From: Eubacteriales bacterium | GTDB taxonomy: Bacteria > Bacillota > Clostridia > Oscillospirales > CAG-272 | Assembly: GCA_045636385.1 (NCBI GenBank) | Contig: JAZTXK010000068.1 | Location: 3,248 to 67,247 of the forward strand | Direction: 5' to 3' | Length of the DNA stretch: 64,000 nucleotides | Shown: piece by piece, positions 1 through 64,000 of the stretch | How the letters are laid out: each line of letters opens with the position of its first letter | Numbering within the stretch: the first letter of the stretch is position 1 | Made by a program: the position numbers and the translations under genes | Notes under the pieces: model-generated | Told to the model about the DNA's origin: nothing | The model's input: the letters and a program-made list of their open reading frames with translations, nothing else | Database searches by the model: none

Positions 1-1091
1 GCGAGATTTTTATGCGCATTCAACTTATCAAGAGCCTCGTCAAGTGTCGTGATGCCTCTGAGGATCGGGAAAAAGGCGTCGATGCCGTGGAGATTGCACT
101 CCTCCGCGTCCTCGGTAACGCATCCCGCGAAGGCGAGGGTGCGCTTTCCGTGCTTTTTGGCAAGCTTGGCAACTCCGATGGGAGCCTTGCCCATAGCGGT
201 CTGAAAATCTATTCTACCCTCGCCCGTCACGACGACGTCAGCGTCGGCAATATGCTTTTCGAGCTCTGTTTCGTCCAGAATGATCGAGATTCCCGATTCG
301 AGAACGCCGCCGAGGAAGGTCATAAAGGCAAATCCGAGACCGCCCGCCGCGCCCGCACCGGGGTAATCGGGATCGGCATCGGGGAAAACGCTTTTTGCAA
401 TTTCAGCGTATTCGGCAAGACAAACGTCCATAAATTTTATCGATTCCGGTGTCGCACCCTTCTGAGGAGCGTAAACAGCACTACATCCGCGCTCTCCGCA
501 AAGGGGATTGTTGACGTCGCAAGCCACGCGGAAGCTGCACTCCCGAAGCTCGGGAATCGCATTTTCACCCGAAACAGACGAAAGATTTTCAAGTCCGCGT
601 GCACCCTGTGCAATCGGTTCACCGTTTTCATCAAGAAAATTAAATCCGAGCGCCGAGAGCATACCCGTACCGCCGTCGTTGGTCGCGCTTCCGCCGATAC
701 CGACGATGAAGGAGCGGCATCCGCGGCGGATGGCGTCGAGGATCAGCTCGCCTACGCCGTAGGTCGTCGTATTCATCGGATCGCGAAGCTCTGCGGGAAC
801 GAGCGGAAGCCCCGCCGCCTGAGCCATTTCAATAACCGCGGTCGAACCCTTGACTATGCAGTATTTTGCCGTAACGGGTGTACCGAGCGGTCCCGTGACC
901 TTGCATTCGATCATATCGCCGCCGAGACCTATCGCAAGCGCCTCGACCGTGCCCTCACCGCCGTCGGCGAGAGGACGAATGACGACTTCCGCGTCGCGAT
1001 CCGCCTTGAGCACGCCCTCGCGCACCGCCTCGCCAGCCTCAATAGAGGAAAGGCTTCCCTTAAAGGAATCTATTGCAATTACAACCTTCAT
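1..1091 (-). CDS. glxK: glycerate kinase (GlxK/GarK family); 3' end runs off the window
   Basis: Absent from the ORF track because no stop lies inside the window. My minus-strand translation from ATG 1091 reads MKVVIAIDSFKGSLSSIEAGEAV..RPLADGGEGTVEAL..GIGGSATNDGGTGMLSALG..VVTGEGRIDFQTAMGKAP, which are glycerate kinase blocks. ATGA start/stop overlap with the upstream gene. The + ORF 12..1244 is its antisense shadow. Confidence 0.85.
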   Translation of the reverse strand, partial: MKVVIAIDSFKGSLSSIEAGEAVREGVLKADRDAEVVIRPLADGGEGTVEALAIGLGGDMIECKVTGPLGTPVTAKYCIVKGSTAVIEMAQAAGLPLVPAELRDPMNTTTYGVGELILDAIRRGCRSFIVGIGGSATNDGGTGMLSALGFNFLDENGEPIAQGARGLENLSSVSGENAIPELRECSFRVACDVNNPLCGERGCSAVYAPQKGATPESIKFMDVCLAEYAEIAKSVFPDADPDYPGAGAAGGLGFAFMTFLGGVLESGISIILDETELEKHIADADVVVTGEGRIDFQTAMGKAPIGVAKLAKKHGKRTLAFAGCVTEDAEECNLHGIDAFFPILRGITTLDEALDKLNAHKNL

Positions 1092-2359
1092 TTCGTCACC
1101 ATAACCGAAACGCCGTCGGGGATCGCCGCGATCTTTGCGCCGTCGCCTACCAAGCCTTTCGCCTTTTCTATTGCCTCCGCGATCGAATGCGCGGGAATCA
1201 TATGCATATTTTCCACCACGTCATCGGGCATTTCCGAGACGTAGATCACGCGGGCGTGCGCGAGTATACGCAGAAGTATCTGCGTCTGCCATTGATCGGG
1301 AACCGTCTCATCGCGCCCGCGCGAGAGGAACTGCGCCATTGTCTTTGATATATCGGGCTCGTCGGCAAGCTGATGATAGAAATGATCGCCGCCGATTCCG
1401 TCGCCCGAGCGGGCAAGCATAATTATGACACCGCCCTGTCTGACGGTCGCCTCAGCCGCCGTCATACCCTTGACAGCCTGATACATATTCTGATCGAGCG
1501 GATAACCGCCGTTTGTGGTAATGACGATATCCGATTCGACCGCCTTCGCGCCGCATAGCGAAAGGAGAAAATCCGTGCCCTTTTTGTGCGCCGCCTCGCA
1601 GTCGCCCGCAACGGCGTAAATGACCTTCTTCTCGGAATCGAGAACGACGTTGACGATATATTCAAGCCTTGCCGTCTTTGCCGCCCAGAGCATATCCTCG
1701 TGGATCGGATTGCCCTCGAGAATGCCCGTCCGCGCGCGCGGATGGTCGATGAACTCGGAACAATGGTTTGCAAGAACCGTTTTTCTGCCCGCAACACCGG
1801 GGAGAACGCTCTTGCGTCCGCCCGAGAATCCCGCGAAGAAATGCGGCTCTATGAAGCCCTCGGAAACGAGCAGATCGGCTTCGTAGGCAAGACGGTTGAT
1901 CTCGCACTGACCGCCCGAGGGGAGCGTTCCGATATTCACGAGCATATCGCGCTCGTCACAATCGTGTATGTAAATTTTCTCGTTCTTTACTATCTCCTCG
2001 CCGAATTTGGCGACAAGCTCGTCCTTCGTCGTGCCTCTGTGGCAGCCCGTCGCGATCAGGATCGTGATATCCGCATCGGGATTGCCCGCTCTGATCTCGG
2101 AAAGCATCGGCGGAATGATCAGTCTGCTCGGCACGGGACGGGTATGGTCGCTTGCGATGATGACCACCTTTTTCTTACCGCGCGCAAGCTCGCAAAGTCG
2201 CGGAGAAGATATGGGCTTCGCCATCGCGCGGCGCACAAGCTCCGCGCCATCGGCTTCGGGTATGTATTCGTTTATCTTTGGCTCGAGGATGGCACACAGC
2301 TCGTCACCGAAGCCGTAGCTTATTTTTTCTTTACCGTAGGGGAAAAGGATATTTTTCAT
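1088..2359 (-). CDS. larA: LarA-family nickel-pincer-dependent 2-hydroxyacid racemase/epimerase (DUF2088)
   Basis: 423-aa ORF with LarA motifs in order: SDHTRP, ATGCHRG, EPHFFAGFSGGRK (His plus the Lys that tethers the nickel-pincer cofactor) and DQNMYQAVK. Substrate cannot be read from the sequence. Confidence 0.85.
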   Translation of the reverse strand: MKNILFPYGKEKISYGFGDELCAILEPKINEYIPEADGAELVRRAMAKPISSPRLCELARGKKKVVIIASDHTRPVPSRLIIPPMLSEIRAGNPDADITILIATGCHRGTTKDELVAKFGEEIVKNEKIYIHDCDERDMLVNIGTLPSGGQCEINRLAYEADLLVSEGFIEPHFFAGFSGGRKSVLPGVAGRKTVLANHCSEFIDHPRARTGILEGNPIHEDMLWAAKTARLEYIVNVVLDSEKKVIYAVAGDCEAAHKKGTDFLLSLCGAKAVESDIVITTNGGYPLDQNMYQAVKGMTAAEATVRQGGVIIMLARSGDGIGGDHFYHQLADEPDISKTMAQFLSRGRDETVPDQWQTQILLRILAHARVIYVSEMPDDVVENMHMIPAHSIAEAIEKAKGLVGDGAKIAAIPDGVSVMVTK

Positions 2360-2395
2360 ATTATCTTACCTTTTATAAAATGCGTTTTCGTTTAG

Positions 2396-3007
2396 TCAAG
2401 GAATCAAATAGAAGCACTCGATAGCCGAGCTGATAGCCTCGGCGCTGTCGCCGCTGAAGGTCACGCAGGCGAGGTAGCCGTTGCATTTGATGGCTACGAT
2501 CGTCTGGTACATCTTGAATTCTCCAAGCTCGGAGTTGACGTTAAGGCAGGTGAAATTCTCGGAACCGATCTTTACCTTTCCGATATTATGAGTAATATTC
2601 GTAAATCCCATATTGCCAAGGCCGAGCTTGATGGAGGGAACTGCATCCTCAAGGTAGGAGTCAATATTAAATGCGGTAAGCGCATTTATCTTCTCGAGAT
2701 TGACGCCGATCGTGCTGACCTGATTTGAATGAGATGCGAACATATCGTAGATGACGGATGCGGTGAGCATCTGTTTTCTGTATTCCTCGCCGGCAAGATT
2801 TGCGGCGACGTTGTTCTGCTCCATTATCTGCTCGTCGGAGAAGTAAGTCCATTCATCTCCAAGATCGCAGCCGATGCCGATGAAGGTGTTTTCATAGACA
2901 CTTCCGTTCACAGTTCCGAGCGAAAATTCGGGCTCGGGCTCTGATGAGCAAGCGGTGAACGACAGCAAAATCACAGCGGAAAGAATGATTGTTAATATAC
3001 GTTTCAT
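2396..3007 (-). CDS. lipoprotein, function unknown
   Basis: 203-aa ORF. Signal peptide MKRILTIILSAVILLSFTAC has a Cys lipobox. ATGA overlap with the upstream gene. Confidence 0.7.
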   Translation of the reverse strand: MKRILTIILSAVILLSFTACSSEPEPEFSLGTVNGSVYENTFIGIGCDLGDEWTYFSDEQIMEQNNVAANLAGEEYRKQMLTASVIYDMFASHSNQVSTIGVNLEKINALTAFNIDSYLEDAVPSIKLGLGNMGFTNITHNIGKVKIGSENFTCLNVNSELGEFKMYQTIVAIKCNGYLACVTFSGDSAEAISSAIECFYLIP

Positions 3008-4008
3008 TGGTTTATCTCCTTATTTTTTATTGCGACATACCCGCTATTCTCGATCAGCCTCTGCCCCTCGTCCGAGAGTATCCAATCGATCAGCACGGGA
3101 ATGTTGGGATTTGAGTTATCGGCGCGGTAGATGGCGTAAAATTTCGCAATGATCGGATAGGTTCCGTTTTGGATATTCTCCGCGCTCGGGTAGACGCCGT
3201 TCAGCGCGATCATCTTGACCGATTCGTTGCCGACGATGCCGTCCATATAATAGCGGAAGGAAAATCCGATCGACGCTCCGAAAATGGCAAGCGGCGACTT
3301 CGGCGCAGTCTTGCGGTCACCCATAAAGGAGTCCATCGCCGATTGGCTTCCGCTTCCCGCAAGACGGGTAACGGGATTTATGACTCGGTTCGCGCCGCCG
3401 ACCTGCGACCAATTACGGTATTCGCCCGCGTAGATCGAGCGTATCTGCTCGACAGTCAGCGAATCGACGGGGTTCTTTTCATTGACGAAGAAAACGAACG
3501 CCTCGAGTCCGACGGGAACGTAAACGAGTTCCACACCATGCTCCTCGGCATATTGCTTCTGCTCTGCCGAAGGTTCGGCACAGAAAAGGATGTCGGTCTC
3601 GCCGTCAACGATAGCCTTGTAGCCGCGGACGGTGTTTTTATATTGCATTTTCGAATCGGGCGCAAAATTCTCGCCATAATAATTGTCATCCGAGAATTCT
3701 CCGCCCTCGTACGTCACCGAGCCCTCGGGATAGACCGCGTTGACGATAGCGGCATAGACCGGCACGAGCGCGGCGGCACCGTCGAGCACGGGAAGGTCGT
3801 CTGTCAGCTTCAGAGAAGAATCGATCCGCGCGAGGTCGGAATTTTCGTTAAAGGGAAGGAATTTTGCAACGTCGATCATCTTCGCCTGCGAAGCCGAGCT
3901 GAAATTGTTCGCGAGCCGAGCGGTCAGGAGCATATAGATGCTGAAATTAAAGAGCGCAAAGGCGAGAACTATCGCTGTCGGCACTAAAAAAGCACGCCTT
4001 TTCATCAT
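3004..4008 (-). CDS. PstS-like (PBP-like 2) substrate-binding domain protein with N-terminal TM anchor
   Basis: ORF track gives 3004..4062. I prefer ATG 4008 (MMKRRAFLVPTAIVLAF) because GGAAGGGAG lies just upstream. Binding-protein-like blocks NPVTRLAGSGSQSAMDSF and IALNGVYPS..NGTYPI. Confidence 0.75.
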   Translation of the reverse strand: MMKRRAFLVPTAIVLAFALFNFSIYMLLTARLANNFSSASQAKMIDVAKFLPFNENSDLARIDSSLKLTDDLPVLDGAAALVPVYAAIVNAVYPEGSVTYEGGEFSDDNYYGENFAPDSKMQYKNTVRGYKAIVDGETDILFCAEPSAEQKQYAEEHGVELVYVPVGLEAFVFFVNEKNPVDSLTVEQIRSIYAGEYRNWSQVGGANRVINPVTRLAGSGSQSAMDSFMGDRKTAPKSPLAIFGASIGFSFRYYMDGIVGNESVKMIALNGVYPSAENIQNGTYPIIAKFYAIYRADNSNPNIPVLIDWILSDEGQRLIENSGYVAIKNKEINQ

Positions 4009-4149
4009 CACCAAAGCTCCCTTCCGATAAAATAGATTATCGAGCAATGCCGGTACGCCCAAATTGCGTAAATAATATGCGCGACGGTCAGAAGAATACA
4101 GACCGCAAGCACCGCGATAAGTAATTTATTAAAGGTCGAGGTTTTCATT

Positions 4150-4395
4150 TTACATAAAAGCAACTGCCGTGTAAATCATAATGACGAGGGCGGCGATCGC
4201 CACAAGCATTGCGCCCGCTATGAAAGAAAATACCGCAAGCGCAAATCCTCTGTTTTTCATCGCGCTCTCAGAATAGCTTCCGGGGACACTTTTGTTTTTC
4301 TTTTTTGCGTGAATATACATAAAAAGGCTGACCAAAAATCCGACGAGTGCCGCTGTCGGTATCATCACCAAGAGAGTTTGGGTTAAATAGATCAT
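4150..4395 (-). CDS. small membrane protein (two TM helices)
   Basis: 81-aa ORF with two hydrophobic helices around a KKKNK loop. GGAGG SD upstream. First gene of the minus-strand operon that ends in glxK. Confidence 0.5.
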   Translation of the reverse strand: MIYLTQTLLVMIPTAALVGFLVSLFMYIHAKKKNKSVPGSYSESAMKNRGFALAVFSFIAGAMLVAIAALVIMIYTAVAFM

Positions 4396-4418
4396 AAGTC
4401 GTCCTCCGTTTTTTCTAA

Positions 4419-4447
4419 ATTATATCACAGAATTTATTAAAATACAA
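4419..4447 (-). promoter_or_regulatory. sigma-A-type promoter for the 4395->1 operon
   Basis: Minus strand reads TTGTAT, 17 nt, TGaTATAAT (extended -10), about 25 nt upstream of the GGAGG SD. Confidence 0.5.
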
Positions 4448-4481
4448 TAAGGAATATACTTATTTTTATATTAAGACCAAA

Positions 4482-4503
4482 TAAAAAGCCGCCCGAGGGC
4501 GGC
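4482..4503 (-). terminator. rho-independent terminator
   Basis: Minus strand has hairpin GCCGCCC-TC-GGGCGGC followed by TTTTTAT, directly after the stop of the 4513..5001 gene. Confidence 0.65.
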
Positions 4504-4512
4504 GTGTCGGTT

Positions 4513-5001
4513 TTATCTCGGTTTCAATTCCGTTTCAACCACGCTGCCGTTTTCAAAGCGGATAAAGCCGTTTTGCTTATAAACCTCGGGGCAGAACGGT
4601 GTCGTCTCGGCTTTTTCATCCCCTTGCCAAAAACGGGAATCAAAATCCTTTCCGATTGACCATATTCCGGTATAATCGACGGGAACCGCTCCGAAGTCAT
4701 AGGAACAGCGATGCTTGTTGGGATAAGGACGGCAAGGCTCTGCACCCATAATTTTGCCCGCATTATGCAATAACGCAGGCTCGAATTCCAATCTGCACAA
4801 ATAAAGCGAACCATCCCTGACCTCATAAACCAAGAAGTAATCGCTGTATTCAAGCTTCTTTATCTTAAGACCGTGCGCCTTTACGTCAAAAAGCAGCGGC
4901 GGCTCACAGCTGAAAACCACGGTATCGGCATCGTAATTGTTAATTTGATTTGAATATTTGTATCCGTACAAATCTTTTCCGTAATGAACGCTGTTTTCCA
5001 T
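4513..5001 (-). CDS. hypothetical protein
   Basis: ORF track gives 4513..5058. ATG 5001 (MENSVHYGKDLYGY) has GGAGG 7 nt upstream. No motif recognised. Confidence 0.6.
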   Translation of the reverse strand: MENSVHYGKDLYGYKYSNQINNYDADTVVFSCEPPLLFDVKAHGLKIKKLEYSDYFLVYEVRDGSLYLCRLEFEPALLHNAGKIMGAEPCRPYPNKHRCSYDFGAVPVDYTGIWSIGKDFDSRFWQGDEKAETTPFCPEVYKQNGFIRFENGSVVETELKPR

Positions 5002-5138
5002 ATCGTTGACCTCCGGGCTTTTTGTTTTAATTATATCGCATTTTTCATAAAAAGTCAATCAATTAAGCCCATATTTTGCGCCGAACAGCCAAAAGCAAAA
5101 ATTTCCGCAAAAAAATCAAAAAAACTTTCAAAAAACTA

Positions 5139-5167
5139 TTGACAAACGCCCGCCTTTGTGGTATAAT
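5139..5167 (+). promoter_or_regulatory. sigma-A-type promoter of the tRNA pair
   Basis: TTGACA (5139-5144), 17 nt, TGgTATAAT (TATAAT at 5162-5167), about 28 nt upstream of tRNA-Thr. Confidence 0.65.
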
Positions 5168-5195
5168 ATCACTCGTCCAATACGGAACGCCAAAC

Positions 5196-5270
5196 GCTGG
5201 TGTGGCTCAATGGCAGAGCAGCTGATTTGTAATCAGCAGGTTGTTGGTTCGACTCCGATCACCAGCTCCA
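5196..5270 (+). tRNA. tRNA-Thr (anticodon UGU), CCA encoded
   Basis: Hand-folded cloverleaf: acceptor GCTGGTG/CACCAGC, D arm GCTC..GAGC, anticodon stem GCTGA/TCAGC with loop TTTGTAA, T loop TTCGACT, 3' TCCA. Confidence 0.9.
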
Positions 5271-5303
5271 AAAAAGTCCGCAGCGTAAAAGCGGACTTCA
5301 TAT

Positions 5304-5388
5304 GGGGGATTTCCCGAGCGGCCAAAGGGGGCAGACTGTAAATCTGTTGTCACTGACTTCGGTGGTCCGAATCCACCATCCCCCACCA
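5304..5388 (+). tRNA. tRNA-Tyr (anticodon GUA), long variable arm, CCA encoded
   Basis: Acceptor GGGGGAT/ATCCCCC, anticodon loop CTGTAAA, long variable arm, T arm GGTGG-TCCGAAT-CCACC, 3' ACCA. Confidence 0.9.
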
Positions 5389-5390
5389 AA

Positions 5391-5420
5391 AATCCGAAGA
5401 CTTTAGTCTTCGGATTTTTA
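5391..5420 (+). terminator. rho-independent terminator after the tRNAs
   Basis: Hairpin ATCCGAAGAC-TTTA-GTCTTCGGAT followed by TTTTTA. Confidence 0.7.
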
Positions 5421-5424
5421 ATTT

Positions 5425-5600
5425 GTGTCCGCAGGACACAACATCATTTGCGTGCTTGCCACGCAACATCATTTTGAGCGAAGCGAAAACTTCATTGTCC
5501 GCCCGGCGGACACAAAATGAAGTTACGGCTTTGCCGTAAATGAAGTTATGCTTCGCATAAATGAAGTCGGCTTCGCCGAATGATGTTGCGCTGCGCGCAA
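5425..5600. repeat. array of about 8 GC-rich mini-hairpins separated by AT-rich 8-mers
   Basis: Hairpins GTGTCC-GCAG-GACAC, TGCGTG..CACGCA, GTCCGCC-CGGCGGAC, TACGGC-TTT-GCCGTA, TATGC-TTCG-CATA, CGGC-TTC-GCCG, TGCGC-TGC-GCGCA. Linkers are ACATCATT x2 and ACTTCATT on the left; their reverse complements AATGAAGT x3 and AATGATGT are on the right. Confidence 0.6.
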
Positions 5601-5631
5601 ACGGACATATAATTTTGTTGGGGTGATAGTG

Positions 5632-5982
5632 ATGAAGGAAGATAAACTCGGTGAACTGTCAACTAAATTAGCCGTTGATGTTTTATCTCTTGTTAAAGAG
5701 CTTGAGGCTAAGAGAGAAAAGATCGTTTCAAATCAAATTGGCAGAAGTGCGACAAGTATTTGCGCGAATATTGCTGAAAGTAAATATGCTCACGGCAGAG
5801 CGGATTTTATTGCAAAGCTTGAAATCGCTTTGAAAGAAGCGAGTGAGACGGGCAAATGGTTGGAAATGCTTGTAAAATCGGATTATATCACAGAGGAGCG
5901 CTATAAACAGCTCAATAAAACTTGTTCCACAATAAGAATTTTGCTGATTGCATCATTAAAAACCGTAAAAGCCAACAGATAA
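5632..5982 (+). CDS. four-helix-bundle protein (23S rRNA intervening-sequence protein / Avd-like family)
   Basis: ORF 5623..5982; ATG at 5632. Family-typical sequence LAVDVLSLVKEL..IVSNQIGRSATSICANIAESKYAHGRADFIAKLEIALKEASETGKWLEML. Lower GC than the flanks. Confidence 0.8.
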   Translation: MKEDKLGELSTKLAVDVLSLVKELEAKREKIVSNQIGRSATSICANIAESKYAHGRADFIAKLEIALKEASETGKWLEMLVKSDYITEERYKQLNKTCSTIRILLIASLKTVKANR

Positions 5983-6009
5983 TATCATCTCAAACAAGTC
6001 CCATAACTC

Positions 6010-6041
6010 AAAAAATCCATCGCAAAGCGATGGATTTTTTT
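6010..6041 (+). terminator. rho-independent terminator
   Basis: AAAAAATCCATCGC-AAA-GCGATGGATTTTTTT. Confidence 0.7.
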
Positions 6042-6042
6042 A

Positions 6043-6125
6043 TCCAAGCCGCAGGCTTGGCATATCATCACGCGTAAGCGTGTATTTCCATAACAATCCC
6101 TTCGGAATTGATGATATCCAACGGC
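6043..6125. repeat. short run of mini-hairpins, same style as 5425..5600
   Basis: CCAAGCC-GCAG-GCTTGG and ACGC-GTAA-GCGT, separated by ATCATCA/TGATGAT-type AT-rich words. Confidence 0.4.
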
Positions 6126-6202
6126 TTCCCCAATGTTAATATGCAAATTAAATTTCGCATTCGTAGCAAGCCGAATATTTCACTTACTTCCTCTTTCCCC
6201 TC

Positions 6203-6231
6203 TTGCAATTCCTCTCAATATATGCTATAAT
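6203..6231 (+). promoter_or_regulatory. sigma-A-type promoter
   Basis: TTGCAA (6203-6208), 17 nt, TGcTATAAT (TATAAT at 6226-6231). Confidence 0.55.
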
Positions 6232-6267
6232 AATCAAAAATCAATTCGAGAGGAGCGCCGTCCACCG

Positions 6268-7071
6268 ATGAAGAAATTTGCTTACGATCACGATTTTCAT
6301 ATCCATTCCCGCCTTTCCTCCTGCTCACACGATCCCGAGCAGAGCCCCGAGCAGATTCTGCGCTACGCGGAGAATGAAGGACTTAACACAATAGTCCTGA
6401 CCGACCATTTCTGGGACGAGCGAGTCGAGGGCGCATCGAAATGGTATTCAAAGCAGGATTATCCCCATATTTCTCAATCCAAACCGCTCCCGCAGAGCGA
6501 TGGGATACGTTTTCTCTTCGGCTGTGAGACCGATATGGACAAAAATCTGACTCTCGGTTGCTCACGCGAGCGTATGGAGGAGCTTGACTTTATCGTCGTT
6601 CCTACGACTCATTTTCATATGACTAACTTCACGATGACGGAGGAAATGCTTGCCTCGCCCGAGACACGCGCAGAGTGGTGGGTAAAGCGCATCGACGCGC
6701 TCCTCGCTATGGATCTGCCCTTCCACAAGATCGGTCTTGCGCACATGACCTGCGGACTTATCTGGCGAGGCGATCACGAAAAGCTGCTCGCAACAATCAA
6801 CGCGATCCCCGATTACGAAATGCACCGCGTTTTTGAAAAAGCGGCGAAGGTCGGTATGGGCATCGAGCTCAACGTCTGGGATATGCATTACAGCGAGAAT
6901 GATCGCGACACTCTGCTTCGCCCCTACCGCATCGCAAAGGCGGAGGGATGCAAGTTCTACTGCGGCACCGACGCGCATACGGGCAAGGAATTCGTCGACG
7001 TCCGCCGCTGGTTCGAGCGCGGAATCGAGGACCTCGAGCTGACCGAGGACGATAAGCTTATAATCAAATAA
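6268..7071 (+). CDS. PHP-domain metal-dependent phosphoesterase
   Basis: ORF track 6133..7071. ATG 6268 follows GAGAGGAG. N-terminus MKKFAYDHDFHIHSRLSSCSHD has the PHP HxH motif; later TDHFWD and GTDAH blocks. Confidence 0.75.
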   Translation: MKKFAYDHDFHIHSRLSSCSHDPEQSPEQILRYAENEGLNTIVLTDHFWDERVEGASKWYSKQDYPHISQSKPLPQSDGIRFLFGCETDMDKNLTLGCSRERMEELDFIVVPTTHFHMTNFTMTEEMLASPETRAEWWVKRIDALLAMDLPFHKIGLAHMTCGLIWRGDHEKLLATINAIPDYEMHRVFEKAAKVGMGIELNVWDMHYSENDRDTLLRPYRIAKAEGCKFYCGTDAHTGKEFVDVRRWFERGIEDLELTEDDKLIIK

Positions 7072-7181
7072 TTCGATTTGCTGACATATCCGAGTGCTAT
7101 CGGAGTTAATGAAATAACAGATGATTTAATGTGTTTCGGCGGATATGACCGTTCGTCTGCACGTGGAAAAAGGAGATTTTT

Positions 7182-7955
7182 ATGAAAATAGGTGTTTGTG
7201 CCAATTACGACCGCTGGGGTATTATTGCCGCCGCGGGATATGATTACGTTGAAGGTAATTTCTCGAAGATCGCAACGGCGACGGATGAGGATTTTGAGAA
7301 AATGAAGCTTGCTCTTGATGCTTCGGGCATTAAGATGGAAGCGACGAACGGCTTCTTCCGCGGTGAGTTTCAGCTTTATTCAAAGGATGATTTTGAGACC
7401 GTAAGGAAAAACGTCCGCGAATACTGCGAGATAGGCTTTGCGCGCGGCGCGGAGCTCGGGCAGAAGGTTGCCGTCATCGGCTCCTCGGGCGCGAGAAATA
7501 TCAGAGACGGGTATACAAAAGAGGAGGCGGAGGAGCAGTTCTGCGAGGTGCTTCGCATCTGCGGCGAGGTCGGCGCGAAATACGGCGTTGCAGTAACCGT
7601 CGAGCCTCTCAACACCAAGGAGACAAACTTTATCATCACCTTTGCCGACGGTCTTGACATCGTGAAAAAGACCAATCATCCGAATGTTCTGGCGATGATC
7701 GACCTTTACCACCACGCGCAGAACGGCGAGGAACTGTCAACACTCGACGGCACGGAGGGCGTGCTCGTCCATGCTCACCTTGCGCGCGCGGACAGAGAAA
7801 CGCCCATCCCCGGCGACGAGGCGGAGATAGATCCGAAGATCGCGTACCTGAAGCAGGTCGGCTACGACAGCCGTATAAGCCTCGAATCGCGCCATACGCC
7901 TGACTTTGAGACTGCGATCAATAACGCATATCCGCTTATGGCGAAATACAGATGA
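7182..7955 (+). CDS. sugar phosphate isomerase/epimerase (xylose isomerase-like TIM barrel)
   Basis: 257-aa ORF with AGGAG SD. TIM-barrel family pattern (VTVEPLN, IDLYHH, VHAHLA). Confidence 0.75.
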   Translation: MKIGVCANYDRWGIIAAAGYDYVEGNFSKIATATDEDFEKMKLALDASGIKMEATNGFFRGEFQLYSKDDFETVRKNVREYCEIGFARGAELGQKVAVIGSSGARNIRDGYTKEEAEEQFCEVLRICGEVGAKYGVAVTVEPLNTKETNFIITFADGLDIVKKTNHPNVLAMIDLYHHAQNGEELSTLDGTEGVLVHAHLARADRETPIPGDEAEIDPKIAYLKQVGYDSRISLESRHTPDFETAINNAYPLMAKYR

Positions 7956-9166
7956 AAGATATGATCTTCGACAATAAATTCGGAATGTTCATCCATTGGG
8001 GCATCTATGCGCAGACAGGCATTCAAGAGCAGGTCTACGCGCGCTTCGATTGGGACAGAGAAAGATATGAAGCACTTCAAAAGACCTTCAATCCCGTGAA
8101 TTACGACCCCGAAAAGTGGGTTCTTCTTGCCAAGGAGGCGGGAATGAAGTATATCTGCTTCACGGCAAAGCATCACGACGGCTTTTGTATGTGGGATACC
8201 AAATATACCGATTACAACGTGATGAATACGCCTTACGGTAAGGACGTCCTCCGTATGCTTGCCGATGCCTGCGAAAAGCACGGAATGCAGCTTGGCCTCT
8301 ACTATTCAAACCCCGATTGGAATCACCCGCTCGGCTATAATCCCTATTCCACGCACCAATGGAAGGCGGTGGATAAGGAAACGGTCGACACCGAGGGATA
8401 TCGCGAATACGTAAAGAATCAGATTACCGAGCTGTTGACTAATTACGGCAGCATCTACACCCTCTTCTGGGATATTCCGCCGAAGATCGAGGATCCGTCG
8501 CTCAACGAGCTTGCAAGACGGCTTCAGCCGGGCATCCTTATCAACGACCGTGGCTTCGACAAGGGTGATTTTTCGACTCCCGAGCGCGAATACCGCGCGG
8601 CGGAGGGTGAAAGATTTACAAGAATGACCGAGGCTTGCAATTCGCTCGGCAGACAGAGCTGGGGTTACCGCGAGCAGGAGGATTTTTATTCCTACCGTCA
8701 TCTCGTTTCCTCGATCGACCGCATTATGGCGATGGGAGGAAGCTATCTGCTCAACGTCGGACCGAACGGTCTCGGTGAGATCACCGATGAATATGCACGC
8801 CGCTTGCGCAGGATAGGCGGATGGTATAATAGGATGGAGAGCTGTCTTGAGTGCGCCGAGGGCGATTCCTTTGATTATTCCGTCAGACACGATGCCTGTA
8901 TTGTCAACCGCAAGAACGGTAAGCTCTATTTCCATTTCTATAACGGCGTATCGTCTTCTGCGGTCGATATAAAGTTCTTTCCGCATAAGCCGACGCGCGT
9001 CCGCCTCTTGAACACGGGTGAGGATCTCGCCTTCTCCTTTGAGCGCCTGCCCGAGTTTTTCAACGGAAAAACGGGGGTGGCGGAGCATCCGTATCTTCAT
9101 ATCATCGGAATCCCAGTAGATGATCTTGCCGATGAGGCTATAGTATTGGAGATTGAAATAATATAA
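7952..9166 (+). CDS. alpha-L-fucosidase (GH29)
   Basis: 404-aa ORF. GH29 N-terminal signature FGMFIHWGIYAQ..YICFTAKHHDGFCMWDTKYTDYN..LGLYYS. ATGA overlap with the upstream gene. Confidence 0.9.
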   Translation: MKDMIFDNKFGMFIHWGIYAQTGIQEQVYARFDWDRERYEALQKTFNPVNYDPEKWVLLAKEAGMKYICFTAKHHDGFCMWDTKYTDYNVMNTPYGKDVLRMLADACEKHGMQLGLYYSNPDWNHPLGYNPYSTHQWKAVDKETVDTEGYREYVKNQITELLTNYGSIYTLFWDIPPKIEDPSLNELARRLQPGILINDRGFDKGDFSTPEREYRAAEGERFTRMTEACNSLGRQSWGYREQEDFYSYRHLVSSIDRIMAMGGSYLLNVGPNGLGEITDEYARRLRRIGGWYNRMESCLECAEGDSFDYSVRHDACIVNRKNGKLYFHFYNGVSSSAVDIKFFPHKPTRVRLLNTGEDLAFSFERLPEFFNGKTGVAEHPYLHIIGIPVDDLADEAIVLEIEII

Positions 9167-9171
9167 AAATG

Positions 9172-9199
9172 ATCGACCGACAGCGTGCTGTCGGTCGAT
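9172..9199. terminator. bidirectional terminator between convergent genes
   Basis: ATCGACCGACAGC-GTG-GCTGTCGGTCGAT, flanked by an A-run on the left and TTCGTGTT on the right. Confidence 0.6.
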
Positions 9200-9205
9200 T
9201 TCGTG

Positions 9206-9994
9206 TTAAATTTCAATTTCAAATCCGTCGTAAGCCATAGTTACGCCGAATTCTGCGAGGATGCGTGCGGTCTCCTCGGCGGGAACGCCGTGGATGTGGG
9301 GACCCATATGGCTTGCGATGTATGTGCCGCCCTCGCGCATTACGCCGTTTTCGTTGAAGGCTGCAACGAGCAGGCGCACCATGGGGATCGTATTGTGCGT
9401 GCCGATGCGGAAGTTTCCGGGCTGTTCACCGCAGGTGGTGTCGAAAACCGCGCAGTCGATGGGCAGAGCGGTCCTATAAAGATAACTCCACTCCTTGCCC
9501 GTCAGCCAGCCGCCGTCAAGACCGTAGAAGAGCTTTTGTCCATTCTTTTCAAAAACGTAGTGAAGCGTCTGCTCCTCCTTGCCCGCGATGTGGTTTGAGG
9601 GGAGCGCGGTGACGGTCATACCCGCCGCCTCAAAGGTCTCCATAGCCTCAAAGGTGACTATATTGACGAGCGCCATTTCCTCCTCGGTGAGTCCGAGATA
9701 CTGAAGCGCGCCCGTGTTGCAATAGAAATTAAGCTTTCTGCCGCCCGCCTTGGCATAGCGAAGGAAAGTATCCTTGCAAAAATGATCGTCGTGGCTGTGC
9801 GTCAGGAAGATATCCGTAACCTCTGCGGGCGAGATGCCGCGCTTTTCAAGGAAATCGTAGGTGTGAATGGGCACGTCGAGCTGTACTGTGCCGTCGATCA
9901 GCATCGACGAGCACCTTCTTGCGCCCTCGGGGATCTGATCCTCGTGGAGCTTTTTACATTTTGCCGATCCGGTGCCGAGAAATAATAGCTTCAT
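9206..9994 (-). CDS. MBL-fold metallo-hydrolase
   Basis: 262-aa ORF with the HxHxDH motif in FLTHSHDDHF. Confidence 0.8.
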   Translation of the reverse strand: MKLLFLGTGSAKCKKLHEDQIPEGARRCSSMLIDGTVQLDVPIHTYDFLEKRGISPAEVTDIFLTHSHDDHFCKDTFLRYAKAGGRKLNFYCNTGALQYLGLTEEEMALVNIVTFEAMETFEAAGMTVTALPSNHIAGKEEQTLHYVFEKNGQKLFYGLDGGWLTGKEWSYLYRTALPIDCAVFDTTCGEQPGNFRIGTHNTIPMVRLLVAAFNENGVMREGGTYIASHMGPHIHGVPAEETARILAEFGVTMAYDGFEIEI

Positions 9995-10060
9995 GATTTT
10001 TCTCCTATAGGATTTTTATTAAATATTATCATATAATGTAAAAAAAGTCAAGGGAATATA

Positions 10061-10089
10061 TTGACTTTGTTAAAAAAGTATTGTATAAT
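10061..10089 (+). promoter_or_regulatory. sigma-A-type promoter
   Basis: TTGACT (10061-10066), 17 nt, TATAAT (10084-10089). Confidence 0.55.
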
Positions 10090-10120
10090 GTATTCATATA
10101 TTATTCATTGGAGGTAACCT

Positions 10121-10726
10121 ATGAACAATTCCGAAATCAAAAAACGCGCCAAAGAGGCGATGAAGAACAAATGGGGGCTTGCTATCGGAGTCTTTATCGT
10201 TTACGGCTTGATAAATTCTGCGATCAGCGCAACGGGTATCGGAGCTTTGGCGGCAGGATTGCTTTCCGTCGGCTTTGCTGCATTTTTCCTTGATGCTCTC
10301 AGAAGCGAAAAGGTGAGCTTTGAAAGCTTTTTCAAGGGCTTTACCGAGTACATCGGCACCAAGTTCGTTTCCATGCTCCTCGTTCAGATCTATACTATGC
10401 TCTGGACTCTTCTTTTCTACATTCCCGGCATCGTAAAGACCTATTCCTACGCTATGACTCCCTACATCCTTCTCGATAAGCCCGAGCTCAGTGCTAACGA
10501 GGCTATCACCGACAGCCGCATGATGATGCGCGGTCATAAGATGGAGCTCTTCCTTCTCGACCTCTCCTTCATCGGTTGGATTCTTCTCTCCATTCTCACC
10601 TGCGGAATTCTCTTTATCTACGTAGTTCCCTATATGCAGGCAGCTCGCGCGGAATTCTACCGCACTCTCAAGGGCGAGCATGAAGCTCCCGCACAAGAAG
10701 AGCCCGTAATCGAGATACCGCACTGA
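10121..10726 (+). CDS. DUF975-family integral membrane protein
   Basis: 201-aa ORF. Typical DUF975 start MNNSEIKKRAKEAMKNKWG and four to five TM helices. Confidence 0.8.
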   Translation: MNNSEIKKRAKEAMKNKWGLAIGVFIVYGLINSAISATGIGALAAGLLSVGFAAFFLDALRSEKVSFESFFKGFTEYIGTKFVSMLLVQIYTMLWTLLFYIPGIVKTYSYAMTPYILLDKPELSANEAITDSRMMMRGHKMELFLLDLSFIGWILLSILTCGILFIYVVPYMQAARAEFYRTLKGEHEAPAQEEPVIEIPH

Positions 10727-10730
10727 TTGA

Positions 10731-10810
10731 GTGCAGAGTGCAGAGTGCAGAGTGCAGAGTGCAGAGTGCAGAGTGCAGAGTTAAGGTAAATTTTCGCTGA
10801 CGCGAAAATT
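10731..10810 (+). repeat. heptad array (GTGCAGA)x7 plus conserved hairpin
   Basis: Seven perfect GTGCAGA units at 10731..10779, starting 4 nt after the TGA stop. Followed by GTTAAGGTAAATTTTCGC-TGAC-GCGAAAATT. Same architecture at 11055..10993 (minus) and 59469..59531. Confidence 0.9.
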
Positions 10811-10875
10811 ATTCCAATGATAATTTTGTGCTGTGCTGATAAAACCCCGCAAATCAAAAACTAAAACAAGTAAAT

Positions 10876-10926
10876 AAAAATCTCGGATATTTTGAAGCAA
10901 CAACTTCTTAATATCCGAGATTTTTT
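10876..10926. terminator. bidirectional terminator between convergent genes
   Basis: AAAAATCTCGGATAT..ATATCCGAGATTTTTT, a long hairpin flanked by A- and T-runs. Confidence 0.65.
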
Positions 10927-10992
10927 ATTTAGGTATTAAATTATCCCATTTAACAATGAAATATTAACACCGAATTAAATTATCGCAACATC

Positions 10993-11055
10993 CGATTTCC
11001 GAGCAACGCGAGGAAATCTTCCATCACTCTGCACTCTGCATTCTGCACTCTGCAT
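10993..11055 (-). repeat. heptad array (ATGCAGA/GTGCAGA)x4 plus hairpin
   Basis: Minus strand after the DAHP synthase stop reads TAA-TTGA-ATGCAGA GTGCAGA ATGCAGA GTGCAGA-GTGATGGAA-GATTTCC..GGAAATC. Confidence 0.85.
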
Positions 11056-11059
11056 TCAA

Positions 11060-12109
11060 TTACAGCTCTTCCGCCAAATCGAGTATCAGCCTCTCGGTCT
11101 TCTCCCACCCCAGGCAGGGGTCGGTGATCGACTGACCGCAGACGTAGCTTGCTTCGTCGGTGACCTTCTGTGCTCCGTCGATGAGGTAGCTTTCGATCAT
11201 AAGTCCCTTGACGAGGCGCTTGATATCCGCACTCTTGCGGCAGGAGTGGACGATGTCCTTGGCGATGCGGGGCTGTTCTGCCCACTTTTTGCCCGAGTTT
11301 GCGTGGTTGGTGTCAACGATAACGGCGGGATTTGCGAGATCGGTCTTTGAGTAGGTCTCGCAGAGATCGCGCAGGTCCTCGTAGTGGTAGTTGGGGTAGG
11401 ATTTGCCCGAGCCGTCAACGTAACCGCGGAGGATGGCGTGCGCGAGGGGATTACCGTGGCTCTCGACTTCCCATCCGCGGTAGATGAAGGTGTGGGAGTG
11501 TTGCGCGGCGGTGATAGAGTTCATCATAATTGAAATATCACCGCTTGTGGGGTTCTTCATACCGACGGGAACGTCGATACCGCTTGCCGTGAGGCGGTGC
11601 TGTTGGTTTTCAACAGAACGCGCGCCGACCGCTGTGTAGGCAAGCAGATCGGAAAGGTAACGGTAGTTATCGGGGTAGAGAAGCTCGTCTGCCGAAGCCA
11701 GACCGTAATCGCGCAGAACACGGCTGTGAAGCTCTCTCGTTGCGATGATGCCGCCAAGAACGTCAACCTCCTCGGTGGGGTTGGGCTGATGAAGCATACC
11801 CTTGTAGCCGTCGCCCGTGGTTCTCGGCTTGTTGGTGTAGATTCGGGGGATTATGATTATTTTATCTTCAACCTTTTTCTGAATATCGGCGAGCTTTTCA
11901 ACGTACTGAAGCACAGGCTCGGGGCGGTCGGCGGAGCAGGGACCGATGACGAGGATGAATTTGTCAAGCTCGCCCTTGAAGACCTTTGCGATCTCAACGT
12001 CGCGTGCTTCCTTGATTGCCTGCATTTCCTCGGTGATGGGGAACTGAGCTTTGATATCCATCGGGATGGGAAGCTTGCGCTTGAAATCCATATTTGACAT
12101 ATTACTCAT
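11060..12109 (-). CDS. aroG: 3-deoxy-7-phosphoheptulonate (DAHP) synthase, type I-alpha
   Basis: 349-aa ORF with E. coli AroG/F/H-like blocks: VIGPCS, IIPRIYTNKPRTT, GMKNPTSG, VDTNHANSGK. Confidence 0.9.
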   Translation of the reverse strand: MSNMSNMDFKRKLPIPMDIKAQFPITEEMQAIKEARDVEIAKVFKGELDKFILVIGPCSADRPEPVLQYVEKLADIQKKVEDKIIIIPRIYTNKPRTTGDGYKGMLHQPNPTEEVDVLGGIIATRELHSRVLRDYGLASADELLYPDNYRYLSDLLAYTAVGARSVENQQHRLTASGIDVPVGMKNPTSGDISIMMNSITAAQHSHTFIYRGWEVESHGNPLAHAILRGYVDGSGKSYPNYHYEDLRDLCETYSKTDLANPAVIVDTNHANSGKKWAEQPRIAKDIVHSCRKSADIKRLVKGLMIESYLIDGAQKVTDEASYVCGQSITDPCLGWEKTERLILDLAEEL

Positions 12110-13340
12110 TTGTTATGTTTCCTTTGATATTTGCGCCGAGCTCTTTGAGCTTTTCAAAGAAATCGGGCATACTTTTTCTGACTGCCTCAGCTCCTTGAAT
12201 CTCTCCGCCGAATCGCGCGCAAAGAACCGAAAGGCTCATTGCGATGCGGTGGTCGTTGTGAGAGGAGAGGGGAAGGGTGGGCTCGTGAAGCTCGGTGGGG
12301 AGGATTTTTACAGTTCCGCCGTCAAGTCCGTCAAGGACTTCGATGCGCGCGCCGAACTTTTCAAGCTCCTCCTTCATCGCCGCAATACGGTCGCTTTCCT
12401 TGAAGCGAAGGCGGTCGGTGTGCGTGAACTTACCGCCGAAGATCGCCGCGCAGGTAAAGAGGATCGGCGCAAGATCGGGACAGTCGGAGAGGTTGATGTT
12501 TTGGTTTTTGTTGGCTTTAAGTGCATCAAAATGGCTATTAAAGACCATATCTCCCTGCAAGCTGCTCGGGTTGAGTCCTTCAACCGTAACCTCTCCGCCA
12601 ACGAGATTCAACGCTTCAAAGAACGCGGCGTTCGAGGCGTCGCCCTCGATACGGAGCTCGGCGGGCGTGTATTTTTGATTGCCTTTTATATTAAAAGTTT
12701 TGTTTTCGCGGGTAATTTTTATGCCGAATTTTGCGAGCGTGTCGACGGTCAGATCAACGTAGGATGCGCTTTCGAAATTGCCCTCGACGATGATCTTGCT
12801 GTCGTTTTCGCAGAGGGGAAGGGCAAAGAGCAGACCCGTGATGAACTGACTGCTGACACCGCCGTCGATGCGGTATTCGCCCGATTCGATCGGTTTACCC
12901 GACGCGAGTGTCAAAGTATTGTTGCCCTGACGGCAATATCGCGCCGTGAAGATATCCGAATATACGCCGAGGGGGCGCGAGAGGAGCTTTTCTGTTCCCG
13001 AAAGCTTAAATTCTTCGGGTGAGAGCAGGCATATCGGAATCATAAATCGGAGTGTGCTTCCCGATTCGCGGCAATTAAGAGTATCAAGCGAACGCGGCTT
13101 TCCGCCGATGCCGATGACTTTGACGGTGCCCGTTCCAAGCTTTTCAAATTTCGCTCCGATGGCGGTCAACGCGTCGATCGTCGCGAGAATATCCTCGGAG
13201 AATGCGAGATTGGATATCACACTCTCGCCCTCCGCAAGCGCGGCGCAGATCAGCGCGCGGTGCGAGATGCTTTTCGAGGGCGGTGCAGTGACCTTGCCCG
13301 AAAGACGCGAGGGCGCGATTTTTACGTTATAGCGTTTCAT
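12102..13340 (-). CDS. aroA: 3-phosphoshikimate 1-carboxyvinyltransferase (EPSP synthase)
   Basis: 412-aa ORF. PPSKSISHRALICAALAEG, LRFKESDRI and HNDHRIAMS blocks. Overlaps neighbouring genes at both ends. Confidence 0.95.
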   Translation of the reverse strand: MKRYNVKIAPSRLSGKVTAPPSKSISHRALICAALAEGESVISNLAFSEDILATIDALTAIGAKFEKLGTGTVKVIGIGGKPRSLDTLNCRESGSTLRFMIPICLLSPEEFKLSGTEKLLSRPLGVYSDIFTARYCRQGNNTLTLASGKPIESGEYRIDGGVSSQFITGLLFALPLCENDSKIIVEGNFESASYVDLTVDTLAKFGIKITRENKTFNIKGNQKYTPAELRIEGDASNAAFFEALNLVGGEVTVEGLNPSSLQGDMVFNSHFDALKANKNQNINLSDCPDLAPILFTCAAIFGGKFTHTDRLRFKESDRIAAMKEELEKFGARIEVLDGLDGGTVKILPTELHEPTLPLSSHNDHRIAMSLSVLCARFGGEIQGAEAVRKSMPDFFEKLKELGANIKGNITNE

Positions 13341-13779
13341 TTTTCATTGACTTTTTATGCTCGATCAAAAGATCTATCGCTTCAAGATATCCGTCGGTTC
13401 CGTGACCAGAGATGGTTGCGATGCAAGCCTCGCGGACGTAGCTGATCTGTCTGTATTCCTCGCGCTGCGATACGTCCGAGATATGGACCTCGACCGTCGG
13501 AATGCCGACCGATTTAAGCGCGTCGAGAAGCGCTATCGAGGTGTGTGTATACGCGGCGGGGTTGATGACGATGCCGTCAAACTTTGTATAAGCCTCCTGA
13601 ATGGCGTCAACGAGAACGCCTTCGTGGTTCGACTGGAGCGTTTTCAGCTTGATTCCGCGCTCGCTCGCGTGCTTCTGTATCTTTGCGAGAAGCGACGCGT
13701 AATTTTCCTTGCCGTAGATTTTAGGCTCGCGGATGCCGAGCATATTGATATTGGGGCCGTTGAGAACGAGAATTTTCAT
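13327..13779 (-). CDS. aroQ: type II 3-dehydroquinate dehydratase
   Basis: 150-aa ORF: MKILVLNGPNINMLGIREP..YG, QSNHEG, INPAAYTHTSIAL. Confidence 0.95.
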   Translation of the reverse strand: MKILVLNGPNINMLGIREPKIYGKENYASLLAKIQKHASERGIKLKTLQSNHEGVLVDAIQEAYTKFDGIVINPAAYTHTSIALLDALKSVGIPTVEVHISDVSQREEYRQISYVREACIATISGHGTDGYLEAIDLLIEHKKSMKNETL

Positions 13780-15029
13780 AATGTTATCTCCGAAAAGATC
13801 TTTAAAATTTCCGCCGCCTCTGTTTCGGGGGCGTTTTTGTGTGAAATGCTTACGACTGCGTCAGCCGCGAGAGTGTAGAGAAGATTCCGCGCGAGGTAGA
13901 GCTTTTCGATCGCCGCGCGGTTTGCCGAGAGAGGTCTGTCGGGTGTGACGGGAAGCTCGTCGGTCGGGCAATTGAGATAGAATATTCTGCCGTTTTGGCG
14001 GAGAAGAGCGACGTTGATGCTCCGTGTAACTGCACCGCCGCCCGTGGCGATAACTATACCGCTTTTCTTTGAGATCTCGCGGATAGCCTCGGTTTCGATC
14101 ACACGGAAAGCGTCTTCGCCCGATTCGCGAATGATTTCGGACGGATGCTTGCCGGTTATCTCTCTGATAACTGTGTCGGTGTCAATGAAGTTTCTGCCCG
14201 TGATCTCTGCGATTATCTTGCCTATTGTAGATTTTCCGCAACCGGGCATACCGATGAGAACGATATTTTCCTTTGATTCAAAAATGCTTTTTGCAACTTC
14301 CTCGACGCTATTTTCGTCAAGCTTTTTGCCGAGGAAAATTTCGGATGCTCTTGCCGCCTGAAGAATCAGCATCATAAGTCCGCCGACGGCGGGGATTCCG
14401 CGCTTTTTCGCTTCAAGCACGAGATTTGTCCGCAGGGGATTGTAGATCGCGTCGATCACGCCCGTGAGATTCGGGAAGGAATAAAGGTCGATCGGGCACG
14501 CATCCGTGTTCGGATACATTCCGAGAGGGGTGGTGTTGACGATTATTTCGGCATCCGAATGATGTGTTACTGCTGTTTCGTAGGTCACGGTTTTGTCGCT
14601 TTCCTTGCGGGAAACTACGATTATTTCGCTTGCACCGAGGTCGGAAAGAACAGCCTTTGCGGTCTTCGACGTACCGCCCGTGCCGAGGATGAGAGTCTTT
14701 TTGCCCTCGATCTCAATACCTGCGCGGAGGATCATCTCGCGCATACCGTAAAAATCGGTGTTGTCGCCGATAAGCTTGCCGCCGACTTTTTTGACGGTAT
14801 TTACCGCGCCGATCTTTCTCGCGGCATCGGTTATCTCGTCGAGATAGGGCATCACTTTTTCCTTGTAAGGAATCGTTACGTTGATGCCCTCGAACTCGCG
14901 AGCTTCAAGGAAGGGCGCGATCTCGTCGGGCGTAAGCTCGCGGATCTCGTAGGTGTAATCCGCAAGCGCTTCGTGTATTTCTTTAGAAAAGCTGTGCGAG
15001 AGCTTTTCGCCTATAAGTCCGTATTTCAT
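13776..15029 (-). CDS. aroE-aroK: bifunctional shikimate dehydrogenase / shikimate kinase fusion
   Basis: Track ORF 13776..15446 has an Arg-rich junk N-terminus. The real start is ATG 15029 (MKYGLIGEKLSHSFSKEIH), in ATGA overlap with the aroC stop. AroE fold comes first, then a kinase P-loop LIGMPGCGKSTIGK. Confidence 0.9.
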   Translation of the reverse strand: MKYGLIGEKLSHSFSKEIHEALADYTYEIRELTPDEIAPFLEAREFEGINVTIPYKEKVMPYLDEITDAARKIGAVNTVKKVGGKLIGDNTDFYGMREMILRAGIEIEGKKTLILGTGGTSKTAKAVLSDLGASEIIVVSRKESDKTVTYETAVTHHSDAEIIVNTTPLGMYPNTDACPIDLYSFPNLTGVIDAIYNPLRTNLVLEAKKRGIPAVGGLMMLILQAARASEIFLGKKLDENSVEEVAKSIFESKENIVLIGMPGCGKSTIGKIIAEITGRNFIDTDTVIREITGKHPSEIIRESGEDAFRVIETEAIREISKKSGIVIATGGGAVTRSINVALLRQNGRIFYLNCPTDELPVTPDRPLSANRAAIEKLYLARNLLYTLAADAVVSISHKNAPETEAAEILKIFSEITL

Positions 15030-16111
15030 TTTTGTGTGAGCGCGTCCGAGCCGTAGCGGACGGTGAGCATATCGGCAACGACGAGAGCGGCGACGCTGTC
15101 GAGGACTATTCTCGCGCGCGGAACGATGCAGGGATCGTGTCTGCCTTTGATATTCAGATCGGTTTCCTCGAGAGTTGCCATATTGACGGTCTTCTGAGTC
15201 TGCGCGATCGAGGGCGTGGGCTTTATCGTTGTGCGGAAGACGACGGGCATTCCGTTCGTGATACCGCCCTGAACTCCGCCCGAATTGTTTGTTTCGGTGA
15301 CGATCTTGCCGTCCTTGATGACGAATTCGTCGTTTGCCTTGCTGCCGCGCATAACCGAAATTCTCTCCGCACCGAACGCAACCGCTTTTACTGCGGGAAT
15401 GCCGAAAACTGCGCGTGCGATCTGCGACTCGACTCCGTCGAACCAAGGCTCGCCGAGACCTGTGGGGAGACCGACGATCGCTGTCTCAAGCACGCCTCCG
15501 ACGCTGTCCGAGCGTTCTCTTGCATGCTCGATTACATCCTTCATCCAGTTGATCGAGTGCTGATCGGTCAGACCGTATTCGCTTTCGGCAATCGCAAGGA
15601 GCGATTCGGGAGTGTGCTCCTCGGCTCCGAGAATGATCTGGCCTATCTCCTTTATATACGTGCCGATATAGATGCCTTTTTCGCGCAGGGCGGGGATGAC
15701 TATCGCACCCGCCGCAACGAGTGCCGCAGTCAGTCTGCCCGAAAAATGTCCGCCGCCGCGGTAGTCTTCAAAGCCGTGGTATTTCTCGCGCGCTGTGAAA
15801 TCCGCGTGCGAGGGGCGGGGAAGATCGGGGGTATAGTCGCGGCTTCGCGTGTCGGTGTTGGGAATGAATATGCAAAGCGGCGCGCCCGTGGTGTAGCCGC
15901 CCAAAACTCCGCTTTGAATCACGTATTCGTCGGGCTCGCGGCGGGAGGTCGAGATGCTCTCGGAGGGACGGCGCAGGGTAAGCTGATGCGCGATGAAGTC
16001 CTCGTCGACCTTGATGCCGGGGGCGATACCGTCGATAAGAACGCCGACGCCCGCGCCGTGGCTTTCGCCGAAAAGAGAGATATTTATTGCATTTCCGAAT
16101 GAATTTTTCAT
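15026..16111 (-). CDS. aroC: chorismate synthase
   Basis: 361-aa ORF: FGESHG, GGHFSGRLTA, NNSGGVQGGITNG, GRHDPC. Confidence 0.95.
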   Translation of the reverse strand: MKNSFGNAINISLFGESHGAGVGVLIDGIAPGIKVDEDFIAHQLTLRRPSESISTSRREPDEYVIQSGVLGGYTTGAPLCIFIPNTDTRSRDYTPDLPRPSHADFTAREKYHGFEDYRGGGHFSGRLTAALVAAGAIVIPALREKGIYIGTYIKEIGQIILGAEEHTPESLLAIAESEYGLTDQHSINWMKDVIEHARERSDSVGGVLETAIVGLPTGLGEPWFDGVESQIARAVFGIPAVKAVAFGAERISVMRGSKANDEFVIKDGKIVTETNNSGGVQGGITNGMPVVFRTTIKPTPSIAQTQKTVNMATLEETDLNIKGRHDPCIVPRARIVLDSVAALVVADMLTVRYGSDALTQK

Positions 16112-16114
16112 TTT

Positions 16115-17434
16115 TTAACCTAATCTTTCAATAAGCTCCTCGGGGGTGAGTTTGACGAATTCGAATTCCCCGATATCTTTGAGAATGACCGCGCTGATCT
16201 TGCCGCCCGACGATCCCTTTTTGTCGTGGCTCAAAGCTTCAAGAACGGCATTTTTATCCGAAATATATTTTTCAGCATCGGTGTCAAGACCGATGTTCGA
16301 GAGTGCTTTTTTAAGTCTTTCTTTTACCTTCCCCTCGCACATCGGCGGAATTCCGAGGGCGACGCACTCGCCGTGGAGAAGTGTAAGTCCGAGCGAGCTT
16401 TCGATGGCGTGTCCGAGGGTGTGACCGAAGTTGAGAACCTTGCGAAGTCCACCCTCACGCTCGTCGATCTCAACGACGTCGCGCTTTGCCGTGACCGCGC
16501 GGACGATGATCTCGTCGATCAGATCGGGAGAAGAAAGAACGTCGTTCTTTTCAAATATTTCAAAAAGCTCGGGATCGGACGTCGCGCCCATCTTCAGCGC
16601 CTCGCAAAGACCGTTTGAAATTTGGCGAGAGGAGAGTGTTTTGAGCAAATCGGGGTCAATGAAGACGGCTTTCGGCTGGTGGAAAGCACCGATCATATTC
16701 TTATAGCCGTCGAGATCGACCGCGGTCTTTCCGCCAACCGAGGAATCCACTTGCGCGAGAAGCGTTGTCGGGATATTATAAAAATCAATTCCTCGCATAT
16801 AAGTTGCCGCCGCGAATCCCGCGAGATCGCCGACGACTCCGCCGCCGAGAGCGACAACCGCATCGGTGCGGGCAAATCCCGCCTCGAGCATCGCGCGGAG
16901 GGTGTTTTGCAGAGTGTCGAAATTCTTGTTTTCCTCGCCCGCGGGGATGACGTGCAGTATCGCGCCCTCGCCGAGGGAGGTGAGAAGTCTTTCCGAATAT
17001 TCCTTCGGCACACCGCTGTCGGTGACAACGAGGATCTTTCTGTCCTTTTTAACTATCTTTTCAGCCGCGAGGTCAATTGCGCCTCGGCTGATCTCTATAT
17101 CGTAGCTCGCCTCGCCGAGCCTTACGGGGATCGTTCCCGCACCGACGCGAATGAGGTCTTCCTGAAAACGGCGCGAGACAGCCATATTGTTTTTGAGAAA
17201 TTCGATATAATACGGAAGGAGCTCTCCGTCTTCGATCAGCGCGGAATTTTGATCGATGACCTGCTTTTCGCGCTCGGAGTCGAGTACCTGCAAGCCGTGT
17301 GCGATCTTATATTCCGCAACCTTTCGGACGGCGTTCATTCTTTCCTCGAAAAGACGCGCCATCTCGCGGTCGACTCGGTTTATCGTTTCTCTTGCTTCCT
17401 CGAGCAGAGTTTTCTTTTCCATCGACATTTTCAT
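16115..17434 (-). CDS. aroB: chorismate mutase (AroQ-class) / 3-dehydroquinate synthase fusion
   Basis: 439-aa ORF. The N-terminal 90 aa is a CM helix bundle (LEEARETINRVDREMARLFEERMNAVRKVAEYK..DSEREKQV..VSRRFQ). DHQS follows (GGGVVGDLAGF, PTTLLAQVDSSVGGKT, NFGHTLGHA). SD spacing favours ATG 17428 as the true start. Confidence 0.9.
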   Translation of the reverse strand: MKMSMEKKTLLEEARETINRVDREMARLFEERMNAVRKVAEYKIAHGLQVLDSEREKQVIDQNSALIEDGELLPYYIEFLKNNMAVSRRFQEDLIRVGAGTIPVRLGEASYDIEISRGAIDLAAEKIVKKDRKILVVTDSGVPKEYSERLLTSLGEGAILHVIPAGEENKNFDTLQNTLRAMLEAGFARTDAVVALGGGVVGDLAGFAAATYMRGIDFYNIPTTLLAQVDSSVGGKTAVDLDGYKNMIGAFHQPKAVFIDPDLLKTLSSRQISNGLCEALKMGATSDPELFEIFEKNDVLSSPDLIDEIIVRAVTAKRDVVEIDEREGGLRKVLNFGHTLGHAIESSLGLTLLHGECVALGIPPMCEGKVKERLKKALSNIGLDTDAEKYISDKNAVLEALSHDKKGSSGGKISAVILKDIGEFEFVKLTPEELIERLG

Positions 17435-17448
17435 ACCTCAATAAATAT

Positions 17449-17488
17449 GCCCGCAAAGACTCGCCGACGTGGCGAGAAAGTTGCGGGC
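17449..17488 (-). promoter_or_regulatory. leader terminator-like hairpin (candidate attenuator) of the aro operon
   Basis: Minus strand: GCCCGCAA-CTTT-CTCGCC-ACGTC-GGCGAG-TCTT-TGCGGGC then ATATTTATT, about 14 nt before the start codon. Its 9-mer CGCCACGTC (17474->17466) is complementary to GACGTGGCG at 17618->17610. Confidence 0.45.
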
Positions 17489-17655
17489 TGTTATGCATTC
17501 AAATTAATGAACGGCAACAAAACCATATCGGTTATGCTGCGCACTCACGTCTTGCAAGGCAGCCCGTATGGCTGAAGAAATAGTAAAATCGAGTGTTCGT
17601 CAGAATTACCGCCACGTCAGAGTGCCCTTTAAATTTTGTTAATAATTATCAATTG

Positions 17656-17685
17656 ATTATACACCTAAAATATGGTTTTTGTCAA
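17656..17685 (-). promoter_or_regulatory. sigma-A-type promoter of the aro operon
   Basis: Minus strand: TTGACA (17685-17680), 18 nt, TATAAT (17661-17656). Confidence 0.5.
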
Positions 17686-17721
17686 GGGTTGCATGTAAAA
17701 GTCACAATTTGTTAACAATTG

Positions 17722-18321
17722 TCAATCTTGCGATTCCCACTCGTAAGGAAGGACGCTGTATTTGTATTCTGTTATATCGGCACTCACTTCCTTCGGAATT
17801 GAAACGAAGATTATCCAGGATTCCATATCGCAGGTGAGGGGAGGTTCAGTGGTCCTGACGATGATGTTACAGAGACCCGATTCGATCGAAATATCTTCAA
17901 TGTCATATCTCTCGCTGCCCGATCCTGCCTCTATAAAGATCATCAAAAGATCGTTTCCCGCGAAAAAAACTTCATCGTAGCCATCAAGCAGTCGGTATTT
18001 ATTTGCCATACGTGCCGCGTTTTCCTTAAATTGCTCGGTTTCTGATCCGGAGTTATTGATTATATTTACACGGAAATAATTATTCTCCAGTTGCATAAGC
18101 TCATCGCGGTCGGCGGCAAGAAGCATACCGTATCGCGCATCATCTTTGCCGGCGGTGAGTCCTTCCTCTTTGATTGCTTTGTCGGAATGTAAGTGATTCA
18201 TTATCGCAACGCTGTAATTTTTACCGTTATATTCGCGCGGCTCGGCTTTGAGAGTCATAGAATGTACGTCTTTGATGTAACCGCGTGTGTAATTCTCGGG
18301 ATAAACGGTACTTTCGGGCAT
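17722..18321 (-). CDS. hypothetical protein; probably the C-terminal part of a frameshifted lipoprotein gene
   Basis: Track ORF 17722..18381. Sensible sequence begins at MPESTVYPENYTRGYIKDV (ATG 18321). Overlaps the upstream ORF by 67 nt in another frame. Confidence 0.5.
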   Translation of the reverse strand: MPESTVYPENYTRGYIKDVHSMTLKAEPREYNGKNYSVAIMNHLHSDKAIKEEGLTAGKDDARYGMLLAADRDELMQLENNYFRVNIINNSGSETEQFKENAARMANKYRLLDGYDEVFFAGNDLLMIFIEAGSGSERYDIEDISIESGLCNIIVRTTEPPLTCDMESWIIFVSIPKEVSADITEYKYSVLPYEWESQD

Positions 18322-18638
18322 TTTTCGATCTCGCCGCTGTAAACGACCTCCACGACAGTTCCTTCTGCCGGTCTTGGGCAAGGTTCACCGTCAGTAAAAT
18401 TCGTCAGATAAATATAAGTCCACTTTTCGGTTTCTCTCGATCCTTCCTCCGGGCGCAGTATTACGTACCCTTGCTCATAAAGCACTTCATGTGCATAAAA
18501 CGAATGCAGGACAGGTTTTTCGGGAGCTTTTTCGGTCGTTTCGGGAGAATATGTGGTTTCGGTAGTGCCATCAAAGCAGGAAACAAATGAAAACAGCATA
18601 AACGTTGCCAATATGAATGCGAGTAGCTTTTTCATCAT
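18255..18638 (-). CDS. lipoprotein fragment (N-terminal part of the frameshifted gene)
   Basis: Signal peptide MMKKLLAFILATFMLFSFVSC. Reading frame is lost at the A5 run 18325..18321. One extra A would join ..VVYSGEIEK to MPESTVYPENY. Confidence 0.5.
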   Translation of the reverse strand: MMKKLLAFILATFMLFSFVSCFDGTTETTYSPETTEKAPEKPVLHSFYAHEVLYEQGYVILRPEEGSRETEKWTYIYLTNFTDGEPCPRPAEGTVVEVVYSGEIEKCPKVPFIPRITHAVTSKTYIL

Positions 18639-18881
18639 TTCATTTTTCTCCTTTTGCTTTTCACTATATAAGATAGATTTTTTCGTCCGAAAGTTTCATT
18701 TTTCGGAAAAATTAATCAATTATTTTTCAACTTTATTATATCATAATAATATATAAGTGTCAACAAATTTTTTTGGACGTGGGTATCCCATTCGGGTGTC
18801 GGAAAAGTGTGACATTTTTAAGGATATTTAGACAATTTTTAACCATTTACGCCCTAAATATAAAATTTTGTTGAAAATAGG

Positions 18882-18910
18882 TTGACCGCGTGCGGGCTTT
18901 GTGGTATACT
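18882..18910 (+). promoter_or_regulatory. sigma-A-type promoter
   Basis: TTGACC (18882-18887), 17 nt, TGgTATACT (18902-18910). Confidence 0.6.
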
Positions 18911-18918
18911 ATCTCGGT

Positions 18919-18954
18919 TCGCAAATACAATCGCAAATACAATCGCAATTACAG
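18919..18954 (+). repeat. 12-bp tandem repeat x3 in the 5' UTR
   Basis: TCGCAAATACAA TCGCAAATACAA TCGCAATTACAG. The last unit runs into the AGGAGA Shine-Dalgarno site. Confidence 0.8.
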
Positions 18955-18961
18955 GAGAATC

Positions 18962-20893
18962 ATGAAACTTTCAGTCAAGATCGCCGCGCTTTTGATCGCG
19001 ATCACTTTGATCGTTCCGATCTTTTTTGCTTGCAAAAACATCGGCGGCGATAAAAATAATACGGTAAATAACGATAAGGATGAAGTCACGACGGCTGCCG
19101 AGATTGCCGAGCAGTATCTGCCCGAATCCGAGAAGGGTGTCGTTACCGCGCCCGAGGCGGGAGCGAAGGTGTATAATATCATTTTCGCGCTTGCGACGGT
19201 GCCGCCCGTCCTTGCCGCGCTCGACGCAATTGAGAGCGGTCACGAGACCTACGCCTTGATCGAGAGGGGCAAGACCTACAACGGTATCTCCGAGGTAGCC
19301 GCGATCGAGAACGCGGGCTTCGATCCCTCGGATAATCTCAGCAACGGATTTACCTCGGAAGAGTTCGATCTTATGGTCGAGAAGGTAAAAGAGCTCCGCG
19401 AGGGGGAGGAAAACAGCTTTTTCTATTTCTACTCGCAGGACGCAACCGCGCTCAAGTGTGCGGCTATCGCGGCGAATGCGAATATTCCGCTTGAGGACTT
19501 CCACGTTTATATGTGCGAGGACGGAAGCGGTTCGTACAAGACCTTCCGCGAGACTTTCGTGGACGGCAAGTATGCAAACGATGAAAAGGACGAGCCATAC
19601 GAGGCGTTTATGAACATCCTCGGCGGCGCGGGAATGAATTTCACGACAGTTATGTCGCGCAGAGATAACAAAAACTCGGACGAGGCGCTGAAATATAATA
19701 TCGCGTCCGCGTTCGCGCTTTCCCTTCTTCCCAACTTCACCTATTGGCTCCAGAGCGCGGATCAGATCGAGAGCATTCTTCTCGACACCCGCGGCAGTGC
19801 GCTTCCCGCGCTTTTCGGTCTCGAAGGACACGAGGGCGACGGAGTTTATTCCGCGAACGTGAGATATCAGACGATTTCTGATAAGATCTCGACTCTTTCC
19901 GATAGCCAGAAGGCTGATTACCTCACCCTGATGTACGGCGATTACTACGAAAACACCTACGCCGCGCTTACGAGGGGTGAGCGTGCGGGCGAGCCCGCGC
20001 CCGAGGAAAAGCTCGTTTTCATCGGCGCGAGATACGGATATTACCCGAAATTCGCCTCGGAAGAGAAGTACGGCATCGGCGGCTTGAGAGACGGTGACGT
20101 ATTCCCCGCGAGCTACGCGGAGCTTGATGAAAAGTACAAAAACGTACTTCTTTTCGCCACCGAATCCGATTACGATGCCTTCCTCTCGGTAATCAACGAC
20201 AGCGCAAACTATCCCGAAAATGCGCCCGCTGACGTAGTCGATGAGATCCGCCGCGAGTGCTTCAATCTCTATATCGACTATATTTTCACGATGAAATTCA
20301 CCTATTCGCTCTACGGCGGCGAGTACGATATCATCCTCAAGGGACATCCCCGCGAGGTGCTCGGAGCTTACGGCGAATGGGGCAAGCGGTATAACGTCGT
20401 TCGCACCGAGGTTGAGGGCGACGGACTCAAGGAAACGAAATTCTGCTTCGACAAGCTTCTTGATAATGCGCTCATCGCGTTCCACAACGAGGATTCGGTC
20501 GGTAAGCTCATAGGAATGGTGCCCTTCGGCACTGCGGCTGAAAATCTCGCTTATCTCGGCGTTGATATAACCGTTTGCGGTCTGCCCTCGTCGACTTACA
20601 GCGGACTTGACGTGGGAGTGGACGTGCTGTTCATTATGGCGGAGACCGACGAGTCGATCTGCGGCGACGATTCGCAGGTCAAGGATCGCTTCAACGCGGG
20701 CAATCTGACCTACGGCGATGGCGTTCCCACCGTATTTTATAACAACGGAAGCGTCTGCAAGTACACCGCAGAGATACTCGCCTCCGCGGGAGATAATTCA
20801 TCCTCTGCGGACTTCGAGCGCCTTTTCTCCGCGTGGCTCGCGGCAAACCGCCCCGGCTCGGACGATATCGACGCGCAGGGATTTGGAAAATAA
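18962..20893 (+). CDS. lipoprotein with GT80 (PmST1-type) sialyltransferase-like motifs
   Basis: ATG 18962 follows AGGAGA; the track ORF starts at 18890. Signal MKLSVKIAALLIAITLIVPIFFAC. Motifs in GT80 order: YMCEDGSGSY (19517..), ADYLTLMYGD, ILKGHPRE (20339..), PFGTAAENL, GLPSSTYSGL (20588..). Confidence 0.6.
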   Translation: MKLSVKIAALLIAITLIVPIFFACKNIGGDKNNTVNNDKDEVTTAAEIAEQYLPESEKGVVTAPEAGAKVYNIIFALATVPPVLAALDAIESGHETYALIERGKTYNGISEVAAIENAGFDPSDNLSNGFTSEEFDLMVEKVKELREGEENSFFYFYSQDATALKCAAIAANANIPLEDFHVYMCEDGSGSYKTFRETFVDGKYANDEKDEPYEAFMNILGGAGMNFTTVMSRRDNKNSDEALKYNIASAFALSLLPNFTYWLQSADQIESILLDTRGSALPALFGLEGHEGDGVYSANVRYQTISDKISTLSDSQKADYLTLMYGDYYENTYAALTRGERAGEPAPEEKLVFIGARYGYYPKFASEEKYGIGGLRDGDVFPASYAELDEKYKNVLLFATESDYDAFLSVINDSANYPENAPADVVDEIRRECFNLYIDYIFTMKFTYSLYGGEYDIILKGHPREVLGAYGEWGKRYNVVRTEVEGDGLKETKFCFDKLLDNALIAFHNEDSVGKLIGMVPFGTAAENLAYLGVDITVCGLPSSTYSGLDVGVDVLFIMAETDESICGDDSQVKDRFNAGNLTYGDGVPTVFYNNGSVCKYTAEILASAGDNSSSADFERLFSAWLAANRPGSDDIDAQGFGK

Positions 20894-20899
20894 TATAAA

Positions 20900-20943
20900 A
20901 GACCGATATGCCTGATCAAACGGTAATATCGGTCTGTTTTTTG
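20900..20943 (+). terminator. rho-independent terminator
   Basis: AGACCGATAT..ATATCGGTCT followed by GTTTTTTG. Confidence 0.7.
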
Positions 20944-21017
20944 TTTGGATATTATGTATAAAATCAAACTTCGAATTTGTACTAAATGATGAAAATGCAT
21001 AAATTATGTTGTTTTCA

Positions 21018-21046
21018 TTGACAAAAAATTGTTAATATGATATAAT
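21018..21046 (+). promoter_or_regulatory. sigma-A-type promoter at the edge of the AT-rich island
   Basis: TTGACA (21018-21023), 17 nt, TGaTATAAT (21038-21046). About 150-nt leader before ATG 21200. Confidence 0.55.
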
Positions 21047-21262
21047 GGTTACAGCAAGATATATTTCTACAAGGATGATAAGCCGATGTTCCGTTTTATA
21101 TAGCGGAATGCCCGGAAAATACTTAACCTATCCGGCAGATTCCGCATAGGGTGCACTATGCTAAAAACTAAAAATAATATTACAGAGAGGTAAATCATTA
21201 TGAAAATGACTCGTCGAATTCTTGCATTTACGATGGCTGTGATTATCTGAGTTTCCTTCTGT

Positions 21263-21721
21263 ATGACGCATATTGCAGCGACTCCGCACGAATCATACGA
21301 ATGGATGGGTGATCCCATCGAAAGGCCTTTTATTGAAGGTCAGCCTTCAAGAATGAAGGTATATTGCACAAATTACGGCTGGAACGAAGAGGTCGATACA
21401 GATTTTTACGCGTTTACCATTGCCGATAGCGTATATTACGCCAATGATAGGCAGTATTATGCTCAGGCATCGGTCAGCGTAGGACTCTACTATGACGACG
21501 AGCAGTATTGGATAAACGAATCGGTTTCAGCGGATTGCGATGCTACAGTCCGGGGACTGACTGCAGAAGCCTATATCGCCGGCAATGATCTTATTGATAT
21601 GGATCACGGTATTGAGCATTTTTCCACTAATCATAGGATTGATATTTGTATTAATGACGGCGGAGTGATGGTTCCCATAGATAATTACGGACCTTCTATA
21701 GGAGTTACGACATCTTACTAA
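21263..21721 (+). CDS. hypothetical protein; probably a secreted protein interrupted by an in-frame TGA
   Basis: 152-aa ORF. In frame upstream, ATG 21200 (AGAGAGG SD) encodes MKMTRRILAFTMAVII, then TGA (21248..21250), then VSFCMTHIAATP. That reads as a signal peptide broken by one stop codon. Confidence 0.5.
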   Translation: MTHIAATPHESYEWMGDPIERPFIEGQPSRMKVYCTNYGWNEEVDTDFYAFTIADSVYYANDRQYYAQASVSVGLYYDDEQYWINESVSADCDATVRGLTAEAYIAGNDLIDMDHGIEHFSTNHRIDICINDGGVMVPIDNYGPSIGVTTSY

Positions 21722-21791
21722 ACATTTTCGTAACCACGCGGTTTTCCGCGTGGTTACGATTTAGAAAAATGTTTTATTTATTATGGAGTTA

Positions 21792-23183
21792 ATGATGAGT
21801 AAAATAACTTTTATTCTTACATTATTACTGCTCGTATCCGTTCTTTCCTCTTGTTCTTCGATATATGTAAGCTCGCCTGATATAACGCGGGATTATACTA
21901 TGGAGGTTGATCCTAATGAAGAATATTTTACTTCGGGAGCAGTGGTAAACAGAAATGATGGCAAAGGTAGGATCTATAACGATTATTGGATATATCTTGA
22001 AACTCAAAGTTACCAGGAATATATTAAGACAAATTCCGACGGAAGTGAAAAGTGGGCGAATCGAAGCGTAAAACGATGGGTGAAGCTGAATACCAAAACA
22101 GGCGAAGTATCAAGCCTTTGCCTTATTCCCTCGTGTACTCACAGTCCGGGCTCGGACTGCCCAATGATAGTTACCGGCGGTACCGCACTGATACAAGGGT
22201 TGATAGATGATTGGTTCGTATTTTCATATTATCATAATCCCGGTATGAACGCGGATTCCTTGGGGTATATTCCGGAGTCATATATTTATAACCTGCAAAC
22301 AGGTGAGCTTATTAAGCTTTTGGAATACGATTTGTCGGGAACTGTTATATCAAAAGCATCCACATGGTGCTTTTTTGAGGATGAAATGTATTTTGTTAAG
22401 GATGTGTTTGATTATTCGGATTCAGGATATATTCCGGGAAAAGATATGCCGGATTATTTTGTCCCCGAAACCAGATCGTATTTGTGTAGATTTGATATTG
22501 ATATCAAAGAAATATCCGAAGTAATGGAAATTCCGACTGAGTATGAGATTTCTGCAATAACAAACAGACGTTTTTTCTTTATTGATGATAAAAAAGAAAT
22601 ATACTCTTGCGATAGAAATGTCAAAGCATTGACAAAAGAAAAGGTTTTGGACTTTTCCCCACAGGAGTTTTGCGGAATATATGCGTATAATTTTTCCAAC
22701 ATAGAAGGCGGAGAGCTTCTCGTATATAATATCAGAACCGATACCAAATCCGTTATTGATACCGAATATACCTACCGTCAGGCAATAGCCACGAACGACG
22801 GAATAATAATGACCACCTTCAGCGATTCGAACGAGGGGTATTCCGAGATCACCGAACGCAGGAGTGAGTTTAAGAACGACGCCGAAATGCTCAAGGCGAG
22901 GGATAAGTACAGATATGAGTCTACTGCCTTGGTATATATGCTGAGCTTCGACGGCAGTAGCCGCAGTCTTATATTTGAAAAGGACAGGATTATAATCACG
23001 GCTTATCTGAAATCCGATAAATACCTGTGTGGTATGCAGAACGGTATCGATCCCGATAACGACTATGAGTGGGTCGCTCTTCCGAACAGCGGCAGAGTTC
23101 TGATCGATATCGAAACCGGAGAAATAACCCCCGTGCCGTACCTCGAGCTCGTTTATTCCGAGGGTTACAGAGCGGTTGAATGA
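21792..23183 (+). CDS. lipoprotein, function unknown (AT-rich gene)
   Basis: Track ORF 21783..23183. Signal MMSKITFILTLLLLVSVLSSC. Repetitive Tyr/Asp-rich body suggests a beta-rich fold. No catalytic motif recognised. Confidence 0.75.
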   Translation: MMSKITFILTLLLLVSVLSSCSSIYVSSPDITRDYTMEVDPNEEYFTSGAVVNRNDGKGRIYNDYWIYLETQSYQEYIKTNSDGSEKWANRSVKRWVKLNTKTGEVSSLCLIPSCTHSPGSDCPMIVTGGTALIQGLIDDWFVFSYYHNPGMNADSLGYIPESYIYNLQTGELIKLLEYDLSGTVISKASTWCFFEDEMYFVKDVFDYSDSGYIPGKDMPDYFVPETRSYLCRFDIDIKEISEVMEIPTEYEISAITNRRFFFIDDKKEIYSCDRNVKALTKEKVLDFSPQEFCGIYAYNFSNIEGGELLVYNIRTDTKSVIDTEYTYRQAIATNDGIIMTTFSDSNEGYSEITERRSEFKNDAEMLKARDKYRYESTALVYMLSFDGSSRSLIFEKDRIIITAYLKSDKYLCGMQNGIDPDNDYEWVALPNSGRVLIDIETGEITPVPYLELVYSEGYRAVE

Positions 23184-23190
23184 AAATAAT

Positions 23191-23219
23191 AAAGACCGAT
23201 TCATTGAGAACCGGTCTTT
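23191..23219. terminator. bidirectional terminator between convergent genes
   Basis: AAAGACCG-ATTCATTGAGAAC-CGGTCTTT. Confidence 0.55.
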
Positions 23220-23222
23220 ACT

Positions 23223-24221
23223 TTATGCTTTTTTTAAGATTTTTCTCAAAATGTCGAGCACGAACGAAACGATGATCAGCACAAGACCTGTTATCACGGC
23301 GGGCAGGGCGATATCTGCAAGTAGTGCTGCCACGAAACCGACCGTGAAGCGGACGAGCTCGGCGAGCATTTCGTTTTCTATCGTGATCATCGCAATCAGA
23401 GTTTGGGCGGCAAAGGCTGCGATGGTATAAAGTCCGCCGACGATGAAGGCAGGGAAGCCGCAGGCGCGGCAAAAGCTGCCGAGAAATTTTATATTGAGGA
23501 AGAGAAGAAGCAACGCAATGAATGCGACTGTGCCCCAGACGAGGAGGAGCGTGCTGTCGGAGAAGAAGAGCTGCGCTTTGCGCAAATATTCCGCCAGCTT
23601 TGCGCCCTCATTTGAGCTTTCGAGGAAGAATTCGGTGGAAATGCCTTCCTTGCCTATCGCGGATTCTATGACGGAGACGATCTTTTCTTTGTTTTCTTGG
23701 AGCAAAATCTCGCCTTCGTAGCCTGCCTCCCGGGCAAACTGCTCGACGGTGTCAATATTTTCCTCAATTATGGAATATATTTCTTCGGCAGTCAAATCGG
23801 GCAGATCTTTGCCTCCGGTCAGCGAAAAGCCGTATTGCTTGAGAAGATCCGTTATAAAATGCTTTGCAAAATCGTTTAAGAGAACCTGATTGATGAGCTC
23901 TTCCGTGATGAAATCAAGCTCCTCTACCTCTGCGGTGTAGTCAAGTATGAGCTCGCTGATGCTTTTGGAGCCGCTTTCCGTCCTGATCTCGATCTTTTCA
24001 AATTCGATCGAGTCGATAGCGTGATCGACTATGACCTCGATATTGTGATCGGTTAACAGGAAGCGGAAAAACGTTATCGGGATGGCAATCAATAGTGTCG
24101 CCGCCATAATCAGGGAAAGCAGAAGGGATATGATCGCTATCAGGATCGGACGGCGATGCTTCTTTTTTCCCTTTTTCTCGGGCTTTGGCGCATCCTCGGT
24201 GGTTTGAGTAAGAAATATCAT
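23223..24221 (-). CDS. membrane protein, function unknown
   Basis: 332-aa ORF. Lys-rich N-terminus, one TM helix, an acidic extracytoplasmic domain, then 3-4 C-terminal TM helices. Start abuts the stop of the upstream gene. Confidence 0.7.
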   Translation of the reverse strand: MIFLTQTTEDAPKPEKKGKKKHRRPILIAIISLLLSLIMAATLLIAIPITFFRFLLTDHNIEVIVDHAIDSIEFEKIEIRTESGSKSISELILDYTAEVEELDFITEELINQVLLNDFAKHFITDLLKQYGFSLTGGKDLPDLTAEEIYSIIEENIDTVEQFAREAGYEGEILLQENKEKIVSVIESAIGKEGISTEFFLESSNEGAKLAEYLRKAQLFFSDSTLLLVWGTVAFIALLLLFLNIKFLGSFCRACGFPAFIVGGLYTIAAFAAQTLIAMITIENEMLAELVRFTVGFVAALLADIALPAVITGLVLIIVSFVLDILRKILKKA

Positions 24222-25610
24222 TTATACCTCGAGCATTACCTTGTCAGCGATGAGCTTTTCTCTGAGTGCCTTGACGTCGAGCGTGCGGAGGTCAATGTCT
24301 CCGAGAACAGCCATGGCAACGGCAGTTCCCGCCGCCTGACCGATGCCCATACAGGGGGGCATTACGCGGATCGCGCCCGCCGCTTCGCAATCGGCGGAGA
24401 TCGATCTGCCCGCAACGGCAAGGTTCGAGAATGCGGGCGGGATCATCGTGCCGTATGGAATGCCGTAGCACTTGCCCTCCTCGATGGTGATATATTCGTT
24501 GCTCTTGGGGCCGTATTTGCCGTGAACGTCAACAGAGTTCGCCGCGAGCATAATGGAATCCTCGGGCACCTCACAGCCGAGTATCTGATCGACGGTCAGC
24601 GTCTTGATACCCTTGATGTGACGAGTTTCGCGGATGCCGAGAGTCGAGCCTGAGAGAATAAGGCGCGAGTTTTCAAAGCCGGGAACGTACTTTTTGAGGA
24701 AATTGAAGATGATGCGGACCTGCTGACGTCCCGCGATCTCGCCCTCGGTGAGGCTTTCCGACTTCGTGCCGTCTATGTGCATAACGCGCGAGGTGTTGAT
24801 GCTGAATTCATCCTCCTCAACGCCGCGGAAGAGACCGATCGAAACGCGGTCGAGCGGCCAATCGCCGTTCTCTCTTGCTTCCGAAACTCTCCAATGGAGC
24901 GAGCGGTAGTTGATGCCGTCCTTGCGGTAGAAGTTATCCCAGTTCTTTTCGATGTCCTCGTCGACACGCTTGGTGTCAACGCCGCCGACGGTGAAGAACA
25001 TGGTCGCGGGCTGCATCTTGCCCTGCGCGTTGCCGACGGTGTAAGCCGCGCCCGCTTTTGCCGCAAGGTCGCCGTCGCCCGAGCAGTCGATGAAGGCTTT
25101 CGCGCGGATGGATGCGAGGCCTTCCTTCATCGCAACGATGATTCGGGTAACTTTGTCGCCTTCCGTCTCTGCGTCGACGAGCTGGGTGTGGTAAAGGATA
25201 CGAACGCCCGCCTCGGTCAGCATTTCGTCGGCAACGATCTTAAGGCTTTCCGCCTTAAAGGGGGTGACGTGAACGTGACCCTTGTCTATGTAGGATGTGA
25301 AAGCGGTCTTGGATTCTACCTTCGAGGGATGGATAGCGCCGCCGACGGCGATGAGACGCTCGACGAGCTCCTCGAAAATACCGCGGATGAGCATCTTGTT
25401 GCCTCCGCTGTCATAGCAGGTCATAAAGGGAGCGACCATTCCCGCGGTTGCCATACCGCCGCAAAAAGCGTTCTTTTCAACGAGGATGACCTTCGCGCCG
25501 CCTCGTGCCGCCGCAACAGCCGCGCAAAGTCCCGCAGGACCGTCGCCGACAACGACAACGTCGCTTTCGAGTGTATCGGGGATATTATTGGTATAAATAA
25601 ATTCGGACAT
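24222..25610 (-). CDS. FAD-dependent oxidoreductase (FAD_oxidored / GIDA-like fold)
   Basis: ATG 25610 (MSEFIYTNN) follows GTGAGG; the track start 25622 is GTG. Dinucleotide-binding motif VVVVGDGPAGLCAAVAAARGGAKVILVEK. Confidence 0.85.
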   Translation of the reverse strand: MSEFIYTNNIPDTLESDVVVVGDGPAGLCAAVAAARGGAKVILVEKNAFCGGMATAGMVAPFMTCYDSGGNKMLIRGIFEELVERLIAVGGAIHPSKVESKTAFTSYIDKGHVHVTPFKAESLKIVADEMLTEAGVRILYHTQLVDAETEGDKVTRIIVAMKEGLASIRAKAFIDCSGDGDLAAKAGAAYTVGNAQGKMQPATMFFTVGGVDTKRVDEDIEKNWDNFYRKDGINYRSLHWRVSEARENGDWPLDRVSIGLFRGVEEDEFSINTSRVMHIDGTKSESLTEGEIAGRQQVRIIFNFLKKYVPGFENSRLILSGSTLGIRETRHIKGIKTLTVDQILGCEVPEDSIMLAANSVDVHGKYGPKSNEYITIEEGKCYGIPYGTMIPPAFSNLAVAGRSISADCEAAGAIRVMPPCMGIGQAAGTAVAMAVLGDIDLRTLDVKALREKLIADKVMLEV

Positions 25611-25836
25611 TTTATGCCTCACTCATATATTTTTTTATCATTATACCATATTTTTTCTGTGAATGCAACCTGCTGGTGAAAATAATATACAATAAAACGG
25701 AACCGACTTATGTATAGATGCGCACACCGACGAAAATATTTTAACATTGTGTGAAATCTGTTGATTTTTTAAATAATATATATTATAATATATAATGGTT
25801 ATATTCGGCTACATGAAATTTTTACCGGAGGCTAAA

Positions 25837-26604
25837 ATGATCTGCGATCTGCAAAAGGCGAGTTTGCTCAAGCGAGCATCTGCATATATTCTCGATCTGA
25901 TACTTCTGACGATCGTCATCACGGGCGCGGCGTTTGCGCTTTCGGCTATACTTGGTTACGACAGTTACTCGGAAACTCTCGACCGTATCTATAACGAATA
26001 TGAGGCGGAATACGGCATTGATTTTGACATTTCCTCTGAGGAATTCAACGCTCTTACGGAGGAAGAACAAAAGAAATACGAGGACGTTAACCGTCTTATG
26101 AACGAAAATGAGGAAGCCATCGAGGCTTACAATATGACGGTCAATCTCGCGCTTGTTATAACCTCACTTTCAATTCTCATCGCATATCTCTCCCTTGAGT
26201 TCGCCGTGCCGATGATACTCAAAAACGGACAGACCGTAGGCAAGAAGGTCTTTGGAATCGGACTTGTGCGACAGGATTGCGTTCGCATCACGCCCTTTAT
26301 GCTCTTCGTCCGCACTCTCCTCGGTAAGTGTACCGTCGAGACGATGATCCCCGCGTATATCCTCATTCTGATAATCTTCGGAAACCTCGGAATGACGGGC
26401 ACGGTCATTCTGGTCGGCTTTGCCGTGCTTCAGCTTGCACTCGTCGCGACCTCGCGCACGAATGCGGCTATCCACGATATGATGGCGGCGACGGTCGCTG
26501 TCGATCTATCCTCCCAAATGATTTTTGAGAGCGAGGCAGATCTGCTCGCTTACAAGAATAAGCTCCACGCGGAAAACGCCGCGAGGGACAAATATATTTC
26601 GTAA
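25837..26604 (+). CDS. RDD-family membrane protein
   Basis: ATG 25837 follows GGAGG; the track ORF starts at 25795. KRASAYILDLILLTIV RDD-type N-terminus and several TM helices. Confidence 0.7.
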   Translation: MICDLQKASLLKRASAYILDLILLTIVITGAAFALSAILGYDSYSETLDRIYNEYEAEYGIDFDISSEEFNALTEEEQKKYEDVNRLMNENEEAIEAYNMTVNLALVITSLSILIAYLSLEFAVPMILKNGQTVGKKVFGIGLVRQDCVRITPFMLFVRTLLGKCTVETMIPAYILILIIFGNLGMTGTVILVGFAVLQLALVATSRTNAAIHDMMAATVAVDLSSQMIFESEADLLAYKNKLHAENAARDKYIS

Positions 26605-26640
26605 ATTTAAATATGCAAATAAAAAGGATGCTACAAGATC

Positions 26641-27765
26641 ATGAAAATCGTTTTGCAGAATCTGACTAAGGTTTTCCCGAGTCGAAACAAGAAATCAAAC
26701 GAAGAGGTCGTTGCGGTAAGCGATCTCACCTTCACAATTCCCGACGGTAAGCTCGTCGGTCTTCTCGGCCCCTCCGGTTGCGGAAAGAGTACCACTCTTT
26801 ATATGATCAGCGGTCTTCAGAAGCCCACCGGCGGACAGATCTTCTTCGGTGAAGACGACGTTACCACCCTCTCCCCCGAGAACAGAGGCGTCGGTCTGGT
26901 ATTTCAGAACTACGCGCTCTATCCTCATATGACCGTCAAGCAGAATATCCTCTTCCCGCTCCAGAATCTCAAGGGCGCGGACAAGCTTGACAAAAACACC
27001 ATGCTCGAGCGCGCTCTCGAGGCGGCAAGACTTGTGCAGATCGACAATCTTATGGACCGCAAGCCGAGTGAGCTTTCGGGCGGTCAGCAGCAGAGAGTTG
27101 CTATTGCGCGCGCACTCGTAAAGATGCCCCGCGTGCTCCTTCTCGACGAGCCGCTTTCGAACCTCGATGCGCGTCTCCGTCTGCAGACGAGAGAGGAGAT
27201 CCGCCGTATTCAGAACGAGACCGGCATCACCACAATCTTCGTAACCCACGACCAGGAGGAGGCAATGTCCATCTCCGACGTCATCGTCGTTATGAAGCTT
27301 GGCGTAGTTCAGCAGATCGGCAAGCCGCAGACGGTTTACGATAACCCCGTAAATCTCTTTGTCGCAAAGTTCCTCGGAACTCCCCCCATTAACGTTTTCA
27401 AGGCAAACGTCAAGGGCGGCAAGCTTTACATCAACGGCGAGGCTGTACTCGATGTTCAGGGTGTAGCTGACCGCGAGGTATTTGCCGCGATCCGTCCCGA
27501 GGGCTTCGTCCCCGCGGAAAACGGAGCGATGACCTGCGCGCTTTCCTCTATCGAGGTTATGGGCCGCGACGTAAGCATCGTATCGAAGAACGAGGCTATG
27601 CTCACTCCCACCATCCGCGCGATCGTTGACGCGGATTATAAGATCTCCGCGAGCGCGCAGACCGTCAAGTTCGACCTCAAGCCCCACAAGGTATTCATTT
27701 TCGATTCCGAGACCGAGGAAAGAATCTACTTTGGTGACCAAACTGCTCCCGAGACAGGTATCTGA
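26641..27765 (+). CDS. ABC transporter ATP-binding protein (MalK/UgpC/MsmX type)
   Basis: Walker A GPSGCGKST, signature LSGGQQQRVAIARAL, Walker B LLLDEPLS, plus a C-terminal TOBE-like regulatory domain. Confidence 0.95.
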   Translation: MKIVLQNLTKVFPSRNKKSNEEVVAVSDLTFTIPDGKLVGLLGPSGCGKSTTLYMISGLQKPTGGQIFFGEDDVTTLSPENRGVGLVFQNYALYPHMTVKQNILFPLQNLKGADKLDKNTMLERALEAARLVQIDNLMDRKPSELSGGQQQRVAIARALVKMPRVLLLDEPLSNLDARLRLQTREEIRRIQNETGITTIFVTHDQEEAMSISDVIVVMKLGVVQQIGKPQTVYDNPVNLFVAKFLGTPPINVFKANVKGGKLYINGEAVLDVQGVADREVFAAIRPEGFVPAENGAMTCALSSIEVMGRDVSIVSKNEAMLTPTIRAIVDADYKISASAQTVKFDLKPHKVFIFDSETEERIYFGDQTAPETGI

Positions 27766-27776
27766 GGTAGACAGAT

Positions 27777-28718
27777 ATGAAAAAATTCCTTCAAAAAATC
27801 AGGTTTGAGGAATGGAAGGCTTGGATATATCTCGCGCCCGCAGTCGCTCTTTTGCTCGTCTTTACCGTTTGGCCGATAATCAACACCCTTCGTATGGCTT
27901 TCTGGGAAGATTACAGCATTATGAAGGAGCTCGGCGGAACGCTCGGCAACGAATTCGGTCTTAAGAATTTCGAGAAGGTTATCAAGTACCGCGGATTTAT
28001 CGATTGCCTTAAGAACACGATGCTTCTGACCGTCCTCACCGTACCGATCTCGACTATTCTCGCGCTTGTCATCGCGGTATGCCTGAACGCTATCAAGCCG
28101 CTTCAGAGATTCCTGCAGACTATCTTCTTCCTCCCCTACGTTACCAACTCGATCGCGATCGGAATGGTATTCGAGGCTATGTTCAATATCGTCGGCTTCG
28201 GAACCACCGCTCCCTCGTTCGGTATTATCAATAATATCCTCGGCGTCTTCGGCGCGGAGCCGATCAACTGGATCAACGCCGGCTCGGGATATTGGGCAAA
28301 CATCGCCGTCCTCACGATCTACATCGTCTGGAACGCGCTCCCCTTCAAGATACTCATCCTTCTCGGCGGTCTGCAGAGCGTAAATAAGCAGTATTACGAC
28401 GCCGCGAAGATCGACTCCACTCCCCGTCTCCGCGTATTCACCAAGATCACCGTTCCGCTTCTTTCCCCTATGATCGCCTACGTCGTTATCACCGGCTTTA
28501 TCGGCGGCTTTAAGGAGTATTCGAGCATCGTCGGTATTTTTGGCGACGATATGCAGGCTGTCGGCGGAGAATCGCTCAACACTATGGTCGGTTATATCTA
28601 CGATGCCCTCGGAAATCAGGAAGGCCGTGCATCTGCCGCCGCACTTATTCTTTTTGCTATCATATTCGTTGTTACGATGATAAATATGTACGTCAGCAAG
28701 AAGAAGACCCACTATTAA
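27777..28718 (+). CDS. CUT1-type ABC transporter permease (MalF/UgpA-like)
   Basis: 313 aa, 6 TM helices, EAA-like loop AAKIDSTPRLRVFTKITVP. Confidence 0.9.
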   Translation: MKKFLQKIRFEEWKAWIYLAPAVALLLVFTVWPIINTLRMAFWEDYSIMKELGGTLGNEFGLKNFEKVIKYRGFIDCLKNTMLLTVLTVPISTILALVIAVCLNAIKPLQRFLQTIFFLPYVTNSIAIGMVFEAMFNIVGFGTTAPSFGIINNILGVFGAEPINWINAGSGYWANIAVLTIYIVWNALPFKILILLGGLQSVNKQYYDAAKIDSTPRLRVFTKITVPLLSPMIAYVVITGFIGGFKEYSSIVGIFGDDMQAVGGESLNTMVGYIYDALGNQEGRASAAALILFAIIFVVTMINMYVSKKKTHY

Positions 28719-28730
28719 TGGAGGTGCGAT

Positions 28731-29627
28731 ATGGCTGATAAAAAAATTATGACCACTATGCACGAAAAGGATATGCAGAAGGTAACGGTTGCACAGACCG
28801 TCAGCAAGATCGTCGTTCAGTTCCTTCTCTACGCATTCCTCTGCACCATGGCGCTTATCATCGTTTTCCCCTTCTACTGGATGATAATCTCGTCGCTCAA
28901 GAGCACGGTCGAGTACCGTCTGCCGATCCCCACCCTGTTCCCGAAGGAAATTTTGTGGGGCAACTACCTCGAGGCGTTCACCGCGGCAAATCTCGGCAAG
29001 CTCTTTATGAATACCGTTTACGTCGGTATCGTTTCGACAATCCTCTCGCTCGTCATCACCGTCCTCTCGGCTTTTGCCTTCGCAAGACTCGAGTTCAAGG
29101 GTAAGAACGCGCTCTTTGCAGGTCTGCTTGCAACGATGATGATCCCCGGCGAGCTTTTCACGATCACAAACTACGTCACCGTAACAAAGTTCGGATGGCT
29201 TGATTCATTCACGGTTCTTATCGTCCCCTTCCTCGTCAGCGTTTTCTATATTTATCTGCTTCGTCAGAACTTCCTTCAGATCCCGAATGAGCTCTACCTC
29301 GCCGCAAAGGTTGACGGCACGAGCGATCTCAAATATCTCTGGAAGGTTATGATCCCGCTCTCGCTTCCGAACCTCATATCGATCACCATTCTCAAAATGA
29401 TGGGCGCGTGGAACTCCTACGTCTGGCCCCGTCTCGTTACCTCGACCGATGATTACCGACTTATCACAAACGGTCTTCGTGATGCCTTCACCGATATGTC
29501 GGGACAGGCTAACATCCCCGTTCAGATGGCGGCGGTAACTGTCGTTTCGATCCCCCTCTTCCTCGTATTCATCTTCCTTCGTAAGTATATTATGAAGGGT
29601 GTTTCGAGAAGCGGTATCAAGGGTTAA
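28731..29627 (+). CDS. CUT1-type ABC transporter permease (MalG/UgpE-like)
   Basis: 298 aa, 6 TM helices, EAA loop LYLAAKVDGTSDLKYLWKVMIPLS. Confidence 0.9.
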   Translation: MADKKIMTTMHEKDMQKVTVAQTVSKIVVQFLLYAFLCTMALIIVFPFYWMIISSLKSTVEYRLPIPTLFPKEILWGNYLEAFTAANLGKLFMNTVYVGIVSTILSLVITVLSAFAFARLEFKGKNALFAGLLATMMIPGELFTITNYVTVTKFGWLDSFTVLIVPFLVSVFYIYLLRQNFLQIPNELYLAAKVDGTSDLKYLWKVMIPLSLPNLISITILKMMGAWNSYVWPRLVTSTDDYRLITNGLRDAFTDMSGQANIPVQMAAVTVVSIPLFLVFIFLRKYIMKGVSRSGIKG

Positions 29628-29680
29628 TAGCAGAATTTCTGCTTAAAAAATAAATTTTACAACCGAAAGGAAATAAGAAA

Positions 29681-31144
29681 ATGAAAAAGAGAATCATCTC
29701 GTTCCTTCTCGTTCTCACTATGCTTATGAGTGCAGTTGCTATGGCAAGCTGTTCGAATAGCGGCGAGGGCGGTAATGAAGGCGGCAACAACGGCGGCGAG
29801 CAGGGCAGCGCAAAGGTTCCCTACGACGTTCCCGCAGAGGGATACGACGGCAGCGCCGTAACCATCACCTTCTATCACTCTATGGGCGCAAAGCTTCAGG
29901 GAATACTCGACACCTATATTCCCGAGTTTAACAAGCTCTACCCCAACATCACCGTTGAGCACGCATCTCAGGGTGACTACGACGGTGTTCGCGATCAGAT
30001 CAAGACCGCGCTCACCGCAGGCAACCAGCCCAACATCGCATACTGCTACCCCGACCACGTTGCTCTTTACAACGTTGCAAAGGCAGTAGTTCCGCTCGAT
30101 AGCTTCATCGAGAGCACCATCACCGTTACCGACGCTACCGGTGCTACCTCCACTCTCGGTCTTACCGCAGAGCAGATCGCGGACTTCATCCCCGGCTACT
30201 ACGCAGAGGGTACCGCGTTCGACGAGGCGGGTACTATGTATACCCTTCCTATGTCCAAGTCCACCGAGGCTCTCTACTACAACAAGACCTTCTTTGAGCA
30301 GAACGGCCTCAAGGTTCCCACCACTTGGGAGGAGATGGCTCAGGTCTGCGAGCAGATCAAGAAGATCGATCCCGACTGTGTGCCTCTCGGCTACGACTCC
30401 GAGGCTAACTGGTTCATCACCATGTGCGAGCAGTACGGCTCCGATTACACCTCTCTCAACGAGGACGAGCATTTCCTCTTCGATAACGAGACCAACCGTT
30501 CCTTCGTTAAGATGTTCCACGATTGGTACGTTAACGGTTGGGTAACCACCGAGGAGATCTACGGCTCCTACACCTCCGGTCTCTTTACCGCTACCGAGGG
30601 TCAGAAGTGCTATATGGTTATCGGTTCGACCGGCGGCGCAAGCTATCAGCAGCCTCCTCAGGTTGACGGCAAGGCTCTCTTCGAGACCGATATGGCAACT
30701 CCTCCCCAGGTAAATCCCGCAGCTCCCAAGGTAATCTCTCAGGGTCCCTCCCTCTGCATCTTCAAGGATTCCAATCCTCAGGAGGTTGTAGCATCCTGGC
30801 TCTTCGTTAAGTTCCTCACCACCAACGTAGAATTCCAGGCAGCATTCTCGATGGCATCGGGTTACGCTCCCGTTATCAAGTCTGTTCAGCAGAATCCCGT
30901 ATATCAGCAGTGGCTTGATGCTGCAAACGGTATCAACAACCTTACCGCTCTTAGCGTTAAGCTCGCGCTTTCTCAGGCAGACGCATACTTCGTATCCCCC
31001 GCGTTCAACGGCTCCTCCGAGGCTCGTGACCAGGTTGGAACTCTTATGCAGGATGCTCTCGTATCCACCGATGCAAATATCGAATCTGCTATCAAGAAGC
31101 TCTTTGAAAAGGCAGTTTCCGAGTGCGAATACGCCGCAGACTGA
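29681..31144 (+). CDS. ABC transporter substrate-binding lipoprotein (solute-binding family 1)
   Basis: 487 aa. Signal MKKRIISFLLVLTMLMSAVAMASC followed by a Gly/Asn linker. Family-1 fold features (ITFYHSMG, PNIAYCYPDH). Confidence 0.9.
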   Translation: MKKRIISFLLVLTMLMSAVAMASCSNSGEGGNEGGNNGGEQGSAKVPYDVPAEGYDGSAVTITFYHSMGAKLQGILDTYIPEFNKLYPNITVEHASQGDYDGVRDQIKTALTAGNQPNIAYCYPDHVALYNVAKAVVPLDSFIESTITVTDATGATSTLGLTAEQIADFIPGYYAEGTAFDEAGTMYTLPMSKSTEALYYNKTFFEQNGLKVPTTWEEMAQVCEQIKKIDPDCVPLGYDSEANWFITMCEQYGSDYTSLNEDEHFLFDNETNRSFVKMFHDWYVNGWVTTEEIYGSYTSGLFTATEGQKCYMVIGSTGGASYQQPPQVDGKALFETDMATPPQVNPAAPKVISQGPSLCIFKDSNPQEVVASWLFVKFLTTNVEFQAAFSMASGYAPVIKSVQQNPVYQQWLDAANGINNLTALSVKLALSQADAYFVSPAFNGSSEARDQVGTLMQDALVSTDANIESAIKKLFEKAVSECEYAAD

Positions 31145-31157
31145 TAGTATATAATTA

Positions 31158-32540
31158 ATGAAATTTTTATCAAGAATATTAATCCTCGCCCTTGCTCTCG
31201 CCGCTGTTTTTTCATGCTTTACCGCGTGTGACGGCGGAGAGGCAAGCGACGAAACGACCGTGCCCGCCGAGGGCGAGATCGGCGAATTCGTTGATCTTGC
31301 TGGAACTCTCAAGTTCGATCCGAGCTCGGGCAGAGTCTACACCGAAGCCACCGTCAAGACCTACGTTGACGGCGACACCACTCATTTTAACGTGCCCTCG
31401 TCGATGATCGACTCGGGCGTTCTCAAGGCGAGATACCTCGGTATCAACACTCCCGAATCGACGGGACAGATCGAGCCTTGGGGCAAAAAGGCTTCCAATT
31501 ATACCAAGGAAGCGCTTATGAGCGCAACCTCCATCATCGTTGAGTCGGATACCGATAAGTGGAATCCCGACTCGACGGGCGACAGATACCTCGTTTGGGT
31601 ATGGTACAAGACCGCAGAGATGGCGGATTACCGCTGCCTCAACCTTGAAATCCTCCAGAACGGACTTGCTGTTGCATCAAAATCCTCAGACACAGCCTAT
31701 GCGGATATCTGCACGCAGATCCTCTATCAGGCGACCACCCACAAGCTCTACGTTCATTCCAAGGAAAAGGACCCCGATTTCTTCTACGGCGCGGCAATTC
31801 CGATCACACTCAAGGAGCTCAAGACGAATATCGAGTCCTACCGTGACAAGAGCGTCGGCTTTGAGGGCGTAGTCGTCAGAAATTCGGGCAACACCGCATA
31901 CGTTGAGGAATACGACGAGGAGACCGGGCTTTACTTCGGTATTCAGGTCTACTACGGCTTCAATCTCGACTACTTCGGTCAGGAGATACTCACCGTCGGC
32001 AACAGAATTCTCGTTGTCGGATCGGTTCAGTATTACGAGACCGGCGGAACCTATCAGATTTCGGATATCAAATATAACGCTATGCGTCCCGACGACGAAT
32101 CAAATATCAAGCTCATCAGCCAAGGCCACGAGGGCTCGTACGTCGAGGTTGGCGCAAAGGATTTGCTTACCGGAAAGGTAACGCTCAAGATCACTCAGGT
32201 TGAGGGCGAGGAGGAGACCGTAGTGGAGAAGACCTTCGATCAGGGCTTCCTCACGATGCACGGCACGGCTTCACTCACAAATCTCACAATCAAGAGCATT
32301 TACACCACACAAAACGAGGATAGCTCGAACTTTGGCGCACTTTCGATCACCTGCGTGGCAGAGGACGGCACCGAGTTCGTTATCCGCACCATCGTTCTCA
32401 AGGACAGCGCAGGCAAGACGATCACGGCAGACGCATTCCCCATCGGCAGTAAGATCAATGCCCGCGGCGTGGTAGACGTTTATAACGGTACCTACCAGCT
32501 TAAGGTGTTCTCGGCAAACGACATCACATTCGTAAATTAA
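31158..32540 (+). CDS. lipoprotein thermonuclease (SNase-like) with C-terminal OB-fold modules
   Basis: Signal MKFLSRILILALALAAVFSCFTAC. SNase blocks VKTYVDGDTTHFNV, ARYLGINTPES, GDRYLVWVW, LNLEILQNGLA. C-terminal OB-like segments (GVVVRNSGNTAYVEE.., ARGVVDVYNGTYQLKV). Confidence 0.85.
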   Translation: MKFLSRILILALALAAVFSCFTACDGGEASDETTVPAEGEIGEFVDLAGTLKFDPSSGRVYTEATVKTYVDGDTTHFNVPSSMIDSGVLKARYLGINTPESTGQIEPWGKKASNYTKEALMSATSIIVESDTDKWNPDSTGDRYLVWVWYKTAEMADYRCLNLEILQNGLAVASKSSDTAYADICTQILYQATTHKLYVHSKEKDPDFFYGAAIPITLKELKTNIESYRDKSVGFEGVVVRNSGNTAYVEEYDEETGLYFGIQVYYGFNLDYFGQEILTVGNRILVVGSVQYYETGGTYQISDIKYNAMRPDDESNIKLISQGHEGSYVEVGAKDLLTGKVTLKITQVEGEEETVVEKTFDQGFLTMHGTASLTNLTIKSIYTTQNEDSSNFGALSITCVAEDGTEFVIRTIVLKDSAGKTITADAFPIGSKINARGVVDVYNGTYQLKVFSANDITFVN

Positions 32541-32561
32541 AAAACATATAAAGGAGTTATC

Positions 32562-34604
32562 ATGAAAAAGTTTTTAGCAATTCTTCTCATGCTCTCCATG
32601 CTTCTTACTGCTTTTGTAGCTTGTAAGGGCGGAGAGGGCGACGAGACCACGCTTGCTACTGAGGAAACTCAGGCTCCCGCAGGCGTATCCATTGACGATG
32701 CAGTAGAGTATCTTACCTCTATGTATAAGTCCGACGAGGGCAAGAAGACCCCCGCTGACTATCAGATCATCGCTCAGATCCCGATCGACGGCATCAAGTT
32801 CGAGGTAACCTGGACCGTTGACCTTGAGACCATCACTCTCACTCTTGAGAACGGTCTTTACACCGTAGACCTCCCCTCCAAGAACGAGGCAGAGGTTACC
32901 TACACCCTCACCGCAACCGTTAAGGATGAATCCGGCAACACTGTTGAGAAGTCCTTCACCCGCGTTCTTCCCGTTTACGACAACTCCGCAGCAGTTACCG
33001 AGCCCAAGGAAGGCGAGGCATACAAGCTCTTCATCGTTCAGGCTAACCTCGGTCAGACCCTTTTCCTCACCGGCGAGACCCAGAACAATGAGAACAAGTT
33101 CATTATGACCACCGAGACCCCCGCAGACGGTCTTGAGTTCATGATCGAAAAGGCAACCGGCGGCGTTAAGATCTACACCACTATAGGTGGCGTTAAGACC
33201 TACGTTTACGCTCACACCACCACCGCAGAGGACGGCAAGGTAAGCAAGTACGTTGGTTACAGCACCGAAAACTCCAGCATCTTCACCTACCACGCAGACG
33301 TTAACGCTTGGTTCACCAAGTGCGACAATATCGAATACGTATTCGGTACTTACAGCTCCTACGCAACCGCTTGTATCTCCGAGTCCACCTACATCAATGC
33401 CGAGAACACCGGTGTTTCGCAGTTCGTCGTTGCATTTATGTCGAAGGAAGCTGCAGATGCATTCGTTCCCTCCGAGACTCCCAAGGATCCCACCGAGCTT
33501 ACCTCGATCAAGGACATCCTTGCTATCGGCGAGAAGCTTGAGCACAACGCTAATACCGTTGAGAAGTACCTCGTTACCGGTACTGTAACCGAGATCAAGA
33601 ACGAGACCTACGGTAACCTCTACATCACCGACGCAGAGGGCAACACTCTCTACATCTACGGTCTCTACGACAAGGACGGCACCACCCGTTACGATGCTAT
33701 GGCAAACAAGCCCGCTGTCGGCGACACCATCACCGTAATCAGTATCATCTCGAACTACAACGGTCCTCAGCTCAAGAACGCGGTTATCAAGTCCCACGTT
33801 AAGGCTCCCACCACCGCTGACGGCTCCACCCCCATCGCGGACATTATCGCTATCGGTAACGGTCTTGCACACAACACCGCAACCACCGAGCAGTACACCG
33901 TTAAGGGTACTGTAACCGAGGTTAAGAACACCACCTACGGTAACTTCTACATCGTTGACGAAGCCGGCAACAGCCTCTACGTTTACGGCCTCTACGATGA
34001 GGCGGGTGCTCGTTACGATGCACTTGCAAACAAGCCCGAGGTCGGCGACTTCGTAGTTCTTTATTCCATCGTATCCAACTACAACGGTCCTCAGCTCAAG
34101 AACGCTGTTCTCAAGGAGCTCACCAAGGGTCAGGGCGCTCCCGAGACCACCGAGCCCGCTCCTGCGGTAACTCTCGAGGCTATCAAGCCCATTCTCGGTA
34201 ACGCATACGGCTTTGCATTCGTTCAGAAGAACGCAGGCAACAAGGTCCTCTACATCACCGGCGTGCTGGACGGCTACTATATGGCTACCACTACCGATGC
34301 GACCGCGGCTGCAAACGTTTTCGTTGAGGAGACCGCGGGCGGATACCACCTCTACTGCGTAGTCGGCGGTGTAAAGTTCTATATCAATATGGTAAAGAGC
34401 GGCACCTACGTAAACGCAAAGTTTGAGGAGACCGCATCCACCCTTTACACCTATGACGAGACTCTCAAGACCGTCAAGGCTGACGTTGAGGGCACCGCAT
34501 ACATCTTCGGCACCAAGGCAGACGGCACTTATGAGACCATCGGTCCCATGAAGGCTGATTCCGGCTGCTTCTACGCTCAGTTCGTAGCTCCCGACAAGAA
34601 GTAA
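32562..34604 (+). CDS. lipoprotein with two tandem OB-fold-like repeats
   Basis: Signal MKKFLAILLMLSMLLTAFVAC. Internal repeats YLVTGTVTEIKNETYGNLYITDAEGNTLYIYGLYD..IISNYNGPQLKNAV and YTVKGTVTEVKNTTYGNFYIVDEAGNSLYVYGLYD..IVSNYNGPQLKNAV. Confidence 0.7.
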   Translation: MKKFLAILLMLSMLLTAFVACKGGEGDETTLATEETQAPAGVSIDDAVEYLTSMYKSDEGKKTPADYQIIAQIPIDGIKFEVTWTVDLETITLTLENGLYTVDLPSKNEAEVTYTLTATVKDESGNTVEKSFTRVLPVYDNSAAVTEPKEGEAYKLFIVQANLGQTLFLTGETQNNENKFIMTTETPADGLEFMIEKATGGVKIYTTIGGVKTYVYAHTTTAEDGKVSKYVGYSTENSSIFTYHADVNAWFTKCDNIEYVFGTYSSYATACISESTYINAENTGVSQFVVAFMSKEAADAFVPSETPKDPTELTSIKDILAIGEKLEHNANTVEKYLVTGTVTEIKNETYGNLYITDAEGNTLYIYGLYDKDGTTRYDAMANKPAVGDTITVISIISNYNGPQLKNAVIKSHVKAPTTADGSTPIADIIAIGNGLAHNTATTEQYTVKGTVTEVKNTTYGNFYIVDEAGNSLYVYGLYDEAGARYDALANKPEVGDFVVLYSIVSNYNGPQLKNAVLKELTKGQGAPETTEPAPAVTLEAIKPILGNAYGFAFVQKNAGNKVLYITGVLDGYYMATTTDATAAANVFVEETAGGYHLYCVVGGVKFYINMVKSGTYVNAKFEETASTLYTYDETLKTVKADVEGTAYIFGTKADGTYETIGPMKADSGCFYAQFVAPDKK

Positions 34605-34618
34605 TTTCTATATTTATA

Positions 34619-34649
34619 GCGGCTCCGATATTTCGGAGCCGCATTTTTA
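34619..34649 (+). terminator. rho-independent terminator of the ABC/nuclease operon
   Basis: GCGGCTCCGA-TATT-TCGGAGCCGC followed by ATTTTTAT. Confidence 0.75.
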
Positions 34650-34651
34650 TA

Positions 34652-34680
34652 TTGACAAAACCGCGAAACTGTGCTATACT
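34652..34680 (+). promoter_or_regulatory. sigma-A-type promoter
   Basis: TTGACA (34652-34657), 17 nt, TGcTATACT (34672-34680). Confidence 0.6.
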
Positions 34681-34707
34681 TTATAAAAAACAAAAGGAAG
34701 AATTCCT

Positions 34708-35325
34708 ATGAAAACCGAAAATATAACAATAAACTGCCTCGGCGCGTCGAACACTCGTATTCTGATCGACAACGAGGGCATAAAGACCAAGGAAATCAAC
34801 TATCCCGTCCTGCTCGGACTTCGCTTGCGCTGTACTACACGCAATTACGGCGTAAGCGGCACGAATATCGCAAAGCAGGAGGGCAGAGAGGACAGCTACT
34901 TTGAGCGCGCACCGATGATGGAGCACGGCGCGGATATCATCATCGTCCAAGGCGGCGGCAACGACTGTAACCATTGCATTCCCCTCGGCGAGATTGATTC
35001 TACCGATCCTTATACCTATTGCGGCGCGCTTCGTTCGATTATCAGAATGATAAAGAGCGATTATCCCGAGTCGAAGCTCATCGTTTCTGATTCGATGCGT
35101 AAGAAGAAGGAGCCGCAGAAGCGCACGGATGATTTGAAGCATCTTGACTTCCATCTGGCTTTCGTTGAGGTCTGCCGAAGCGAGGGCATCGAGCCGCTGA
35201 ATTTCCACGACGACCCCGAGCTTGATCCCTTCAACCCCGAGAGCATGCCCGACGGCACGCACATGTCGGAAAAGGCGTGCAACCACATGGCGGACGTGTT
35301 TGCGGATTATATCCGAAATCTGTAA
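34708..35325 (+). CDS. SGNH/GDSL-type hydrolase
   Basis: 205 aa. Block I CLGASNT, block III VQGGGND, block V PDGTHMS. Confidence 0.8.
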   Translation: MKTENITINCLGASNTRILIDNEGIKTKEINYPVLLGLRLRCTTRNYGVSGTNIAKQEGREDSYFERAPMMEHGADIIIVQGGGNDCNHCIPLGEIDSTDPYTYCGALRSIIRMIKSDYPESKLIVSDSMRKKKEPQKRTDDLKHLDFHLAFVEVCRSEGIEPLNFHDDPELDPFNPESMPDGTHMSEKACNHMADVFADYIRNL

Positions 35326-35336
35326 AACACAAAAGA

Positions 35337-35462
35337 CGGAAAGTTTTCGTCCACCTTTTTCAAAAGGTGGCGCCGTCAAGGGCGCGTAGCCCTTGACGCC
35401 CTCCACAGAGGGCGGAATTCTCCCCTGTGCTTCAAACAGACGGCGCCCCGCCGGCTGTTTGG
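35337..35462 (+). repeat. 126-nt mosaic hairpin element (four modules)
   Basis: Starts 12 nt after the stop. Modules: CGGAAAGTTTTCGT-CCACCTTTT-TC-AAAAGGTGG, GCGTCAAGGGC..GCCCTTGACGC, CGCCCTC-CACA-GAGGGCG, CAAACAG..CTGTTTG. An inverted diverged copy lies at 36158..36282. The first module recurs at 60394..60429. Confidence 0.8.
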
Positions 35463-35466
35463 AATT

Positions 35467-35497
35467 AGTAAAAGCTCCCCGATGGGGAGCTTTTACT
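35467..35497. terminator. bidirectional hairpin terminator
   Basis: AGTAAAAGCTCCCC-GAT-GGGGAGCTTTTACT, ending 4 nt from the stop of the 35501..36025 gene. Confidence 0.6.
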
Positions 35498-35500
35498 AAT

Positions 35501-36025
35501 TTACTTCTTAAATTTCCGCACTGTAATCACAATAAGTCTAACCGCCCCGCACACAGCGAAAATATACATAAATATTCCGAGGCACAAAAAGCCGATATTG
35601 GCATAATTGAGATCATCTTGAACCTCATCAAAATCAAGAATGCTCTCACCGTTAACTTCAAGCGATAGGATGGTATCAGAGTTCGGATGAATCAGCATAT
35701 TCAGCTTCGTTCCCTTTTCAAGAGTGTCAAGATAATCGAGGATATCATAGGTAACGCAATGCGCGTCGATACTGTATATTTCACCATTGGAACAATGGAT
35801 GCTTACTGCATGCGAATCGGGGCGGATAAGTCTTTGAGTGTGGTATGAGTATTCTGTTTGAACGCATATCGCTGAATCGCGGTTGATAGGTGCCTTCAAA
35901 TATTGCTGTCCGAAGGTGAACACAGAGCCGAGTATTACTCCAACAATGAGGAATAAAATCGCCTGTTCAAGTGTCATTTTCTTTCTGAATAGTTTTTTGA
36001 ATAATTTATTTCGCTTCATTTTCAT
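35501..36025 (-). CDS. membrane protein, function unknown (lower GC)
   Basis: 174 aa. Basic N-terminus, a TM helix, a soluble domain and a C-terminal TM helix. Bracketed by the inverted mosaic repeats. Confidence 0.65.
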   Translation of the reverse strand: MKMKRNKLFKKLFRKKMTLEQAILFLIVGVILGSVFTFGQQYLKAPINRDSAICVQTEYSYHTQRLIRPDSHAVSIHCSNGEIYSIDAHCVTYDILDYLDTLEKGTKLNMLIHPNSDTILSLEVNGESILDFDEVQDDLNYANIGFLCLGIFMYIFAVCGAVRLIVITVRKFKK

Positions 36026-36084
36026 TACCGTTTTTATTTTATTATAACATAAAAACTTGTTTTTTCAAGATGATTTTTTGTGCG

Positions 36085-36441
36085 GTGTTGCGCGCTCTGC
36101 GGAGCGCGCGGGGTGAAGGAGCGAAATCCTCCCGCTTGCGGGAGGATTTCGCTCCTTCCAAACGGTCGGCGGGGCGCCGCCCGCTTGAAGCACGGAGGGA
36201 GTTTCGCGCTCTGCGGAGCGCGACTTAAGGCTCTGCCTTAAGAATTCGCAACCTTTTAAAAAAGGTTGACCAAAACTTCCCGCTGCTGTTGACTTTTGTT
36301 AAAATGAAAATTTTCGAGCGCAGCGAGAAAGTATTTGCCTACGGCAAATTTCGACTTTGTCTCGGCGGCTAAACACCGCCGTTTTCCTTCGGAAAAACGC
36401 CAAAGCCGTTTTCACACCTCTGCCCTCTAACCTCTGCCCTC
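36085..36441 (-). repeat. composite structured repeat region downstream of tyrS
   Basis: Contains CGCGCTC-TGCG-GAGCGCG twice (36091.., 36205..), a 20-bp-stem hairpin at 36115..36158, the inverted mosaic copy at 36158..36282, further mini-hairpins, and GAGGGCAGAGG x2 (minus strand, 36441..36417). Confidence 0.75.
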
Positions 36442-36476
36442 AAAAAACACGGCAATCATCAAGACTGCCGTGTTTT
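36442..36476 (-). terminator. rho-independent terminator of tyrS
   Basis: Minus strand: AAAACACGGCA-GTCTTGATGAT-TGCCGTGTTTT followed by TTG. Confidence 0.7.
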
Positions 36477-36483
36477 ATCTTAT

Positions 36484-37704
36484 TTAGTTCAGAACTACCT
36501 TCTTAAACGCCTTCTTGCCTCTGCGGACAACGATGCCGCCCTTGAGTGTTTCTGCTGTGTAGGTCGCCTTGATATCGGTGACCTTCTCGCCCTCAACGGT
36601 TACACCGCCCTGCTCAACTGCACGGCGTGCCTCGGACTTCGAGGGAACGAGTCCTGCCTTGAGGAGGATGGAGAGAATGTCGATCGCGCCGTCGATGAGA
36701 TCGGTCTCTGCAAGCTCTGCGGTGGGAATGTCGGCGTCAGCGCCCGCGCCGAAGAGTGCCTTCGCGCTTGCCTGAGCCTTGTTTGCTTCCTCTTCGCCGT
36801 GAACAAGCTTGGTGAGCTCGTATGCGAGGATCTCCTTCGCTGTGTTGAGCTGGCTGCCCTCCCAAGAATCCATAGCCTCGATCTGCTCCATGGGAAGGAA
36901 GGTGAGCATACGGATGCACTTGAGAACGTCAGCGTCCTCAACGTTTCTCCAATACTGATAGAAATCGTAGGGAGTGGTCTTCGCGGGGTCAAGCCAAACT
37001 GCGCCCGAAGCGGTCTTACCCATCTTCTTGCCCTCGGAGTTGAGGAGAAGGGTGATGGTCATAGCGTGCGCGTCCTTGCCAAGCTTACGTCTGATAAGCT
37101 CGGTGCCGCCGAGCATATTCGACCACTGGTCGTTGCCGCCGAACTGCATATTGCAGCCGTACTTCTGATAGAGATAGTAGAAGTCGTAGGACTGCATGAT
37201 CATATAGTTGAACTCAAGGAAGGAAAGTCCCTTTTCCATTCTCTGCTTGTAGCACTCTGCGCGGAGCATATTGTTTACAGAGAAGCATGCACCAACCTCG
37301 CGGAGGACTTCAACGTAGTTGAGGTCGAGAAGCCAATCTGCGTTGTTGACCATAATTGCCTTGCCTTCTCCGAACTCGATGAATCTTTCCATCTGCTTCT
37401 TGAAGCAATCGCAGTTGTGCTGAATGGTCTCGCGGGTCATCATGGAACGCATATCGGTACGTCCCGAGGGGTCGCCGATCATTGCGGTTCCGCCGCCGAT
37501 GAGAACGACGGGCTTGTTGCCTGCCATCTGGAGTCTCTTCATAAGGCAGAGCGCCATGAAGTGACCGACGTGGAGTGAGTCTGCGGTGGGGTCAAAGCCG
37601 ATGTAGAAGGTGGCTTTGCCGTTGTTGATCATATCGCTGATGTGCGCCTCGTCGGTAACCTGAGCTACAAGACCGCGCGCGATAAGTTCTTCATAAAGTG
37701 TCAT
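36484..37704 (-). CDS. tyrS: tyrosine--tRNA ligase
   Basis: 406 aa. HIGH-type motif SLHVGHF, KMSKS-type KMGKT, and a C-terminal S4-like domain. Confidence 0.97.
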   Translation of the reverse strand: MTLYEELIARGLVAQVTDEAHISDMINNGKATFYIGFDPTADSLHVGHFMALCLMKRLQMAGNKPVVLIGGGTAMIGDPSGRTDMRSMMTRETIQHNCDCFKKQMERFIEFGEGKAIMVNNADWLLDLNYVEVLREVGACFSVNNMLRAECYKQRMEKGLSFLEFNYMIMQSYDFYYLYQKYGCNMQFGGNDQWSNMLGGTELIRRKLGKDAHAMTITLLLNSEGKKMGKTASGAVWLDPAKTTPYDFYQYWRNVEDADVLKCIRMLTFLPMEQIEAMDSWEGSQLNTAKEILAYELTKLVHGEEEANKAQASAKALFGAGADADIPTAELAETDLIDGAIDILSILLKAGLVPSKSEARRAVEQGGVTVEGEKVTDIKATYTAETLKGGIVVRRGKKAFKKVVLN

Positions 37705-37748
37705 TTTTCTTTATCCTTTGCGAAAATTAGATTTTGATATACCTAATT

Positions 37749-37777
37749 ATTATAAACTAAAATGAAGCGTTTGTCAA
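37749..37777 (-). promoter_or_regulatory. sigma-A-type promoter of tyrS (short leader, no T-box)
   Basis: Minus strand: TTGACA (37777-37772), 17 nt, TATAAT (37754-37749). Only about 45 nt to the start codon. Confidence 0.6.
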
Positions 37778-37795
37778 TCCTTTTTGCAAAATAAC

Positions 37796-37826
37796 TTAAA
37801 AAGCAGACCCGAAGGTCTGCTTTTTG
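37796..37826. terminator. bidirectional terminator
   Basis: AAAAAGCAGACC-CGAA-GGTCTGCTTTTT. Confidence 0.7.
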
Positions 37827-37841
37827 TTAAGTAAAATGCTA

Positions 37842-39338
37842 TTAACCGAGCTGTTCGATAGCCTTATTGATATCGGTGAGCTTTCTGTTGAAGAGCTTGG
37901 AATTAGCCTTTTCGAGCGAACCCCAAGAGCCTGCCTGGTTGTTGTTCATTGCGCTACGGAAGAGGCTGTAGGAGAGGTTATCAAGACGGTTGGTGAGAAG
38001 TCTGCCAAGGTCGATGACAACGGTCTCGCGGATGAGGTCGAACATGAAGGAGTCGTCACTCTGGTCAGCGTATCTGAGCTTCATAGCTTCCTCGAAGAGT
38101 GCGGGAGTGATCTGGAGGTAGCTCTGGTATGCCATAAGCTCGAGGGTAGCAGCTGCTGCCTCGGGATGAGTGGAAGCGGTGGAGAGCACGTAGGTGGTGA
38201 AGGGGAATGCCATGCAGGTGTAATATTCTTCCTGCTCAGCATCGTACTTCGGAACGGGAAGGATACCGTAGGAGAAGGAGGTAGCGGTCAGCTTCTTGTT
38301 GGTGATCTGTGCACGGTTGATGTCAAAGAGAGCCTCGCCTGCTGCAAAGATATCCTGGTCAGCGCTAAGGAAGCAGTCACCCGAGTCATGAAGGAAGGGG
38401 CACAGCTTGGTGAGAAGGTTCTGAGTCTTCTCAGAGAAGAGGTCGTCGGAAAGCTTGACGGTTCCGTCTTCAGCGGGAATTACGGTGAAGAGGTTGGAGC
38501 TGGTATAGAAAGCGTCGAAGTGGATGTTGCTGGTAACGAAGCCGAAGCGGTCGCCCTGGTTGGGAGTAGCGTCGCCGTTCTGGTCAACGTAAACACCGCT
38601 TGCGAGCTCGATGAACTTATCTACAGTCCATTCGCCATTGTCAACTGCCTCGTAGAGGGTCTTGGATTCGAGCTGGGTGATGTCGGTGTAGAGGTCCTTG
38701 TTGAATACGCAGAGGTACATCATGTAAAGGAAGTTGGTCGAGATATCACCGGATGCGAAGTAAACGCCGTCCTTGATGGTTGCCTTACCGATAAGGGAAG
38801 CGGGCCACCAGGGCTTATCGAACTCGATGATCTCATACTGGGTGAGGTCCTGTGCGATACCCTGGCACATAAGGGTTGCGCCGGACATCGAGTAGCCTGC
38901 GAAGAAGTCGTGAGCGTCAGCGCCTGCCTGGGTGCTGTTTACACACTGGTTAACGAATGCAGACTGATTGTTGAAGTTACCGGGGGTGCCGGTGAACTCG
39001 AGGGTTACGCCGAACTGCTCCTCAACCTTTGCGTTACGGTTGTAGATAGCGTCGTTTACAGCCTCGCCGTTCTGGTCTTCAACGAAGAACTCGGGGTTCT
39101 CAACGTCTTCCCAGTAAAGGAACTTGATGGTCTCGCCGTCGAATTTAAGATCTGCGGGAATGTCGGAGAGAGCGAACATAGTCTCTTCTGCTTCGGTGGT
39201 GACATCGAGAGCGGGAGCCTCGGTGTTAGCCGCCTCGGTAGTCACGTCGGGACCGTTAGTCTCGGCGCAAGAGAGCACGGTGGGGAGCATCATTGCAATG
39301 ATAAGAATCGCAACAAGGATGCGGGAAATGTGTTTCAT
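37842..39338 (-). CDS. extracellular solute-binding lipoprotein (large family-1 type), no adjacent permeases
   Basis: ATG 39338 follows GGAGGA; the track ORF extends to 39413. Signal MKHISRILVAILIIAMMLPTVLSC. Confidence 0.8.
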   Translation of the reverse strand: MKHISRILVAILIIAMMLPTVLSCAETNGPDVTTEAANTEAPALDVTTEAEETMFALSDIPADLKFDGETIKFLYWEDVENPEFFVEDQNGEAVNDAIYNRNAKVEEQFGVTLEFTGTPGNFNNQSAFVNQCVNSTQAGADAHDFFAGYSMSGATLMCQGIAQDLTQYEIIEFDKPWWPASLIGKATIKDGVYFASGDISTNFLYMMYLCVFNKDLYTDITQLESKTLYEAVDNGEWTVDKFIELASGVYVDQNGDATPNQGDRFGFVTSNIHFDAFYTSSNLFTVIPAEDGTVKLSDDLFSEKTQNLLTKLCPFLHDSGDCFLSADQDIFAAGEALFDINRAQITNKKLTATSFSYGILPVPKYDAEQEEYYTCMAFPFTTYVLSTASTHPEAAAATLELMAYQSYLQITPALFEEAMKLRYADQSDDSFMFDLIRETVVIDLGRLLTNRLDNLSYSLFRSAMNNNQAGSWGSLEKANSKLFNRKLTDINKAIEQLG

Positions 39339-39473
39339 GGGATTCCTCCAAATGTATTTTTCTATTTTTAATAGAGATAAATATATTATATAATAAATTT
39401 TTCCTTTTGTCAATCTTTTTTCTCGAATTTCAGCAAAAATTCGGCGGCTTTCCTTAGAAAACCGCCGAAAAAA

Positions 39474-40403
39474 TTATTTGCTTTCGATCAGATCGACCCA
39501 ATAATGTCCGATATCGGAAATGAGCTTGAGCGCGGAGGTATGCGCAGGCTTCGGATAAGCCGAGAAGATACGGAAGGTCTCGAATGCGAGGGTGCCCTCG
39601 AAGCCGATCTCCTTGATGCCCTCGACGAAGCGTGCCCAGTCGCAAACGTGGAACTTGCCGCTGGTGAGGTAGGAATAGGGGATCATATGCAGGTCGTCGT
39701 GCGCGTTGTTATCGTGGATGTGGAAGATGGTCAGACGCTTGCCCATGATCTTCATATAATTCTTGAGATCAAGGTGGCAGAGATTTGCGTGACCGATGTC
39801 AAAGCAGAAGCCGAAGTAGTCGCCGCCTGCCTCCTCGTTGAGAGTGTCGATCATTCTTGCGGCATCATAGGGGTTGGAAAGTCTCGCCTCGACGAAGTGA
39901 GAGCCGTATTTGCCGAAGATGTTTTCGGTGCAGATCTTAACGCCCTTGTATTTCTTGATGTAGGGGATGAGGCTGCGGTAGAATTTGAGGTTTTCCTCCC
40001 ATTCGGCATCTCTTTCGGAAAGGATGGTGGGATGAACGACGACCGCGGGGCAATTTATGTATTCCGCAACTGCAAAGCACTTGTCAAGCGCCATAACGAT
40101 ATGCGCGTTGAGCTCGTCCTTGCCGGGATACCAGCACGGGAAGGGAGCGTGCATCTGCGATACCTCAACACCCGTAGCCTCGCTTGCGTCCTTGAGGGGC
40201 TTGACCCATTCGAGGATCTCCTCGATGGACTTGTCAAAGAGAGTGGGAGTGATAACTCCGTCCTTTGCCATAGGATCGGGTCTCATATAGATGTCAATAT
40301 TGTAGTCAACGGCTTCAAAGCCGCAGGACTTGATGTATTCAAAAGATGCGAGGGCGTTGTCGTGATCGTACCAACCGCCTGTCTGTACGCCAATTTTAAG
40401 CAT
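39474..40403 (-). CDS. sugar phosphate isomerase/epimerase (xylose isomerase-like TIM barrel)
   Basis: ATG 40403 (MLKIGVQTGGW) follows GGAGG. Blocks VVHP, CTENIF, FCFDIGHANL, FHIHDN. Confidence 0.85.
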   Translation of the reverse strand: MLKIGVQTGGWYDHDNALASFEYIKSCGFEAVDYNIDIYMRPDPMAKDGVITPTLFDKSIEEILEWVKPLKDASEATGVEVSQMHAPFPCWYPGKDELNAHIVMALDKCFAVAEYINCPAVVVHPTILSERDAEWEENLKFYRSLIPYIKKYKGVKICTENIFGKYGSHFVEARLSNPYDAARMIDTLNEEAGGDYFGFCFDIGHANLCHLDLKNYMKIMGKRLTIFHIHDNNAHDDLHMIPYSYLTSGKFHVCDWARFVEGIKEIGFEGTLAFETFRIFSAYPKPAHTSALKLISDIGHYWVDLIESK

Positions 40404-40449
40404 TTTTATTTCCTCCAAAGTTAAAATGTTTATAATTATAATAAATATA

Positions 40450-40602
40450 ATAAAATTCGTTTTTTTGACGGCTTTGCCGGCGAAAAAACACCTTTAAGAC
40501 GAGCTAAGCGAGTCCGCGCGCCGAGGGGAGCAGCAAAAATTGAAAATTTTTGCGTGCGGCGATAAGCGCGCGTTTCACTTGTAAAACGCAGTTTTACAAG
40601 TG
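40450..40602 (-). repeat. 153-nt mosaic hairpin element, copy 1
   Basis: Collinear with 63445..63597 and about three-quarters identical by eye. Begins (minus strand) 1 nt after the stop at 40604 with the palindrome CACTTGTAAAACTGCGTTTTACAAGTG. Later modules include GCAAAAATT-GAA-AATTTTTGC. Confidence 0.85.
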
Positions 40603-40603
40603 C

Positions 40604-41905
40604 TTACTTGAGCATATCTTCGATGGGAGTTCCATCAACACCCGGCATCTCAACGCCGAGGATCTTTGCATAAGTGGGAGCTTCGTCAACGGTGGGTCTG
40701 CGCTCGATGAGAACGCCTTCCTTGATGTCCTTACCGAAGCCGAAGAAGATGGGCTGGGGACCCTTGTCGGGATTGTGACCGTGGGTTGCCTTGCCGTAAC
40801 GGTAGTCGGAAAGGTCAAGCTGCTTTACCATCGGACGCTTCCAGTCCTCTGCGAATGAGGTGTAGCCGTCCGACTCTATAACGAAGGAGAATTCGCCCGA
40901 AAGGTGTTCCTTTTCGTTGATCTCCTCGGTGGTATAGACCTCGCTGATGCCGTAAATGCCCTCGTCGCGCATCCACTTGAGAAGGTCGTAGGTCTTCTGC
41001 CAGGTTTCCTTGTCGGTGGGATCTGCAAGTCTGATCTGCGCGGAGAGACCTGTGGAGTGGCAATATGCCTTCCAGGACTTGAGGCTTCCGTCCTCGTTCA
41101 TCTCGATAAGACCGTTGTCTGCGAAAACGACGTTCGGCTTGAGGTTACGAACGATCTCGAGCTGACCGTGGTCGGAGATGAGGAAGAAGTTGGTTTCCTC
41201 GAATGTGCCCGCGCGCTTGGTTGCCTCAATGATCTCGAAGAACCAACGCTCGGTGTCGATTACACCGCTTGTTACCTTCTCGGTGAAGAGTCCGGTGCCG
41301 TGGCGGTAGCTGTCAACGTCGCCGGTGTGAAGCATAAGGAGATGGGGCTTGTATTTTTCGATCATATCGCAGGTGACGCGGACGAGAAGCTCGTCGGTGT
41401 CGGGGTGCGTTCTGATCTTAACCTTTTCGATGTGGGGCGCGATGCACTCGCGGTAGAGCTCGGGAGTGGTTCCCGCGCGGAGGAAAGCCTCCTCCTTGGT
41501 GTCCTCGGGCGACTGAGGCCAGTACTCGGGGAAGTTGTAGTCTATGTATTCGTGACCTGCGGTAACGGGCCAGAAAACGCAAGCGGTGGTGAGTCCTGCC
41601 TTCTTTGCGGCGGTGAAGATATCGGGGCACTTGATGTTATCGGCAAACCAGGTCCAGGGAACGTTCTTGGTCACGCCGGGCATGAAGATGTTGTTATTGG
41701 TAACGCCGTGCTTGTTGGGGTAACAGCCCGTTGACATCGAGGTGTGGCAGGGGTAGGTTACCGAGGGATAGATGGTGCGGGTGCGCTTGACCATCGAACC
41801 CTTACCGAAAAGCTCCGCGAAGCGAGGGCTGGTTTTCAGAAGATATTTGATATCCTCGTAGACCATAGCATCGCAGGAGAAAACGATTACTCTGCTTTGT
41901 GACAT
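40604..41905 (-). CDS. nucleotide pyrophosphatase/phosphodiesterase (alkaline phosphatase superfamily)
   Basis: 433 aa. FSCDAM, YPSVTYPCHTSMSTGCYP (nucleophile Thr region), HTGDVDSYRHG, ISDHGQ, KATHGH. Confidence 0.85.
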   Translation of the reverse strand: MSQSRVIVFSCDAMVYEDIKYLLKTSPRFAELFGKGSMVKRTRTIYPSVTYPCHTSMSTGCYPNKHGVTNNNIFMPGVTKNVPWTWFADNIKCPDIFTAAKKAGLTTACVFWPVTAGHEYIDYNFPEYWPQSPEDTKEEAFLRAGTTPELYRECIAPHIEKVKIRTHPDTDELLVRVTCDMIEKYKPHLLMLHTGDVDSYRHGTGLFTEKVTSGVIDTERWFFEIIEATKRAGTFEETNFFLISDHGQLEIVRNLKPNVVFADNGLIEMNEDGSLKSWKAYCHSTGLSAQIRLADPTDKETWQKTYDLLKWMRDEGIYGISEVYTTEEINEKEHLSGEFSFVIESDGYTSFAEDWKRPMVKQLDLSDYRYGKATHGHNPDKGPQPIFFGFGKDIKEGVLIERRPTVDEAPTYAKILGVEMPGVDGTPIEDMLK

Positions 41906-41970
41906 AAGTTATACCTCCGTTTATCGGAAAATTAATACTTCAGTAATTATAATATATTATTCAGGGTTTG

Positions 41971-42876
41971 TCAAGACAAATCGAGAGAAAAAGTATCCGA
42001 AAATTCGGGCGTGTATTCGGCTGATGCAGACGAGGGGGCTTGCATATAGCCGTCAAAGCCGAGGCGCAAAGCTTCGGCGCGTACGCTTTCGTATTCAAAT
42101 GTGGTAAGACGACGGAGAAGGTTTTTATCCTCGCCCTTATAAAAATCCGGCGTGTATTGGCTCATGAGACTGAGGCGGATGCTTGCGACGGGCAGAATTT
42201 CGGCAAGTCGGCGCAGGCAGGCGATCGAGTCCTTTCGCTGTCCCGGCAGAACGAGATGGCGCACGATGATGCCTTTTTTCATCATTCCGTCACTGTCAAA
42301 CTCCGCCGCACCGAGCATATCATACATAAAGAGGAGTGCTTCCTCGGCGCGCTCGCGGTAATCTGCGGCGCGGGAGTATTTTGCCGCGATCTCGGGCGAA
42401 AAATATTTGAAATCGGGCAGATAGACGTCGACGAGCCCGCGGAGTAATTCAAGCGAATGAACGCTTTCGTAGCCTCCCGAGTTCCAGACGACGGGGATGC
42501 CGAGCTTGTCCTTGACCGTCGAAAGAGCCGCCGCAACGGTGGGCGTAAAATGAGTCGGGGTGACGAGATCGAGCGAGGAAACACCGCTCTCCGCAACCGT
42601 CAGAAAAAGCCCCGCAAGTTCATTTTCGTCAAATTCCTTGCCGACACTTTTTCGGCTTATGATCGAATTCTGGCAGAATACGCATCCGAGATTGCAGCCC
42701 GAAAAGAAAACCGTTCCCGCGCCGCCCGCACCGCATATCGCGGGCTCTTCGTACTTGTGCCGCGAAACGCGTGATATTTTTGCTTTTGCGCCCGAACGGC
42801 AGATGCCGACGGTAGCCTCGCGGTTGATCCCGCATCCGCGTGGGCAGATATTGCAATTTTTATATGAAAGCTCCAT
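41971..42876 (-). CDS. radical SAM protein (PflX/COG1313-like activase)
   Basis: 301 aa. N-terminal CNICPRGC cluster and radical-SAM motif GCNLGCVFCQN. Confidence 0.85.
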   Translation of the reverse strand: MELSYKNCNICPRGCGINREATVGICRSGAKAKISRVSRHKYEEPAICGAGGAGTVFFSGCNLGCVFCQNSIISRKSVGKEFDENELAGLFLTVAESGVSSLDLVTPTHFTPTVAAALSTVKDKLGIPVVWNSGGYESVHSLELLRGLVDVYLPDFKYFSPEIAAKYSRAADYRERAEEALLFMYDMLGAAEFDSDGMMKKGIIVRHLVLPGQRKDSIACLRRLAEILPVASIRLSLMSQYTPDFYKGEDKNLLRRLTTFEYESVRAEALRLGFDGYMQAPSSASAEYTPEFSDTFSLDLS

Positions 42877-43018
42877 AATTTCACCTCGGAAATATTATAC
42901 ATCCAAAAAAGCGAAAAATCAACTCGGTTCGGCAATTTTTTGACTAATTCGCTTTACTTTTATCTTGGTTTGTGCTATAATAATTGCATCAAATTAATAT
43001 TGAAAGGAAACCTAATCA

Positions 43019-43825
43019 ATGGAAAACTTCCTCAACTGGCTCATCGGCGTCGCACAGAACGTCGGCCTCAAGCTCCTCGGTGCTATCCTCGTCTGGATCA
43101 TCGGCTCCCTCATAATCAAGCTCGTTCTCAAGATCTTCCCCAACGGCAAGAAATTCGATAAGATGGATGCGACCGTTAAGTCCTTCCTCAATTCGTTCGT
43201 TTCTATCGGTCTGTGGGTGATCCTCATCGTTTGCATCGTCGCTATCCTCGGCGTTCCGATGGCGAGCGTTATCGCGGCTATCGCATCCTGCGGTGTTGCT
43301 ATCGGTCTTGCTATGCAGGGCTCGCTCTCGAACCTCGCAGGCGGCATTATGCTTCTCCTTTTCCGTCCCTTCAGCGTTGGCGAGTTCATCGAGACCTCGG
43401 GTGTTTCGGGTACCGTACACGAGATCGGCATCTTCTACACCCTCCTTATTACGGGTGACAACAAGCACGTGACCATTCCCAACGGTGCTATGATGAATAA
43501 TACCGTTATCAACTACTCCCGCGAGGATCTTCGCCGTGTTGATATGGATTTCGGCATTACTTACGAATCCGATTCCGAAAAGGCTTGCGAGATCGCAAAG
43601 CGCGTCGCTGCCGCTCACGATCTTGTTATTACCGACAAGGACGTTTTCGCGCGCGTAACCAGCCTTGGCGATTCCGCCGTTATCGTTACCGTTCGCGTTT
43701 GGGCAGAAGCGGGCAACTATTGGGGCGTTAAGTTCGACCTTACCACCGAGATCCGCAAGGCACTCGAGGCAGAGGGCGTATCCTGCGCATATCCCCATAT
43801 GGACGTTACAATTCTCAACAAATAA
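43019..43825 (+). CDS. mscS: small-conductance mechanosensitive channel (MscS family)
   Basis: 268 aa. Three TM helices, then AIGLAMQGSLSNLAGGIMLLLFRPFSVGEFIE..G.V.EI. Confidence 0.9.
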   Translation: MENFLNWLIGVAQNVGLKLLGAILVWIIGSLIIKLVLKIFPNGKKFDKMDATVKSFLNSFVSIGLWVILIVCIVAILGVPMASVIAAIASCGVAIGLAMQGSLSNLAGGIMLLLFRPFSVGEFIETSGVSGTVHEIGIFYTLLITGDNKHVTIPNGAMMNNTVINYSREDLRRVDMDFGITYESDSEKACEIAKRVAAAHDLVITDKDVFARVTSLGDSAVIVTVRVWAEAGNYWGVKFDLTTEIRKALEAEGVSCAYPHMDVTILNK

Positions 43826-43833
43826 TTCCGCCA

Positions 43834-43856
43834 ATTGTAAAACTGCGTTTTACAAT
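43834..43856 (+). repeat. palindrome ATTGTAAAACTGCGTTTTACAAT
   Basis: 9 nt after the mscS stop. Same core at 40576..40602, 50134..50154 and 63571..63597. Confidence 0.85.
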
Positions 43857-43896
43857 CAAATTAATTAATAACTAAATAACAAAGGAAGACTCGGCA

Positions 43897-45159
43897 ATGA
43901 AAGATGTCAGAAGCGCAGAAATTTTATGTGTCGGCACGGAGCTTTTGCTTGGCGACATAATCAACACCAACGCCTCGTATATTTCGAGGAGACTCGCGGC
44001 TTTGGGCATTCCCGTCTACCGCCAAGCCGTTGTGGGTGACAACCCGGAGCGGATGCGGCAGGCTATTGCCGAGTCTTTTTCGCGCTCGGATTGCCTCATC
44101 CTCTCGGGCGGTCTCGGTCCGACCTGCGACGATATAACCAAGGAAATGGTCGCAGAGCATTTCGGGCTCGAGCTTGAGCTGAATCAAGAGGCACTCGACC
44201 GAATGATGGAGTATTTCTCCTCGATGGGCAGAAATATGACCAAGAATAACGAAAAGCAGGCGATGGCACCCATCGGCGCGCGCGTGCTTCAGAATAATTG
44301 GGGAACCGCGCCCGGATTTGTTATCGAGCAGGGCGACAAGACGGCGATTCTGCTCCCCGGCCCGCCCATCGAGCTTGAGCCGATGTGGCGCGAGAGGGTC
44401 GAGCCCTATCTTTTCGAGCGTTCAAATTCCGTTATCGTTTCAAAAAACATCTACATCCTCGGTATGGGCGAATCTGCGGTTGAGGAAAAGCTCCGCTATA
44501 TGATGGAGGAGCTTGAAAACCCCACCGTCGCGCCCTACGCGGGAAACGGCGAGTGCCGCGTTCGCGTCAGCGCGAGAGCAAAGGATGCCGAAACCGCGTC
44601 AAAGATGTGCGACGATCTGATCGAAGAGATCAAGAAGACCGAGGTCGGCGAGTTTATCTACGGCATCGACGTTGACAGTATGGAAAATGCGCTCGTGATG
44701 CATCTGCGCGAGAGGGGAATGACCCTTGCCTGCGCCGAATCCTGCACGGGCGGACTTATCGCAAAGCGCATCACCGACGTTTCGGGATGCTCGGACGTTT
44801 TCCTTGGCGGATGCGTGACCTACGCGAACGAGGCAAAGGAAAAGCTGATCGGAGTAAAGCACGAAACGCTTGAAGCGTTCGGTGCGGTTTCCGAGCAGAC
44901 GGCTCGCGAGATGGCAAGAGGCGTGCGCCTTGCTCTCGGAGCAGACGTCGGCATAGCGACAACGGGTATCGCGGGCCCCGGCGGCGGTACTCCCGAAAAG
45001 CCGGTCGGTACGGTCTATATCGCCGTTTCGACCGCGGAGGGTGAGACTGTGAAGCTTCTCAACCTCTCGCCGAAGCGCTCGCGCGAGTTTATCCGCATCT
45101 GCGCGGCGACAAATGCTATGTCTTTGGCATTAAAAGCCTGTACTTTCGACAAAAATTAA
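43897..45159 (+). CDS. cinA: competence/damage-inducible protein CinA (MoCF-like plus PncC nicotinamide-nucleotide amidase domains)
   Basis: 420 aa. N-terminus GTELLLGDIINTN, C-terminus LACAESCTGGLIA..GIAGPGGG. Confidence 0.9.
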   Translation: MKDVRSAEILCVGTELLLGDIINTNASYISRRLAALGIPVYRQAVVGDNPERMRQAIAESFSRSDCLILSGGLGPTCDDITKEMVAEHFGLELELNQEALDRMMEYFSSMGRNMTKNNEKQAMAPIGARVLQNNWGTAPGFVIEQGDKTAILLPGPPIELEPMWRERVEPYLFERSNSVIVSKNIYILGMGESAVEEKLRYMMEELENPTVAPYAGNGECRVRVSARAKDAETASKMCDDLIEEIKKTEVGEFIYGIDVDSMENALVMHLRERGMTLACAESCTGGLIAKRITDVSGCSDVFLGGCVTYANEAKEKLIGVKHETLEAFGAVSEQTAREMARGVRLALGADVGIATTGIAGPGGGTPEKPVGTVYIAVSTAEGETVKLLNLSPKRSREFIRICAATNAMSLALKACTFDKN

Positions 45160-45258
45160 CAAAAATCACAAAATACCTCTTGATTTTCGGGAAATAATAT
45201 ATTACAATATAAGAGTTAATAATATTAGTCGAATTTTTCGACGGGAAGCGAGAAAACT

Positions 45259-46335
45259 ATGAAAAAATTCAACACCATCGGAGTTCTCACATCGGGCGGC
45301 GATGCTCCCGGAATGAACTGCGCTATCCGCGCTATCACTCGCCGCGCGCTTGCAAACGGCCTTAAGGTAAAGGGTATCATCGGCGGTTACAGCGGACTTA
45401 TCAAGGGCGAGATCATTGACCTTGACGCGCGCGCCGTATCCAACATCGAAAACCTTGGCGGTACCGTTCTTCTTACCGACCGCTGTGACGAGTTCAAGAC
45501 CGAAGAGGGTATGCAGAAGGCTGTCAAGACCTGTAAGGATAATAATATCGACGCTATCGTTGCTATCGGCGGCGACGGCACCTTCCGCGGCGCGACCGAT
45601 CTTTCCCTCCGCGGCATTCCCACCATCGGCGTTACCGGTTCTATCGACAACGATATCACCGCTACCGACTACACCGTCGGCTTTGACACCGCTATGAACA
45701 CCGCTATGGAAGCTATCGATAAGCTCCGCGACACCTGCCAGTCTCACGCACGCTGCAACGTAGTTGAGGTTATGGGACGTGACTGCGGCGAGATCGCACT
45801 CAAGTCGGGTATCGCATCGGGCGCGGTTGCTATTGCAATCCCCGAGGTTCCCTTCGATGAGGATGCAGCTATCGAGCGTATTCTCAAGGCAAAGAACGCG
45901 GGCAAGAGAAGCATGCTCGTTGTTGTTTCCGAGGGCGTATTCAATAAGGAAGGCAAGCCCTACGGCGAGGATCTCCGCAAGGTGATTCAGGACAAGACCG
46001 GCATCGAGACCAAGTTTGCACGTCTTGCACACGTTGTTCGCGGCGGCGCACCCACACTTCGCGACAGACTCACCGCTACCGAGATGGGCAGCTATGCAGT
46101 TGACCTTCTCCTTGACGGCAAGAGCGACTGCATCGTAGCAGAGGTTGACGGACGTATCGTATCCTTCGATATCAAGTTCGCGCTCACCGTTGACAAGATG
46201 TATAAGAAGAAGCTCAAGGAAGGCGCACTCGAAGGCTTCACCCCCGAGCAGATCGGCACTATGGAAGAGATCTGCGACTTCCGCGCATCCGAGATCAAGA
46301 GACTTTACGAGATCCACCTCTCTCTTTGCGAATAA
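45259..46335 (+). CDS. pfkA: ATP-dependent 6-phosphofructokinase
   Basis: 358 aa. GVLTSGGDAPGMN, IGGDGTFRGA and TGSIDNDI (Gly/Gly at the ATP-versus-PPi discriminating positions). Confidence 0.9.
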   Translation: MKKFNTIGVLTSGGDAPGMNCAIRAITRRALANGLKVKGIIGGYSGLIKGEIIDLDARAVSNIENLGGTVLLTDRCDEFKTEEGMQKAVKTCKDNNIDAIVAIGGDGTFRGATDLSLRGIPTIGVTGSIDNDITATDYTVGFDTAMNTAMEAIDKLRDTCQSHARCNVVEVMGRDCGEIALKSGIASGAVAIAIPEVPFDEDAAIERILKAKNAGKRSMLVVVSEGVFNKEGKPYGEDLRKVIQDKTGIETKFARLAHVVRGGAPTLRDRLTATEMGSYAVDLLLDGKSDCIVAEVDGRIVSFDIKFALTVDKMYKKKLKEGALEGFTPEQIGTMEEICDFRASEIKRLYEIHLSLCE

Positions 46336-46434
46336 TTTAATTTGCTTGAGAAACTGCCTCATTTGATATGGGGCAGTTTTTTCTATTGACCCCGCGTCAA
46401 AAATGTGCTATAATAACAAAAAACGCGGAGGTAT

Positions 46435-48162
46435 ATGTTAATGAACAAATATTTTGCCTACGATGAAAATAACAGAAAAATTGAATTCAAGTCCGAGGAA
46501 AAGGATGGAATCATAAAGTTGAAGCTTCCGCTTGCGGAATTTAAGGGAGCGAAGAGTCTTCGTCTTCTTCCCGAGCTCGGTGAGGCGCAGGCGGGCGGGG
46601 AAGGATTTTATCTCCTTCCCAGAAACATTTCGATGCGCGGTGATATCAAGGTCGATTTCAAGGAGCGAGAGGATGCTTTGCTTTCCTATGCGAAGCCCGT
46701 AATGGCTCTTTACGCGATCGTAAAAGAGGATTTCCGTGCGCTCGTTCGCTTTGAGCGAAACTATAAATTTGCCATCAACGCGGAATTGAAGGACGGCGTT
46801 TACAGCGTTTATCTTACCACGGAATTCGGCGGCAAGAAGGATCTGCCCTATGACGATATTCGAATCGAGATAATTCCTCTGCCCGAGGGTGCAACTCTCG
46901 GTACTATTGCAAGATGCGAGCGCGAGCTTCGTCTTTCCCGCGGCGAGATCGTGTCACTCGCCGAAAAATGCCGTGAGAGAGCAGTCGTTGATTACGCGAG
47001 CCGTTCGCCGCTTATCAGAATCCGAATGGCTTGGAAGCAGAGTCCGTCGCCCGTCAAGCATCAGACTCCCGAAAATCAACCGCCCGTTCACGTTGCCTGC
47101 GATTTTGCCCGTGTGCGCGATATTGCCGACGCGCTCTATGCGAGAGGCGTAAAGGAATGCGAGATTCAGCTTGTCGGCTGGAATCTCGGCGGTCATGACG
47201 GCGCGTTTCCGCAGATTTTCCCCGTTGAGCCGACGCTCGGCGGAGAAGAGGAGATGAAGAAGACTTTTACGCACGTCAAGAGCCTCGGCTACCGCATTTC
47301 AACGCACACAAACCTCATCGACGCCTACGAGCTCGCCGATTGCTTCTCGTGGGATGATATTGCTATGACCGAGGACGGTGAATATCTTCAGATCGGAGAT
47401 TACGGCGGAGGCTATGCATACCACGTTTGCCCCGAGCGGCAGATGTATACCGCTATGAACACCATCCCCGAGTTGGTAAAATACGGCGAAAACGGTCTGC
47501 ATTTCAATGACGTTATCTCAATCGTCGAGCCCGACACCTGCCATTCGCCGAAGCATCCCTGCACCACGGCGGACGGCATCAATTGCGTCAACACTATTAT
47601 GAACACGCAGATGGGCATGTTCGGCGGTTTCTCCTCCGAGGGTTGTTTTGATTTTGCGCTCGGCAATCTCGATTACGGACTTTATGTTTCCTTCGGCGAC
47701 GGCTTCGGACGCAAGGAATATCCGCTTGCCGATGAATACATTCCATTCTTTGAGCTGACTTACCACGGCATTCTGCTCTACAACCCGACAAGCCCCACGG
47801 TCAATTATCCGATCAAGAATCCCGAGGACAAGCTTGCCTTCATCCTCCGCGGCGGAAGACCCTCCTTCTATTTCCATTCGAAGTTCCGCACGGGCGCGAC
47901 GAACTGGATGGGCGAGATCGATTTCCTGACCGATACCGACGAGGATCTTGCTTTCGCCTGCGACCGCATCGCAGAGGCGCAGCGAGAATACGAGTCCCTC
48001 GCGCATATGCAAAAGGTTTATATGTCGGAATACAAACTTGAAGACGGTATTGAGATCGCAGCCTATGAAAACGGAACCGAGATAGTCGGAAACTTCTCCG
48101 ACGCGAACAAAGCCTACCGTGGCAAAAACCTTGCTCCGGGTGAGTATAAGATATTCGATTAA
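46435..48162 (+). CDS. hypothetical protein, possibly a glycoside-hydrolase-like TIM barrel
   Basis: 575-aa ORF; SD spacing favours ATG 46441. No signal peptide. Function is a weak impression only (LVGWNLGGHDGAFP, HFNDV). Confidence 0.55.
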   Translation: MLMNKYFAYDENNRKIEFKSEEKDGIIKLKLPLAEFKGAKSLRLLPELGEAQAGGEGFYLLPRNISMRGDIKVDFKEREDALLSYAKPVMALYAIVKEDFRALVRFERNYKFAINAELKDGVYSVYLTTEFGGKKDLPYDDIRIEIIPLPEGATLGTIARCERELRLSRGEIVSLAEKCRERAVVDYASRSPLIRIRMAWKQSPSPVKHQTPENQPPVHVACDFARVRDIADALYARGVKECEIQLVGWNLGGHDGAFPQIFPVEPTLGGEEEMKKTFTHVKSLGYRISTHTNLIDAYELADCFSWDDIAMTEDGEYLQIGDYGGGYAYHVCPERQMYTAMNTIPELVKYGENGLHFNDVISIVEPDTCHSPKHPCTTADGINCVNTIMNTQMGMFGGFSSEGCFDFALGNLDYGLYVSFGDGFGRKEYPLADEYIPFFELTYHGILLYNPTSPTVNYPIKNPEDKLAFILRGGRPSFYFHSKFRTGATNWMGEIDFLTDTDEDLAFACDRIAEAQREYESLAHMQKVYMSEYKLEDGIEIAAYENGTEIVGNFSDANKAYRGKNLAPGEYKIFD

Positions 48163-48316
48163 AGTTCGGGAAGGTCGGCGTTTGCCGACCTTCTTTCTTC
48201 AAACTTTTTCTTTAAATATTGATAAAATTTTTCATTTTCCTATTGTGTTTTTCCTTCAATTAAGGTATAATATATACTGACTATATGTAATTAAATTTTC
48301 ATAATGAGAGTATAAA

Positions 48317-50128
48317 ATGGCAAACAACAAGAATATCAGAAACTTTTCGATAATTGCGCATATCGACCACGGTAAGTCTACTCTTGCAGACCGTCTGCTT
48401 GAGGAAACGGGTGCGGTTGCAAAGCGCGATATGGAGGAGCAGGTCCTTGACAATATGGACCTCGAGCGCGAGCGCGGTATCACCATCAAGGCGCGCGCCG
48501 TAAGACTTGACTATAAGGCAGACAACGGTGAGGACTATATCTTCAACCTCATCGACACCCCCGGCCACGTTGACTTTAACTATGAGGTATCCCGTTCGCT
48601 CAACGCTTGCGAGGGCGCGCTTCTCGTTGTTGACGCAACGCAGGGCATCGAGGCGCAGACTCTTGCGAACGCGTATCTCGCGGTCGATGCGGAGCTTGAG
48701 ATCGTTCCCGTTATCAATAAGATCGACCTTCCCAGCGCGGACGTTGAGCGTTGCCGCAATGAGATCGAGGATATCATCGGCATCCCCGCCGAGGATTGCC
48801 CCGCGGTTTCGGCAAAGGTAGGACTCAATATCCACGACGTGCTTGAGGCGGTCGTCCGCGACATTCCCGCGCCCGTGGGCAACGCTGATGCTCCCCTCCG
48901 CGCGCTTATTTTCGATTCATACTACGATTCCTATCTCGGAGTCGTCGTTTATATCCGTATCATCGACGGTACTCTCCGCACCGGCGATAAGATCAAGCTG
49001 ATGAGCACGGGCGCGATCTTTGAGGTCACCGCCGTCGGCTCGATGGAGGCGTTCGGTCTGAAGCCCCGCGGTGAGCTTTCTGTCGGCGAGGTTGGATATC
49101 TGACCGCTTCGATCAAGAATATTTCCGATACCCGCGTCGGTGATACAGTTACCCTTGCCGATGAGCCCGCAGAAGAGGCACTCCCCGGCTTCAAGACGGT
49201 TCAGCCGATGGTTTTCGCAGGTATTTATCCCGAGGACGGCTCTCGCTACGAGGACCTTCGCGAGGCTCTTCTCAAGCTTCAGCTCAACGACGCGGCGCTC
49301 ACCTTTGAGCCCGAAACGTCGACAGCACTCGGATTCGGCTTCCGCTGCGGCTTCCTTGGACTTCTCCACATGGAGATCATCGAGGAGCGACTTGAGCGCG
49401 AGTTCAATCTCGACCTCATCACCACCGCACCGAGCGTTATTTACGAGGTAAAGACCAAGGACGGCGAGATGCGCCGTATAGACAACCCCACCGATTATCC
49501 CCAGCCCGACGAGATCGACGTGGCGTACGAGCCGATCGTCAAGGCGAGCATTATCACGCCTCAGGAATACGTCGGTACGCTGATGGATCTCTGTCAGGAT
49601 CGCCGAGGTGTGTTCAAGGATATGAAGTACCTCGACAATATCCGCGTCGAGCTCCACTACGAGCTCCCGCTCAACGAGATCATTTATAACTTCTTCGACG
49701 CGCTCAAGTCGCGCTCGAGAGGATATGCGTCGCTCGATTACGAAATGTACGAGTACCGCGCCTCCAAGCTTTGCAGACTTGATATCCTTCTCAACGGCGA
49801 TCAGGTCGACGCGCTTTCCTTCATCGTTCACGAGGAAAAGGCTTATGCCCGTGCGCGTAAGATTGCGGAAAGACTTAAGGAAAACATCCCGCGTCAGCTC
49901 TTCGAGATCCCGATTCAGGCAGCTATCGGCGCGAGAATTATCGCGCGAGAGACTGTAAAGGCAATGCGCAAGGACGTTCTTGCGAAGTGCTACGGCGGTG
50001 ACATTACCCGTAAGAAGAAGCTGCTTGAAAAGCAGAAGGAAGGTAAAAAGAAGATGCGCAAGCTCGGCTCGGTTCAGGTTTCCCCCGAAGCCTTTATGTC
50101 GGTGCTTAAGCTTGGCGACGACAATTAA
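48317..50128 (+). CDS. lepA: translation elongation factor 4
   Basis: 603 aa. [33 protein letters not shown] and the LepA-specific C-terminus. Confidence 0.97.
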
Positions 50129-50133
50129 GCCAC

Positions 50134-50154
50134 TTGTAAAACTGCGTTTTACAA
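50134..50154 (+). repeat. palindrome TTGTAAAACTGCGTTTTACAA
   Basis: Starts 6 nt after the lepA stop and lies 44 nt upstream of hemW. Confidence 0.85.
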
Positions 50155-50197
50155 ATTTACGTTCGGCTGACAGGACAAATAACAAAGGAGAGTTTAT

Positions 50198-51364
50198 ATG
50201 TTCGGAAAGAAAAAGCGCAAGCCACTCGGGCTTTATATACACATTCCGTTTTGCAAGAGCAAGTGCGATTATTGCGATTTCTGCTCGCTTGTGCCCAATA
50301 ACAAGGGCATCGTAGAGCATTACGCCGATGCACTGATCCTGCAGATGGAGGACTGGAGCTCTCGCTGCCGCAATTATTCGATTGATTCGATATACATCGG
50401 CGGCGGAACGCCCACTTATCTTGATATTCGCCGTATCTCGCGCATTATCGACGCGATATATGCAAATTTCAAGGTCGAAAAGTTCGCGGAATTCACTGTT
50501 GAGTGCAATCCCGCGACAGCCGATCTTGAATATTTCCTCAAGCTCCGCCGCGCGGGCGTCAACCGACTTTCGATCGGCTGTCAGAGCGCGCACGCGGACG
50601 AGCTCAAGGCTCTCGGAAGAATACATACCTACGAGCAGTTCGTTGCTTGCTATAACGACGCGCGCAAGGCGGGATTCGACAATATCAGCGTTGACTTGAT
50701 GTACGGTATCCCGAATCAGAGCGAGCAGAGCTTTATCGAGTCGCTCACGGCGGTCACCTCGCTCGGCCCCGACCACATTTCTATCTACGCGCTCAAGATC
50801 GAGGAGGGCACCCCCTTCCACGCTATGCGCGACAAGCTCGTGCTTCCCGACGAGGAGACCGAGTATTCGATGTATAGCCACGCCGTCGACTACCTCGCGG
50901 CGCAGGGATACGAAAGATACGAGATCTCGAACTTCTGTCGCAGAGGCGCGGCGTCGCTCCACAATCTCAAATATTGGCATTGTGACGAGTATCTCGGTCT
51001 CGGCGCAAGTGCACATTCATATTTCGAGGACGAGCGCTTTGCTACAACCTGCGTAGTACGCGACTATATCGACGGTCTTGAGATCATCGGCACCGACATC
51101 AATATCGTTGCAAGCTCTGAAAAGATCGATTCGGTCAAGTGTATGGAGGAATACGTTATGCTCGGTATGCGTCTGACGGACGGCATTCTTATCGAGGATT
51201 TCGAGGCGCGATTCAATACCTCCTTCTATGAAAAGTACGGCAAGCGCCTTGATGAGTACGTTGAGGCGGGATTCGTAGAGAAGGACGAGCGCGGATACAG
51301 ATTTACGACCAATGGTATGTTCGTGTCGAATTACATCCTCTCCGCAGTTCTTGATCTTGAATAA
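50198..51364 (+). CDS. hemW: radical SAM heme chaperone HemW (HemN-like)
   Basis: 388 aa. YIHIPFCKSKCDYCDF radical-SAM motif and the HemN C-terminal domain. Conserved lepA-hemW synteny. Confidence 0.9.
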   Translation: MFGKKKRKPLGLYIHIPFCKSKCDYCDFCSLVPNNKGIVEHYADALILQMEDWSSRCRNYSIDSIYIGGGTPTYLDIRRISRIIDAIYANFKVEKFAEFTVECNPATADLEYFLKLRRAGVNRLSIGCQSAHADELKALGRIHTYEQFVACYNDARKAGFDNISVDLMYGIPNQSEQSFIESLTAVTSLGPDHISIYALKIEEGTPFHAMRDKLVLPDEETEYSMYSHAVDYLAAQGYERYEISNFCRRGAASLHNLKYWHCDEYLGLGASAHSYFEDERFATTCVVRDYIDGLEIIGTDINIVASSEKIDSVKCMEEYVMLGMRLTDGILIEDFEARFNTSFYEKYGKRLDEYVEAGFVEKDERGYRFTTNGMFVSNYILSAVLDLE

Positions 51365-51451
51365 AAAATTGAAAAATCTAAAATTTCCCATTGACAAAAC
51401 GGAGATTTTCGTATACAATATATATAGTAACATAAGGACAGGTGATAAGCC

Positions 51452-51772
51452 ATGACAGATAAGAATATTCCCATCGGTGTAGATGAAAACGAAGAGGTTG
51501 AGATCGTAACCCTTCTTGATGAAAACGACAACGAGGTTCGCTTCGAGCTTATCGGCGGCTACGTTGACAAGGGCGTGCAGTATTTCGCGCTCATTCCCGA
51601 AGGCTCTGCCGATGACGACGGCGGCTTCGAGGAGTACATCATTCTCAAGAGCGTTAAGGACGCCGAGGGCAACGAGGAGCTCGTTGACATTGAGGACGAC
51701 GCTGAGTTTGAGCGTATCGCAGGCATTTTTGACGATGCCTTCAGCGCGGAGTACGACTACGACGCTGAATAA
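51452..51772 (+). CDS. DUF1292-family protein
   Basis: 106 aa, acidic. EIVTLLDENDNEVRFELIG..VQYFALIP is typical of DUF1292. Confidence 0.8.
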   Translation: MTDKNIPIGVDENEEVEIVTLLDENDNEVRFELIGGYVDKGVQYFALIPEGSADDDGGFEEYIILKSVKDAEGNEELVDIEDDAEFERIAGIFDDAFSAEYDYDAE

Positions 51773-51829
51773 TTAATAAGCACTATTATCCTGCTTAGTT
51801 TGTGCTTAACCGTATATGTGGAACCGACA

Positions 51830-52231
51830 TGATATTAAAGGGAGCTGAATAGTTCGGCGGCTGTTTTGCAGACCTCCCCGCGCATTCTTTCGATTGACTT
51901 GTCTCGACGAATGCACGGGACGTTGGGAGCAGTGAGGCCAAAGATAGGCACCCACCTTGCTCGGCAGGGTTTCCGACTGCGGTTACACGGCTCGGCGGGA
52001 GCAGCCCAACTTCCTATTAGGAAGTTGGGCAGTTTTATTCGCCTGTGGCGAGTTATATTGCTTCGCAGTGATATTCGGCTTGCGCCGAGTGGTATTCGCT
52101 GCGCGAGTTTTATGGCGAATAAAATATCACTAAAGCCGCAGGCTTTAATACCACTCTGTTGCGAAGCAACAAGAATATCACTCCGACGAAGTCGGAATAT
52201 AACTTGATACATATTCAATTGCATACAAAAC
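51830..52231. other. unassigned, highly structured region in a 510-bp convergent intergenic gap
   Basis: No credible ORF. 11-bp perfect hairpin at 52004..52030 (GCCCAACTTCC-TATTA-GGAAGTTGGGC). Mini-hairpin array at 52035..52195 with linkers GTGATAT/ATATCAC and GTGGTAT/ATACCAC. Confidence 0.5.
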
Positions 52232-52278
52232 AAAAAACTTTTCCGATAGACTGAAAAACCTGTCGGAAAAGTTTTTTA
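52232..52278. terminator. bidirectional terminator
   Basis: AAAAAACTTTTCCGAtAG..CTgTCGGAAAAGTTTTTT. Confidence 0.65.
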
Positions 52279-52282
52279 TTTT

Positions 52283-54004
52283 TTATTTCTTCTTTTTCAA
52301 TATTGATAGGATGGCTACCCCTACTCCGATCACCACAGCCGCCGCGGCTATAGCAATCGGCAGAAGTGAAGACGTTTTTTCCTCCATGCCGTTATCGGAT
52401 GGTTCTGTTTGATCCGCGATCTGTTCGCTCGTAGTTTCGGCGGGAGCTTCGGTTTCCGTGACTTCGGCGATCGTTGTTTCTGTTGCCGTTACTTCGGACT
52501 CAGGGAATATCGGCTCGCCCATTTCGGCGTTTTGTGCACTTGAGTCACAGAACACCGTGTATACGCGCCCTTCGCCGCCGGATGTGTAAAGACGAATGAG
52601 CACGGGGAGCTTCGACGGGTCAATCTCGCCCTCGTATTTCAGATATAAATAACCGCTTTTGCGCGCGCCGAGCAGGTTGCTCTTTTTAAACGTGACGTTC
52701 GAGCCGCTCGAGGATACTGTGACCGTTGCGTTCTCGGCGATACCGGCGCCGATTGCGGCATCTGTTAATTTGATCCCGCTCTTGGCTTCTATGCGCACTT
52801 GAGTGTAAGCGGCAGAGCCCAGCGTATTATCGAGCTTTACGGTAATAGTTTTGCTTTCCGCATCGTAGGTTGCCTTCGCGTATTCATAGGTTCCCGAACG
52901 GAAAAATACCGTTCCGAGCATTCCGTCGCCGTATTTGGTGTCCTTCATAAGAGCGCGGATATTTTCCATTTCGGTCATAATGCGCGAAGAAGTTACGGAG
53001 TCAAAGACCTGAATGCCCATAACTACCTTGTTGCCCTTGTCGATGGAGTTCTTGGCGAGGGTGACTACCCAGTTGTCCGCTTTGCCGTAATTGGTGGAAT
53101 ATGCCATCGGGCAGATATAATCGTAAAGTTCTGCGGCAATATCGTAATTCTGACCGTAATGAAGGTCGGCGTAGGACGCTTCGTATGCGCCCTCGGGCAT
53201 GGTTGCGGCACTGAATACGAGATTAGGATTTACCGATTTTGCGGAATTGATTATATGAGCGGCGAGCTCCTTGATATTATTTCTGCGGTACTGCGCGATG
53301 ATGAGGGCGTCGGGATCGTTATTCTTATAGGCGCTGAAAATATAATTCGAATTAGCTGTTCTGCCGTGATATCCCCAGGTGGTCTCGACAAGCTCCTTTA
53401 CGCGATCGATATTCGCACCCATAGCGGCAAGGTTTTCGAAATCCTGCTCGCTCCAGCCGTTTGCGTTGTGGTTGTATCGGATGTAGTCGAGGTGGATGCC
53501 GTCAATATCGTACTGCGCAAGCTCCTTTGCAACGTTGCCGATATACTCGCGGTAGCCCGCGTCATAAGGAGTGATGAAATTGTTATCCCGAGCGCGGATG
53601 TAATGCCACATTCCCGCCTCCGGGTGATTGCTTTTGTAGGTCTCGTCCTCAACAACGCAGATCCAGGCGTGAACGCGGATCCCGCGTTTATGTGCGGCAT
53701 CGATAGTTTCCTGCAAAACGTCTCGGCTTGCTCGCGTGAGAAGATTTTTATATTGAGTTTTGAGGTAACCGAGCCTTCCGCCCGTGCCCTTGACGAGAAG
53801 ATAAACGTCGGTTATGCCCTCCGCGGCGCATCGCGACATCATTATCTCCGCACCGTCCGCACCGAGATCGGCTACGGTGCTTCCCCAAAGCCATTTTCCG
53901 ACTATTGCGGAGCCTTCGCCGCTCTCTGCGGCTACGGGCATTGATGAGAACAGCGGAATGAGCATTATCGGACAGATCAAAGCAGATAATATTTTTTTCA
54001 ACAT
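52283..54004 (-). CDS. secreted glycosyl-hydrolase-like family 10 protein (GHL10/DUF187) with C-terminal TM anchor
   Basis: 573 aa. Signal peptide; GITDVYLLVKG, RGIRVHAW, DGIHLDYIRY. The C-terminus has a Thr/Glu linker, then LLPIAIAAAAVVIGVGVAILSILKKKK. Confidence 0.75.
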   Translation of the reverse strand: MLKKILSALICPIMLIPLFSSMPVAAESGEGSAIVGKWLWGSTVADLGADGAEIMMSRCAAEGITDVYLLVKGTGGRLGYLKTQYKNLLTRASRDVLQETIDAAHKRGIRVHAWICVVEDETYKSNHPEAGMWHYIRARDNNFITPYDAGYREYIGNVAKELAQYDIDGIHLDYIRYNHNANGWSEQDFENLAAMGANIDRVKELVETTWGYHGRTANSNYIFSAYKNNDPDALIIAQYRRNNIKELAAHIINSAKSVNPNLVFSAATMPEGAYEASYADLHYGQNYDIAAELYDYICPMAYSTNYGKADNWVVTLAKNSIDKGNKVVMGIQVFDSVTSSRIMTEMENIRALMKDTKYGDGMLGTVFFRSGTYEYAKATYDAESKTITVKLDNTLGSAAYTQVRIEAKSGIKLTDAAIGAGIAENATVTVSSSGSNVTFKKSNLLGARKSGYLYLKYEGEIDPSKLPVLIRLYTSGGEGRVYTVFCDSSAQNAEMGEPIFPESEVTATETTIAEVTETEAPAETTSEQIADQTEPSDNGMEEKTSSLLPIAIAAAAVVIGVGVAILSILKKKK

Positions 54005-54202
54005 AGGATATTCCTCCCGAATAATGTTTTATAAGTTATTATAACCTTTTTCTGCAGAATTGTCAAGAGATTAAAAGCAATGAATTACATTATTGATCAA
54101 ACGACCTCTTTTAATGCAAAATTTACACCAAACTATTGAAAATTCGTGTGAAATATGGTATCATATAATACGTTATTATTTAAATGAAGAAAGGTAATAC
54201 TA

Positions 54203-55231
54203 ATGAAAAAGATACTCACGATTATTATAGCCGCGGCGATGATCGCCGCACTTGTGATCTCTCCCGCTTGGGCGGCGGAGAATAAGTATGAATTCATGCT
54301 CGCTCTCGGCGATTCGATCACCACTGGCTACGGACTTGACGGCGAAGCGCCCTATGATTGCGAGTCCTACGCGAATATCGCTGCAGAAGCTCTCGGACTT
54401 GATGCAAAGAGCACTTACGTAAACCGCGCCGTTGACGGTGCAACGAGTAAGGATCTTCTCACCCTCCTTCCCGAGCTTGAAAACTATCTCGGATATTCCG
54501 ATCTCGTTGTCGTAACGATTGGCGGAAACGACCTTCTCGAGTCGATTTCGATCGTAGCGTCCGCCATTGCGGGCAAGAGCGTGACCGGACTTTCCGCGTC
54601 GATCGACGTTCTCACCGCGGCAAGCCCCGATAAGTTTGCGGCACTTTCAAGCAACACGAGCTTCCAGACCAAGATAGGCGCGGTCCTCGCCTCTTACGCA
54701 TCTAATCTTGCGGCGTCGGCAAAGATCATCAAGGAAAATGCTCCCACCGCGCGCGTGATCTTCCTCAAGCAGTATAATCCCCTCAAGAACGTCCCCGGCT
54801 TTGAAAGCTTCGGCGACTTCGCGGACACCCTCTTTATGAGCATCAACTCCTCGATCGACACCGTTTGCGCGGCGTACGGCTTCGAGGCTCTCGACGTTCC
54901 CTCTGTCATTGACGTAAATGCGGCAACGCTCACCAATATGCTCAACTACGATATCCACCCCAACGCTGACGGTCACAAGGCTATCGCAGGTCTTCTGACC
55001 GAGCACCTGAGCACAGTTCCCTTTACTCCCGAAACCGAGCCCGAAACCGAGCCTGAGACCGAACCCGAAACAGAGCCCGTCACCGAGCCTGTCACCGAGG
55101 CGGAGACCACTACCGCACCCGAGACCGACGGTCAGCTTGAGGCTCCCGGATGCTTTTCGTCCGTAAGCTCTGCGGCGGTTATCCTCGCGGCGGTCGGCGC
55201 GTTTACAGTACTTAAAAAGAAAGAAAATTAA
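54203..55231 (+). CDS. secreted SGNH/GDSL esterase with PETE-repeat linker and C-terminal TM anchor
   Basis: 342 aa. Signal ..ISPAWA, GDSITTGYG block I, GGNDL block III, DIHPN block V, (PETE)n linker, then AAVILAAVGAFTVLKKKEN. Confidence 0.8.
   Translation: MKKILTIIIAAAMIAALVISPAWAAENKYEFMLALGDSITTGYGLDGEAPYDCESYANIAAEALGLDAKSTYVNRAVDGATSKDLLTLLPELENYLGYSDLVVVTIGGNDLLESISIVASAIAGKSVTGLSASIDVLTAASPDKFAALSSNTSFQTKIGAVLASYASNLAASAKIIKENAPTARVIFLKQYNPLKNVPGFESFGDFADTLFMSINSSIDTVCAAYGFEALDVPSVIDVNAATLTNMLNYDIHPNADGHKAIAGLLTEHLSTVPFTPETEPETEPETEPETEPVTEPVTEAETTTAPETDGQLEAPGCFSSVSSAAVILAAVGAFTVLKKKEN
55028..55099 (+). repeat. in-frame 12-bp tandem repeat x6 (PETE/PVTE linker)
   Basis: CCCGAAACCGAG x2, CCTGAGACCGAA, CCCGAAACAGAG, CCCGTCACCGAG, CCTGTCACCGAG. 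Confidence 0.85.
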
Positions 55232-55246
55232 TCAGATATAGGAGAA

Positions 55247-56500
55247 ATGACAATGGCTATTCTTTACGGAAACGCTGTCGTAGGTCAGTCCGGCGGACCT
55301 ACTGCGGCTATCAATGCAACACTTGCCGGTGTAATCAGAGGTTATCTCGACAAGGACTCCCACGGCGGCGCGATCGGCACTCTTTACGGTATGCGCAACG
55401 GCGTTGAGGGACTTCTCCGCGAGGATCTCGTCGATCTCGGCGCGATTTTCGCAAAGGACGAGGACATCACCCGTCTCGAGCACACCCCCGCTGCTGCTCT
55501 CGGCTCTTGCCGTAAAAAGCTCCCCAAGAAGGGTGAAGAGGGCGGAGAAGAGGTTTACGCCCGCCTGCTTGAGATCTTCAAGAAGTACAACATCCGCTAT
55601 TTCTTCTATATCGGCGGCAACGATTCTATGGATACCGTAGCAAAGCTTTCCGAGTACACCAAGGGTCACGAATACGAGATGCGCATCATCGGCGTTCCGA
55701 AGACCATCGACAACGACCTCGTCGGCACAGACCACACCCCCGGATTCCCCTCCGCGGCCAAGTACATCGCCGTAACCATGCAGGAGATCATCCGCGACTG
55801 CGCGGTTTACACCACCAAGGCTGTCACCATCGTTGAGATCATGGGACGTGACTCGGGCTGGCTGACCACCGCTTCCGCTATCGGAAGAGTTGTAAACGGC
55901 GTTGCGCCCGATTACGTTTATCTCCCCGAGCGCACCTTCAGCATGGAGCAGTTCTTTGCCGACGTTCGCGCGGCACTTGAGAAGCACCCCAACGTAGTTA
56001 TCGCGGTTTCCGAGGGTGTTCGCTTCGCTGACGGCAGATACGTCTGCGAGGGCATCGGCGTTGAATCCACCGACGCTTTCGGTCACAAGCAGCTTTCGGG
56101 TACCGGTAAGGCACTTGAGCTTGCGGTTAAGGCAGAGATCGGATGCAAGGTACGTTCGATCGAGCTCAACCTCCCCCAGAGATGTGCCGCACACATCGCG
56201 TCCGTTCAGGACCTCACCGAGTCTGTTTCGGTAGGTCGTGAAGCGGTTAAGGCAGCGGCAGAGGGACTTTCACGCGAGATGATGCTCATCCTTCGCGGCG
56301 AGGGCGAGGAATATTCCTACACCATCGGTCACTCCGACGTTTCCGAGATCGCAAACAAGATCAAGGTCGTTGACGATAAATTCATCAACGAGGCGGGCAA
56401 CGACGTCACCGACGAGTGCTGCCGTTATCTCCTCCCCCTCATCAAGGGCGAGGCAAGCCCCAAGTTTATCCAGGGCATTCCCGATTACGTAATTATCTGA
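55247..56500 (+). CDS. pfp: pyrophosphate-dependent phosphofructokinase
   Basis: 417 aa. GQSGGPTAAINA, YIGGNDSMD (Asp at the position that is Gly in ATP-PFKs) and VPKTIDNDL (Lys instead of Gly). Confidence 0.85.
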   Translation: MTMAILYGNAVVGQSGGPTAAINATLAGVIRGYLDKDSHGGAIGTLYGMRNGVEGLLREDLVDLGAIFAKDEDITRLEHTPAAALGSCRKKLPKKGEEGGEEVYARLLEIFKKYNIRYFFYIGGNDSMDTVAKLSEYTKGHEYEMRIIGVPKTIDNDLVGTDHTPGFPSAAKYIAVTMQEIIRDCAVYTTKAVTIVEIMGRDSGWLTTASAIGRVVNGVAPDYVYLPERTFSMEQFFADVRAALEKHPNVVIAVSEGVRFADGRYVCEGIGVESTDAFGHKQLSGTGKALELAVKAEIGCKVRSIELNLPQRCAAHIASVQDLTESVSVGREAVKAAAEGLSREMMLILRGEGEEYSYTIGHSDVSEIANKIKVVDDKFINEAGNDVTDECCRYLLPLIKGEASPKFIQGIPDYVII

Positions 56501-56511
56501 GGTAATCTGAT

Positions 56512-57285
56512 ATGAAAATACTTTTTATTGCTAACAGCTTCGGCGAGGATACTACCCGCTACCTTCACGGCATCGCGCGTGCCGACGGCAAGAATTGGAA
56601 GGTCGCAAACCTTTATATCGGCGGTTGCTCGCTCTATCGCCACTACCGCAATATGCTTTCGGGCGAGGCGGCTTACGAATACCAGATCAACGGCCACAAG
56701 ACCGGCATTATGGTATCGCTCCAGCAGGCTCTTCTCTCCGACGAATGGGATGTAGTCGCAACACAGCAGTGCAGTCCCGAAAGCGGCGAGGAAAAGAGCT
56801 ACGAGCCCTTTGCAACCGAGCTTGCAGCTTTCGTGCGCACCTACGCACCCAAGGCGAAGTTCTACGTTCACCAAACCTGGACCTTCGAGACCGACGCTCC
56901 CCGCTTCAAGCTCACTTCTTACACCAACCCCGCCGATATGATCGAGGCGATCAAGGATTGCTATGTTAAGATGGCAAAGAACACCTGCGCTTGGGGAATC
57001 ATTCCCAACGGCGAGGTTATGTATAAGCTCTGGCAGGAAAAAGCAAACTACGGTATTGAGGCTGTTCACCGCGACGGCTTCCACGCTCATAAGGGCGTTG
57101 GCAGATACCTCCTTGCGCTCAACGTATACGCAACCATTTCGGGCAGAGATATCAGCGAAAACAGCTTCTCTGATTTCGATGAGGAAGTAACTCCCGAGGC
57201 GGCTGCTGCCGCTCGCGCGATCGTCTCCGAGATCAGCGCAAAGTACCGCGAGCTCAATAAGGAATACGCTAAAGAGGCATACTGA
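56512..57285 (+). CDS. DUF4886-family protein (SGNH-like fold)
   Basis: 257 aa. Family-typical MKILFIANSFGEDTTRYLHGIA..NLYIGGCSLYRH. Confidence 0.7.
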   Translation: MKILFIANSFGEDTTRYLHGIARADGKNWKVANLYIGGCSLYRHYRNMLSGEAAYEYQINGHKTGIMVSLQQALLSDEWDVVATQQCSPESGEEKSYEPFATELAAFVRTYAPKAKFYVHQTWTFETDAPRFKLTSYTNPADMIEAIKDCYVKMAKNTCAWGIIPNGEVMYKLWQEKANYGIEAVHRDGFHAHKGVGRYLLALNVYATISGRDISENSFSDFDEEVTPEAAAAARAIVSEISAKYRELNKEYAKEAY

Positions 57286-58061
57286 TGGATAAGAAGAAAA
57301 TTGCCGTTATAACCGGCGCGTCGTCTGGAATGGGCAGAGAGTTTGCCCTCCGCATCGACGGCGAGGAAAAGTTTGACGAAATATGGCTCATCGCGCGCCG
57401 CGCCGAAAGACTTGAGGAGATCGCAAAGTCCTGTAAGAACAAGGCAAGAGCAATTTCGATGGATCTTACGAAATCCGAGGCGTGGGATGAATACAAGTCG
57501 ATGCTCGAATCCGAGTGTGTGGACGTTGCAGTTCTTGTAAACGCGGCTGGTTTTGGTCATTTCAAGGGATTCCTTGATATGGACCTCGAGCGTCAGCTTG
57601 CAATGATCGACCTCAACGATAAGGCTCTCGTCGCTATGACCTACCACACTTTCGCGCATATGTCCGAGGGCGGCAGAATCTATCAGCTCGGCTCGCTTTC
57701 ATCCTTCCAGCCCGTTCCGTTCATCAACGTTTACGGTGCTACAAAGGCGTTCGTGCTCTCCTTCAGCCGTGCGCTGAACCGTGAGCTGGGGAGCGCGGGC
57801 AGAGGCATCCGCGTAATGGCGGTTTGCCCCGGCTGGGTACTCACCGAGTTCTTTGATACCGCCGTGCACGACGATACGATCAGCTATTATAACAGATATT
57901 ACACCTCCGAGCAGGTCATCACCCGTGCTCTGCGCGATATGAAGAAGGGAAAAGACGTTTCCGTCTGCGGGTTCCCCGTACGCGCACAGGTCTTCGGAGT
58001 CAAGCTCCTGCCGCACAAAGCGGTTATGAATATCTGGTGCAAACAGCAGAAGAAAAAGTAA
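57285..58061 (+). CDS. SDR-family oxidoreductase
   Basis: 258 aa. TGASSGMG cofactor motif, NAAG, and catalytic YGATK. Confidence 0.9.
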   Translation: MDKKKIAVITGASSGMGREFALRIDGEEKFDEIWLIARRAERLEEIAKSCKNKARAISMDLTKSEAWDEYKSMLESECVDVAVLVNAAGFGHFKGFLDMDLERQLAMIDLNDKALVAMTYHTFAHMSEGGRIYQLGSLSSFQPVPFINVYGATKAFVLSFSRALNRELGSAGRGIRVMAVCPGWVLTEFFDTAVHDDTISYYNRYYTSEQVITRALRDMKKGKDVSVCGFPVRAQVFGVKLLPHKAVMNIWCKQQKKK

Positions 58062-58065
58062 ATAT

Positions 58066-58097
58066 AAAAATGAGATGTCCGCGGACATCTCATTTTT
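58066..58097 (+). terminator. rho-independent terminator
   Basis: AAAAATGAGATGTCC-GC-GGACATCTCATTTTT. Confidence 0.75.
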
Positions 58098-58154
58098 GTT
58101 TATGAATAATTACGCCCCTTTTCCAAATACTAAATAAAAAAGGAGTGTAAGTTA

Positions 58155-59468
58155 ATGATACAAAATAAACCGATAATCGAAAAAGTAATGGGGCGCGAGG
58201 TGATCGATTCGCGCGGAAATCCGACGGTCGAGGCGACGGTGCTTTGCCGCGACGGAAGCGTTGGGCGCGCAAGCGTGCCGTCGGGTGCATCGACGGGCAT
58301 CTACGAGGCGCACGAGAAGCGCGACGGAGATATGGGGCGTTACGGTGGTAAAGGCGTGAAAGATGCAGTCGAGATGATAAGGGAAGAGATCTCGCCCGCG
58401 CTTGCCGGTGTTAACGCGACCAAGCAGTTTGAGGTCGACAGAATAATGCGCGGCATCGACGGTACGGACGAGAAAAAGAGGCTCGGCGCGAACGCGATTC
58501 TTGCCGTGTCGCTTGCCACTATGCGTGCTGCGGCTTCGTCCTTCTCGCAATGCCCTTGGCAATATCTCGGCGGCGCAAAGGCAAACCGTCTGCCCGTGCC
58601 GATGTTCAACATCCTCAACGGCGGCGCACACGCGTCGAATAACGTCGATATTCAGGAATTTATGATAATGCCCGTCGGCGCACCGAGCTTTGCCGAGGCT
58701 TTGCGCGCGGGGTGCGAGATATATCATACTCTCGGCTCGATTCTCAAAAAGGAAGGACTTTCAACCGCCGTCGGTGACGAGGGCGGATACGCGCCGAACC
58801 TCGAGAGTGATACGGCGGCGCTCGATCTCATCTGCCGTGCCGTGACCGATGCGGGATACAGCCTTGACGAGGTCAAGATAGCGCTCGACGTGGCGGCAAG
58901 CGAGTGGTATTCCGAATCCGAGGGACTTTACAGATGCCCGAAGAGCGGAAAAAGCTACGACACCGAGTCGCTCATCGCGCTTTGGGAGTCGCTTTCGGCG
59001 CGTTATCCGATCTATTCGATCGAGGACGGACTCGATCAGCGCGATTTTGTAGGATGGTCAAAGATGACGGAACGCCTCGGCTCGAAGATAATGCTCGTCG
59101 GCGACGACTTTTTCGTCACAAATCCCGAAAGAGTCAAGCGCGGAATCGAAGAAGGTGCGGCAAACGCGGTGCTCGTCAAGCCGAATCAGATCGGCACACT
59201 TTCGGAAACCATCCGCGTCTGCGAAATGGCGGCGGCATCGGGATATATGACGATAATGTCCCACCGTTCGGGCGAAACCGAGGATTCGACCCTCGCCGAC
59301 CTCGCCGTCGCGCTCGCCGCACCCTTCATCAAATCCGGCGCGCCCTGCCGAAGCGAAAGACTTGCGAAATATAACCGCCTGCTCACCATCGAATCCTGCC
59401 TCGGAGCGGCGGCGAAGTACGGCACGGCGAGGGTGAAGATGAATCCTAAGGGAGCGGTGAAGGCGTGA
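58155..59468 (+). CDS. eno: enolase
   Basis: 437 aa. GREVIDSRGNPTVEA, SVPSGASTG, IEDGL, VGDDFFVTN, KPNQIGT, SHRSGETED. Confidence 0.97.
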   Translation: MIQNKPIIEKVMGREVIDSRGNPTVEATVLCRDGSVGRASVPSGASTGIYEAHEKRDGDMGRYGGKGVKDAVEMIREEISPALAGVNATKQFEVDRIMRGIDGTDEKKRLGANAILAVSLATMRAAASSFSQCPWQYLGGAKANRLPVPMFNILNGGAHASNNVDIQEFMIMPVGAPSFAEALRAGCEIYHTLGSILKKEGLSTAVGDEGGYAPNLESDTAALDLICRAVTDAGYSLDEVKIALDVAASEWYSESEGLYRCPKSGKSYDTESLIALWESLSARYPIYSIEDGLDQRDFVGWSKMTERLGSKIMLVGDDFFVTNPERVKRGIEEGAANAVLVKPNQIGTLSETIRVCEMAAASGYMTIMSHRSGETEDSTLADLAVALAAPFIKSGAPCRSERLAKYNRLLTIESCLGAAAKYGTARVKMNPKGAVKA

Positions 59469-59531
59469 GTGCAGAGTTCAGAGTTCAGAGTGCAGAGTTA
59501 AGGTAAATTTCCGTCGCTGCGCTCGGAAATT
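59469..59531 (+). repeat. heptad array (GTGCAGA GTTCAGA GTTCAGA GTGCAGA) plus conserved hairpin
   Basis: Starts on the nucleotide after the eno TGA. Followed by GTTAAGGTAAATTTCCG-TCGCTGCGCT-CGGAAATT, collinear with 10731..10810. Confidence 0.85.
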
Positions 59532-59540
59532 GAATTAATA

Positions 59541-59577
59541 AAAAATCCGAAGATTTCGAATTGAAGTCTTCGGATTT
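59541..59577. terminator. bidirectional terminator
   Basis: AAAAAATCCGAAGA..TCTTCGGATTT between the convergent eno and XRE genes. Confidence 0.65.
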
Positions 59578-59578
59578 A

Positions 59579-60070
59579 TTATTCTACTATAAATTTCGCC
59601 TTTGCTTTGCCGTCGCTGCATTCGAAAAGAATACCTGTTTGTCCGGTTTCGGCTATTCCTACAACAATATTGATTACGGAGGCAAAATCTACATTTTTAA
59701 AAGCGGCTTTGCAATCGTTCAGCGTTATCGGATCTAAACCTTTTTCAACTGCTTTCCGTACCGCAGACATACGAAGATTCATCTTCGAATATTCAACACC
59801 GTCATATTCAAAGAGAATGGTGAATGTTTTGACGTCAAGTCCCGAGAAATCGCAAGTATCGGAATAATATCTTTTACCTCTTATAATTTCGTCAATACTG
59901 ACATCGAGGTTATCCGAGAGCGCTGGCAGAAGTGAAATGTCGGGACATGAGAGGTCATTTTCCCATTTGCTTACCGCTTGCGGGGAAACGCCGAGCATTT
60001 CGGCAAGCTCGTCCTGCTTGAGGTTTTTCTTCTTGCGGTATTCCGAAATTCTTTTTCCGATAGTGTTCAT
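59579..60070 (-). CDS. XRE-family helix-turn-helix transcriptional regulator
   Basis: 163 aa. IGKRISEYRKKKNLKQDELAEMLGVSPQAVSKWEN HTH domain plus an uncharacterised C-terminal domain. Lower GC. Confidence 0.85.
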   Translation of the reverse strand: MNTIGKRISEYRKKKNLKQDELAEMLGVSPQAVSKWENDLSCPDISLLPALSDNLDVSIDEIIRGKRYYSDTCDFSGLDVKTFTILFEYDGVEYSKMNLRMSAVRKAVEKGLDPITLNDCKAAFKNVDFASVINIVVGIAETGQTGILFECSDGKAKAKFIVE

Positions 60071-60159
60071 TCGTCTGAACTCCTTTCTTTTTCTGCCACA
60101 ATTATATCATTTGCGAGGCGAAAAATGAAGATATCAAAGGTTGTTTTGTGCCAAAATCG

Positions 60160-60429
60160 AACAACCGTAAGTGGATTTTTGCTCAACTTACGGTTGTTTG
60201 GGTAAAAATGTACTGTTTTATGCTCGATAGGAGCACAAATTTAATTATCAACTGTGGGGGACATATACAATACTTCCCTACATTCCGGAAGTATTGTATA
60301 TGCCCAAAATCACGAAGCGGAGCTTCGTGATTTTGAAGCGGGATTGGCGAAGGCTGAAGCCTTCGCATTGAAATGAGGCGCCGCCTCAAACTCCGCCACC
60401 TTTTGAAAAAGGTGGACGAAAACTTTCCG
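60160..60429 (-). repeat. chain of long near-perfect hairpins ending in the shared CCACCTTTT..AAAAGGTGG module
   Basis: 13-bp stem at 60160..60198, 16-bp stem at 60262..60302, 13-bp stem at 60306..60334, GCGAAGGC-TGAA-GCCTTCGC at 60347..60366. 60394..60429 is identical to the reverse complement of 35337..35372. Lies directly downstream of pgsA. Confidence 0.75.
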
Positions 60430-60434
60430 CTTTT

Positions 60435-61061
60435 TTATTTTTCCGGATCCAAATAACTCCAATATGCCGCAAGATAATTGACGCCCGACCAGACGGTGAA
60501 GACGGTCATGAGCGCACAGAGGATAACTGTCGCGGGGGGATAGGTATTGAAAAAGTCGGGAAGGTCGGTTCCGCTTTTTTCGATGGTGGAATAGATCACG
60601 GGCTCGAGAAGAAGCACGATGATTGCGGACATCTGCGTTACCGTTTTGACCTTGCCGAGCCAGTTTGCCGCGATGACTACGCCCGAGGACGAGCTTACGA
60701 CAAGTCTGATCGAGGTCACGGCGAATTCGCGGAAGATGACCACGAGGACTGCCCAGAAGAGCCAGGTCTTCATCTGCTCGTAGCGGTAAAGGATGGCAAG
60801 CAGGCTTCCGAGAACGAGGAATTTGTCGGCAAGAGGATCCATAAACTTACCGAAATCGGTGATCAGATTATATTTCCTTGCAAGCTTGCCGTCGATCGCG
60901 TCGGTGATCGACGCGGCGGCGAAGATGACGAGAGCGATTATGGCGGTCAGGTTAGGGTCGAGCCACGTCTCGGGGATGAGGATGGCGGCGATGCAGACGG
61001 GAACCATAAACATTCGCATAACTGTCAGCTTATTCGGAAGATTCATCTTTGATTTTGCCAT
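60435..61061 (-). CDS. pgsA: CDP-diacylglycerol--glycerol-3-phosphate 3-phosphatidyltransferase
   Basis: Track ORF runs to 61073 (GTG). ATG 61061 follows GAGG. CDP-alcohol motif DAIDGKLARKYNLITDFGKFMDPLADK. Confidence 0.9.
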   Translation of the reverse strand: MAKSKMNLPNKLTVMRMFMVPVCIAAILIPETWLDPNLTAIIALVIFAAASITDAIDGKLARKYNLITDFGKFMDPLADKFLVLGSLLAILYRYEQMKTWLFWAVLVVIFREFAVTSIRLVVSSSSGVVIAANWLGKVKTVTQMSAIIVLLLEPVIYSTIEKSGTDLPDFFNTYPPATVILCALMTVFTVWSGVNYLAAYWSYLDPEK

Positions 61062-61069
61062 TTTTCGCC

Positions 61070-62407
61070 TCACGCTTCGGGGAAAAGCAGAGCCTTTCCG
61101 CAGAGATCGTAATCAAGCACGTCCTCGATCTTAACGCTGACGATGCTGCCGGGCGCGATGCGGCGGCGTGCGGAGAAGTATACCTTGCCGTCGATCTCGG
61201 GGGCATCCGCATCGCCGCGTCCGAAGTGCATCTCGGAAACGGGATCGAAGTCCTCAACGAGAACGCGGACGGTCTTGCCGATCATCGCCTCGTTCTTCTT
61301 TTCCATAATCGAATACTGGGTCTGCATAATGATATCGGCACGGTCGATCTTGACCTGCTCGTCGATCTGACCCTCGAATGTCGCCGCGGGAGTGCCCTCC
61401 TCGGGAGAGTAGGGGAATGCGCCGAGGCGATCGAATTCGGTTTCCTTGATGAACTCGCAAAGCTCCTCGAACGCCTCCTCGGTCTCGCCGGGGAAGCCGA
61501 CGATGACGGTTGAGCGCAGAGTGATGCCGGGAATGCGCTCGCGAAGCTTCTTTACAGCCGAGCGAACGGCTTCCTCACCGCCGTGGCGATTCATTCTGCG
61601 GAGAATGTCATTGTTGACGTGCTGAACGGGAATGTCGATATACTTGATAATGCGATCGTTATTTGCGATAACGTCGCAGAGCTCGTCTGTGATCTTGTCG
61701 GGATAGCAATAAAGCAGACGGTAGCGCGCTGTTTTGGTCGCCTTCAGAAGCTCTTCAAGGAGCTTCGAGAGCGAGTATTCGCCGTAGAGGTCAAGTCCGT
61801 AGCGGGTGGTGTCCTGTGCGATGACGATGATCTCCTTTGCTCCGAGCTCTTCGAGTCCGACGGCTTCCTTGACGATATCCTCCATCGGGCGGCTTCTGAA
61901 CTTGCCGCGGATATCGGGGATAGCGCAGTAGGTGCAACGGTTGTCGCATCCCTCTGCGATCTTGAGGTAGGTCCAATGCGCGGGAGTGGTCAGCACGCGG
62001 TCGCCGCCGAGCTCGACTTCGTCCTTGTCGAGGAAGGAGGAATATCCGCGGCCCTTTTCTTCAACGTATTTAACAGCCTCAACGATCTTGTGGATCGAGC
62101 CGACGCCGAGTATGGCATCGACCTCGGGGAATTCCTCGAGAACCGCCTCGCGATAACGCTCGGTCATACAGCCGGTTACGATGATGCCCTTGAGCGACTT
62201 GTTTTCCTTGAACCACGCAATATCGAGGATATTGTCGATGGCTTCCTTTTTTGCCGCCTCGATGAAGGCGCAGGTGTTGATGACGATGATATCAGCCTCT
62301 GTCTCGTCGGGAGTTATCTCGTATCCCGCCTCGAGAAGATGGTGAAGCATAACCTCGGTGTCAAGCTGATTTTTCGGACAGCCGAGTGAAACAAATCCTA
62401 TTTTCAT
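61070..62407 (-). CDS. rimO: ribosomal protein S12 methylthiotransferase
   Basis: 445 aa. UPF0004 N-terminus (GCPKN..NTCAF), radical-SAM CDNRCTYC, C-terminal TRAM domain. Confidence 0.9.
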   Translation of the reverse strand: MKIGFVSLGCPKNQLDTEVMLHHLLEAGYEITPDETEADIIVINTCAFIEAAKKEAIDNILDIAWFKENKSLKGIIVTGCMTERYREAVLEEFPEVDAILGVGSIHKIVEAVKYVEEKGRGYSSFLDKDEVELGGDRVLTTPAHWTYLKIAEGCDNRCTYCAIPDIRGKFRSRPMEDIVKEAVGLEELGAKEIIVIAQDTTRYGLDLYGEYSLSKLLEELLKATKTARYRLLYCYPDKITDELCDVIANNDRIIKYIDIPVQHVNNDILRRMNRHGGEEAVRSAVKKLRERIPGITLRSTVIVGFPGETEEAFEELCEFIKETEFDRLGAFPYSPEEGTPAATFEGQIDEQVKIDRADIIMQTQYSIMEKKNEAMIGKTVRVLVEDFDPVSEMHFGRGDADAPEIDGKVYFSARRRIAPGSIVSVKIEDVLDYDLCGKALLFPEA

Positions 62408-63405
62408 AAGTTAACGAACCCCAATTTTCTGCGGACCTTCGAGAGCGTCTTGCGTGCGTAGTAAGAAGCCTCGTCCGCGCCTTTTTTCATAACCTCTTCA
62501 AGATATGCCTTGTCTGCGAGAATGCGGCGGTATTCCTCCTGAACGGGAATGAGCTTGTCACAGCAAACCTGACCGACGGCGGTCTTGAAGTCGCCGTATC
62601 CCTTGCCGTCAAACTCGCGCTCGGCTTCCTCGATCGACTTGCCCGAGAAGCAGGAGTAGATGGTGAGAAGATTTGAAACGCCGGGCTTGTTTTCGGGATC
62701 GAAGCGAACTGCGCTGTCCGAGTCGGTGACGGCTCTCTTGAACTTGCGCATGATGGCGTCGGGAGTGTCGAGAATGCGAACAACGGCGTTCTCGTTTTCG
62801 TCGGATTTACTCATTTTCTGTGTCGGCTCTGCAAGCGACATGATCTTTGCGCCCGATTTTGCGATGATGGGCTCGGGCATAGCGAAGGTGTCGGGGTAGA
62901 GCTGGTTGAATCGGTCGGCGATGTTGCGGGCGAGCTCAAGATGCTGCTTCTGATCCGCACCGATCGGAACGACGTTGGTCTGATAAAGGAGAATATCTGC
63001 CGCCATAAGTACGGGATAGGTGAAAAGTCCCGCGTTGATGTTGTCGGCGTGCTTCTGGCTCTTGTCCTTGAACTGCGTCATGCGCGAAAGCTCGCCGAAC
63101 ATGGTGAAGCAGTTGAGCATCCAAGCCATTTCGGTGTGCGCGGGGACGTGGGACTGAACGTAGAGGGTGTTCTTTTCGGGGTCAAGACCGCAGGCGATGT
63201 AGAGCGCGAGGGTCTCATATGTGCGGCGGCGAAGCTCGGCGGGCACCTGACGAACGGTGATCGCGTGCTGGTCGACGACGCAGTAGAAGCATTTATACTG
63301 CTCGGAGTAGATGGGGAAGTTCTTGATCGCTCCGAGGTAGTTTCCGATTGTAAGGTTTCCGCTCGGCTGAACGCCCGAGAAGGAAACGGGTCTGTTATCT
63401 GTCAT
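62404..63405 (-). CDS. trpS: tryptophan--tRNA ligase
   Basis: 333 aa. GVQPSGNLTIGNYLG, GADQKQHLEL, KMSKS. ATGA overlap with rimO. Confidence 0.97.
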   Translation of the reverse strand: MTDNRPVSFSGVQPSGNLTIGNYLGAIKNFPIYSEQYKCFYCVVDQHAITVRQVPAELRRRTYETLALYIACGLDPEKNTLYVQSHVPAHTEMAWMLNCFTMFGELSRMTQFKDKSQKHADNINAGLFTYPVLMAADILLYQTNVVPIGADQKQHLELARNIADRFNQLYPDTFAMPEPIIAKSGAKIMSLAEPTQKMSKSDENENAVVRILDTPDAIMRKFKRAVTDSDSAVRFDPENKPGVSNLLTIYSCFSGKSIEEAEREFDGKGYGDFKTAVGQVCCDKLIPVQEEYRRILADKAYLEEVMKKGADEASYYARKTLSKVRRKLGFVNL

Positions 63406-63444
63406 TTTTCTTTACCTCTGTTTGTTTTATCTCTGTATATTTTA

Positions 63445-63597
63445 ATAAAATCAGTTTTTTCGGGGGCTTTGCCTCCGAAAAAACACCGCTTAGGCGAGCT
63501 GTGCGAGCCCGCGCGCCGAGGGGAGGGGTCAAAATCTGCGATTTTGACGGCGGCGATAAGCGCGCGTTTTCAATTGTAAAACGTAGTTTTACAATTG
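63445..63597 (-). repeat. 153-nt mosaic hairpin element, copy 2
   Basis: Collinear with 40450..40602. The palindrome CAATTGTAAAACTACGTTTTACAATTG contains the TAA stop of the upstream aminotransferase gene. Module GTCAAAATC-TGC-GATTTTGAC replaces GCAAAAATT-GAA-AATTTTTGC of copy 1. Confidence 0.85.
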
Positions 63598-64000
63598 GGT
63601 ATTCTCGAGCATTTCTCTTGCGACCTCGCCGAGGATCACGCACCCGCGCTCGATCTGCTCGTCGGAGGGAGTGGAATAGTTGAAGCGTACCGAATTTGAA
63701 GTGCCGTTTTCATCGGGGCAGAATGCCGTGCCGGGAACGATCGCGAGCTTGTTTTTAAGGCAACGTGCAACGAATTCGGTCATGTCGATACCCTCGGGGA
63801 GAGTGCACCAGACGAAGAGTCCGCCCTCGGGACGGGTGAACTTGAAGGACTTGGGGAGATTCTCGTCGAGACCCTTCATCATGATCGCGCACTTGCGGCG
63901 GTAGATCGCGCGGATCATCTCGATGTGACCGTCAAGGTCGCGCTCGGTGACGAAGCGGTGGCAGAGCATCTGGAAGAGCTGGTTGGTGTGAACGTCCTCA
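63589..64000 (-). CDS. PLP-dependent aminotransferase (class I/II), C-terminal part; 5' end outside the window
   Basis: The reading frame stays open to the window edge. C-terminal domain pattern FTRPEGGLFVWCTLPEG..AIVPGTAF..VRFNYS. Confidence 0.8.
   Translation of the reverse strand, partial: EDVHTNQLFQMLCHRFVTERDLDGHIEMIRAIYRRKCAIMMKGLDENLPKSFKFTRPEGGLFVWCTLPEGIDMTEFVARCLKNKLAIVPGTAFCPDENGTSNSVRFNYSTPSDEQIERGCVILGEVAREMLENTQL

What the first reader, a model, noticed from the sequence alone, without database searches (positions are those of the whole stretch)
10727..11059. Convergent pair of stop-codon-abutting GTGCAGA heptad arrays, each followed by a conserved hairpin
**Seen in sequence.**
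- After the TGA of the DUF975 gene comes TTGA, then seven perfect GTGCAGA units (10731..10779), then GTTAAGGTAAATTTTCGC-TGAC-GCGAAAATT.
- On the other strand, after the TAA of DAHP synthase, comes the same TTGA linker, then ATGCAGA GTGCAGA ATGCAGA GTGCAGA (11055..11028), then a GATTTCC..GGAAATC hairpin.
- A third copy follows eno (59469..59531).
- A degenerate 14-nt-period version (GAGGGCAGAGGTTA GAGGGCAGAGGTGT, minus strand 36441..36414) follows tyrS.
- In all four cases the array has the orientation of the gene it follows. In three it starts 0-4 nt after the stop codon.
- A period of 7 is incompatible with coding.

**Established knowledge.** Ring-shaped RNA-binding regulators read NAG triplets at fixed spacing. 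HutP reads UAG with 4-nt spacers, which is a period of 7. TRAP reads (G/U)AG with 2-3-nt spacers.

**Inference.** These arrays present GAG and CAG every 7 nt on the mRNA 3' end. They may be a binding platform for an oligomeric RNA-binding protein, or a 3'-end stability or processing element. I do not recognise them as a described repeat family.
Basis: partly seen in the sequence, partly recalled or inferred. Interest (0 to 1): 0.65.

Follow-up and report, generated by a model that had tools for sequence, protein, structure and literature searches.

The report
Heptad-repeat foldback abutting two stop codons
The two mirror-image runs of a 7-base unit are the arms of one 333-base hairpin-forming repeat that fills the gap between two genes' stop codons; it is a new sequence family within a widespread, already reported but still unexplained class of bacterial 7-base repeats, not a HutP/TRAP-type protein switch.

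Summary
Three RTKCAGA arrays start 0-4 nt after stop codons, in the sense orientation. Each is followed by a degenerate unit (RTKAWGG) and a small hairpin.

The "convergent pair" is one foldback element (10727-11059). Its arms can pair into a ~37-bp stem around a bidirectional terminator.

The same architecture recurs in many phyla and in phages:
- Unit number peaks sharply at 4.
- Inverted partners face each other (59 cases) and almost never lie back-to-back (1 case).
- Long sense ORFs end within 8 nt of the array about five times more often than antisense ORFs do.

Two other heptad motifs obey the same rules, and hundreds of different heptads co-occur. A universal motif reader is therefore unlikely.

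Related genomes show that arrays change by whole units, that the element is gained and lost at genus scale, and that near-identical cores sit at two sites in one genome.

Rehm et al. 2015 reported the same positional rules for GGGAATC and GGGGAYT heptamers, so this is a new member of a known but unexplained kind.

Best reading: a transcribed 3'-UTR or intercistronic hairpin module that acts like REP elements. The HutP/TRAP analogy fails its defining features. The function is inferred, not shown.

The parts
10724..10730 (+). TGA stop codon of the DUF975 gene (10121-10726) plus the TTGA linker. The linker's GA completes the first GAGTGCA register.
10731..10779 (+). Left arm: 7 perfect GTGCAGA units. 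The family norm is 4. The orthologous locus L233 has 4 units, so this arm has gained 3 units (21 nt).
10780..10788 (+). Degenerate terminal unit GTTAAGG plus TA (family consensus RTKAWGG+WA).
10789..10810 (+). Arm hairpin AATTTTCGC-TGAC-GCGAAAATT: 9-bp stem, -9.2 kcal/mol.
10876..10925 (.). Central bidirectional intrinsic terminator: AAAAATCTCGGATATT...AATATCCGAGATTTTT, with A- and T-tracts on both strands.
   Evidence: read from the sequence; the simple scan missed it because its loop exceeds 8 nt
10994..11018 (-). Right-arm hairpin GATTTCCTCG-CGTTG-CTCGGAAATC (-9.0 kcal/mol).
11019..11027 (-). Degenerate terminal unit GTGATGG plus AA of the right arm.
11028..11055 (-). Right arm: ATGCAGA GTGCAGA ATGCAGA GTGCAGA (4 units). 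It is complementary to the left arm (94% over 36 nt).
11056..11062 (-). TTGA linker and TAA stop codon of the DAHP synthase gene (11060-12109, minus strand).
59466..59531 (+). One-armed copy after eno: TGA stop, 4 units (59469-59496), GTTAAGG+TA, then the hairpin AATTTCCG...CGGAAATT (59506-59531). In the minimum-free-energy fold, array units also pair with the 3' half of this hairpin.
59544..59577 (+). Intrinsic terminator of eno, downstream of the arm. It is conserved in the 94%-identical relative L241.
36414..36441 (-). Diverged 4-unit variant GAGGGCA GAGGTTA GAGGGCA GAGGTGT followed by a hairpin. It lies after the tyrS terminator, not at the stop codon. Membership in the family is probable, not shown.

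Best explanation
**What it is (shown)**
- The two arrays are the inward-reading arms of a single 333-bp foldback repeat. It occupies the whole spacer between the stop codons of two convergent genes.
- Each arm consists of TTGA, then (R-T-K-C-A-G-A)n, then one degenerate unit (RTKAWGG), then a short A/T-rich hairpin.
- The centre carries the bidirectional intrinsic terminator.
- The copy after eno is a one-armed version.
- The element belongs to the bacterial heptameric simple-sequence repeats. That class shows stop-codon abutment on the coding strand, a modal 4 units, and facing inverted pairs.

**How it behaves as DNA (shown)**
- Arrays change by whole-unit slippage and by A/G toggling at unit position 1, while the core stays conserved.
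- The module is gained, lost and duplicated as a unit at genus scale.

**How it most likely works (inferred)**
- It is transcribed as the 3' UTR.
- The purine-rich sense arm is the spacer that leads from the stop codon into a hairpin.
- In RNA that reads through from either side, the arms pair into a duplex of at least 28 bp that closes the intergenic region.
- The module would then act as a 3'-end or intercistronic hairpin: a barrier to 3' exonucleases, a possible RNase III substrate, and a back-up terminator or insulator between convergent genes.
- REP/BIME elements, Correia elements and phage intercistronic hairpins act in this way.
- Why the period is 7 and the number of units is 4 is not explained.
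For: **The window pair is one foldback**
- RNA of 10715-11070 folds with the two arrays in a ~37-bp stem enclosing the terminator. MFE is -142.7 kcal/mol and z = -15.4.
- Inverted-repeat hits I4/I5 show 86-94% complementarity between the arms.

**Architecture in other genomes**
- Facing partners outnumber back-to-back partners: 23 vs 4 of 97 arrays, and 12 vs 0 of 28. Pooled, the counts are 59 vs 1.
- Unit number peaks at 4. Counts are 3:22, 4:70, 5:19 in one set. In the set seeded with only 2 units they are 3:14, 4:74, 5:6.
- A hairpin follows the terminal unit. 55% of arms fold at or below -8 kcal/mol against 17% of shuffles. Stems differ in sequence, and many carry T-runs.
- Sense ORFs end within -1..+8 nt of 50 of 205 arrays, against 7 of 205 for antisense ORFs.

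**RNA and copy number**
- Metatranscriptome contigs pile up on the array plus GTTAAGGTAAATTTCCG, at depth 483-1589.
- Metagenome contigs pile up on both arms.

**Evolution**
- The orthologue L233 has a 97.6% identical 245-nt core. Its arrays differ by A/G toggles and a 21-nt indel.
- The eno 3' end runs from 4 units, to 3 units with a different hairpin stem, to a 1-unit remnant, to none.
- One intergenic site is empty (8-10 nt) in some relatives and filled (195 or 340 nt) in others.
- Two copies in L244 share a near-identical ~75-nt core.

**Use inside operons**
- A tailed-phage structural module carries 4+4-unit foldbacks after the major head gene and between later genes.

**Literature**
- Rehm et al. 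2015 found the same positional rules for GGGAATC and GGGGAYT heptamers.
Against: - There are no direct 3'-end, half-life or nuclease data for this organism. The RNA evidence is multi-mapping contig depth only.
- With an efficient central terminator, most transcripts would contain only one arm, so the long stem would form only in read-through RNA.
- Arms need not be complementary. In L243 the left arm uses GGRTCAG units and the right arm GTGCAGA.
- Paired units are no more alike than adjacent units within one arm: 0.81/0.75 against 0.84/0.77. There is therefore no stem-specific covariation.
- A plain hairpin role does not explain four things:
  - the near-invariance of 5 of the 7 positions;
  - the sharp 4-unit mode in solo arms;
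  - the strict polarity, with the purine-rich arm always 5';
  - the period of 7.
Confidence: 0.5

Rival explanations
1. Single-stranded RNA platform for an oligomeric or multi-domain RNA-binding protein. This is the first reader's idea in generalised form: four heptads bind four subunits or domains at the mRNA 3' end, and so set stability, processing or termination. Candidates are CSD/S1-type or KH-type domains such as those of NusA.
For: - 5 of the 7 unit positions are about 98% invariant, and the other two toggle between only two bases.
- The mode at 4 units is sharp, also in solo arms.
- Arrays lie in the sense orientation at stop codons.
- Arms need not pair with each other.
- The arrays are transcribed.
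- E. coli NusA binds spacers containing AUU (PMC2724277). This is a lead only.
Against: - No candidate protein was identified.
- HutP and TRAP site definitions are not met.
- Other heptads (RTKACGA, RGTCAGA) follow the same rules.
- 321 distinct heptads co-occur, with only a mild shared GAAT/GAGT core: 76 observed against 48.5 expected.
- In phages and many genomes the arrays form near-perfect duplex stems.
- One foldback sits in frame inside MetH.
Confidence: 0.2
2. Miniature inverted-repeat transposable element (MITE). The heptad arrays are terminal inverted repeats bound by a transposase. Stop-codon abutment reflects target choice (TA/TGA) plus survival only where insertion is harmless.
For: - The strict facing polarity is what terminal inverted repeats give by definition.
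- The size is 80-340 bp.
- Two copies in one genome share a near-identical unique core.
- Presence and absence vary at orthologous sites.
- TA flanks both ends in L009 and L012.
- One copy is inserted in frame in MetH.
- Copy number in metagenomes is high.
Against: - No consistent target-site duplication is seen in L003, L027, L039, L045 or L244.
- No transposase was found next to any copy, and the inverted-repeat-flanked ORF in the window is not one.
- The position is retained between relatives about 90% identical in DNA.
- The same unit motif occurs in very distant phyla, which is not expected for one transposase.
- Many copies are solo arms.
Confidence: 0.15
3. Neutral by-product of replication slippage and template switching at terminator hairpins, with no function. 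Heptamers prevail for polymerase or mismatch-repair reasons, as Mrazek et al. 2007 proposed (cited in PMC4679880 and PMC4692102).
For: - Period 7 dominates all tandem repeats in 6.3 Mb of loci, with 1919 of 2678 rows and hundreds of motifs.
- Indels come in whole units.
- Elements are gained and lost at genus scale.
Against: - Neutral slippage predicts a monotonic length distribution, not a sharp peak at 4 units.
- It predicts no sense/antisense bias at stop codons and no polarity of inverted pairs.
- AT-rich arrays persist in phage genomes of 62% GC.
Confidence: 0.1
4. Double-stranded DNA binding sites that act as orientation-dependent roadblocks at gene ends. The analogy is to the stoperators of mycobacteriophage L5 (recalled from my own knowledge, not tested).
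For: - Sites are orientation-specific at stop codons.
- They recur after many genes in phage contigs.
- The unit core is invariant.
Against: - No binding protein is known.
- Motifs are diverse.
- The arrays occur in unrelated phyla and in core chromosomal loci.
- A period of 7 bp places successive sites on different faces of the helix.
Confidence: 0.05

Closest known systems
Heptameric simple-sequence repeats GGGAATC (Xanthomonas) and GGGGA(C/T)T (Nostoc); Rehm et al. 2015, PLoS One, PMC4692102
   Same: - Tandem 7-nt units that are mostly intergenic.
- Located within 0-50 nt of the stop codon, or overlapping it, on the coding strand.
[quoted passage not shown]
- Tandemly inverted pairs.
- The same intergenic positions in related species, with variation in length and sequence.
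- Transcribed.
- Function unresolved.
   Different: - The unit sequence differs. It has no G-tracts, so the G-quadruplex explanation for 4 units cannot apply here.
- This family has a defined degenerate terminal unit plus an adjoining hairpin.
- It occurs in Clostridia, Acidobacteriota, Bacteroidota, the PVC group, Chloroflexota, Cyanobacteria and phages.
TAACTGA heptamer direct repeats of Beggiatoaceae, Cyanobacteria and Bacteroidetes (MacGregor 2015, PMC4679880), and cyanobacterial STRR heptamers (Mazel 1990; own knowledge, cited indirectly in PMC4692102)
   Same: - Short intergenic arrays with a 7-nt period.
- Scattered phyletic distribution.
- Indels in 7-nt steps between strains.
- Mixed with other heptamers.
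- Function unknown.
   Different: - TAACTGA arrays lie mostly just upstream of start codons and contain stop codons.
- The arrays here lie just after stop codons and are open in all sense frames.
REP/BIME elements of enterobacteria
   Same: - Extragenic palindromic repeats in 3' UTRs, often within about 15 nt of stop codons.
- Often in inverted pairs.
- Transcribed.
- They stabilise upstream mRNA and can affect translation termination (own knowledge: Newbury 1987; Liang 2015).
   Different: - REPs are about 35-bp imperfect palindromes with a GTAG head, mobilised by RAYT transposases.
- They have no 7-nt periodicity.
- Neither a GTAG head nor a RAYT gene was seen here.
Correia/NEMIS MITEs of Neisseria and the RNase III sites between phage T7 genes
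   Same: Long inverted-repeat hairpins in mRNAs between genes that serve as RNase III substrates, 3' stabilisers or terminators (own knowledge).
   Different: - Correia elements have 26-bp non-repetitive terminal inverted repeats and TA duplications.
- T7 sites are unique hairpins.
- Neither is built from tandem heptads.
HutP and TRAP RNA binding sites
   Same: Short purine-containing triplets repeated at fixed spacing on single-stranded RNA. HutP spacing gives a period of 7.
   Different: - HutP reads UAG triplets (two sets of three) in a 5' leader terminator/antiterminator.
- TRAP reads 9-11 (G/U)AG triplets with 2-3-nt spacers.
- Here the periodic triplet is CAG, there are 4 units, the site is a 3' UTR, and the arrays form inverted pairs.

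Membership tests
Bacterial heptameric SSRs (LSSR class; Mrazek 2007, Rehm 2015) | Tandem head-to-tail 7-nt units, 3 or more copies, beyond chance | tested here: met
   TRF finds 7.6, 4.3 and 4.7 copies at 88-100% match. There are 12 pattern matches against 0.05 expected.
Bacterial heptameric SSRs (LSSR class; Mrazek 2007, Rehm 2015) | [quoted passage not shown] | tested here: met
   In the window the arrays start 4, 4 and 0 nt after the stop. Family-wide, sense ORFs abut 50 of 205 arrays and antisense ORFs 7 of 205.
Bacterial heptameric SSRs (LSSR class; Mrazek 2007, Rehm 2015) | Preference for 4 units and occurrence as inverted pairs | tested here: met
   The mode is 4. Facing pairs number 59 against 1 back-to-back. 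The window arms have 7, 4 and 4 units.
Bacterial heptameric SSRs (LSSR class; Mrazek 2007, Rehm 2015) | Same intergenic position in related strains, with length and sequence variation | tested here: met
   Window versus L233 shows a 21-nt indel and A/G toggles with a 97.6% identical core.
HutP binding site | Two clusters of three UAG triplets spaced by 4 nt, in a 5' leader overlapping a terminator | tested here: not met
   No UAG is present in any unit. The periodic triplet is CAG, the arrays are single runs, and they lie in 3' UTRs.
TRAP binding site | 9-11 (G/U)AG triplets separated by 2-3 nt | tested here: not met
   The period is 7 (4-nt spacers) and the modal number of units is 4.
MITE | Terminal inverted repeats, small size, many dispersed copies | tested here: met
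   Arms face each other. Size is 80-340 bp. Contig pile-ups show high copy number. L244 has duplicated cores.
MITE | Target-site duplication flanking each copy | tested here: inconclusive
   TA flanks L009 and L012, but there is no consistent duplication in L003, L027, L039, L045 or the L244 copies. The outer edges of arrays are degenerate.
MITE | A cognate autonomous element or transposase with the same ends | tested here: inconclusive
   None was seen in the window or in the loci read, and ORF 35501-36025 is not a transposase. Whole genomes could not be searched.
REP/BIME (RAYT-associated) | About 35-bp imperfect palindrome with a conserved 5' GTAG, and a RAYT gene in the genome | tested here: not met
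   No GTAG head is present and the units are tandem, not palindromic. The presence of a RAYT gene was not testable, because only 64 kb is in hand.
Intrinsic (Rho-independent) terminator | G+C-rich stem-loop followed by a U-tract | tested here: inconclusive
   The central hairpin 10876-10925 and 59544-59577 fit. The arm hairpins have 3 G-C pairs and no clean U-tract. Many family members do carry T-runs. No termination data exist.
Any Rfam family | Covariance-model match | tested here: not met
   No match covers the arrays or arm hairpins, even at E up to 10.

The most novel reading that the evidence does not exclude
Three rules may define a pan-bacterial 3'-end module: "four units of seven", placed at the stop codon, read in the sense direction, and leading into a hairpin. 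The rules hold for at least three unrelated heptad motifs here and for the G-rich heptamers of Xanthomonas and Nostoc. On this reading, the geometry of the module (28 nt, period 7), rather than its sequence, is read by a conserved machine. Candidates are the terminating ribosome, RNA polymerase with NusA, or a four-domain/tetrameric OB- or KH-fold protein. That machine would couple translation termination to transcript 3'-end formation or decay.
Probability: 0.15. Interest if true: 0.85.

Novelty: new member of a known kind. Interest (0 to 1): 0.5.

Why it matters
Heptameric repeats are the dominant tandem repeats of many bacterial genomes. Their bias toward stop codons and toward four units has been noted since 2007-2015 without explanation.

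This family adds three points:
1. It has no G-tracts, so it removes the G-quadruplex rationale for "four units".
2. It shows the same rules across distant phyla and in phage operons.
3. It offers a compact, easily engineered test object: stop codon, 4 heptads, terminal unit, hairpin.

If the module sets mRNA 3' ends or stability, it would be a general and portable cis-element. It would also be a source of strain-level expression variation through unit slippage.

If it is selfish or neutral, it is a marker of a heptad-specific mutational process that is still not understood.

In practice, these arrays break short-read assemblies and can mislead gene-end annotation.

Tried and rejected
- **Exact-protein look-up of the DAHP synthase.** Not on record. 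I used enolase homologues instead.
- **Literal sequence search of the paper library.** Only irrelevant hits.
- **Mrazek 2007 (PNAS).** Not held, so it is cited only through PMC4679880 and PMC4692102.
- **My first period-7 detector.** Too permissive. I replaced it with TRF.
- **Greedy ORF calling.** It mis-called even the DUF975 gene. I replaced it with tests for stop codons that end long open frames.
- **Inverted-repeat-flanked ORF 35501-36025 as a candidate RAYT/IS200 transposase.** No such domain.
- **A shared GAAT/GAGT core as a super-consensus.**
  - The shuffled-motif test gave only 1.6-fold enrichment, so I dropped the idea as a defining feature.
- **NusA KH-domain site resemblance.**
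  - It reduces to a shared AUU. I keep it as a lead only.
  - The M. tuberculosis RNA sequence I recalled could not be verified.
- **Other ideas considered from my own knowledge and not pursued.** These were RNase E (RN|WUU), CsrA (GGA), Shine-Dalgarno-like, Rho rut, Chi, attC, DNA uptake sequences and the T7 class II terminator (ATCTGTT). Each fits only low-information parts of the unit or fails on phyletic distribution.
- **Stem covariation between arms.** No signal beyond unit homogeneity.
- **Unit-number peak for non-seed heptads.** Perfect-run lengths could not test it, because heterogeneous units split the arrays.
Full report
**1.

The window carries three arrays of the unit RTKCAGA.
- 10731-10779 (+) has seven perfect GTGCAGA units.
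- 11055-11028 (-) reads ATGCAGA GTGCAGA ATGCAGA GTGCAGA.
- 59469-59496 (+) reads GTGCAGA GTTCAGA GTTCAGA GTGCAGA.

A three-unit pattern with up to 3 mismatches matches 12 times, against 0.05 in dinucleotide shuffles.

The arrays begin 4, 4 and 0 nt after the stop codons of genes that I confirmed as DUF975, DAHP synthase and enolase. Each array has its gene's orientation.

Each array is followed by one degenerate unit (GTTAAGG, GTGATGG, GTTAAGG), then two bases, then a 9-bp A/T-rich hairpin. In this window that hairpin type occurs nowhere else.

The canonical intrinsic terminators lie further downstream, at 10876-10925 (bidirectional) and 59544-59577.

The tyrS-linked variant (36441-36414) also has four units followed by a hairpin. 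It lies beyond the tyrS terminator, so it is a looser case.

Rfam has nothing on these sequences, even at E up to 10.

**2. The "convergent pair" is one element**

Folded as RNA, 10715-11070 pairs the two arrays into a ~37-bp stem. The stem closes the entire intergenic region around the central terminator (MFE -142.7 kcal/mol, z = -15.4).

The element therefore spans exactly from one stop codon to the other, 10727-11059.

The arms read RTKCAGA inward on both strands. Any gene that ends next to the element therefore necessarily sees a sense array.

**3. The same thing elsewhere**

Hits came from Acidobacteriota, Bacteroidota, Planctomycetota, Verrucomicrobiota, Cyanobacteria, Chloroflexota, Patescibacteria and Clostridia. 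A uniform-random model would give about 17 hits.

A metagenome scan for two units plus the terminal unit also saturated. It returned two orthologues of the window locus, L142 and L233.

Gut metagenome and metatranscriptome contigs pile up 20- to 100-fold on the arrays plus arm module, relative to the flanks. The module is therefore multi-copy and present in RNA. Contig depth cannot show where transcripts end.

Across the loci fetched:
- The logo is A-[R T K C A G A]x4-[R T K A W G G]-A-A. Five unit positions are about 98% fixed, and positions 1 and 3 toggle between two bases.
- Unit number peaks sharply at four. Counts are 3:22, 4:70, 5:19. In the set seeded with only two units they are 3:14, 4:74, 5:6.
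- Inverted partners face each other far more often than they lie back-to-back: 23 vs 4 and 12 vs 0. Pooled, the counts are 59 vs 1.
- A sense ORF of at least 100 codons ends within -1..+8 nt of 50 of 205 arrays. For antisense ORFs the count is 7 of 205. In an earlier test the rate at random positions was about 2%.
- A hairpin usually starts 0-3 nt after the terminal unit. Stem sequences differ between copies, and many hairpins are followed by T-runs.

**4. Evolutionary behaviour**

Against the orthologue L233:
- The 245-nt core is 97.6% identical.
- The arrays differ by A/G toggles at unit position 1 and by a 21-nt indel, giving 7 units against 4.
- The seven-unit arm is therefore a recent three-unit expansion from the usual four.

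At the eno 3' end:
- The window has 4 units.
- A relative with 94% enolase identity has 3 units, a different hairpin stem and the same terminator.
- A relative at 86% keeps a one-unit remnant.
- Relatives at 78% and 76% have none, but carry arrays at other sites.

One of those other sites lies between the MiaB-like and CDP-alcohol phosphatidyltransferase genes. It is 8-10 nt long in the window lineage. In L243 and L244 it is 195 and 340 nt long and holds a complete foldback.

L244 has two complete foldbacks 2.5 kb apart. They share a near-identical ~75-nt unique core but have different arrays and flanks. This requires duplication or mobility of the whole module.

In L243 the two arms use different heptads. 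Paired units are no more alike than neighbouring units within an arm. Arm-to-arm pairing is therefore not strictly maintained.

In a Prevotella MAG, a 4+4-unit foldback lies in frame in the MetH linker between the homocysteine-methyltransferase and pterin-binding domains.

**5. Phages and controls**

IMG/VR holds 69 stretches with the pattern.

One contig, L283, is a genuine tailed-phage structural module: portal, protease, major head, adaptor, neck and tail chaperone. It carries compact 4+4-unit foldbacks with 16-nt loops right after the major head gene and between later genes, in a 63% GC genome. There the element sits inside an operon, so it cannot be an efficient terminator. It behaves like an intercistronic hairpin.

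Control motifs scanned in the same collection gave these counts:

| Motif (x3) | Stretches |
|---|---|
| AGACKTR (reversed unit) | 5 |

The other families obey the same rules:

| Family | Units 3 : 4 : 5 | Facing vs back-to-back | Sense vs antisense stop |
|---|---|---|---|
| RTKACGA | 40 : 66 : 11 | 14 vs 3 | 30 vs 6 |
| RGTCAGA | 25 : 38 : 14 | 11 vs 0 | 10 vs 5 |

Over 6.3 Mb of fetched loci, period 7 accounts for 1919 of 2678 TRF rows (periods up to 10). There are 321 distinct non-seed heptads, and a shared GAAT/GAGT core is only mildly enriched.

The invariants are therefore period, number, position and polarity, not the motif.

**6. Comparison with what is known**

- Rehm et al. 2015 (PMC4692102) described GGGAATC and GGGGAYT heptamers in Xanthomonas and Nostoc. 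These are intergenic, lie within 0-50 nt of the stop codon or overlap it on the coding strand, prefer four units, occur as inverted pairs, keep their position between species with varying length, and are transcribed. Their function is unresolved. The authors explained "four" by G-quadruplex formation, which cannot apply to RTKCAGA.
- MacGregor 2015 (PMC4679880) described TAACTGA heptamers upstream of start codons. That paper summarises Mrazek's 2007 finding that heptanucleotides are the commonest long SSRs.
- No paper in the held library contains the present sequences.
- The finding is thus a new sequence family of a known, unexplained kind.
- HutP and TRAP site definitions are not met: there is no UAG, the spacing or number is wrong, and the site is a 3' UTR.

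**7. Most likely mechanism**

*Shown:* a transcribed, multi-copy foldback module placed at stop codons, which evolves by unit slippage and by gain and loss of the whole module.

*Inferred, with about 0.5 confidence in the overall reading:* it works as a 3'-UTR or intercistronic hairpin module.
- The purine-rich sense arm leads from the stop codon into a hairpin.
- In read-through RNA from either direction the arms form a duplex of at least 28 bp.
- That duplex could block 3' exonucleases, be cut by RNase III, or insulate convergent genes, as REP/BIME elements, Correia elements and T7 intercistronic hairpins do.

*Unexplained:* the period of 7, the mode of 4, the polarity and the fixed unit core. 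These keep three rivals alive: a protein-platform reading (about 0.2), a MITE reading (about 0.15), and neutral slippage (about 0.1). Neutral slippage is disfavoured by the peaked length distribution and the strand bias.

**8. Verdict**

- Novelty: a new member of a known kind.
- Interest is moderate at 0.5. The family sharpens an old open question by showing that the "4 x 7 at the stop codon" rule does not depend on the motif or on G-quadruplexes.

Noticed in passing
L009 2378-2460 (Prevotella sp. MAG, JAZRXS010000182.1): A 4+4-unit heptad foldback lies in frame inside a 1213-aa MetH gene. It encodes about 27 residues of the linker between the S-methyl_trans and Pterin_bind domains. A 7-nt repeat reads as the same 7-aa repeat in all three frames.
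   Followed up: yes
L283 3735-10011 and L296 (IMG/VR contigs 3300024433_000075 and 3300009529_001865): Phage contigs of about 62% GC carry AT-rich 4+4-unit heptad foldbacks after the major head gene and in most later intergenic gaps of the structural operon.
   Followed up: partly
L267 1218-13977 (IMG/VR 3300029305_011774): Arrays that abut TAA stops are followed by one of two conserved ~40-nt sequences (atgatttttgaattgtgacgcaggtgcgtt..., atggcccctgtcatttcgagtaagtgcgcagc...). Each of these recurs several times, and one lies within a ~200-nt tandem repeat.
   Followed up: no
window 40573-40602, 43824-43856, 50123-50157, 63563-63598: There are four copies of a 21-30-nt palindrome, TTGTAAAAC-NNN-GTTTTACAA. 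At least one lies just beyond the 3' end of an ORF (40604-41905, minus strand). This is either another gene-end hairpin family or a LacI-type operator.
   Followed up: partly
window 40448-40540 and 63443-63535: A 93-nt direct repeat (81% identity) contains a TTTTTTCG...CGAAAAAA hairpin. Each copy lies about 30 nt before one of the TTGTAAAAC palindromes. There is no Rfam match (SraB scores 26 bits against a threshold of 130).
   Followed up: partly
window 35318-35372 and 60394-60448: A 55-nt sequence with a terminator-like hairpin (CGCCACCTTTTGAAAAAGGTGGCG) occurs twice, 25 kb apart, in inverted orientation (87% complementary). Both copies are in intergenic DNA.
   Followed up: no
window 35422-35481 and 36139-36198, flanking ORF 35501-36025 (-): 60-nt inverted repeats (77% complementary) flank a 174-aa ORF with no significant Pfam domain. 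The adjacent region 36200-36410 is packed with small hairpins.
   Followed up: partly
window 59475-59536: In the eno copy, the minimum-free-energy fold pairs array units (GAGUGCAG) with CUGCGCUC in the loop and 3' half of the arm hairpin. This is an alternative to the small hairpin. The conserved loop motif TCGC..GCTCG of the Clostridial hairpins may be a decayed antisense heptad.
   Followed up: no
L199, L146 and other Ga0123356 contigs: Contigs from one metagenome carry higher-order repeats in which ATTCAGA arrays, the punctuation ATGAAGGA, and arrays of a second heptad (CAGCGCA) alternate. Further heptads (GTACGAA, CCCTATG, GCAACCT, CACCAAC) lie nearby.
   Followed up: no
window 55028-55129: A 12-nt/36-nt tandem repeat (CCCGAAACCGAG) has a period that is a multiple of three. 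It looks like a coding Pro/Glu/Thr-rich linker.
   Followed up: no

Follow-up and report, generated by a model that had tools for sequence, protein, structure and literature searches.

The gene described here lies on the forward strand of the window (the whole stretch of 64,000 nucleotides that was analysed), which comes from an uncultured Clostridia bacterium of the livestock gut, a host in keeping with the Gram-positive anaerobe supposed in an earlier note on this DNA. It encodes a protein of 643 aa, read from an ATG at 18962 through a TAA ending at 20893 (Table 1). A longer reading from a GTG at 18890 is unlikely, and the ATG was preferred because the promoter falls inside the extension, AGGAGA precedes the ATG and the homologues begin with MK... 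The promoter has 10 of 12 consensus matches with a TG ahead of the -10, and both the -35 and the TGgTATACT are unchanged in the relatives L001, L002, L003, and L007, the proteins of which are 65–91% identical. Around the ribosome-binding site, AGGAGAATCATG is common to the window, L001, L002, and L003, and a shifted variant, GGAGAAATCATG, appears in L007. The 12-nt leader repeat TCGCAAATACAA varies from strain to strain (about three copies in the window and L002, two in L001, one in L003, and none in L007) and is probably dispensable. Downstream, the terminator hairpin has a folding energy of -16.9 kcal/mol (z -3.74, equally good folds in 0 of 200 shuffles), with an analogous hairpin 3' of the gene in L001. 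The gene is monocistronic, and contigs from bovine-gut metatranscriptomes (90–97% identity) map within the gene body only.

Table 1. Features of the GT80-like lipoprotein gene and its product, in window coordinates.
Feature	Position	Strand	Basis or remark
Own promoter, TTGACC, 17-nt spacer, TG-extended -10 TATACT	18882..18910	+	Consensus scan
12-nt direct repeat TCGCAAATACAA, 2.9 copies, 5' leader	18919..18953	+	TRF score 63, 95% matches
Shine-Dalgarno AGGAGA, 3 nt upstream of ATG	18953..18958	+	Direct reading of sequence
Coding sequence, GT80-like 643-aa lipoprotein	18962..20893	+	Stop codon included
Lipoprotein signal peptide, lipobox F-F-A-C, Cys24	18962..19033	+	PROSITE PS51257-type rule; alignment
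Disordered, weakly conserved tether, aa 25 to about 67	19034..19162	+	AF2 pLDDT; alignment
N-terminal Rossmann-like (acceptor-side) GT-B domain, aa about 68–345	19163..19996	+	AF2 secondary structure
D/E-D/E-G motif YMCEDGSGSY, aa 183–192	19508..19537	+	D187 aligned to catalytic base Asp141 of PmST1
ADYLTLMYGD helix, aa 318–327	19913..19942	+	Equivalent to PmST1 AFYLTLVGFND
C-terminal Rossmann-like (predicted nucleotide-sugar-binding) domain, aa about 346–643	19997..20890	+	AF2 model; GT80 C-domain alignment
Family-specific insertion 1, aa about 358–433, after first C-domain strand	20033..20260	+	hhalign; alignment
HP motif ILKGHPRE, aa 458–465	20333..20356	+	K460/H462/R464 aligned to PmST1 K309/H311/R313
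Family-specific insertion 2, aa about 470–515, beta-hairpin and helix after HP motif	20369..20506	+	hhalign gap vs GT80
PFGTAAENL, aa 521–529	20522..20548	+	E527 aligned to PmST1 Glu338; motif aligned to ISFEVLMM
GLPSSTYSGL, aa 540–549	20579..20608	+	S543/S544 aligned to PmST1 Ser355/Ser356; motif aligned to GGVASSLYFS
Intrinsic terminator, hairpin then U-run	20900..20946	+	RNA fold

The protein is a lipoprotein, as the earlier note had supposed. Its N-terminus, MKLSVKIAALLIAITLIVPIFFAC (MKLSVK...IFFAC), follows at Cys24 the PROSITE-PS51257-type rule, i.e., a basic n-region, a hydrophobic h-region, and a lipobox [LIVMF..]-[..]-[AGS]-C at positions 15–35. Cys24 is invariant across a 43-sequence alignment, and the rule holds in 100 of 120 full-length family members, with a visible [AS]-C lipobox in all of the failures that were inspected. 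The region that follows is disordered, with pLDDT below 50 at aa 21–57 in the AlphaFold (AF2) model and a tether that varies in length and sequence across the alignment.

The earlier note had recognised in this protein five motifs which it compared with those of the Pasteurella multocida sialyltransferase PmST1. All five are present in the order given there, and the PmST1 motifs quoted alongside them (LYDDGSMEY, AFYLTLVGFND, YFKGHPRG, ISFEVLMM, and GGVASSLYFSL) are correct in the real PmST1 sequence. In profile alignments the five motifs of our protein bring its residues position by position onto the catalytic Asp, the His of the HP motif, the Glu of the CMP ribose, and the Ser-Ser of the phosphate, D187, H462, E527, and S543/S544 standing opposite PmST1 D141, H311, E338, and S355/S356 in the merged alignments. 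The D/E-D/E-G motif is defined in PMC4202792 together with the roles of Asp141 and His311 in PmST1, and Glu338, Ser355, and Ser356 are listed there as important for catalysis. The first motif aligns to LYDDGSMEY of PmST1 and LYDDGSSEY of the P. damselae enzyme, E186, D187, and G188 facing D140-D141-G142; ADYLTLMYGD is in register with PmST1 239–245 and with LSDSQ...FLDIV of P. damselae ST, and the HP motif aligns to FKGHPRG. In PmST1 structures Glu338 contacts the ribose of CMP.

Conservation was counted in 120 full-length members, 50–91% identical. E186, D187, G188, K460, G461, H462, P463, E465, E527, N528, S543, T545, and Y546 are invariant in all 120, R464 in 115, and position 544 is Ser in 118; in the alignment of 43 sequences there is no variation at Y320, L321, L323, M324, Y325, or G326. 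The correspondences to Glu338 and Ser355/Ser356 rest on alignment, and so does the predicted clustering of the catalytic residues in the cleft. Spacing between motifs differs from PmST1 by +33 aa from EDG to ADYLTLM, +72 from there to HP, +38 from HP to the Glu, and -1 from the Glu to the Ser-Ser, in agreement with the insertions of roughly 100 and 40 aa estimated previously. PmST1 Trp270, an acceptor-site residue, is not conserved in the merged alignment, where G359 takes its place, and the position of T268 holds an invariant R357.

The AF2 model (pLDDT 85.3, pTM 0.81) shows two Rossmann-like domains separated by a cleft, the arrangement of a GT-B protein, and its Foldseek matches are GT80 enzymes first and other GT-B proteins afterward. 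The best four PDB matches are all GT80 sialyltransferases, with E values of about 1e-9 to 1e-10 (8.7e-11 and a target TM of 0.64 for 2ZWI, 8e-10 for 4R83), and the runners-up are far behind, namely the GT38 structure 5WCN in fifth place (3e-5) and UDP-GlcNAc 2-epimerases (1e-4). The N-terminal domain aligns to its GT80 counterpart, including ATVPP/ASLPS and R102/R, and has a helical region that is expanded relative to GT80. Insertion 1 contains the invariant residues GIGG, Y385, Y392-K393, and D403-Y404 and is unaligned by hhalign to either GT80 or the bridging family described below; in insertion 2 the model places strands at 478–485 and 488–495 and a helix at 497–510.

At the sequence level the link to GT80 appears solely via structure and an intermediate family. 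Searches of Pfam, NCBIfam, and (by phmmer) PDB sequences with the protein gave no match at E ≤ 10, and at the same limit the family profile found none in the PDB either. The profile search against Pfam PM0188 suggested by the earlier note was negative for the protein, PF11477 giving no match at E ≤ 10 either to it or to the 43 family members that were searched, and a direct hhalign against one GT80 sequence returned the EDG motif only (E 0.0015, probability 17%). The family profile finds, however, a set of lipoproteins of about 450 aa, here the bridging family A2 (P0184, P0191, P0197, P0211, and others), the C-termini of which match Pfam PM0188/GT80 (two exceed the gathering score, with 34 and 41 vs. 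25 bits) and also match PmST1 directly (E 1.6e-4). Our family and the bridging family align by hhalign with probability 100 and E 4.3e-42 over 407 columns, and the bridging profile matches solved GT80 enzymes at E 9e-19 to 5e-10 across both domains; among PDB chains these are its only matches, with none to GT38. Profile–profile comparison through the intermediate family gives E 1e-38 to 1e-41.

The resemblance to GT80 is far beyond chance, and the Foldseek match, the hhalign chain, and the motifs in register identify the protein as a true, remote homologue of the PmST1 type. It represents a new branch, in Firmicutes, of the GT80-type sialyltransferase superfamily, well supported in fold and catalytic apparatus. 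In line with the earlier note, canonical GT80 occurs essentially in Gammaproteobacteria only (27 clusters, all PF11477-positive). Other assignments were considered. PF07388, the GT38 polysialyltransferase family, is not matched by the window protein and only faintly, below threshold, by 13 of 43 relatives (best E 0.0012), and 5WCN is a poorer structural match than the GT80 enzymes. A GH33 sialidase or trans-sialidase was rejected as well, with no BNR or sialidase Pfam match and a predicted GT-B fold instead of a six-bladed beta-propeller. An ABC solute-binding lipoprotein was likewise rejected (Pfam gave no SBP match, and the top 50 structural matches contain none), and the nearest ABC operon, at 26641–31144, has its own SBP.

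The lipid anchor had been taken to set this protein apart from GT80. It does not, because canonical Vibrionaceae GT80 enzymes are themselves lipoproteins and the anchor is therefore shared, not new. GT80 enzymes of Photobacterium, Aeromonas, Shewanella, and Enterovibrio carry lipoboxes (LSAC, LTAC, IVGC, LNGC, and others), those of Pasteurella have Sec signal peptides, and an extracytoplasmic location is common to the family. The difference is one of cell plan, the enzyme of a monoderm being turned to the outside instead of to a periplasm.

At least 258 homologues were found, each annotated as 'hypothetical' and lacking any Pfam domain. They are spread over about 70 species-level genomes from the gut, belonging to Clostridia, Christensenellales, Erysipelotrichaceae, and Acholeplasmatales, and every one of these genomes is an animal-gut MAG. 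In the window's own clade the gene adjoins a shikimate operon and is without an informative partner. At seven divergent loci (L040, L044, L045, L048, L051, L059, and L064) it abuts genes for the assembly of envelope glycans, among them Wzx flippase, EpsG or Wzy_C, GT4, GT2, DUF4422, Glf, O-acyltransferase, and PMT_2, and a distant SLH-anchored relative sits within a cluster for teichoic acid or a cell-wall polymer. The polysaccharide clusters holding divergent members look GDP-mannose/galactofuranose-based rather than sialic-acid-based. Genes for CMP-sugar synthesis (NeuA, NeuB, or KdsB type) were found neither in the window nor near any relative examined, and the same applies to nan genes of sialic-acid catabolism and to sialic-acid transporter genes in the window and the examined neighborhoods. 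The Wzx/Wzy context of the divergent relatives suggests that the acceptor is a surface glycan of the cell itself. This acceptor had not been considered in the earlier note.

The explanation that we favor, with moderate confidence as a whole, is that of a lipid-anchored, outward-facing GT-B enzyme transferring a CMP-activated acidic sugar onto the surface glycan of its own cell. The enzyme would sit on the outside of the cytoplasmic membrane in a monoderm gut Clostridia bacterium. Beyond a disordered tether of some 40 aa, the mature protein is a two-domain GT-B glycosyltransferase of the bacterial HP-motif sialyltransferase superfamily, closest to CAZy GT80. D187 would act as general base and H462, within KGHPR, would handle the leaving phosphate; E527 is the equivalent of the CMP-binding Glu338, and S543/S544 would bind the phosphate. 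The C-domain would hold a CMP-activated acidic sugar of the sialic, nonulosonic, or ulosonic acid type for inverting transfer to a glycan hydroxyl, with the N-domain and the two family-specific insertions holding this acceptor glycan. The likeliest acceptor is a surface polysaccharide exported by the bacterium itself or a glycopolymer of its cell wall. Since the whole GT80 catalytic set is kept, inverting transfer from a CMP-sugar is the likeliest mechanism. The ORF with its transcription signals, the lipobox, the fold, the chain of homology, the matching and invariant residues and, in a subset of relatives, the glycan-cluster context are observed, and from there we infer the binding of a nucleotide sugar, the identity of the sugar, its acceptor, and a route for CMP-sugar or catalytic CMP to the outside; no supply of CMP-sugar is known on the outside of monoderm cells.

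This question of the donor brings in the reading of the earlier note, that of an extracellular sialidase or trans-sialidase, which we consider unlikely though still credible. Such an enzyme would act on host sialoglycans, with tightly bound or trace CMP as cofactor. Reverse transfer would generate CMP-Neu5Ac on the enzyme, to be followed by hydrolysis or by transfer to a second glycan, possibly the cell's own capsule. In its favor, conservation is complete at the CMP-binding and catalytic residues, the domain lies outside the cytoplasm, where sialoglycans are available and CMP-sugars are not, the carriers are exclusively from animal guts, and the surface-polysaccharide clusters at seven loci would fit self-decoration. 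According to a passage of PMC8827155, GT80 enzymes do show such activities and catalytic CMP suffices. They are, however, side activities in the known GT80 enzymes, the Trp270 of the acceptor/sialoside site is not conserved, the genes for sialic-acid catabolism and transport are lacking in the window and examined neighborhoods, and the gut-only distribution may come from MAG sampling bias. Nor does this activity provide the escape from the need for a nucleotide that had been proposed, the GT80 version being a CMP-dependent reverse transfer in that same passage, which summarises Mehr & Withers 2016. With a predicted GT-B fold and no BNR, any trans-sialidase activity would have to follow the CMP-dependent GT80 mechanism.

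Another way around the donor, which appears quite unlikely, would be a GT80 scaffold re-purposed for different chemistry, a new kind of extracytoplasmic decorating or ligating enzyme for surface polymers, with another phosphate-linked group available there, for instance a polyprenyl-phosphate sugar or a polyprenyl-pyrophosphate-linked glycan as donor. Wzx, Wzy_C/EpsG, and PMT_2 (GT-C), its neighbors at the divergent loci, handle lipid-linked glycans outside the membrane; the SLH-anchored relative in a teichoic-acid-type cluster and the lack of CMP-sugar genes nearby agree with this, and the two large insertions with invariant residues, R357 for T268, and G359 for W270 would suggest altered substrates. 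On the other hand, the invariant E527, KGHPR, and SS motifs would most simply reflect retained CMP binding, and we know of no GT-B enzyme that uses polyprenyl-phosphate donors. Very improbable is a non-catalytic surface lipoprotein that merely keeps the GT-B shape, as a binder of glycans or nucleotides or a receptor like a solute-binding protein: many Gram-positive lipoproteins are two-lobed binding proteins and neither an operon partner nor a donor is in sight, but the catalytic Asp and His are kept without exception in the 120 members, solute-binding proteins are absent from the Pfam matches and from the top 50 structural ones, and the gene is not beside a transporter in most lineages. That the motif resemblance is a coincidence in an unrelated protein, as the lack of direct Pfam, NCBIfam, or PDB sequence matches might suggest, has a negligible probability and is refuted by Foldseek (E 1e-10, specifically to GT80 structures), the transitive profile chain (E 4e-42 and 9e-19), and the register of all five motifs.

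A broader proposal, speculative and in our view rather doubtful, is that gut Firmicutes have an unrecognised class of outward-facing GT80/GT38-like enzymes (lipid-, SLH-, or repeat-anchored) working in transfer without a cytoplasmic supply of nucleotide sugar. By one route, if true, trans-sialidases with CMP as cofactor would take sialic acid from host mucins to cap the capsule or cell-wall polymer of their own cell, a glycosyltransferase-fold analogue of the trypanosome trans-sialidase; by the other, the donors would be linked to lipid phosphate. Either of them would give monoderm bacteria a new way of decorating glycans outside the cytoplasm.

GT80 sialyltransferases are the workhorses of chemoenzymatic sialoside synthesis. 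The present data extend their superfamily from 27 gammaproteobacterial clusters to a family of at least 258 sequences that no curated model recognises, which probably merits its own Pfam or CAZy entry and may be a source of new specificities. They also raise the question of how a donor reaches extracytoplasmic enzymes of the sialyltransferase type, for the lipoprotein GT80 enzymes of marine Vibrionaceae too, and it is starker in a monoderm because there is no periplasm. If the cell's own surface glycan does receive a sialic-acid-like sugar, this would bear on host mimicry and immune interaction in abundant uncultured gut commensals of livestock and humans.

Among known systems, PmST1 (PM0188, the multifunctional P. 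multocida alpha2,3/2,6-sialyltransferase; GT80, PF11477; 2EX0, 2IHZ, and 2C83) shares with our protein the GT-B fold, the order of the motifs, and an N-terminal export signal, although this is a Sec signal peptide in PmST1 and a lipobox here. The protein comes from a Firmicute and not from Pasteurellaceae, is about 230 aa longer, with the three insertions and the replaced Trp270 described above, and has only some 11–16% identity to GT80 enzymes in structural and profile alignments. The best structural matches are the Photobacterium enzymes (P. damselae ST0160, 4R83/4R9V, and the P. phosphoreum alpha2,3-ST, 2ZWI), and all motifs, ASLPS/ATVPP and LSDSQ/LSDSQ among them, are in register. Our protein shares its plan of lipobox Cys, spacer, and GT-B module with the P. 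damselae enzyme and close relatives of the latter in Vibrionaceae, Aeromonas, and Shewanella; however, the P. damselae type has an Ig-like domain (PF22352) in the place of the disordered tether, the marine enzymes lack the C-domain insertions, and the diderm anchor faces the periplasm or an outer-membrane leaflet whereas the monoderm protein faces the medium.

The nearest sequence relatives outside the family are the Firmicute proteins of the bridging family A2 and their SLH-, BACON-, or repeat-anchored relatives, which have the same motifs. They are lipoproteins or signal-anchored, like ours, but without the two C-domain insertions; they have no NCBIfam name, and some of them, unlike our protein, reach the PF11477 gathering score. 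GT38 polysialyltransferases (PF07388; 5WCN) belong to the same HP-motif GT-B superfamily. Finally, Neisseria Lst, the surface-exposed alpha2,3-sialyltransferase of LOS (GT52), provides a functional precedent for an HP-motif enzyme outside the cytoplasm, although it belongs to another CAZy family, is an outer-membrane protein of a diderm pathogen, and is likened to our protein by the shared motifs alone; a passage of PMC4324315, citing Shell et al. 2002, states that it can use CMP-Neu5Ac scavenged from the host.

A confident AlphaFold2 model of the window protein, built from the alignment (pLDDT 85.3, pTM 0.81), was compared with the PDB by Foldseek, and the best four matches were all GT80 sialyltransferases: two to 2ZWI of P. 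phosphoreum (target TM 0.64-0.65, with E 8.7e-11 and 4.7e-9) and two to 4R83 of P. damselae (E 8e-10 and 2e-9). The GT38 structure 5WCN came next (3e-5), followed by generic GT-B proteins (UDP-GlcNAc 2-epimerases, UGTs) at 1e-4 or worse. Readings of the protein as a solute-binding protein or as a GH33 enzyme were both ruled out by this fold. Direct sequence searches were negative. At E<=10 the window protein had no match in NCBIfam or in Pfam, including PF11477, the PM0188 profile that the earlier note had named as a check. At the same cut-off a phmmer search of every PDB sequence found nothing, nor did a search of the PDB sequences with a 43-sequence family profile, and PF11477 did not match any of the 43 aligned members scanned one by one. 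PF07388 (GT38) gave sub-threshold matches in 13 of the 43 (best E 0.0012). When the family profile was aligned by hhalign with a single solved GT80 sequence, the EDG motif alone was recovered (E 0.0015, probability 17%), and an intermediate family was therefore needed.

An exhaustive profile search over 1.8 billion representatives gave 122 matches. Beyond the family proper there is a bridging family, without a name in NCBIfam, of proteins of ~450 aa, many of them lipoproteins themselves, which match the N-terminal half of the family and whose C-terminal halves match PF11477 or, in some relatives, PF07388 instead. Two of them exceed the PF11477 gathering score of 25 bits (P0211, 34.1 bits; P0214, 41 bits), and P0211 aligns directly with the Pasteurella enzyme PmST1 (E 1.6e-4) across FKGHPRG...ISFEVLMM...GGVASSLYFS. 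A bridging profile of 20 sequences matched the window's family (hhalign probability 100, E 4.3e-42, 407 columns) and, over both domains, solved GT80 enzymes (E 9e-19 for 4R9V/4R83 and 9e-17 for P. dagmatis 4V39), with further solved members at 2e-16 (2Z4T), 6e-14 (PmST1), and 5e-10 (2ZWI). The GT80 kinship proposed in the earlier note is thus upheld twice, by the four leading structural matches and by the profile chain through the bridging family. Judged by sequence models the window protein fails GT80 membership, yet as far as can be inferred it works like a GT80 enzyme. P0214 (loci L078 and L079), from a Clostridiales MAG, is a secreted protein of 1017 aa in which two GT80-like modules follow one another, both having a complete set of DG(T/S)..Y, KPHP, PMEV, and SSLY motifs.

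The five motifs listed in the earlier note are all present in the window protein (aa 183-192, 318-327, 458-465, 521-529, and 540-549). Their register was established by adding actual GT80 sequences to the bridging alignment, which was then compared with the family profile; in these merged alignments the window protein aligned with the P. damselae sialyltransferase at E 1e-41 and with full-length PmST1 at E 9.6e-39, native PmST1 numbering having been verified on the retrieved 412-aa sequence. E186-D187-G188-S189 falls on PmST1 D140-D141-G142-S143, ADYLTLM (318-324) on AFYLTLV (239-245), K460-G-H462-P-R464 on K309-G-H311-P-R313, E527 on E338, and S543-S544 on S355-S356, with two more motifs in register (ATVPP with ASLP(S/A), and LSDSQ with LSDSQ). 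The D/E-D/E-G and HP motifs are the hallmark of bacterial GT38/52/80 sialyltransferases, and Asp141, His311, Glu338, Ser355, and Ser356 are important for PmST1 catalysis (PMC4202792). Among 120 full-length members, which share 50-91% identity, E186, D187, G188, K460, G461, H462, P463, E465, E527, N528, S543, T545, and Y546 are invariant, and position 544 is Ser in 118. It is well supported by these alignments that the catalytic and CMP-binding apparatus is intact and strongly constrained. The window protein has insertions of +33, +72, and +38 aa relative to PmST1, the last two (~aa 358-433 and 470-515) containing family-invariant residues. PmST1 Trp270 is replaced by G359 and T268 by an invariant R357, so the acceptor side has changed.

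The N-terminus satisfies a PROSITE-type lipobox rule at Cys24, which is invariant in the 43-sequence alignment, in agreement with the first description of the protein as a lipoprotein. The strict rule is passed by 100 of the 120 full-length members, and in all the failures inspected an [AS]-C lipobox can be made out behind an over-extended gene start or an extra Cys. Residues 21-57 vary across the alignment and lack order in the model, as a tether should. In a divergent member, P0127 (loci L080 and L081), the tether that separates lipobox and catalytic domain includes a collagen-like repeat (PF01391). There are at least 258 relatives in a large protein collection, all labelled as hypothetical protein and none with a Pfam domain. 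Among species-representative genomes the ~70 carriers are all uncultured animal-gut MAGs (Clostridia/Eubacteriales, Oscillospiraceae, Christensenellales, Erysipelotrichaceae, Acholeplasmatales/Anaeroplasmataceae, 'Bacilli', and one Gastranaerophilaceae). The nearest relative, at 91%, was recovered from the colon of dairy cattle (Clostridia bacterium RGIG402), and metagenomes of bovine gut, pig gut, and manure were the only ones with near-identical k-mers, so that a Gram-positive anaerobe is a fair description of the host.

The features around the gene are collected in the table. A mechanical ORF list had put the start at GTG 18890, upstream of the ATG, and this extension holds the gene's own promoter. 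Neither the -35 nor the extended -10 nor the start codon varies across relatives with only 65-91% protein identity; AGGAGAATCATG is common to four of the five sequences compared, the relative L007 having a shifted variant. The 12-nt tandem repeat TCGCAAATACAA of the 5' leader varies from 0 to ~3 copies among close relatives. The non-coding stretch 5' of the promoter (e.g., TTTAGACAATTTTTAACCA...CGCCCTAA) shows striking conservation, many of its columns being unchanged among relatives of only 65-69% protein identity, and is a possible operator or UP element. Since a hairpin and U-run lie close behind the stop codon, the gene is monocistronic. Contigs from two bovine-gut metatranscriptomes, with 90-97% identity, map to 18953-19050 and 20111-20749, within the gene body only and without matches in the flanks, and are weak evidence that orthologues are transcribed. 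Long opposite-strand mirror ORFs face nearly every gene of the window, by which naive ORF calling would be misled. The one facing this gene was taken as such a shadow ORF, because conservation and invariant motifs belong to the + strand product.

Features of the window at and around the gene for the GT80-like lipoprotein
Feature	Position in window	Strand	Details
Shikimate-pathway operon	11060-17434	-	DAHP synthase, EPSP synthase, chorismate synthase, two fusions
Divergently transcribed small lipoprotein gene	17722-18638	-	frameshift-split
Conserved non-coding stretch	18800-18881		5' of promoter
Promoter	18882-18910		TTGACC-17-TATACT, TG extension
Tandem repeat	18919-18953		2.9 copies
AGGAGA	18953-18958		upstream of ATG
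Gene under study	18962-20893	+	ATG to end of TAA, 643 aa (ORF translation)
Antisense ORF	18971-20485	-	504 aa
Hairpin and U-run	20900-20946		dG -16.9 kcal/mol, z -3.74
Segment of ~2.3 kb	~20950-23220		GC 0.445-0.452
Perfect sigma-70 consensus promoter	21018-21046		start of segment
ORF in segment	21263-21721		152 aa
ORF in segment	21783-23183		466 aa, lipobox ...LSSC, no Pfam match
Sugar-type ABC transporter operon	within 26641-34604	+	ATPase, two permeases, 487-aa solute-binding protein
Genes after ABC operon	within 26641-34604	+	460-aa staphylococcal-nuclease-domain protein, then 680-aa ORF without Pfam match
Type I phosphodiesterase/nucleotide pyrophosphatase	40604-41905

In the window's clade the gene is flanked on one side by the divergently transcribed small lipoprotein gene and the shikimate operon, and on the other by membrane-protein, FAD-oxidoreductase, RDD, and sugar-ABC genes. 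The shikimate, small lipoprotein, FAD oxidoreductase, RDD, and ABC genes are neighbours only there, and no operon partner was conserved beyond close synteny across 63 loci. One fusion of the shikimate operon (chorismate mutase-dehydroquinate synthase) was assigned by Pfam, the other (shikimate dehydrogenase-shikimate kinase) was read from the translation only. The small lipoprotein gene is intact in L001 (310 aa), residues 1-104 corresponding to ORF 18255-18638 and 106-304 to ORF 17722-18381, which overlaps it in a different frame; the split in the window reflects either a pseudogene or a fault in the assembly. The ~2.3-kb segment, lower in GC, is missing from L001, the closest relative, in which the next conserved gene comes immediately after.

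Seven divergent loci (L040, L044, L045, L048, L051, L059, and L064), labelled Bacilli, Mollicutes or similar, have the gene next to envelope-glycan assembly genes: Wzx flippase (PF01943), EpsG or Wzy_C, GT4, GT2, a GT32-like transferase, DUF4422, UDP-galactopyranose mutase, GDP-mannose enzymes, O-acyltransferase, and PMT_2 (GT-C). P0231 (locus L077, 10001-11782), an SLH-anchored distant relative, combines three SLH domains with one catalytic domain of GT38/GT80-like type and sits in the middle of a cluster of teichoic-acid or secondary-cell-wall-polymer type (three TagF-like genes, TagGH-type ABC exporter, TagD-like cytidylyltransferase, Wzy_C, and rmlABCD). Other members lie among unrelated genes.

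There is good support for placing the window protein in the HP-motif sialyltransferase superfamily, with GT80 nearest, as a GT-B enzyme that is anchored by lipid and faces outward. In the most likely mechanism, to which we give about an even chance, a CMP-activated acidic sugar would be passed with inversion to a cell-surface glycan, and gene context in a minority of relatives suggests as acceptor the polysaccharide that the cell itself exports. A sialidase or trans-sialidase acting on host glycans with CMP as cofactor, as gut carriers might suggest, seems unlikely; the earlier note had favoured this activity as a way round the nucleotide need, but the GT80 versions do require CMP, of which catalytic amounts suffice (Mehr & Withers 2016, as summarised in PMC8827155). 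Re-purposing of the scaffold for lipid-phosphate donors is doubtful, since the conservation of E527 and of the KGHPR and SS motifs is accounted for most easily if CMP binding was kept. In its favour, CMP-sugar, sialic- or nonulosonic-acid genes were absent from the 64-kb window, and CMP-sugar or sialic-acid genes from the surroundings of the relatives examined. Neisseria Lst is a precedent for a surface-exposed sialyltransferase fed by scavenged CMP-Neu5Ac (PMC4324315). A non-catalytic binding protein is very improbable, the invariant catalytic Asp and His speaking against it. Chance resemblance to GT80 is refuted by fold and profiles alike.

A survey seeded with one solved sequence showed canonical GT80 to be small: its 27 clusters all match PF11477 and all come from Gammaproteobacteria save one 1.6-kb MAG fragment, much as had been supposed. 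No characterised Gram-positive or gut GT80-like lipoprotein was found in the literature searched. Since PMC2996176 has no citable statement on the localisation of the marine enzymes, export was judged from N-terminal sequences. Photobacterium, Aeromonas, Shewanella, and Enterovibrio GT80 have lipoboxes (LSAC, LTAC, IVGC, LNGC, ITGC, and others; 13 pass the strict rule and 3 more were seen by eye). In the canonical set P0242-P0261, Pasteurellaceae proteins have Sec signal peptides and most from Vibrionaceae, Aeromonas, and Shewanella an N-terminal lipobox Cys. GT80 enzymes thus have the lipid anchor, first taken as a departure from them, in common with the window protein, and the classical family too raises the question of how a sialyltransferase outside the cytoplasm comes by its CMP-sialic acid. 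What distinguishes the window protein from canonical GT80 is its new phylum, its sequence distance, its insertions, and its monoderm setting.
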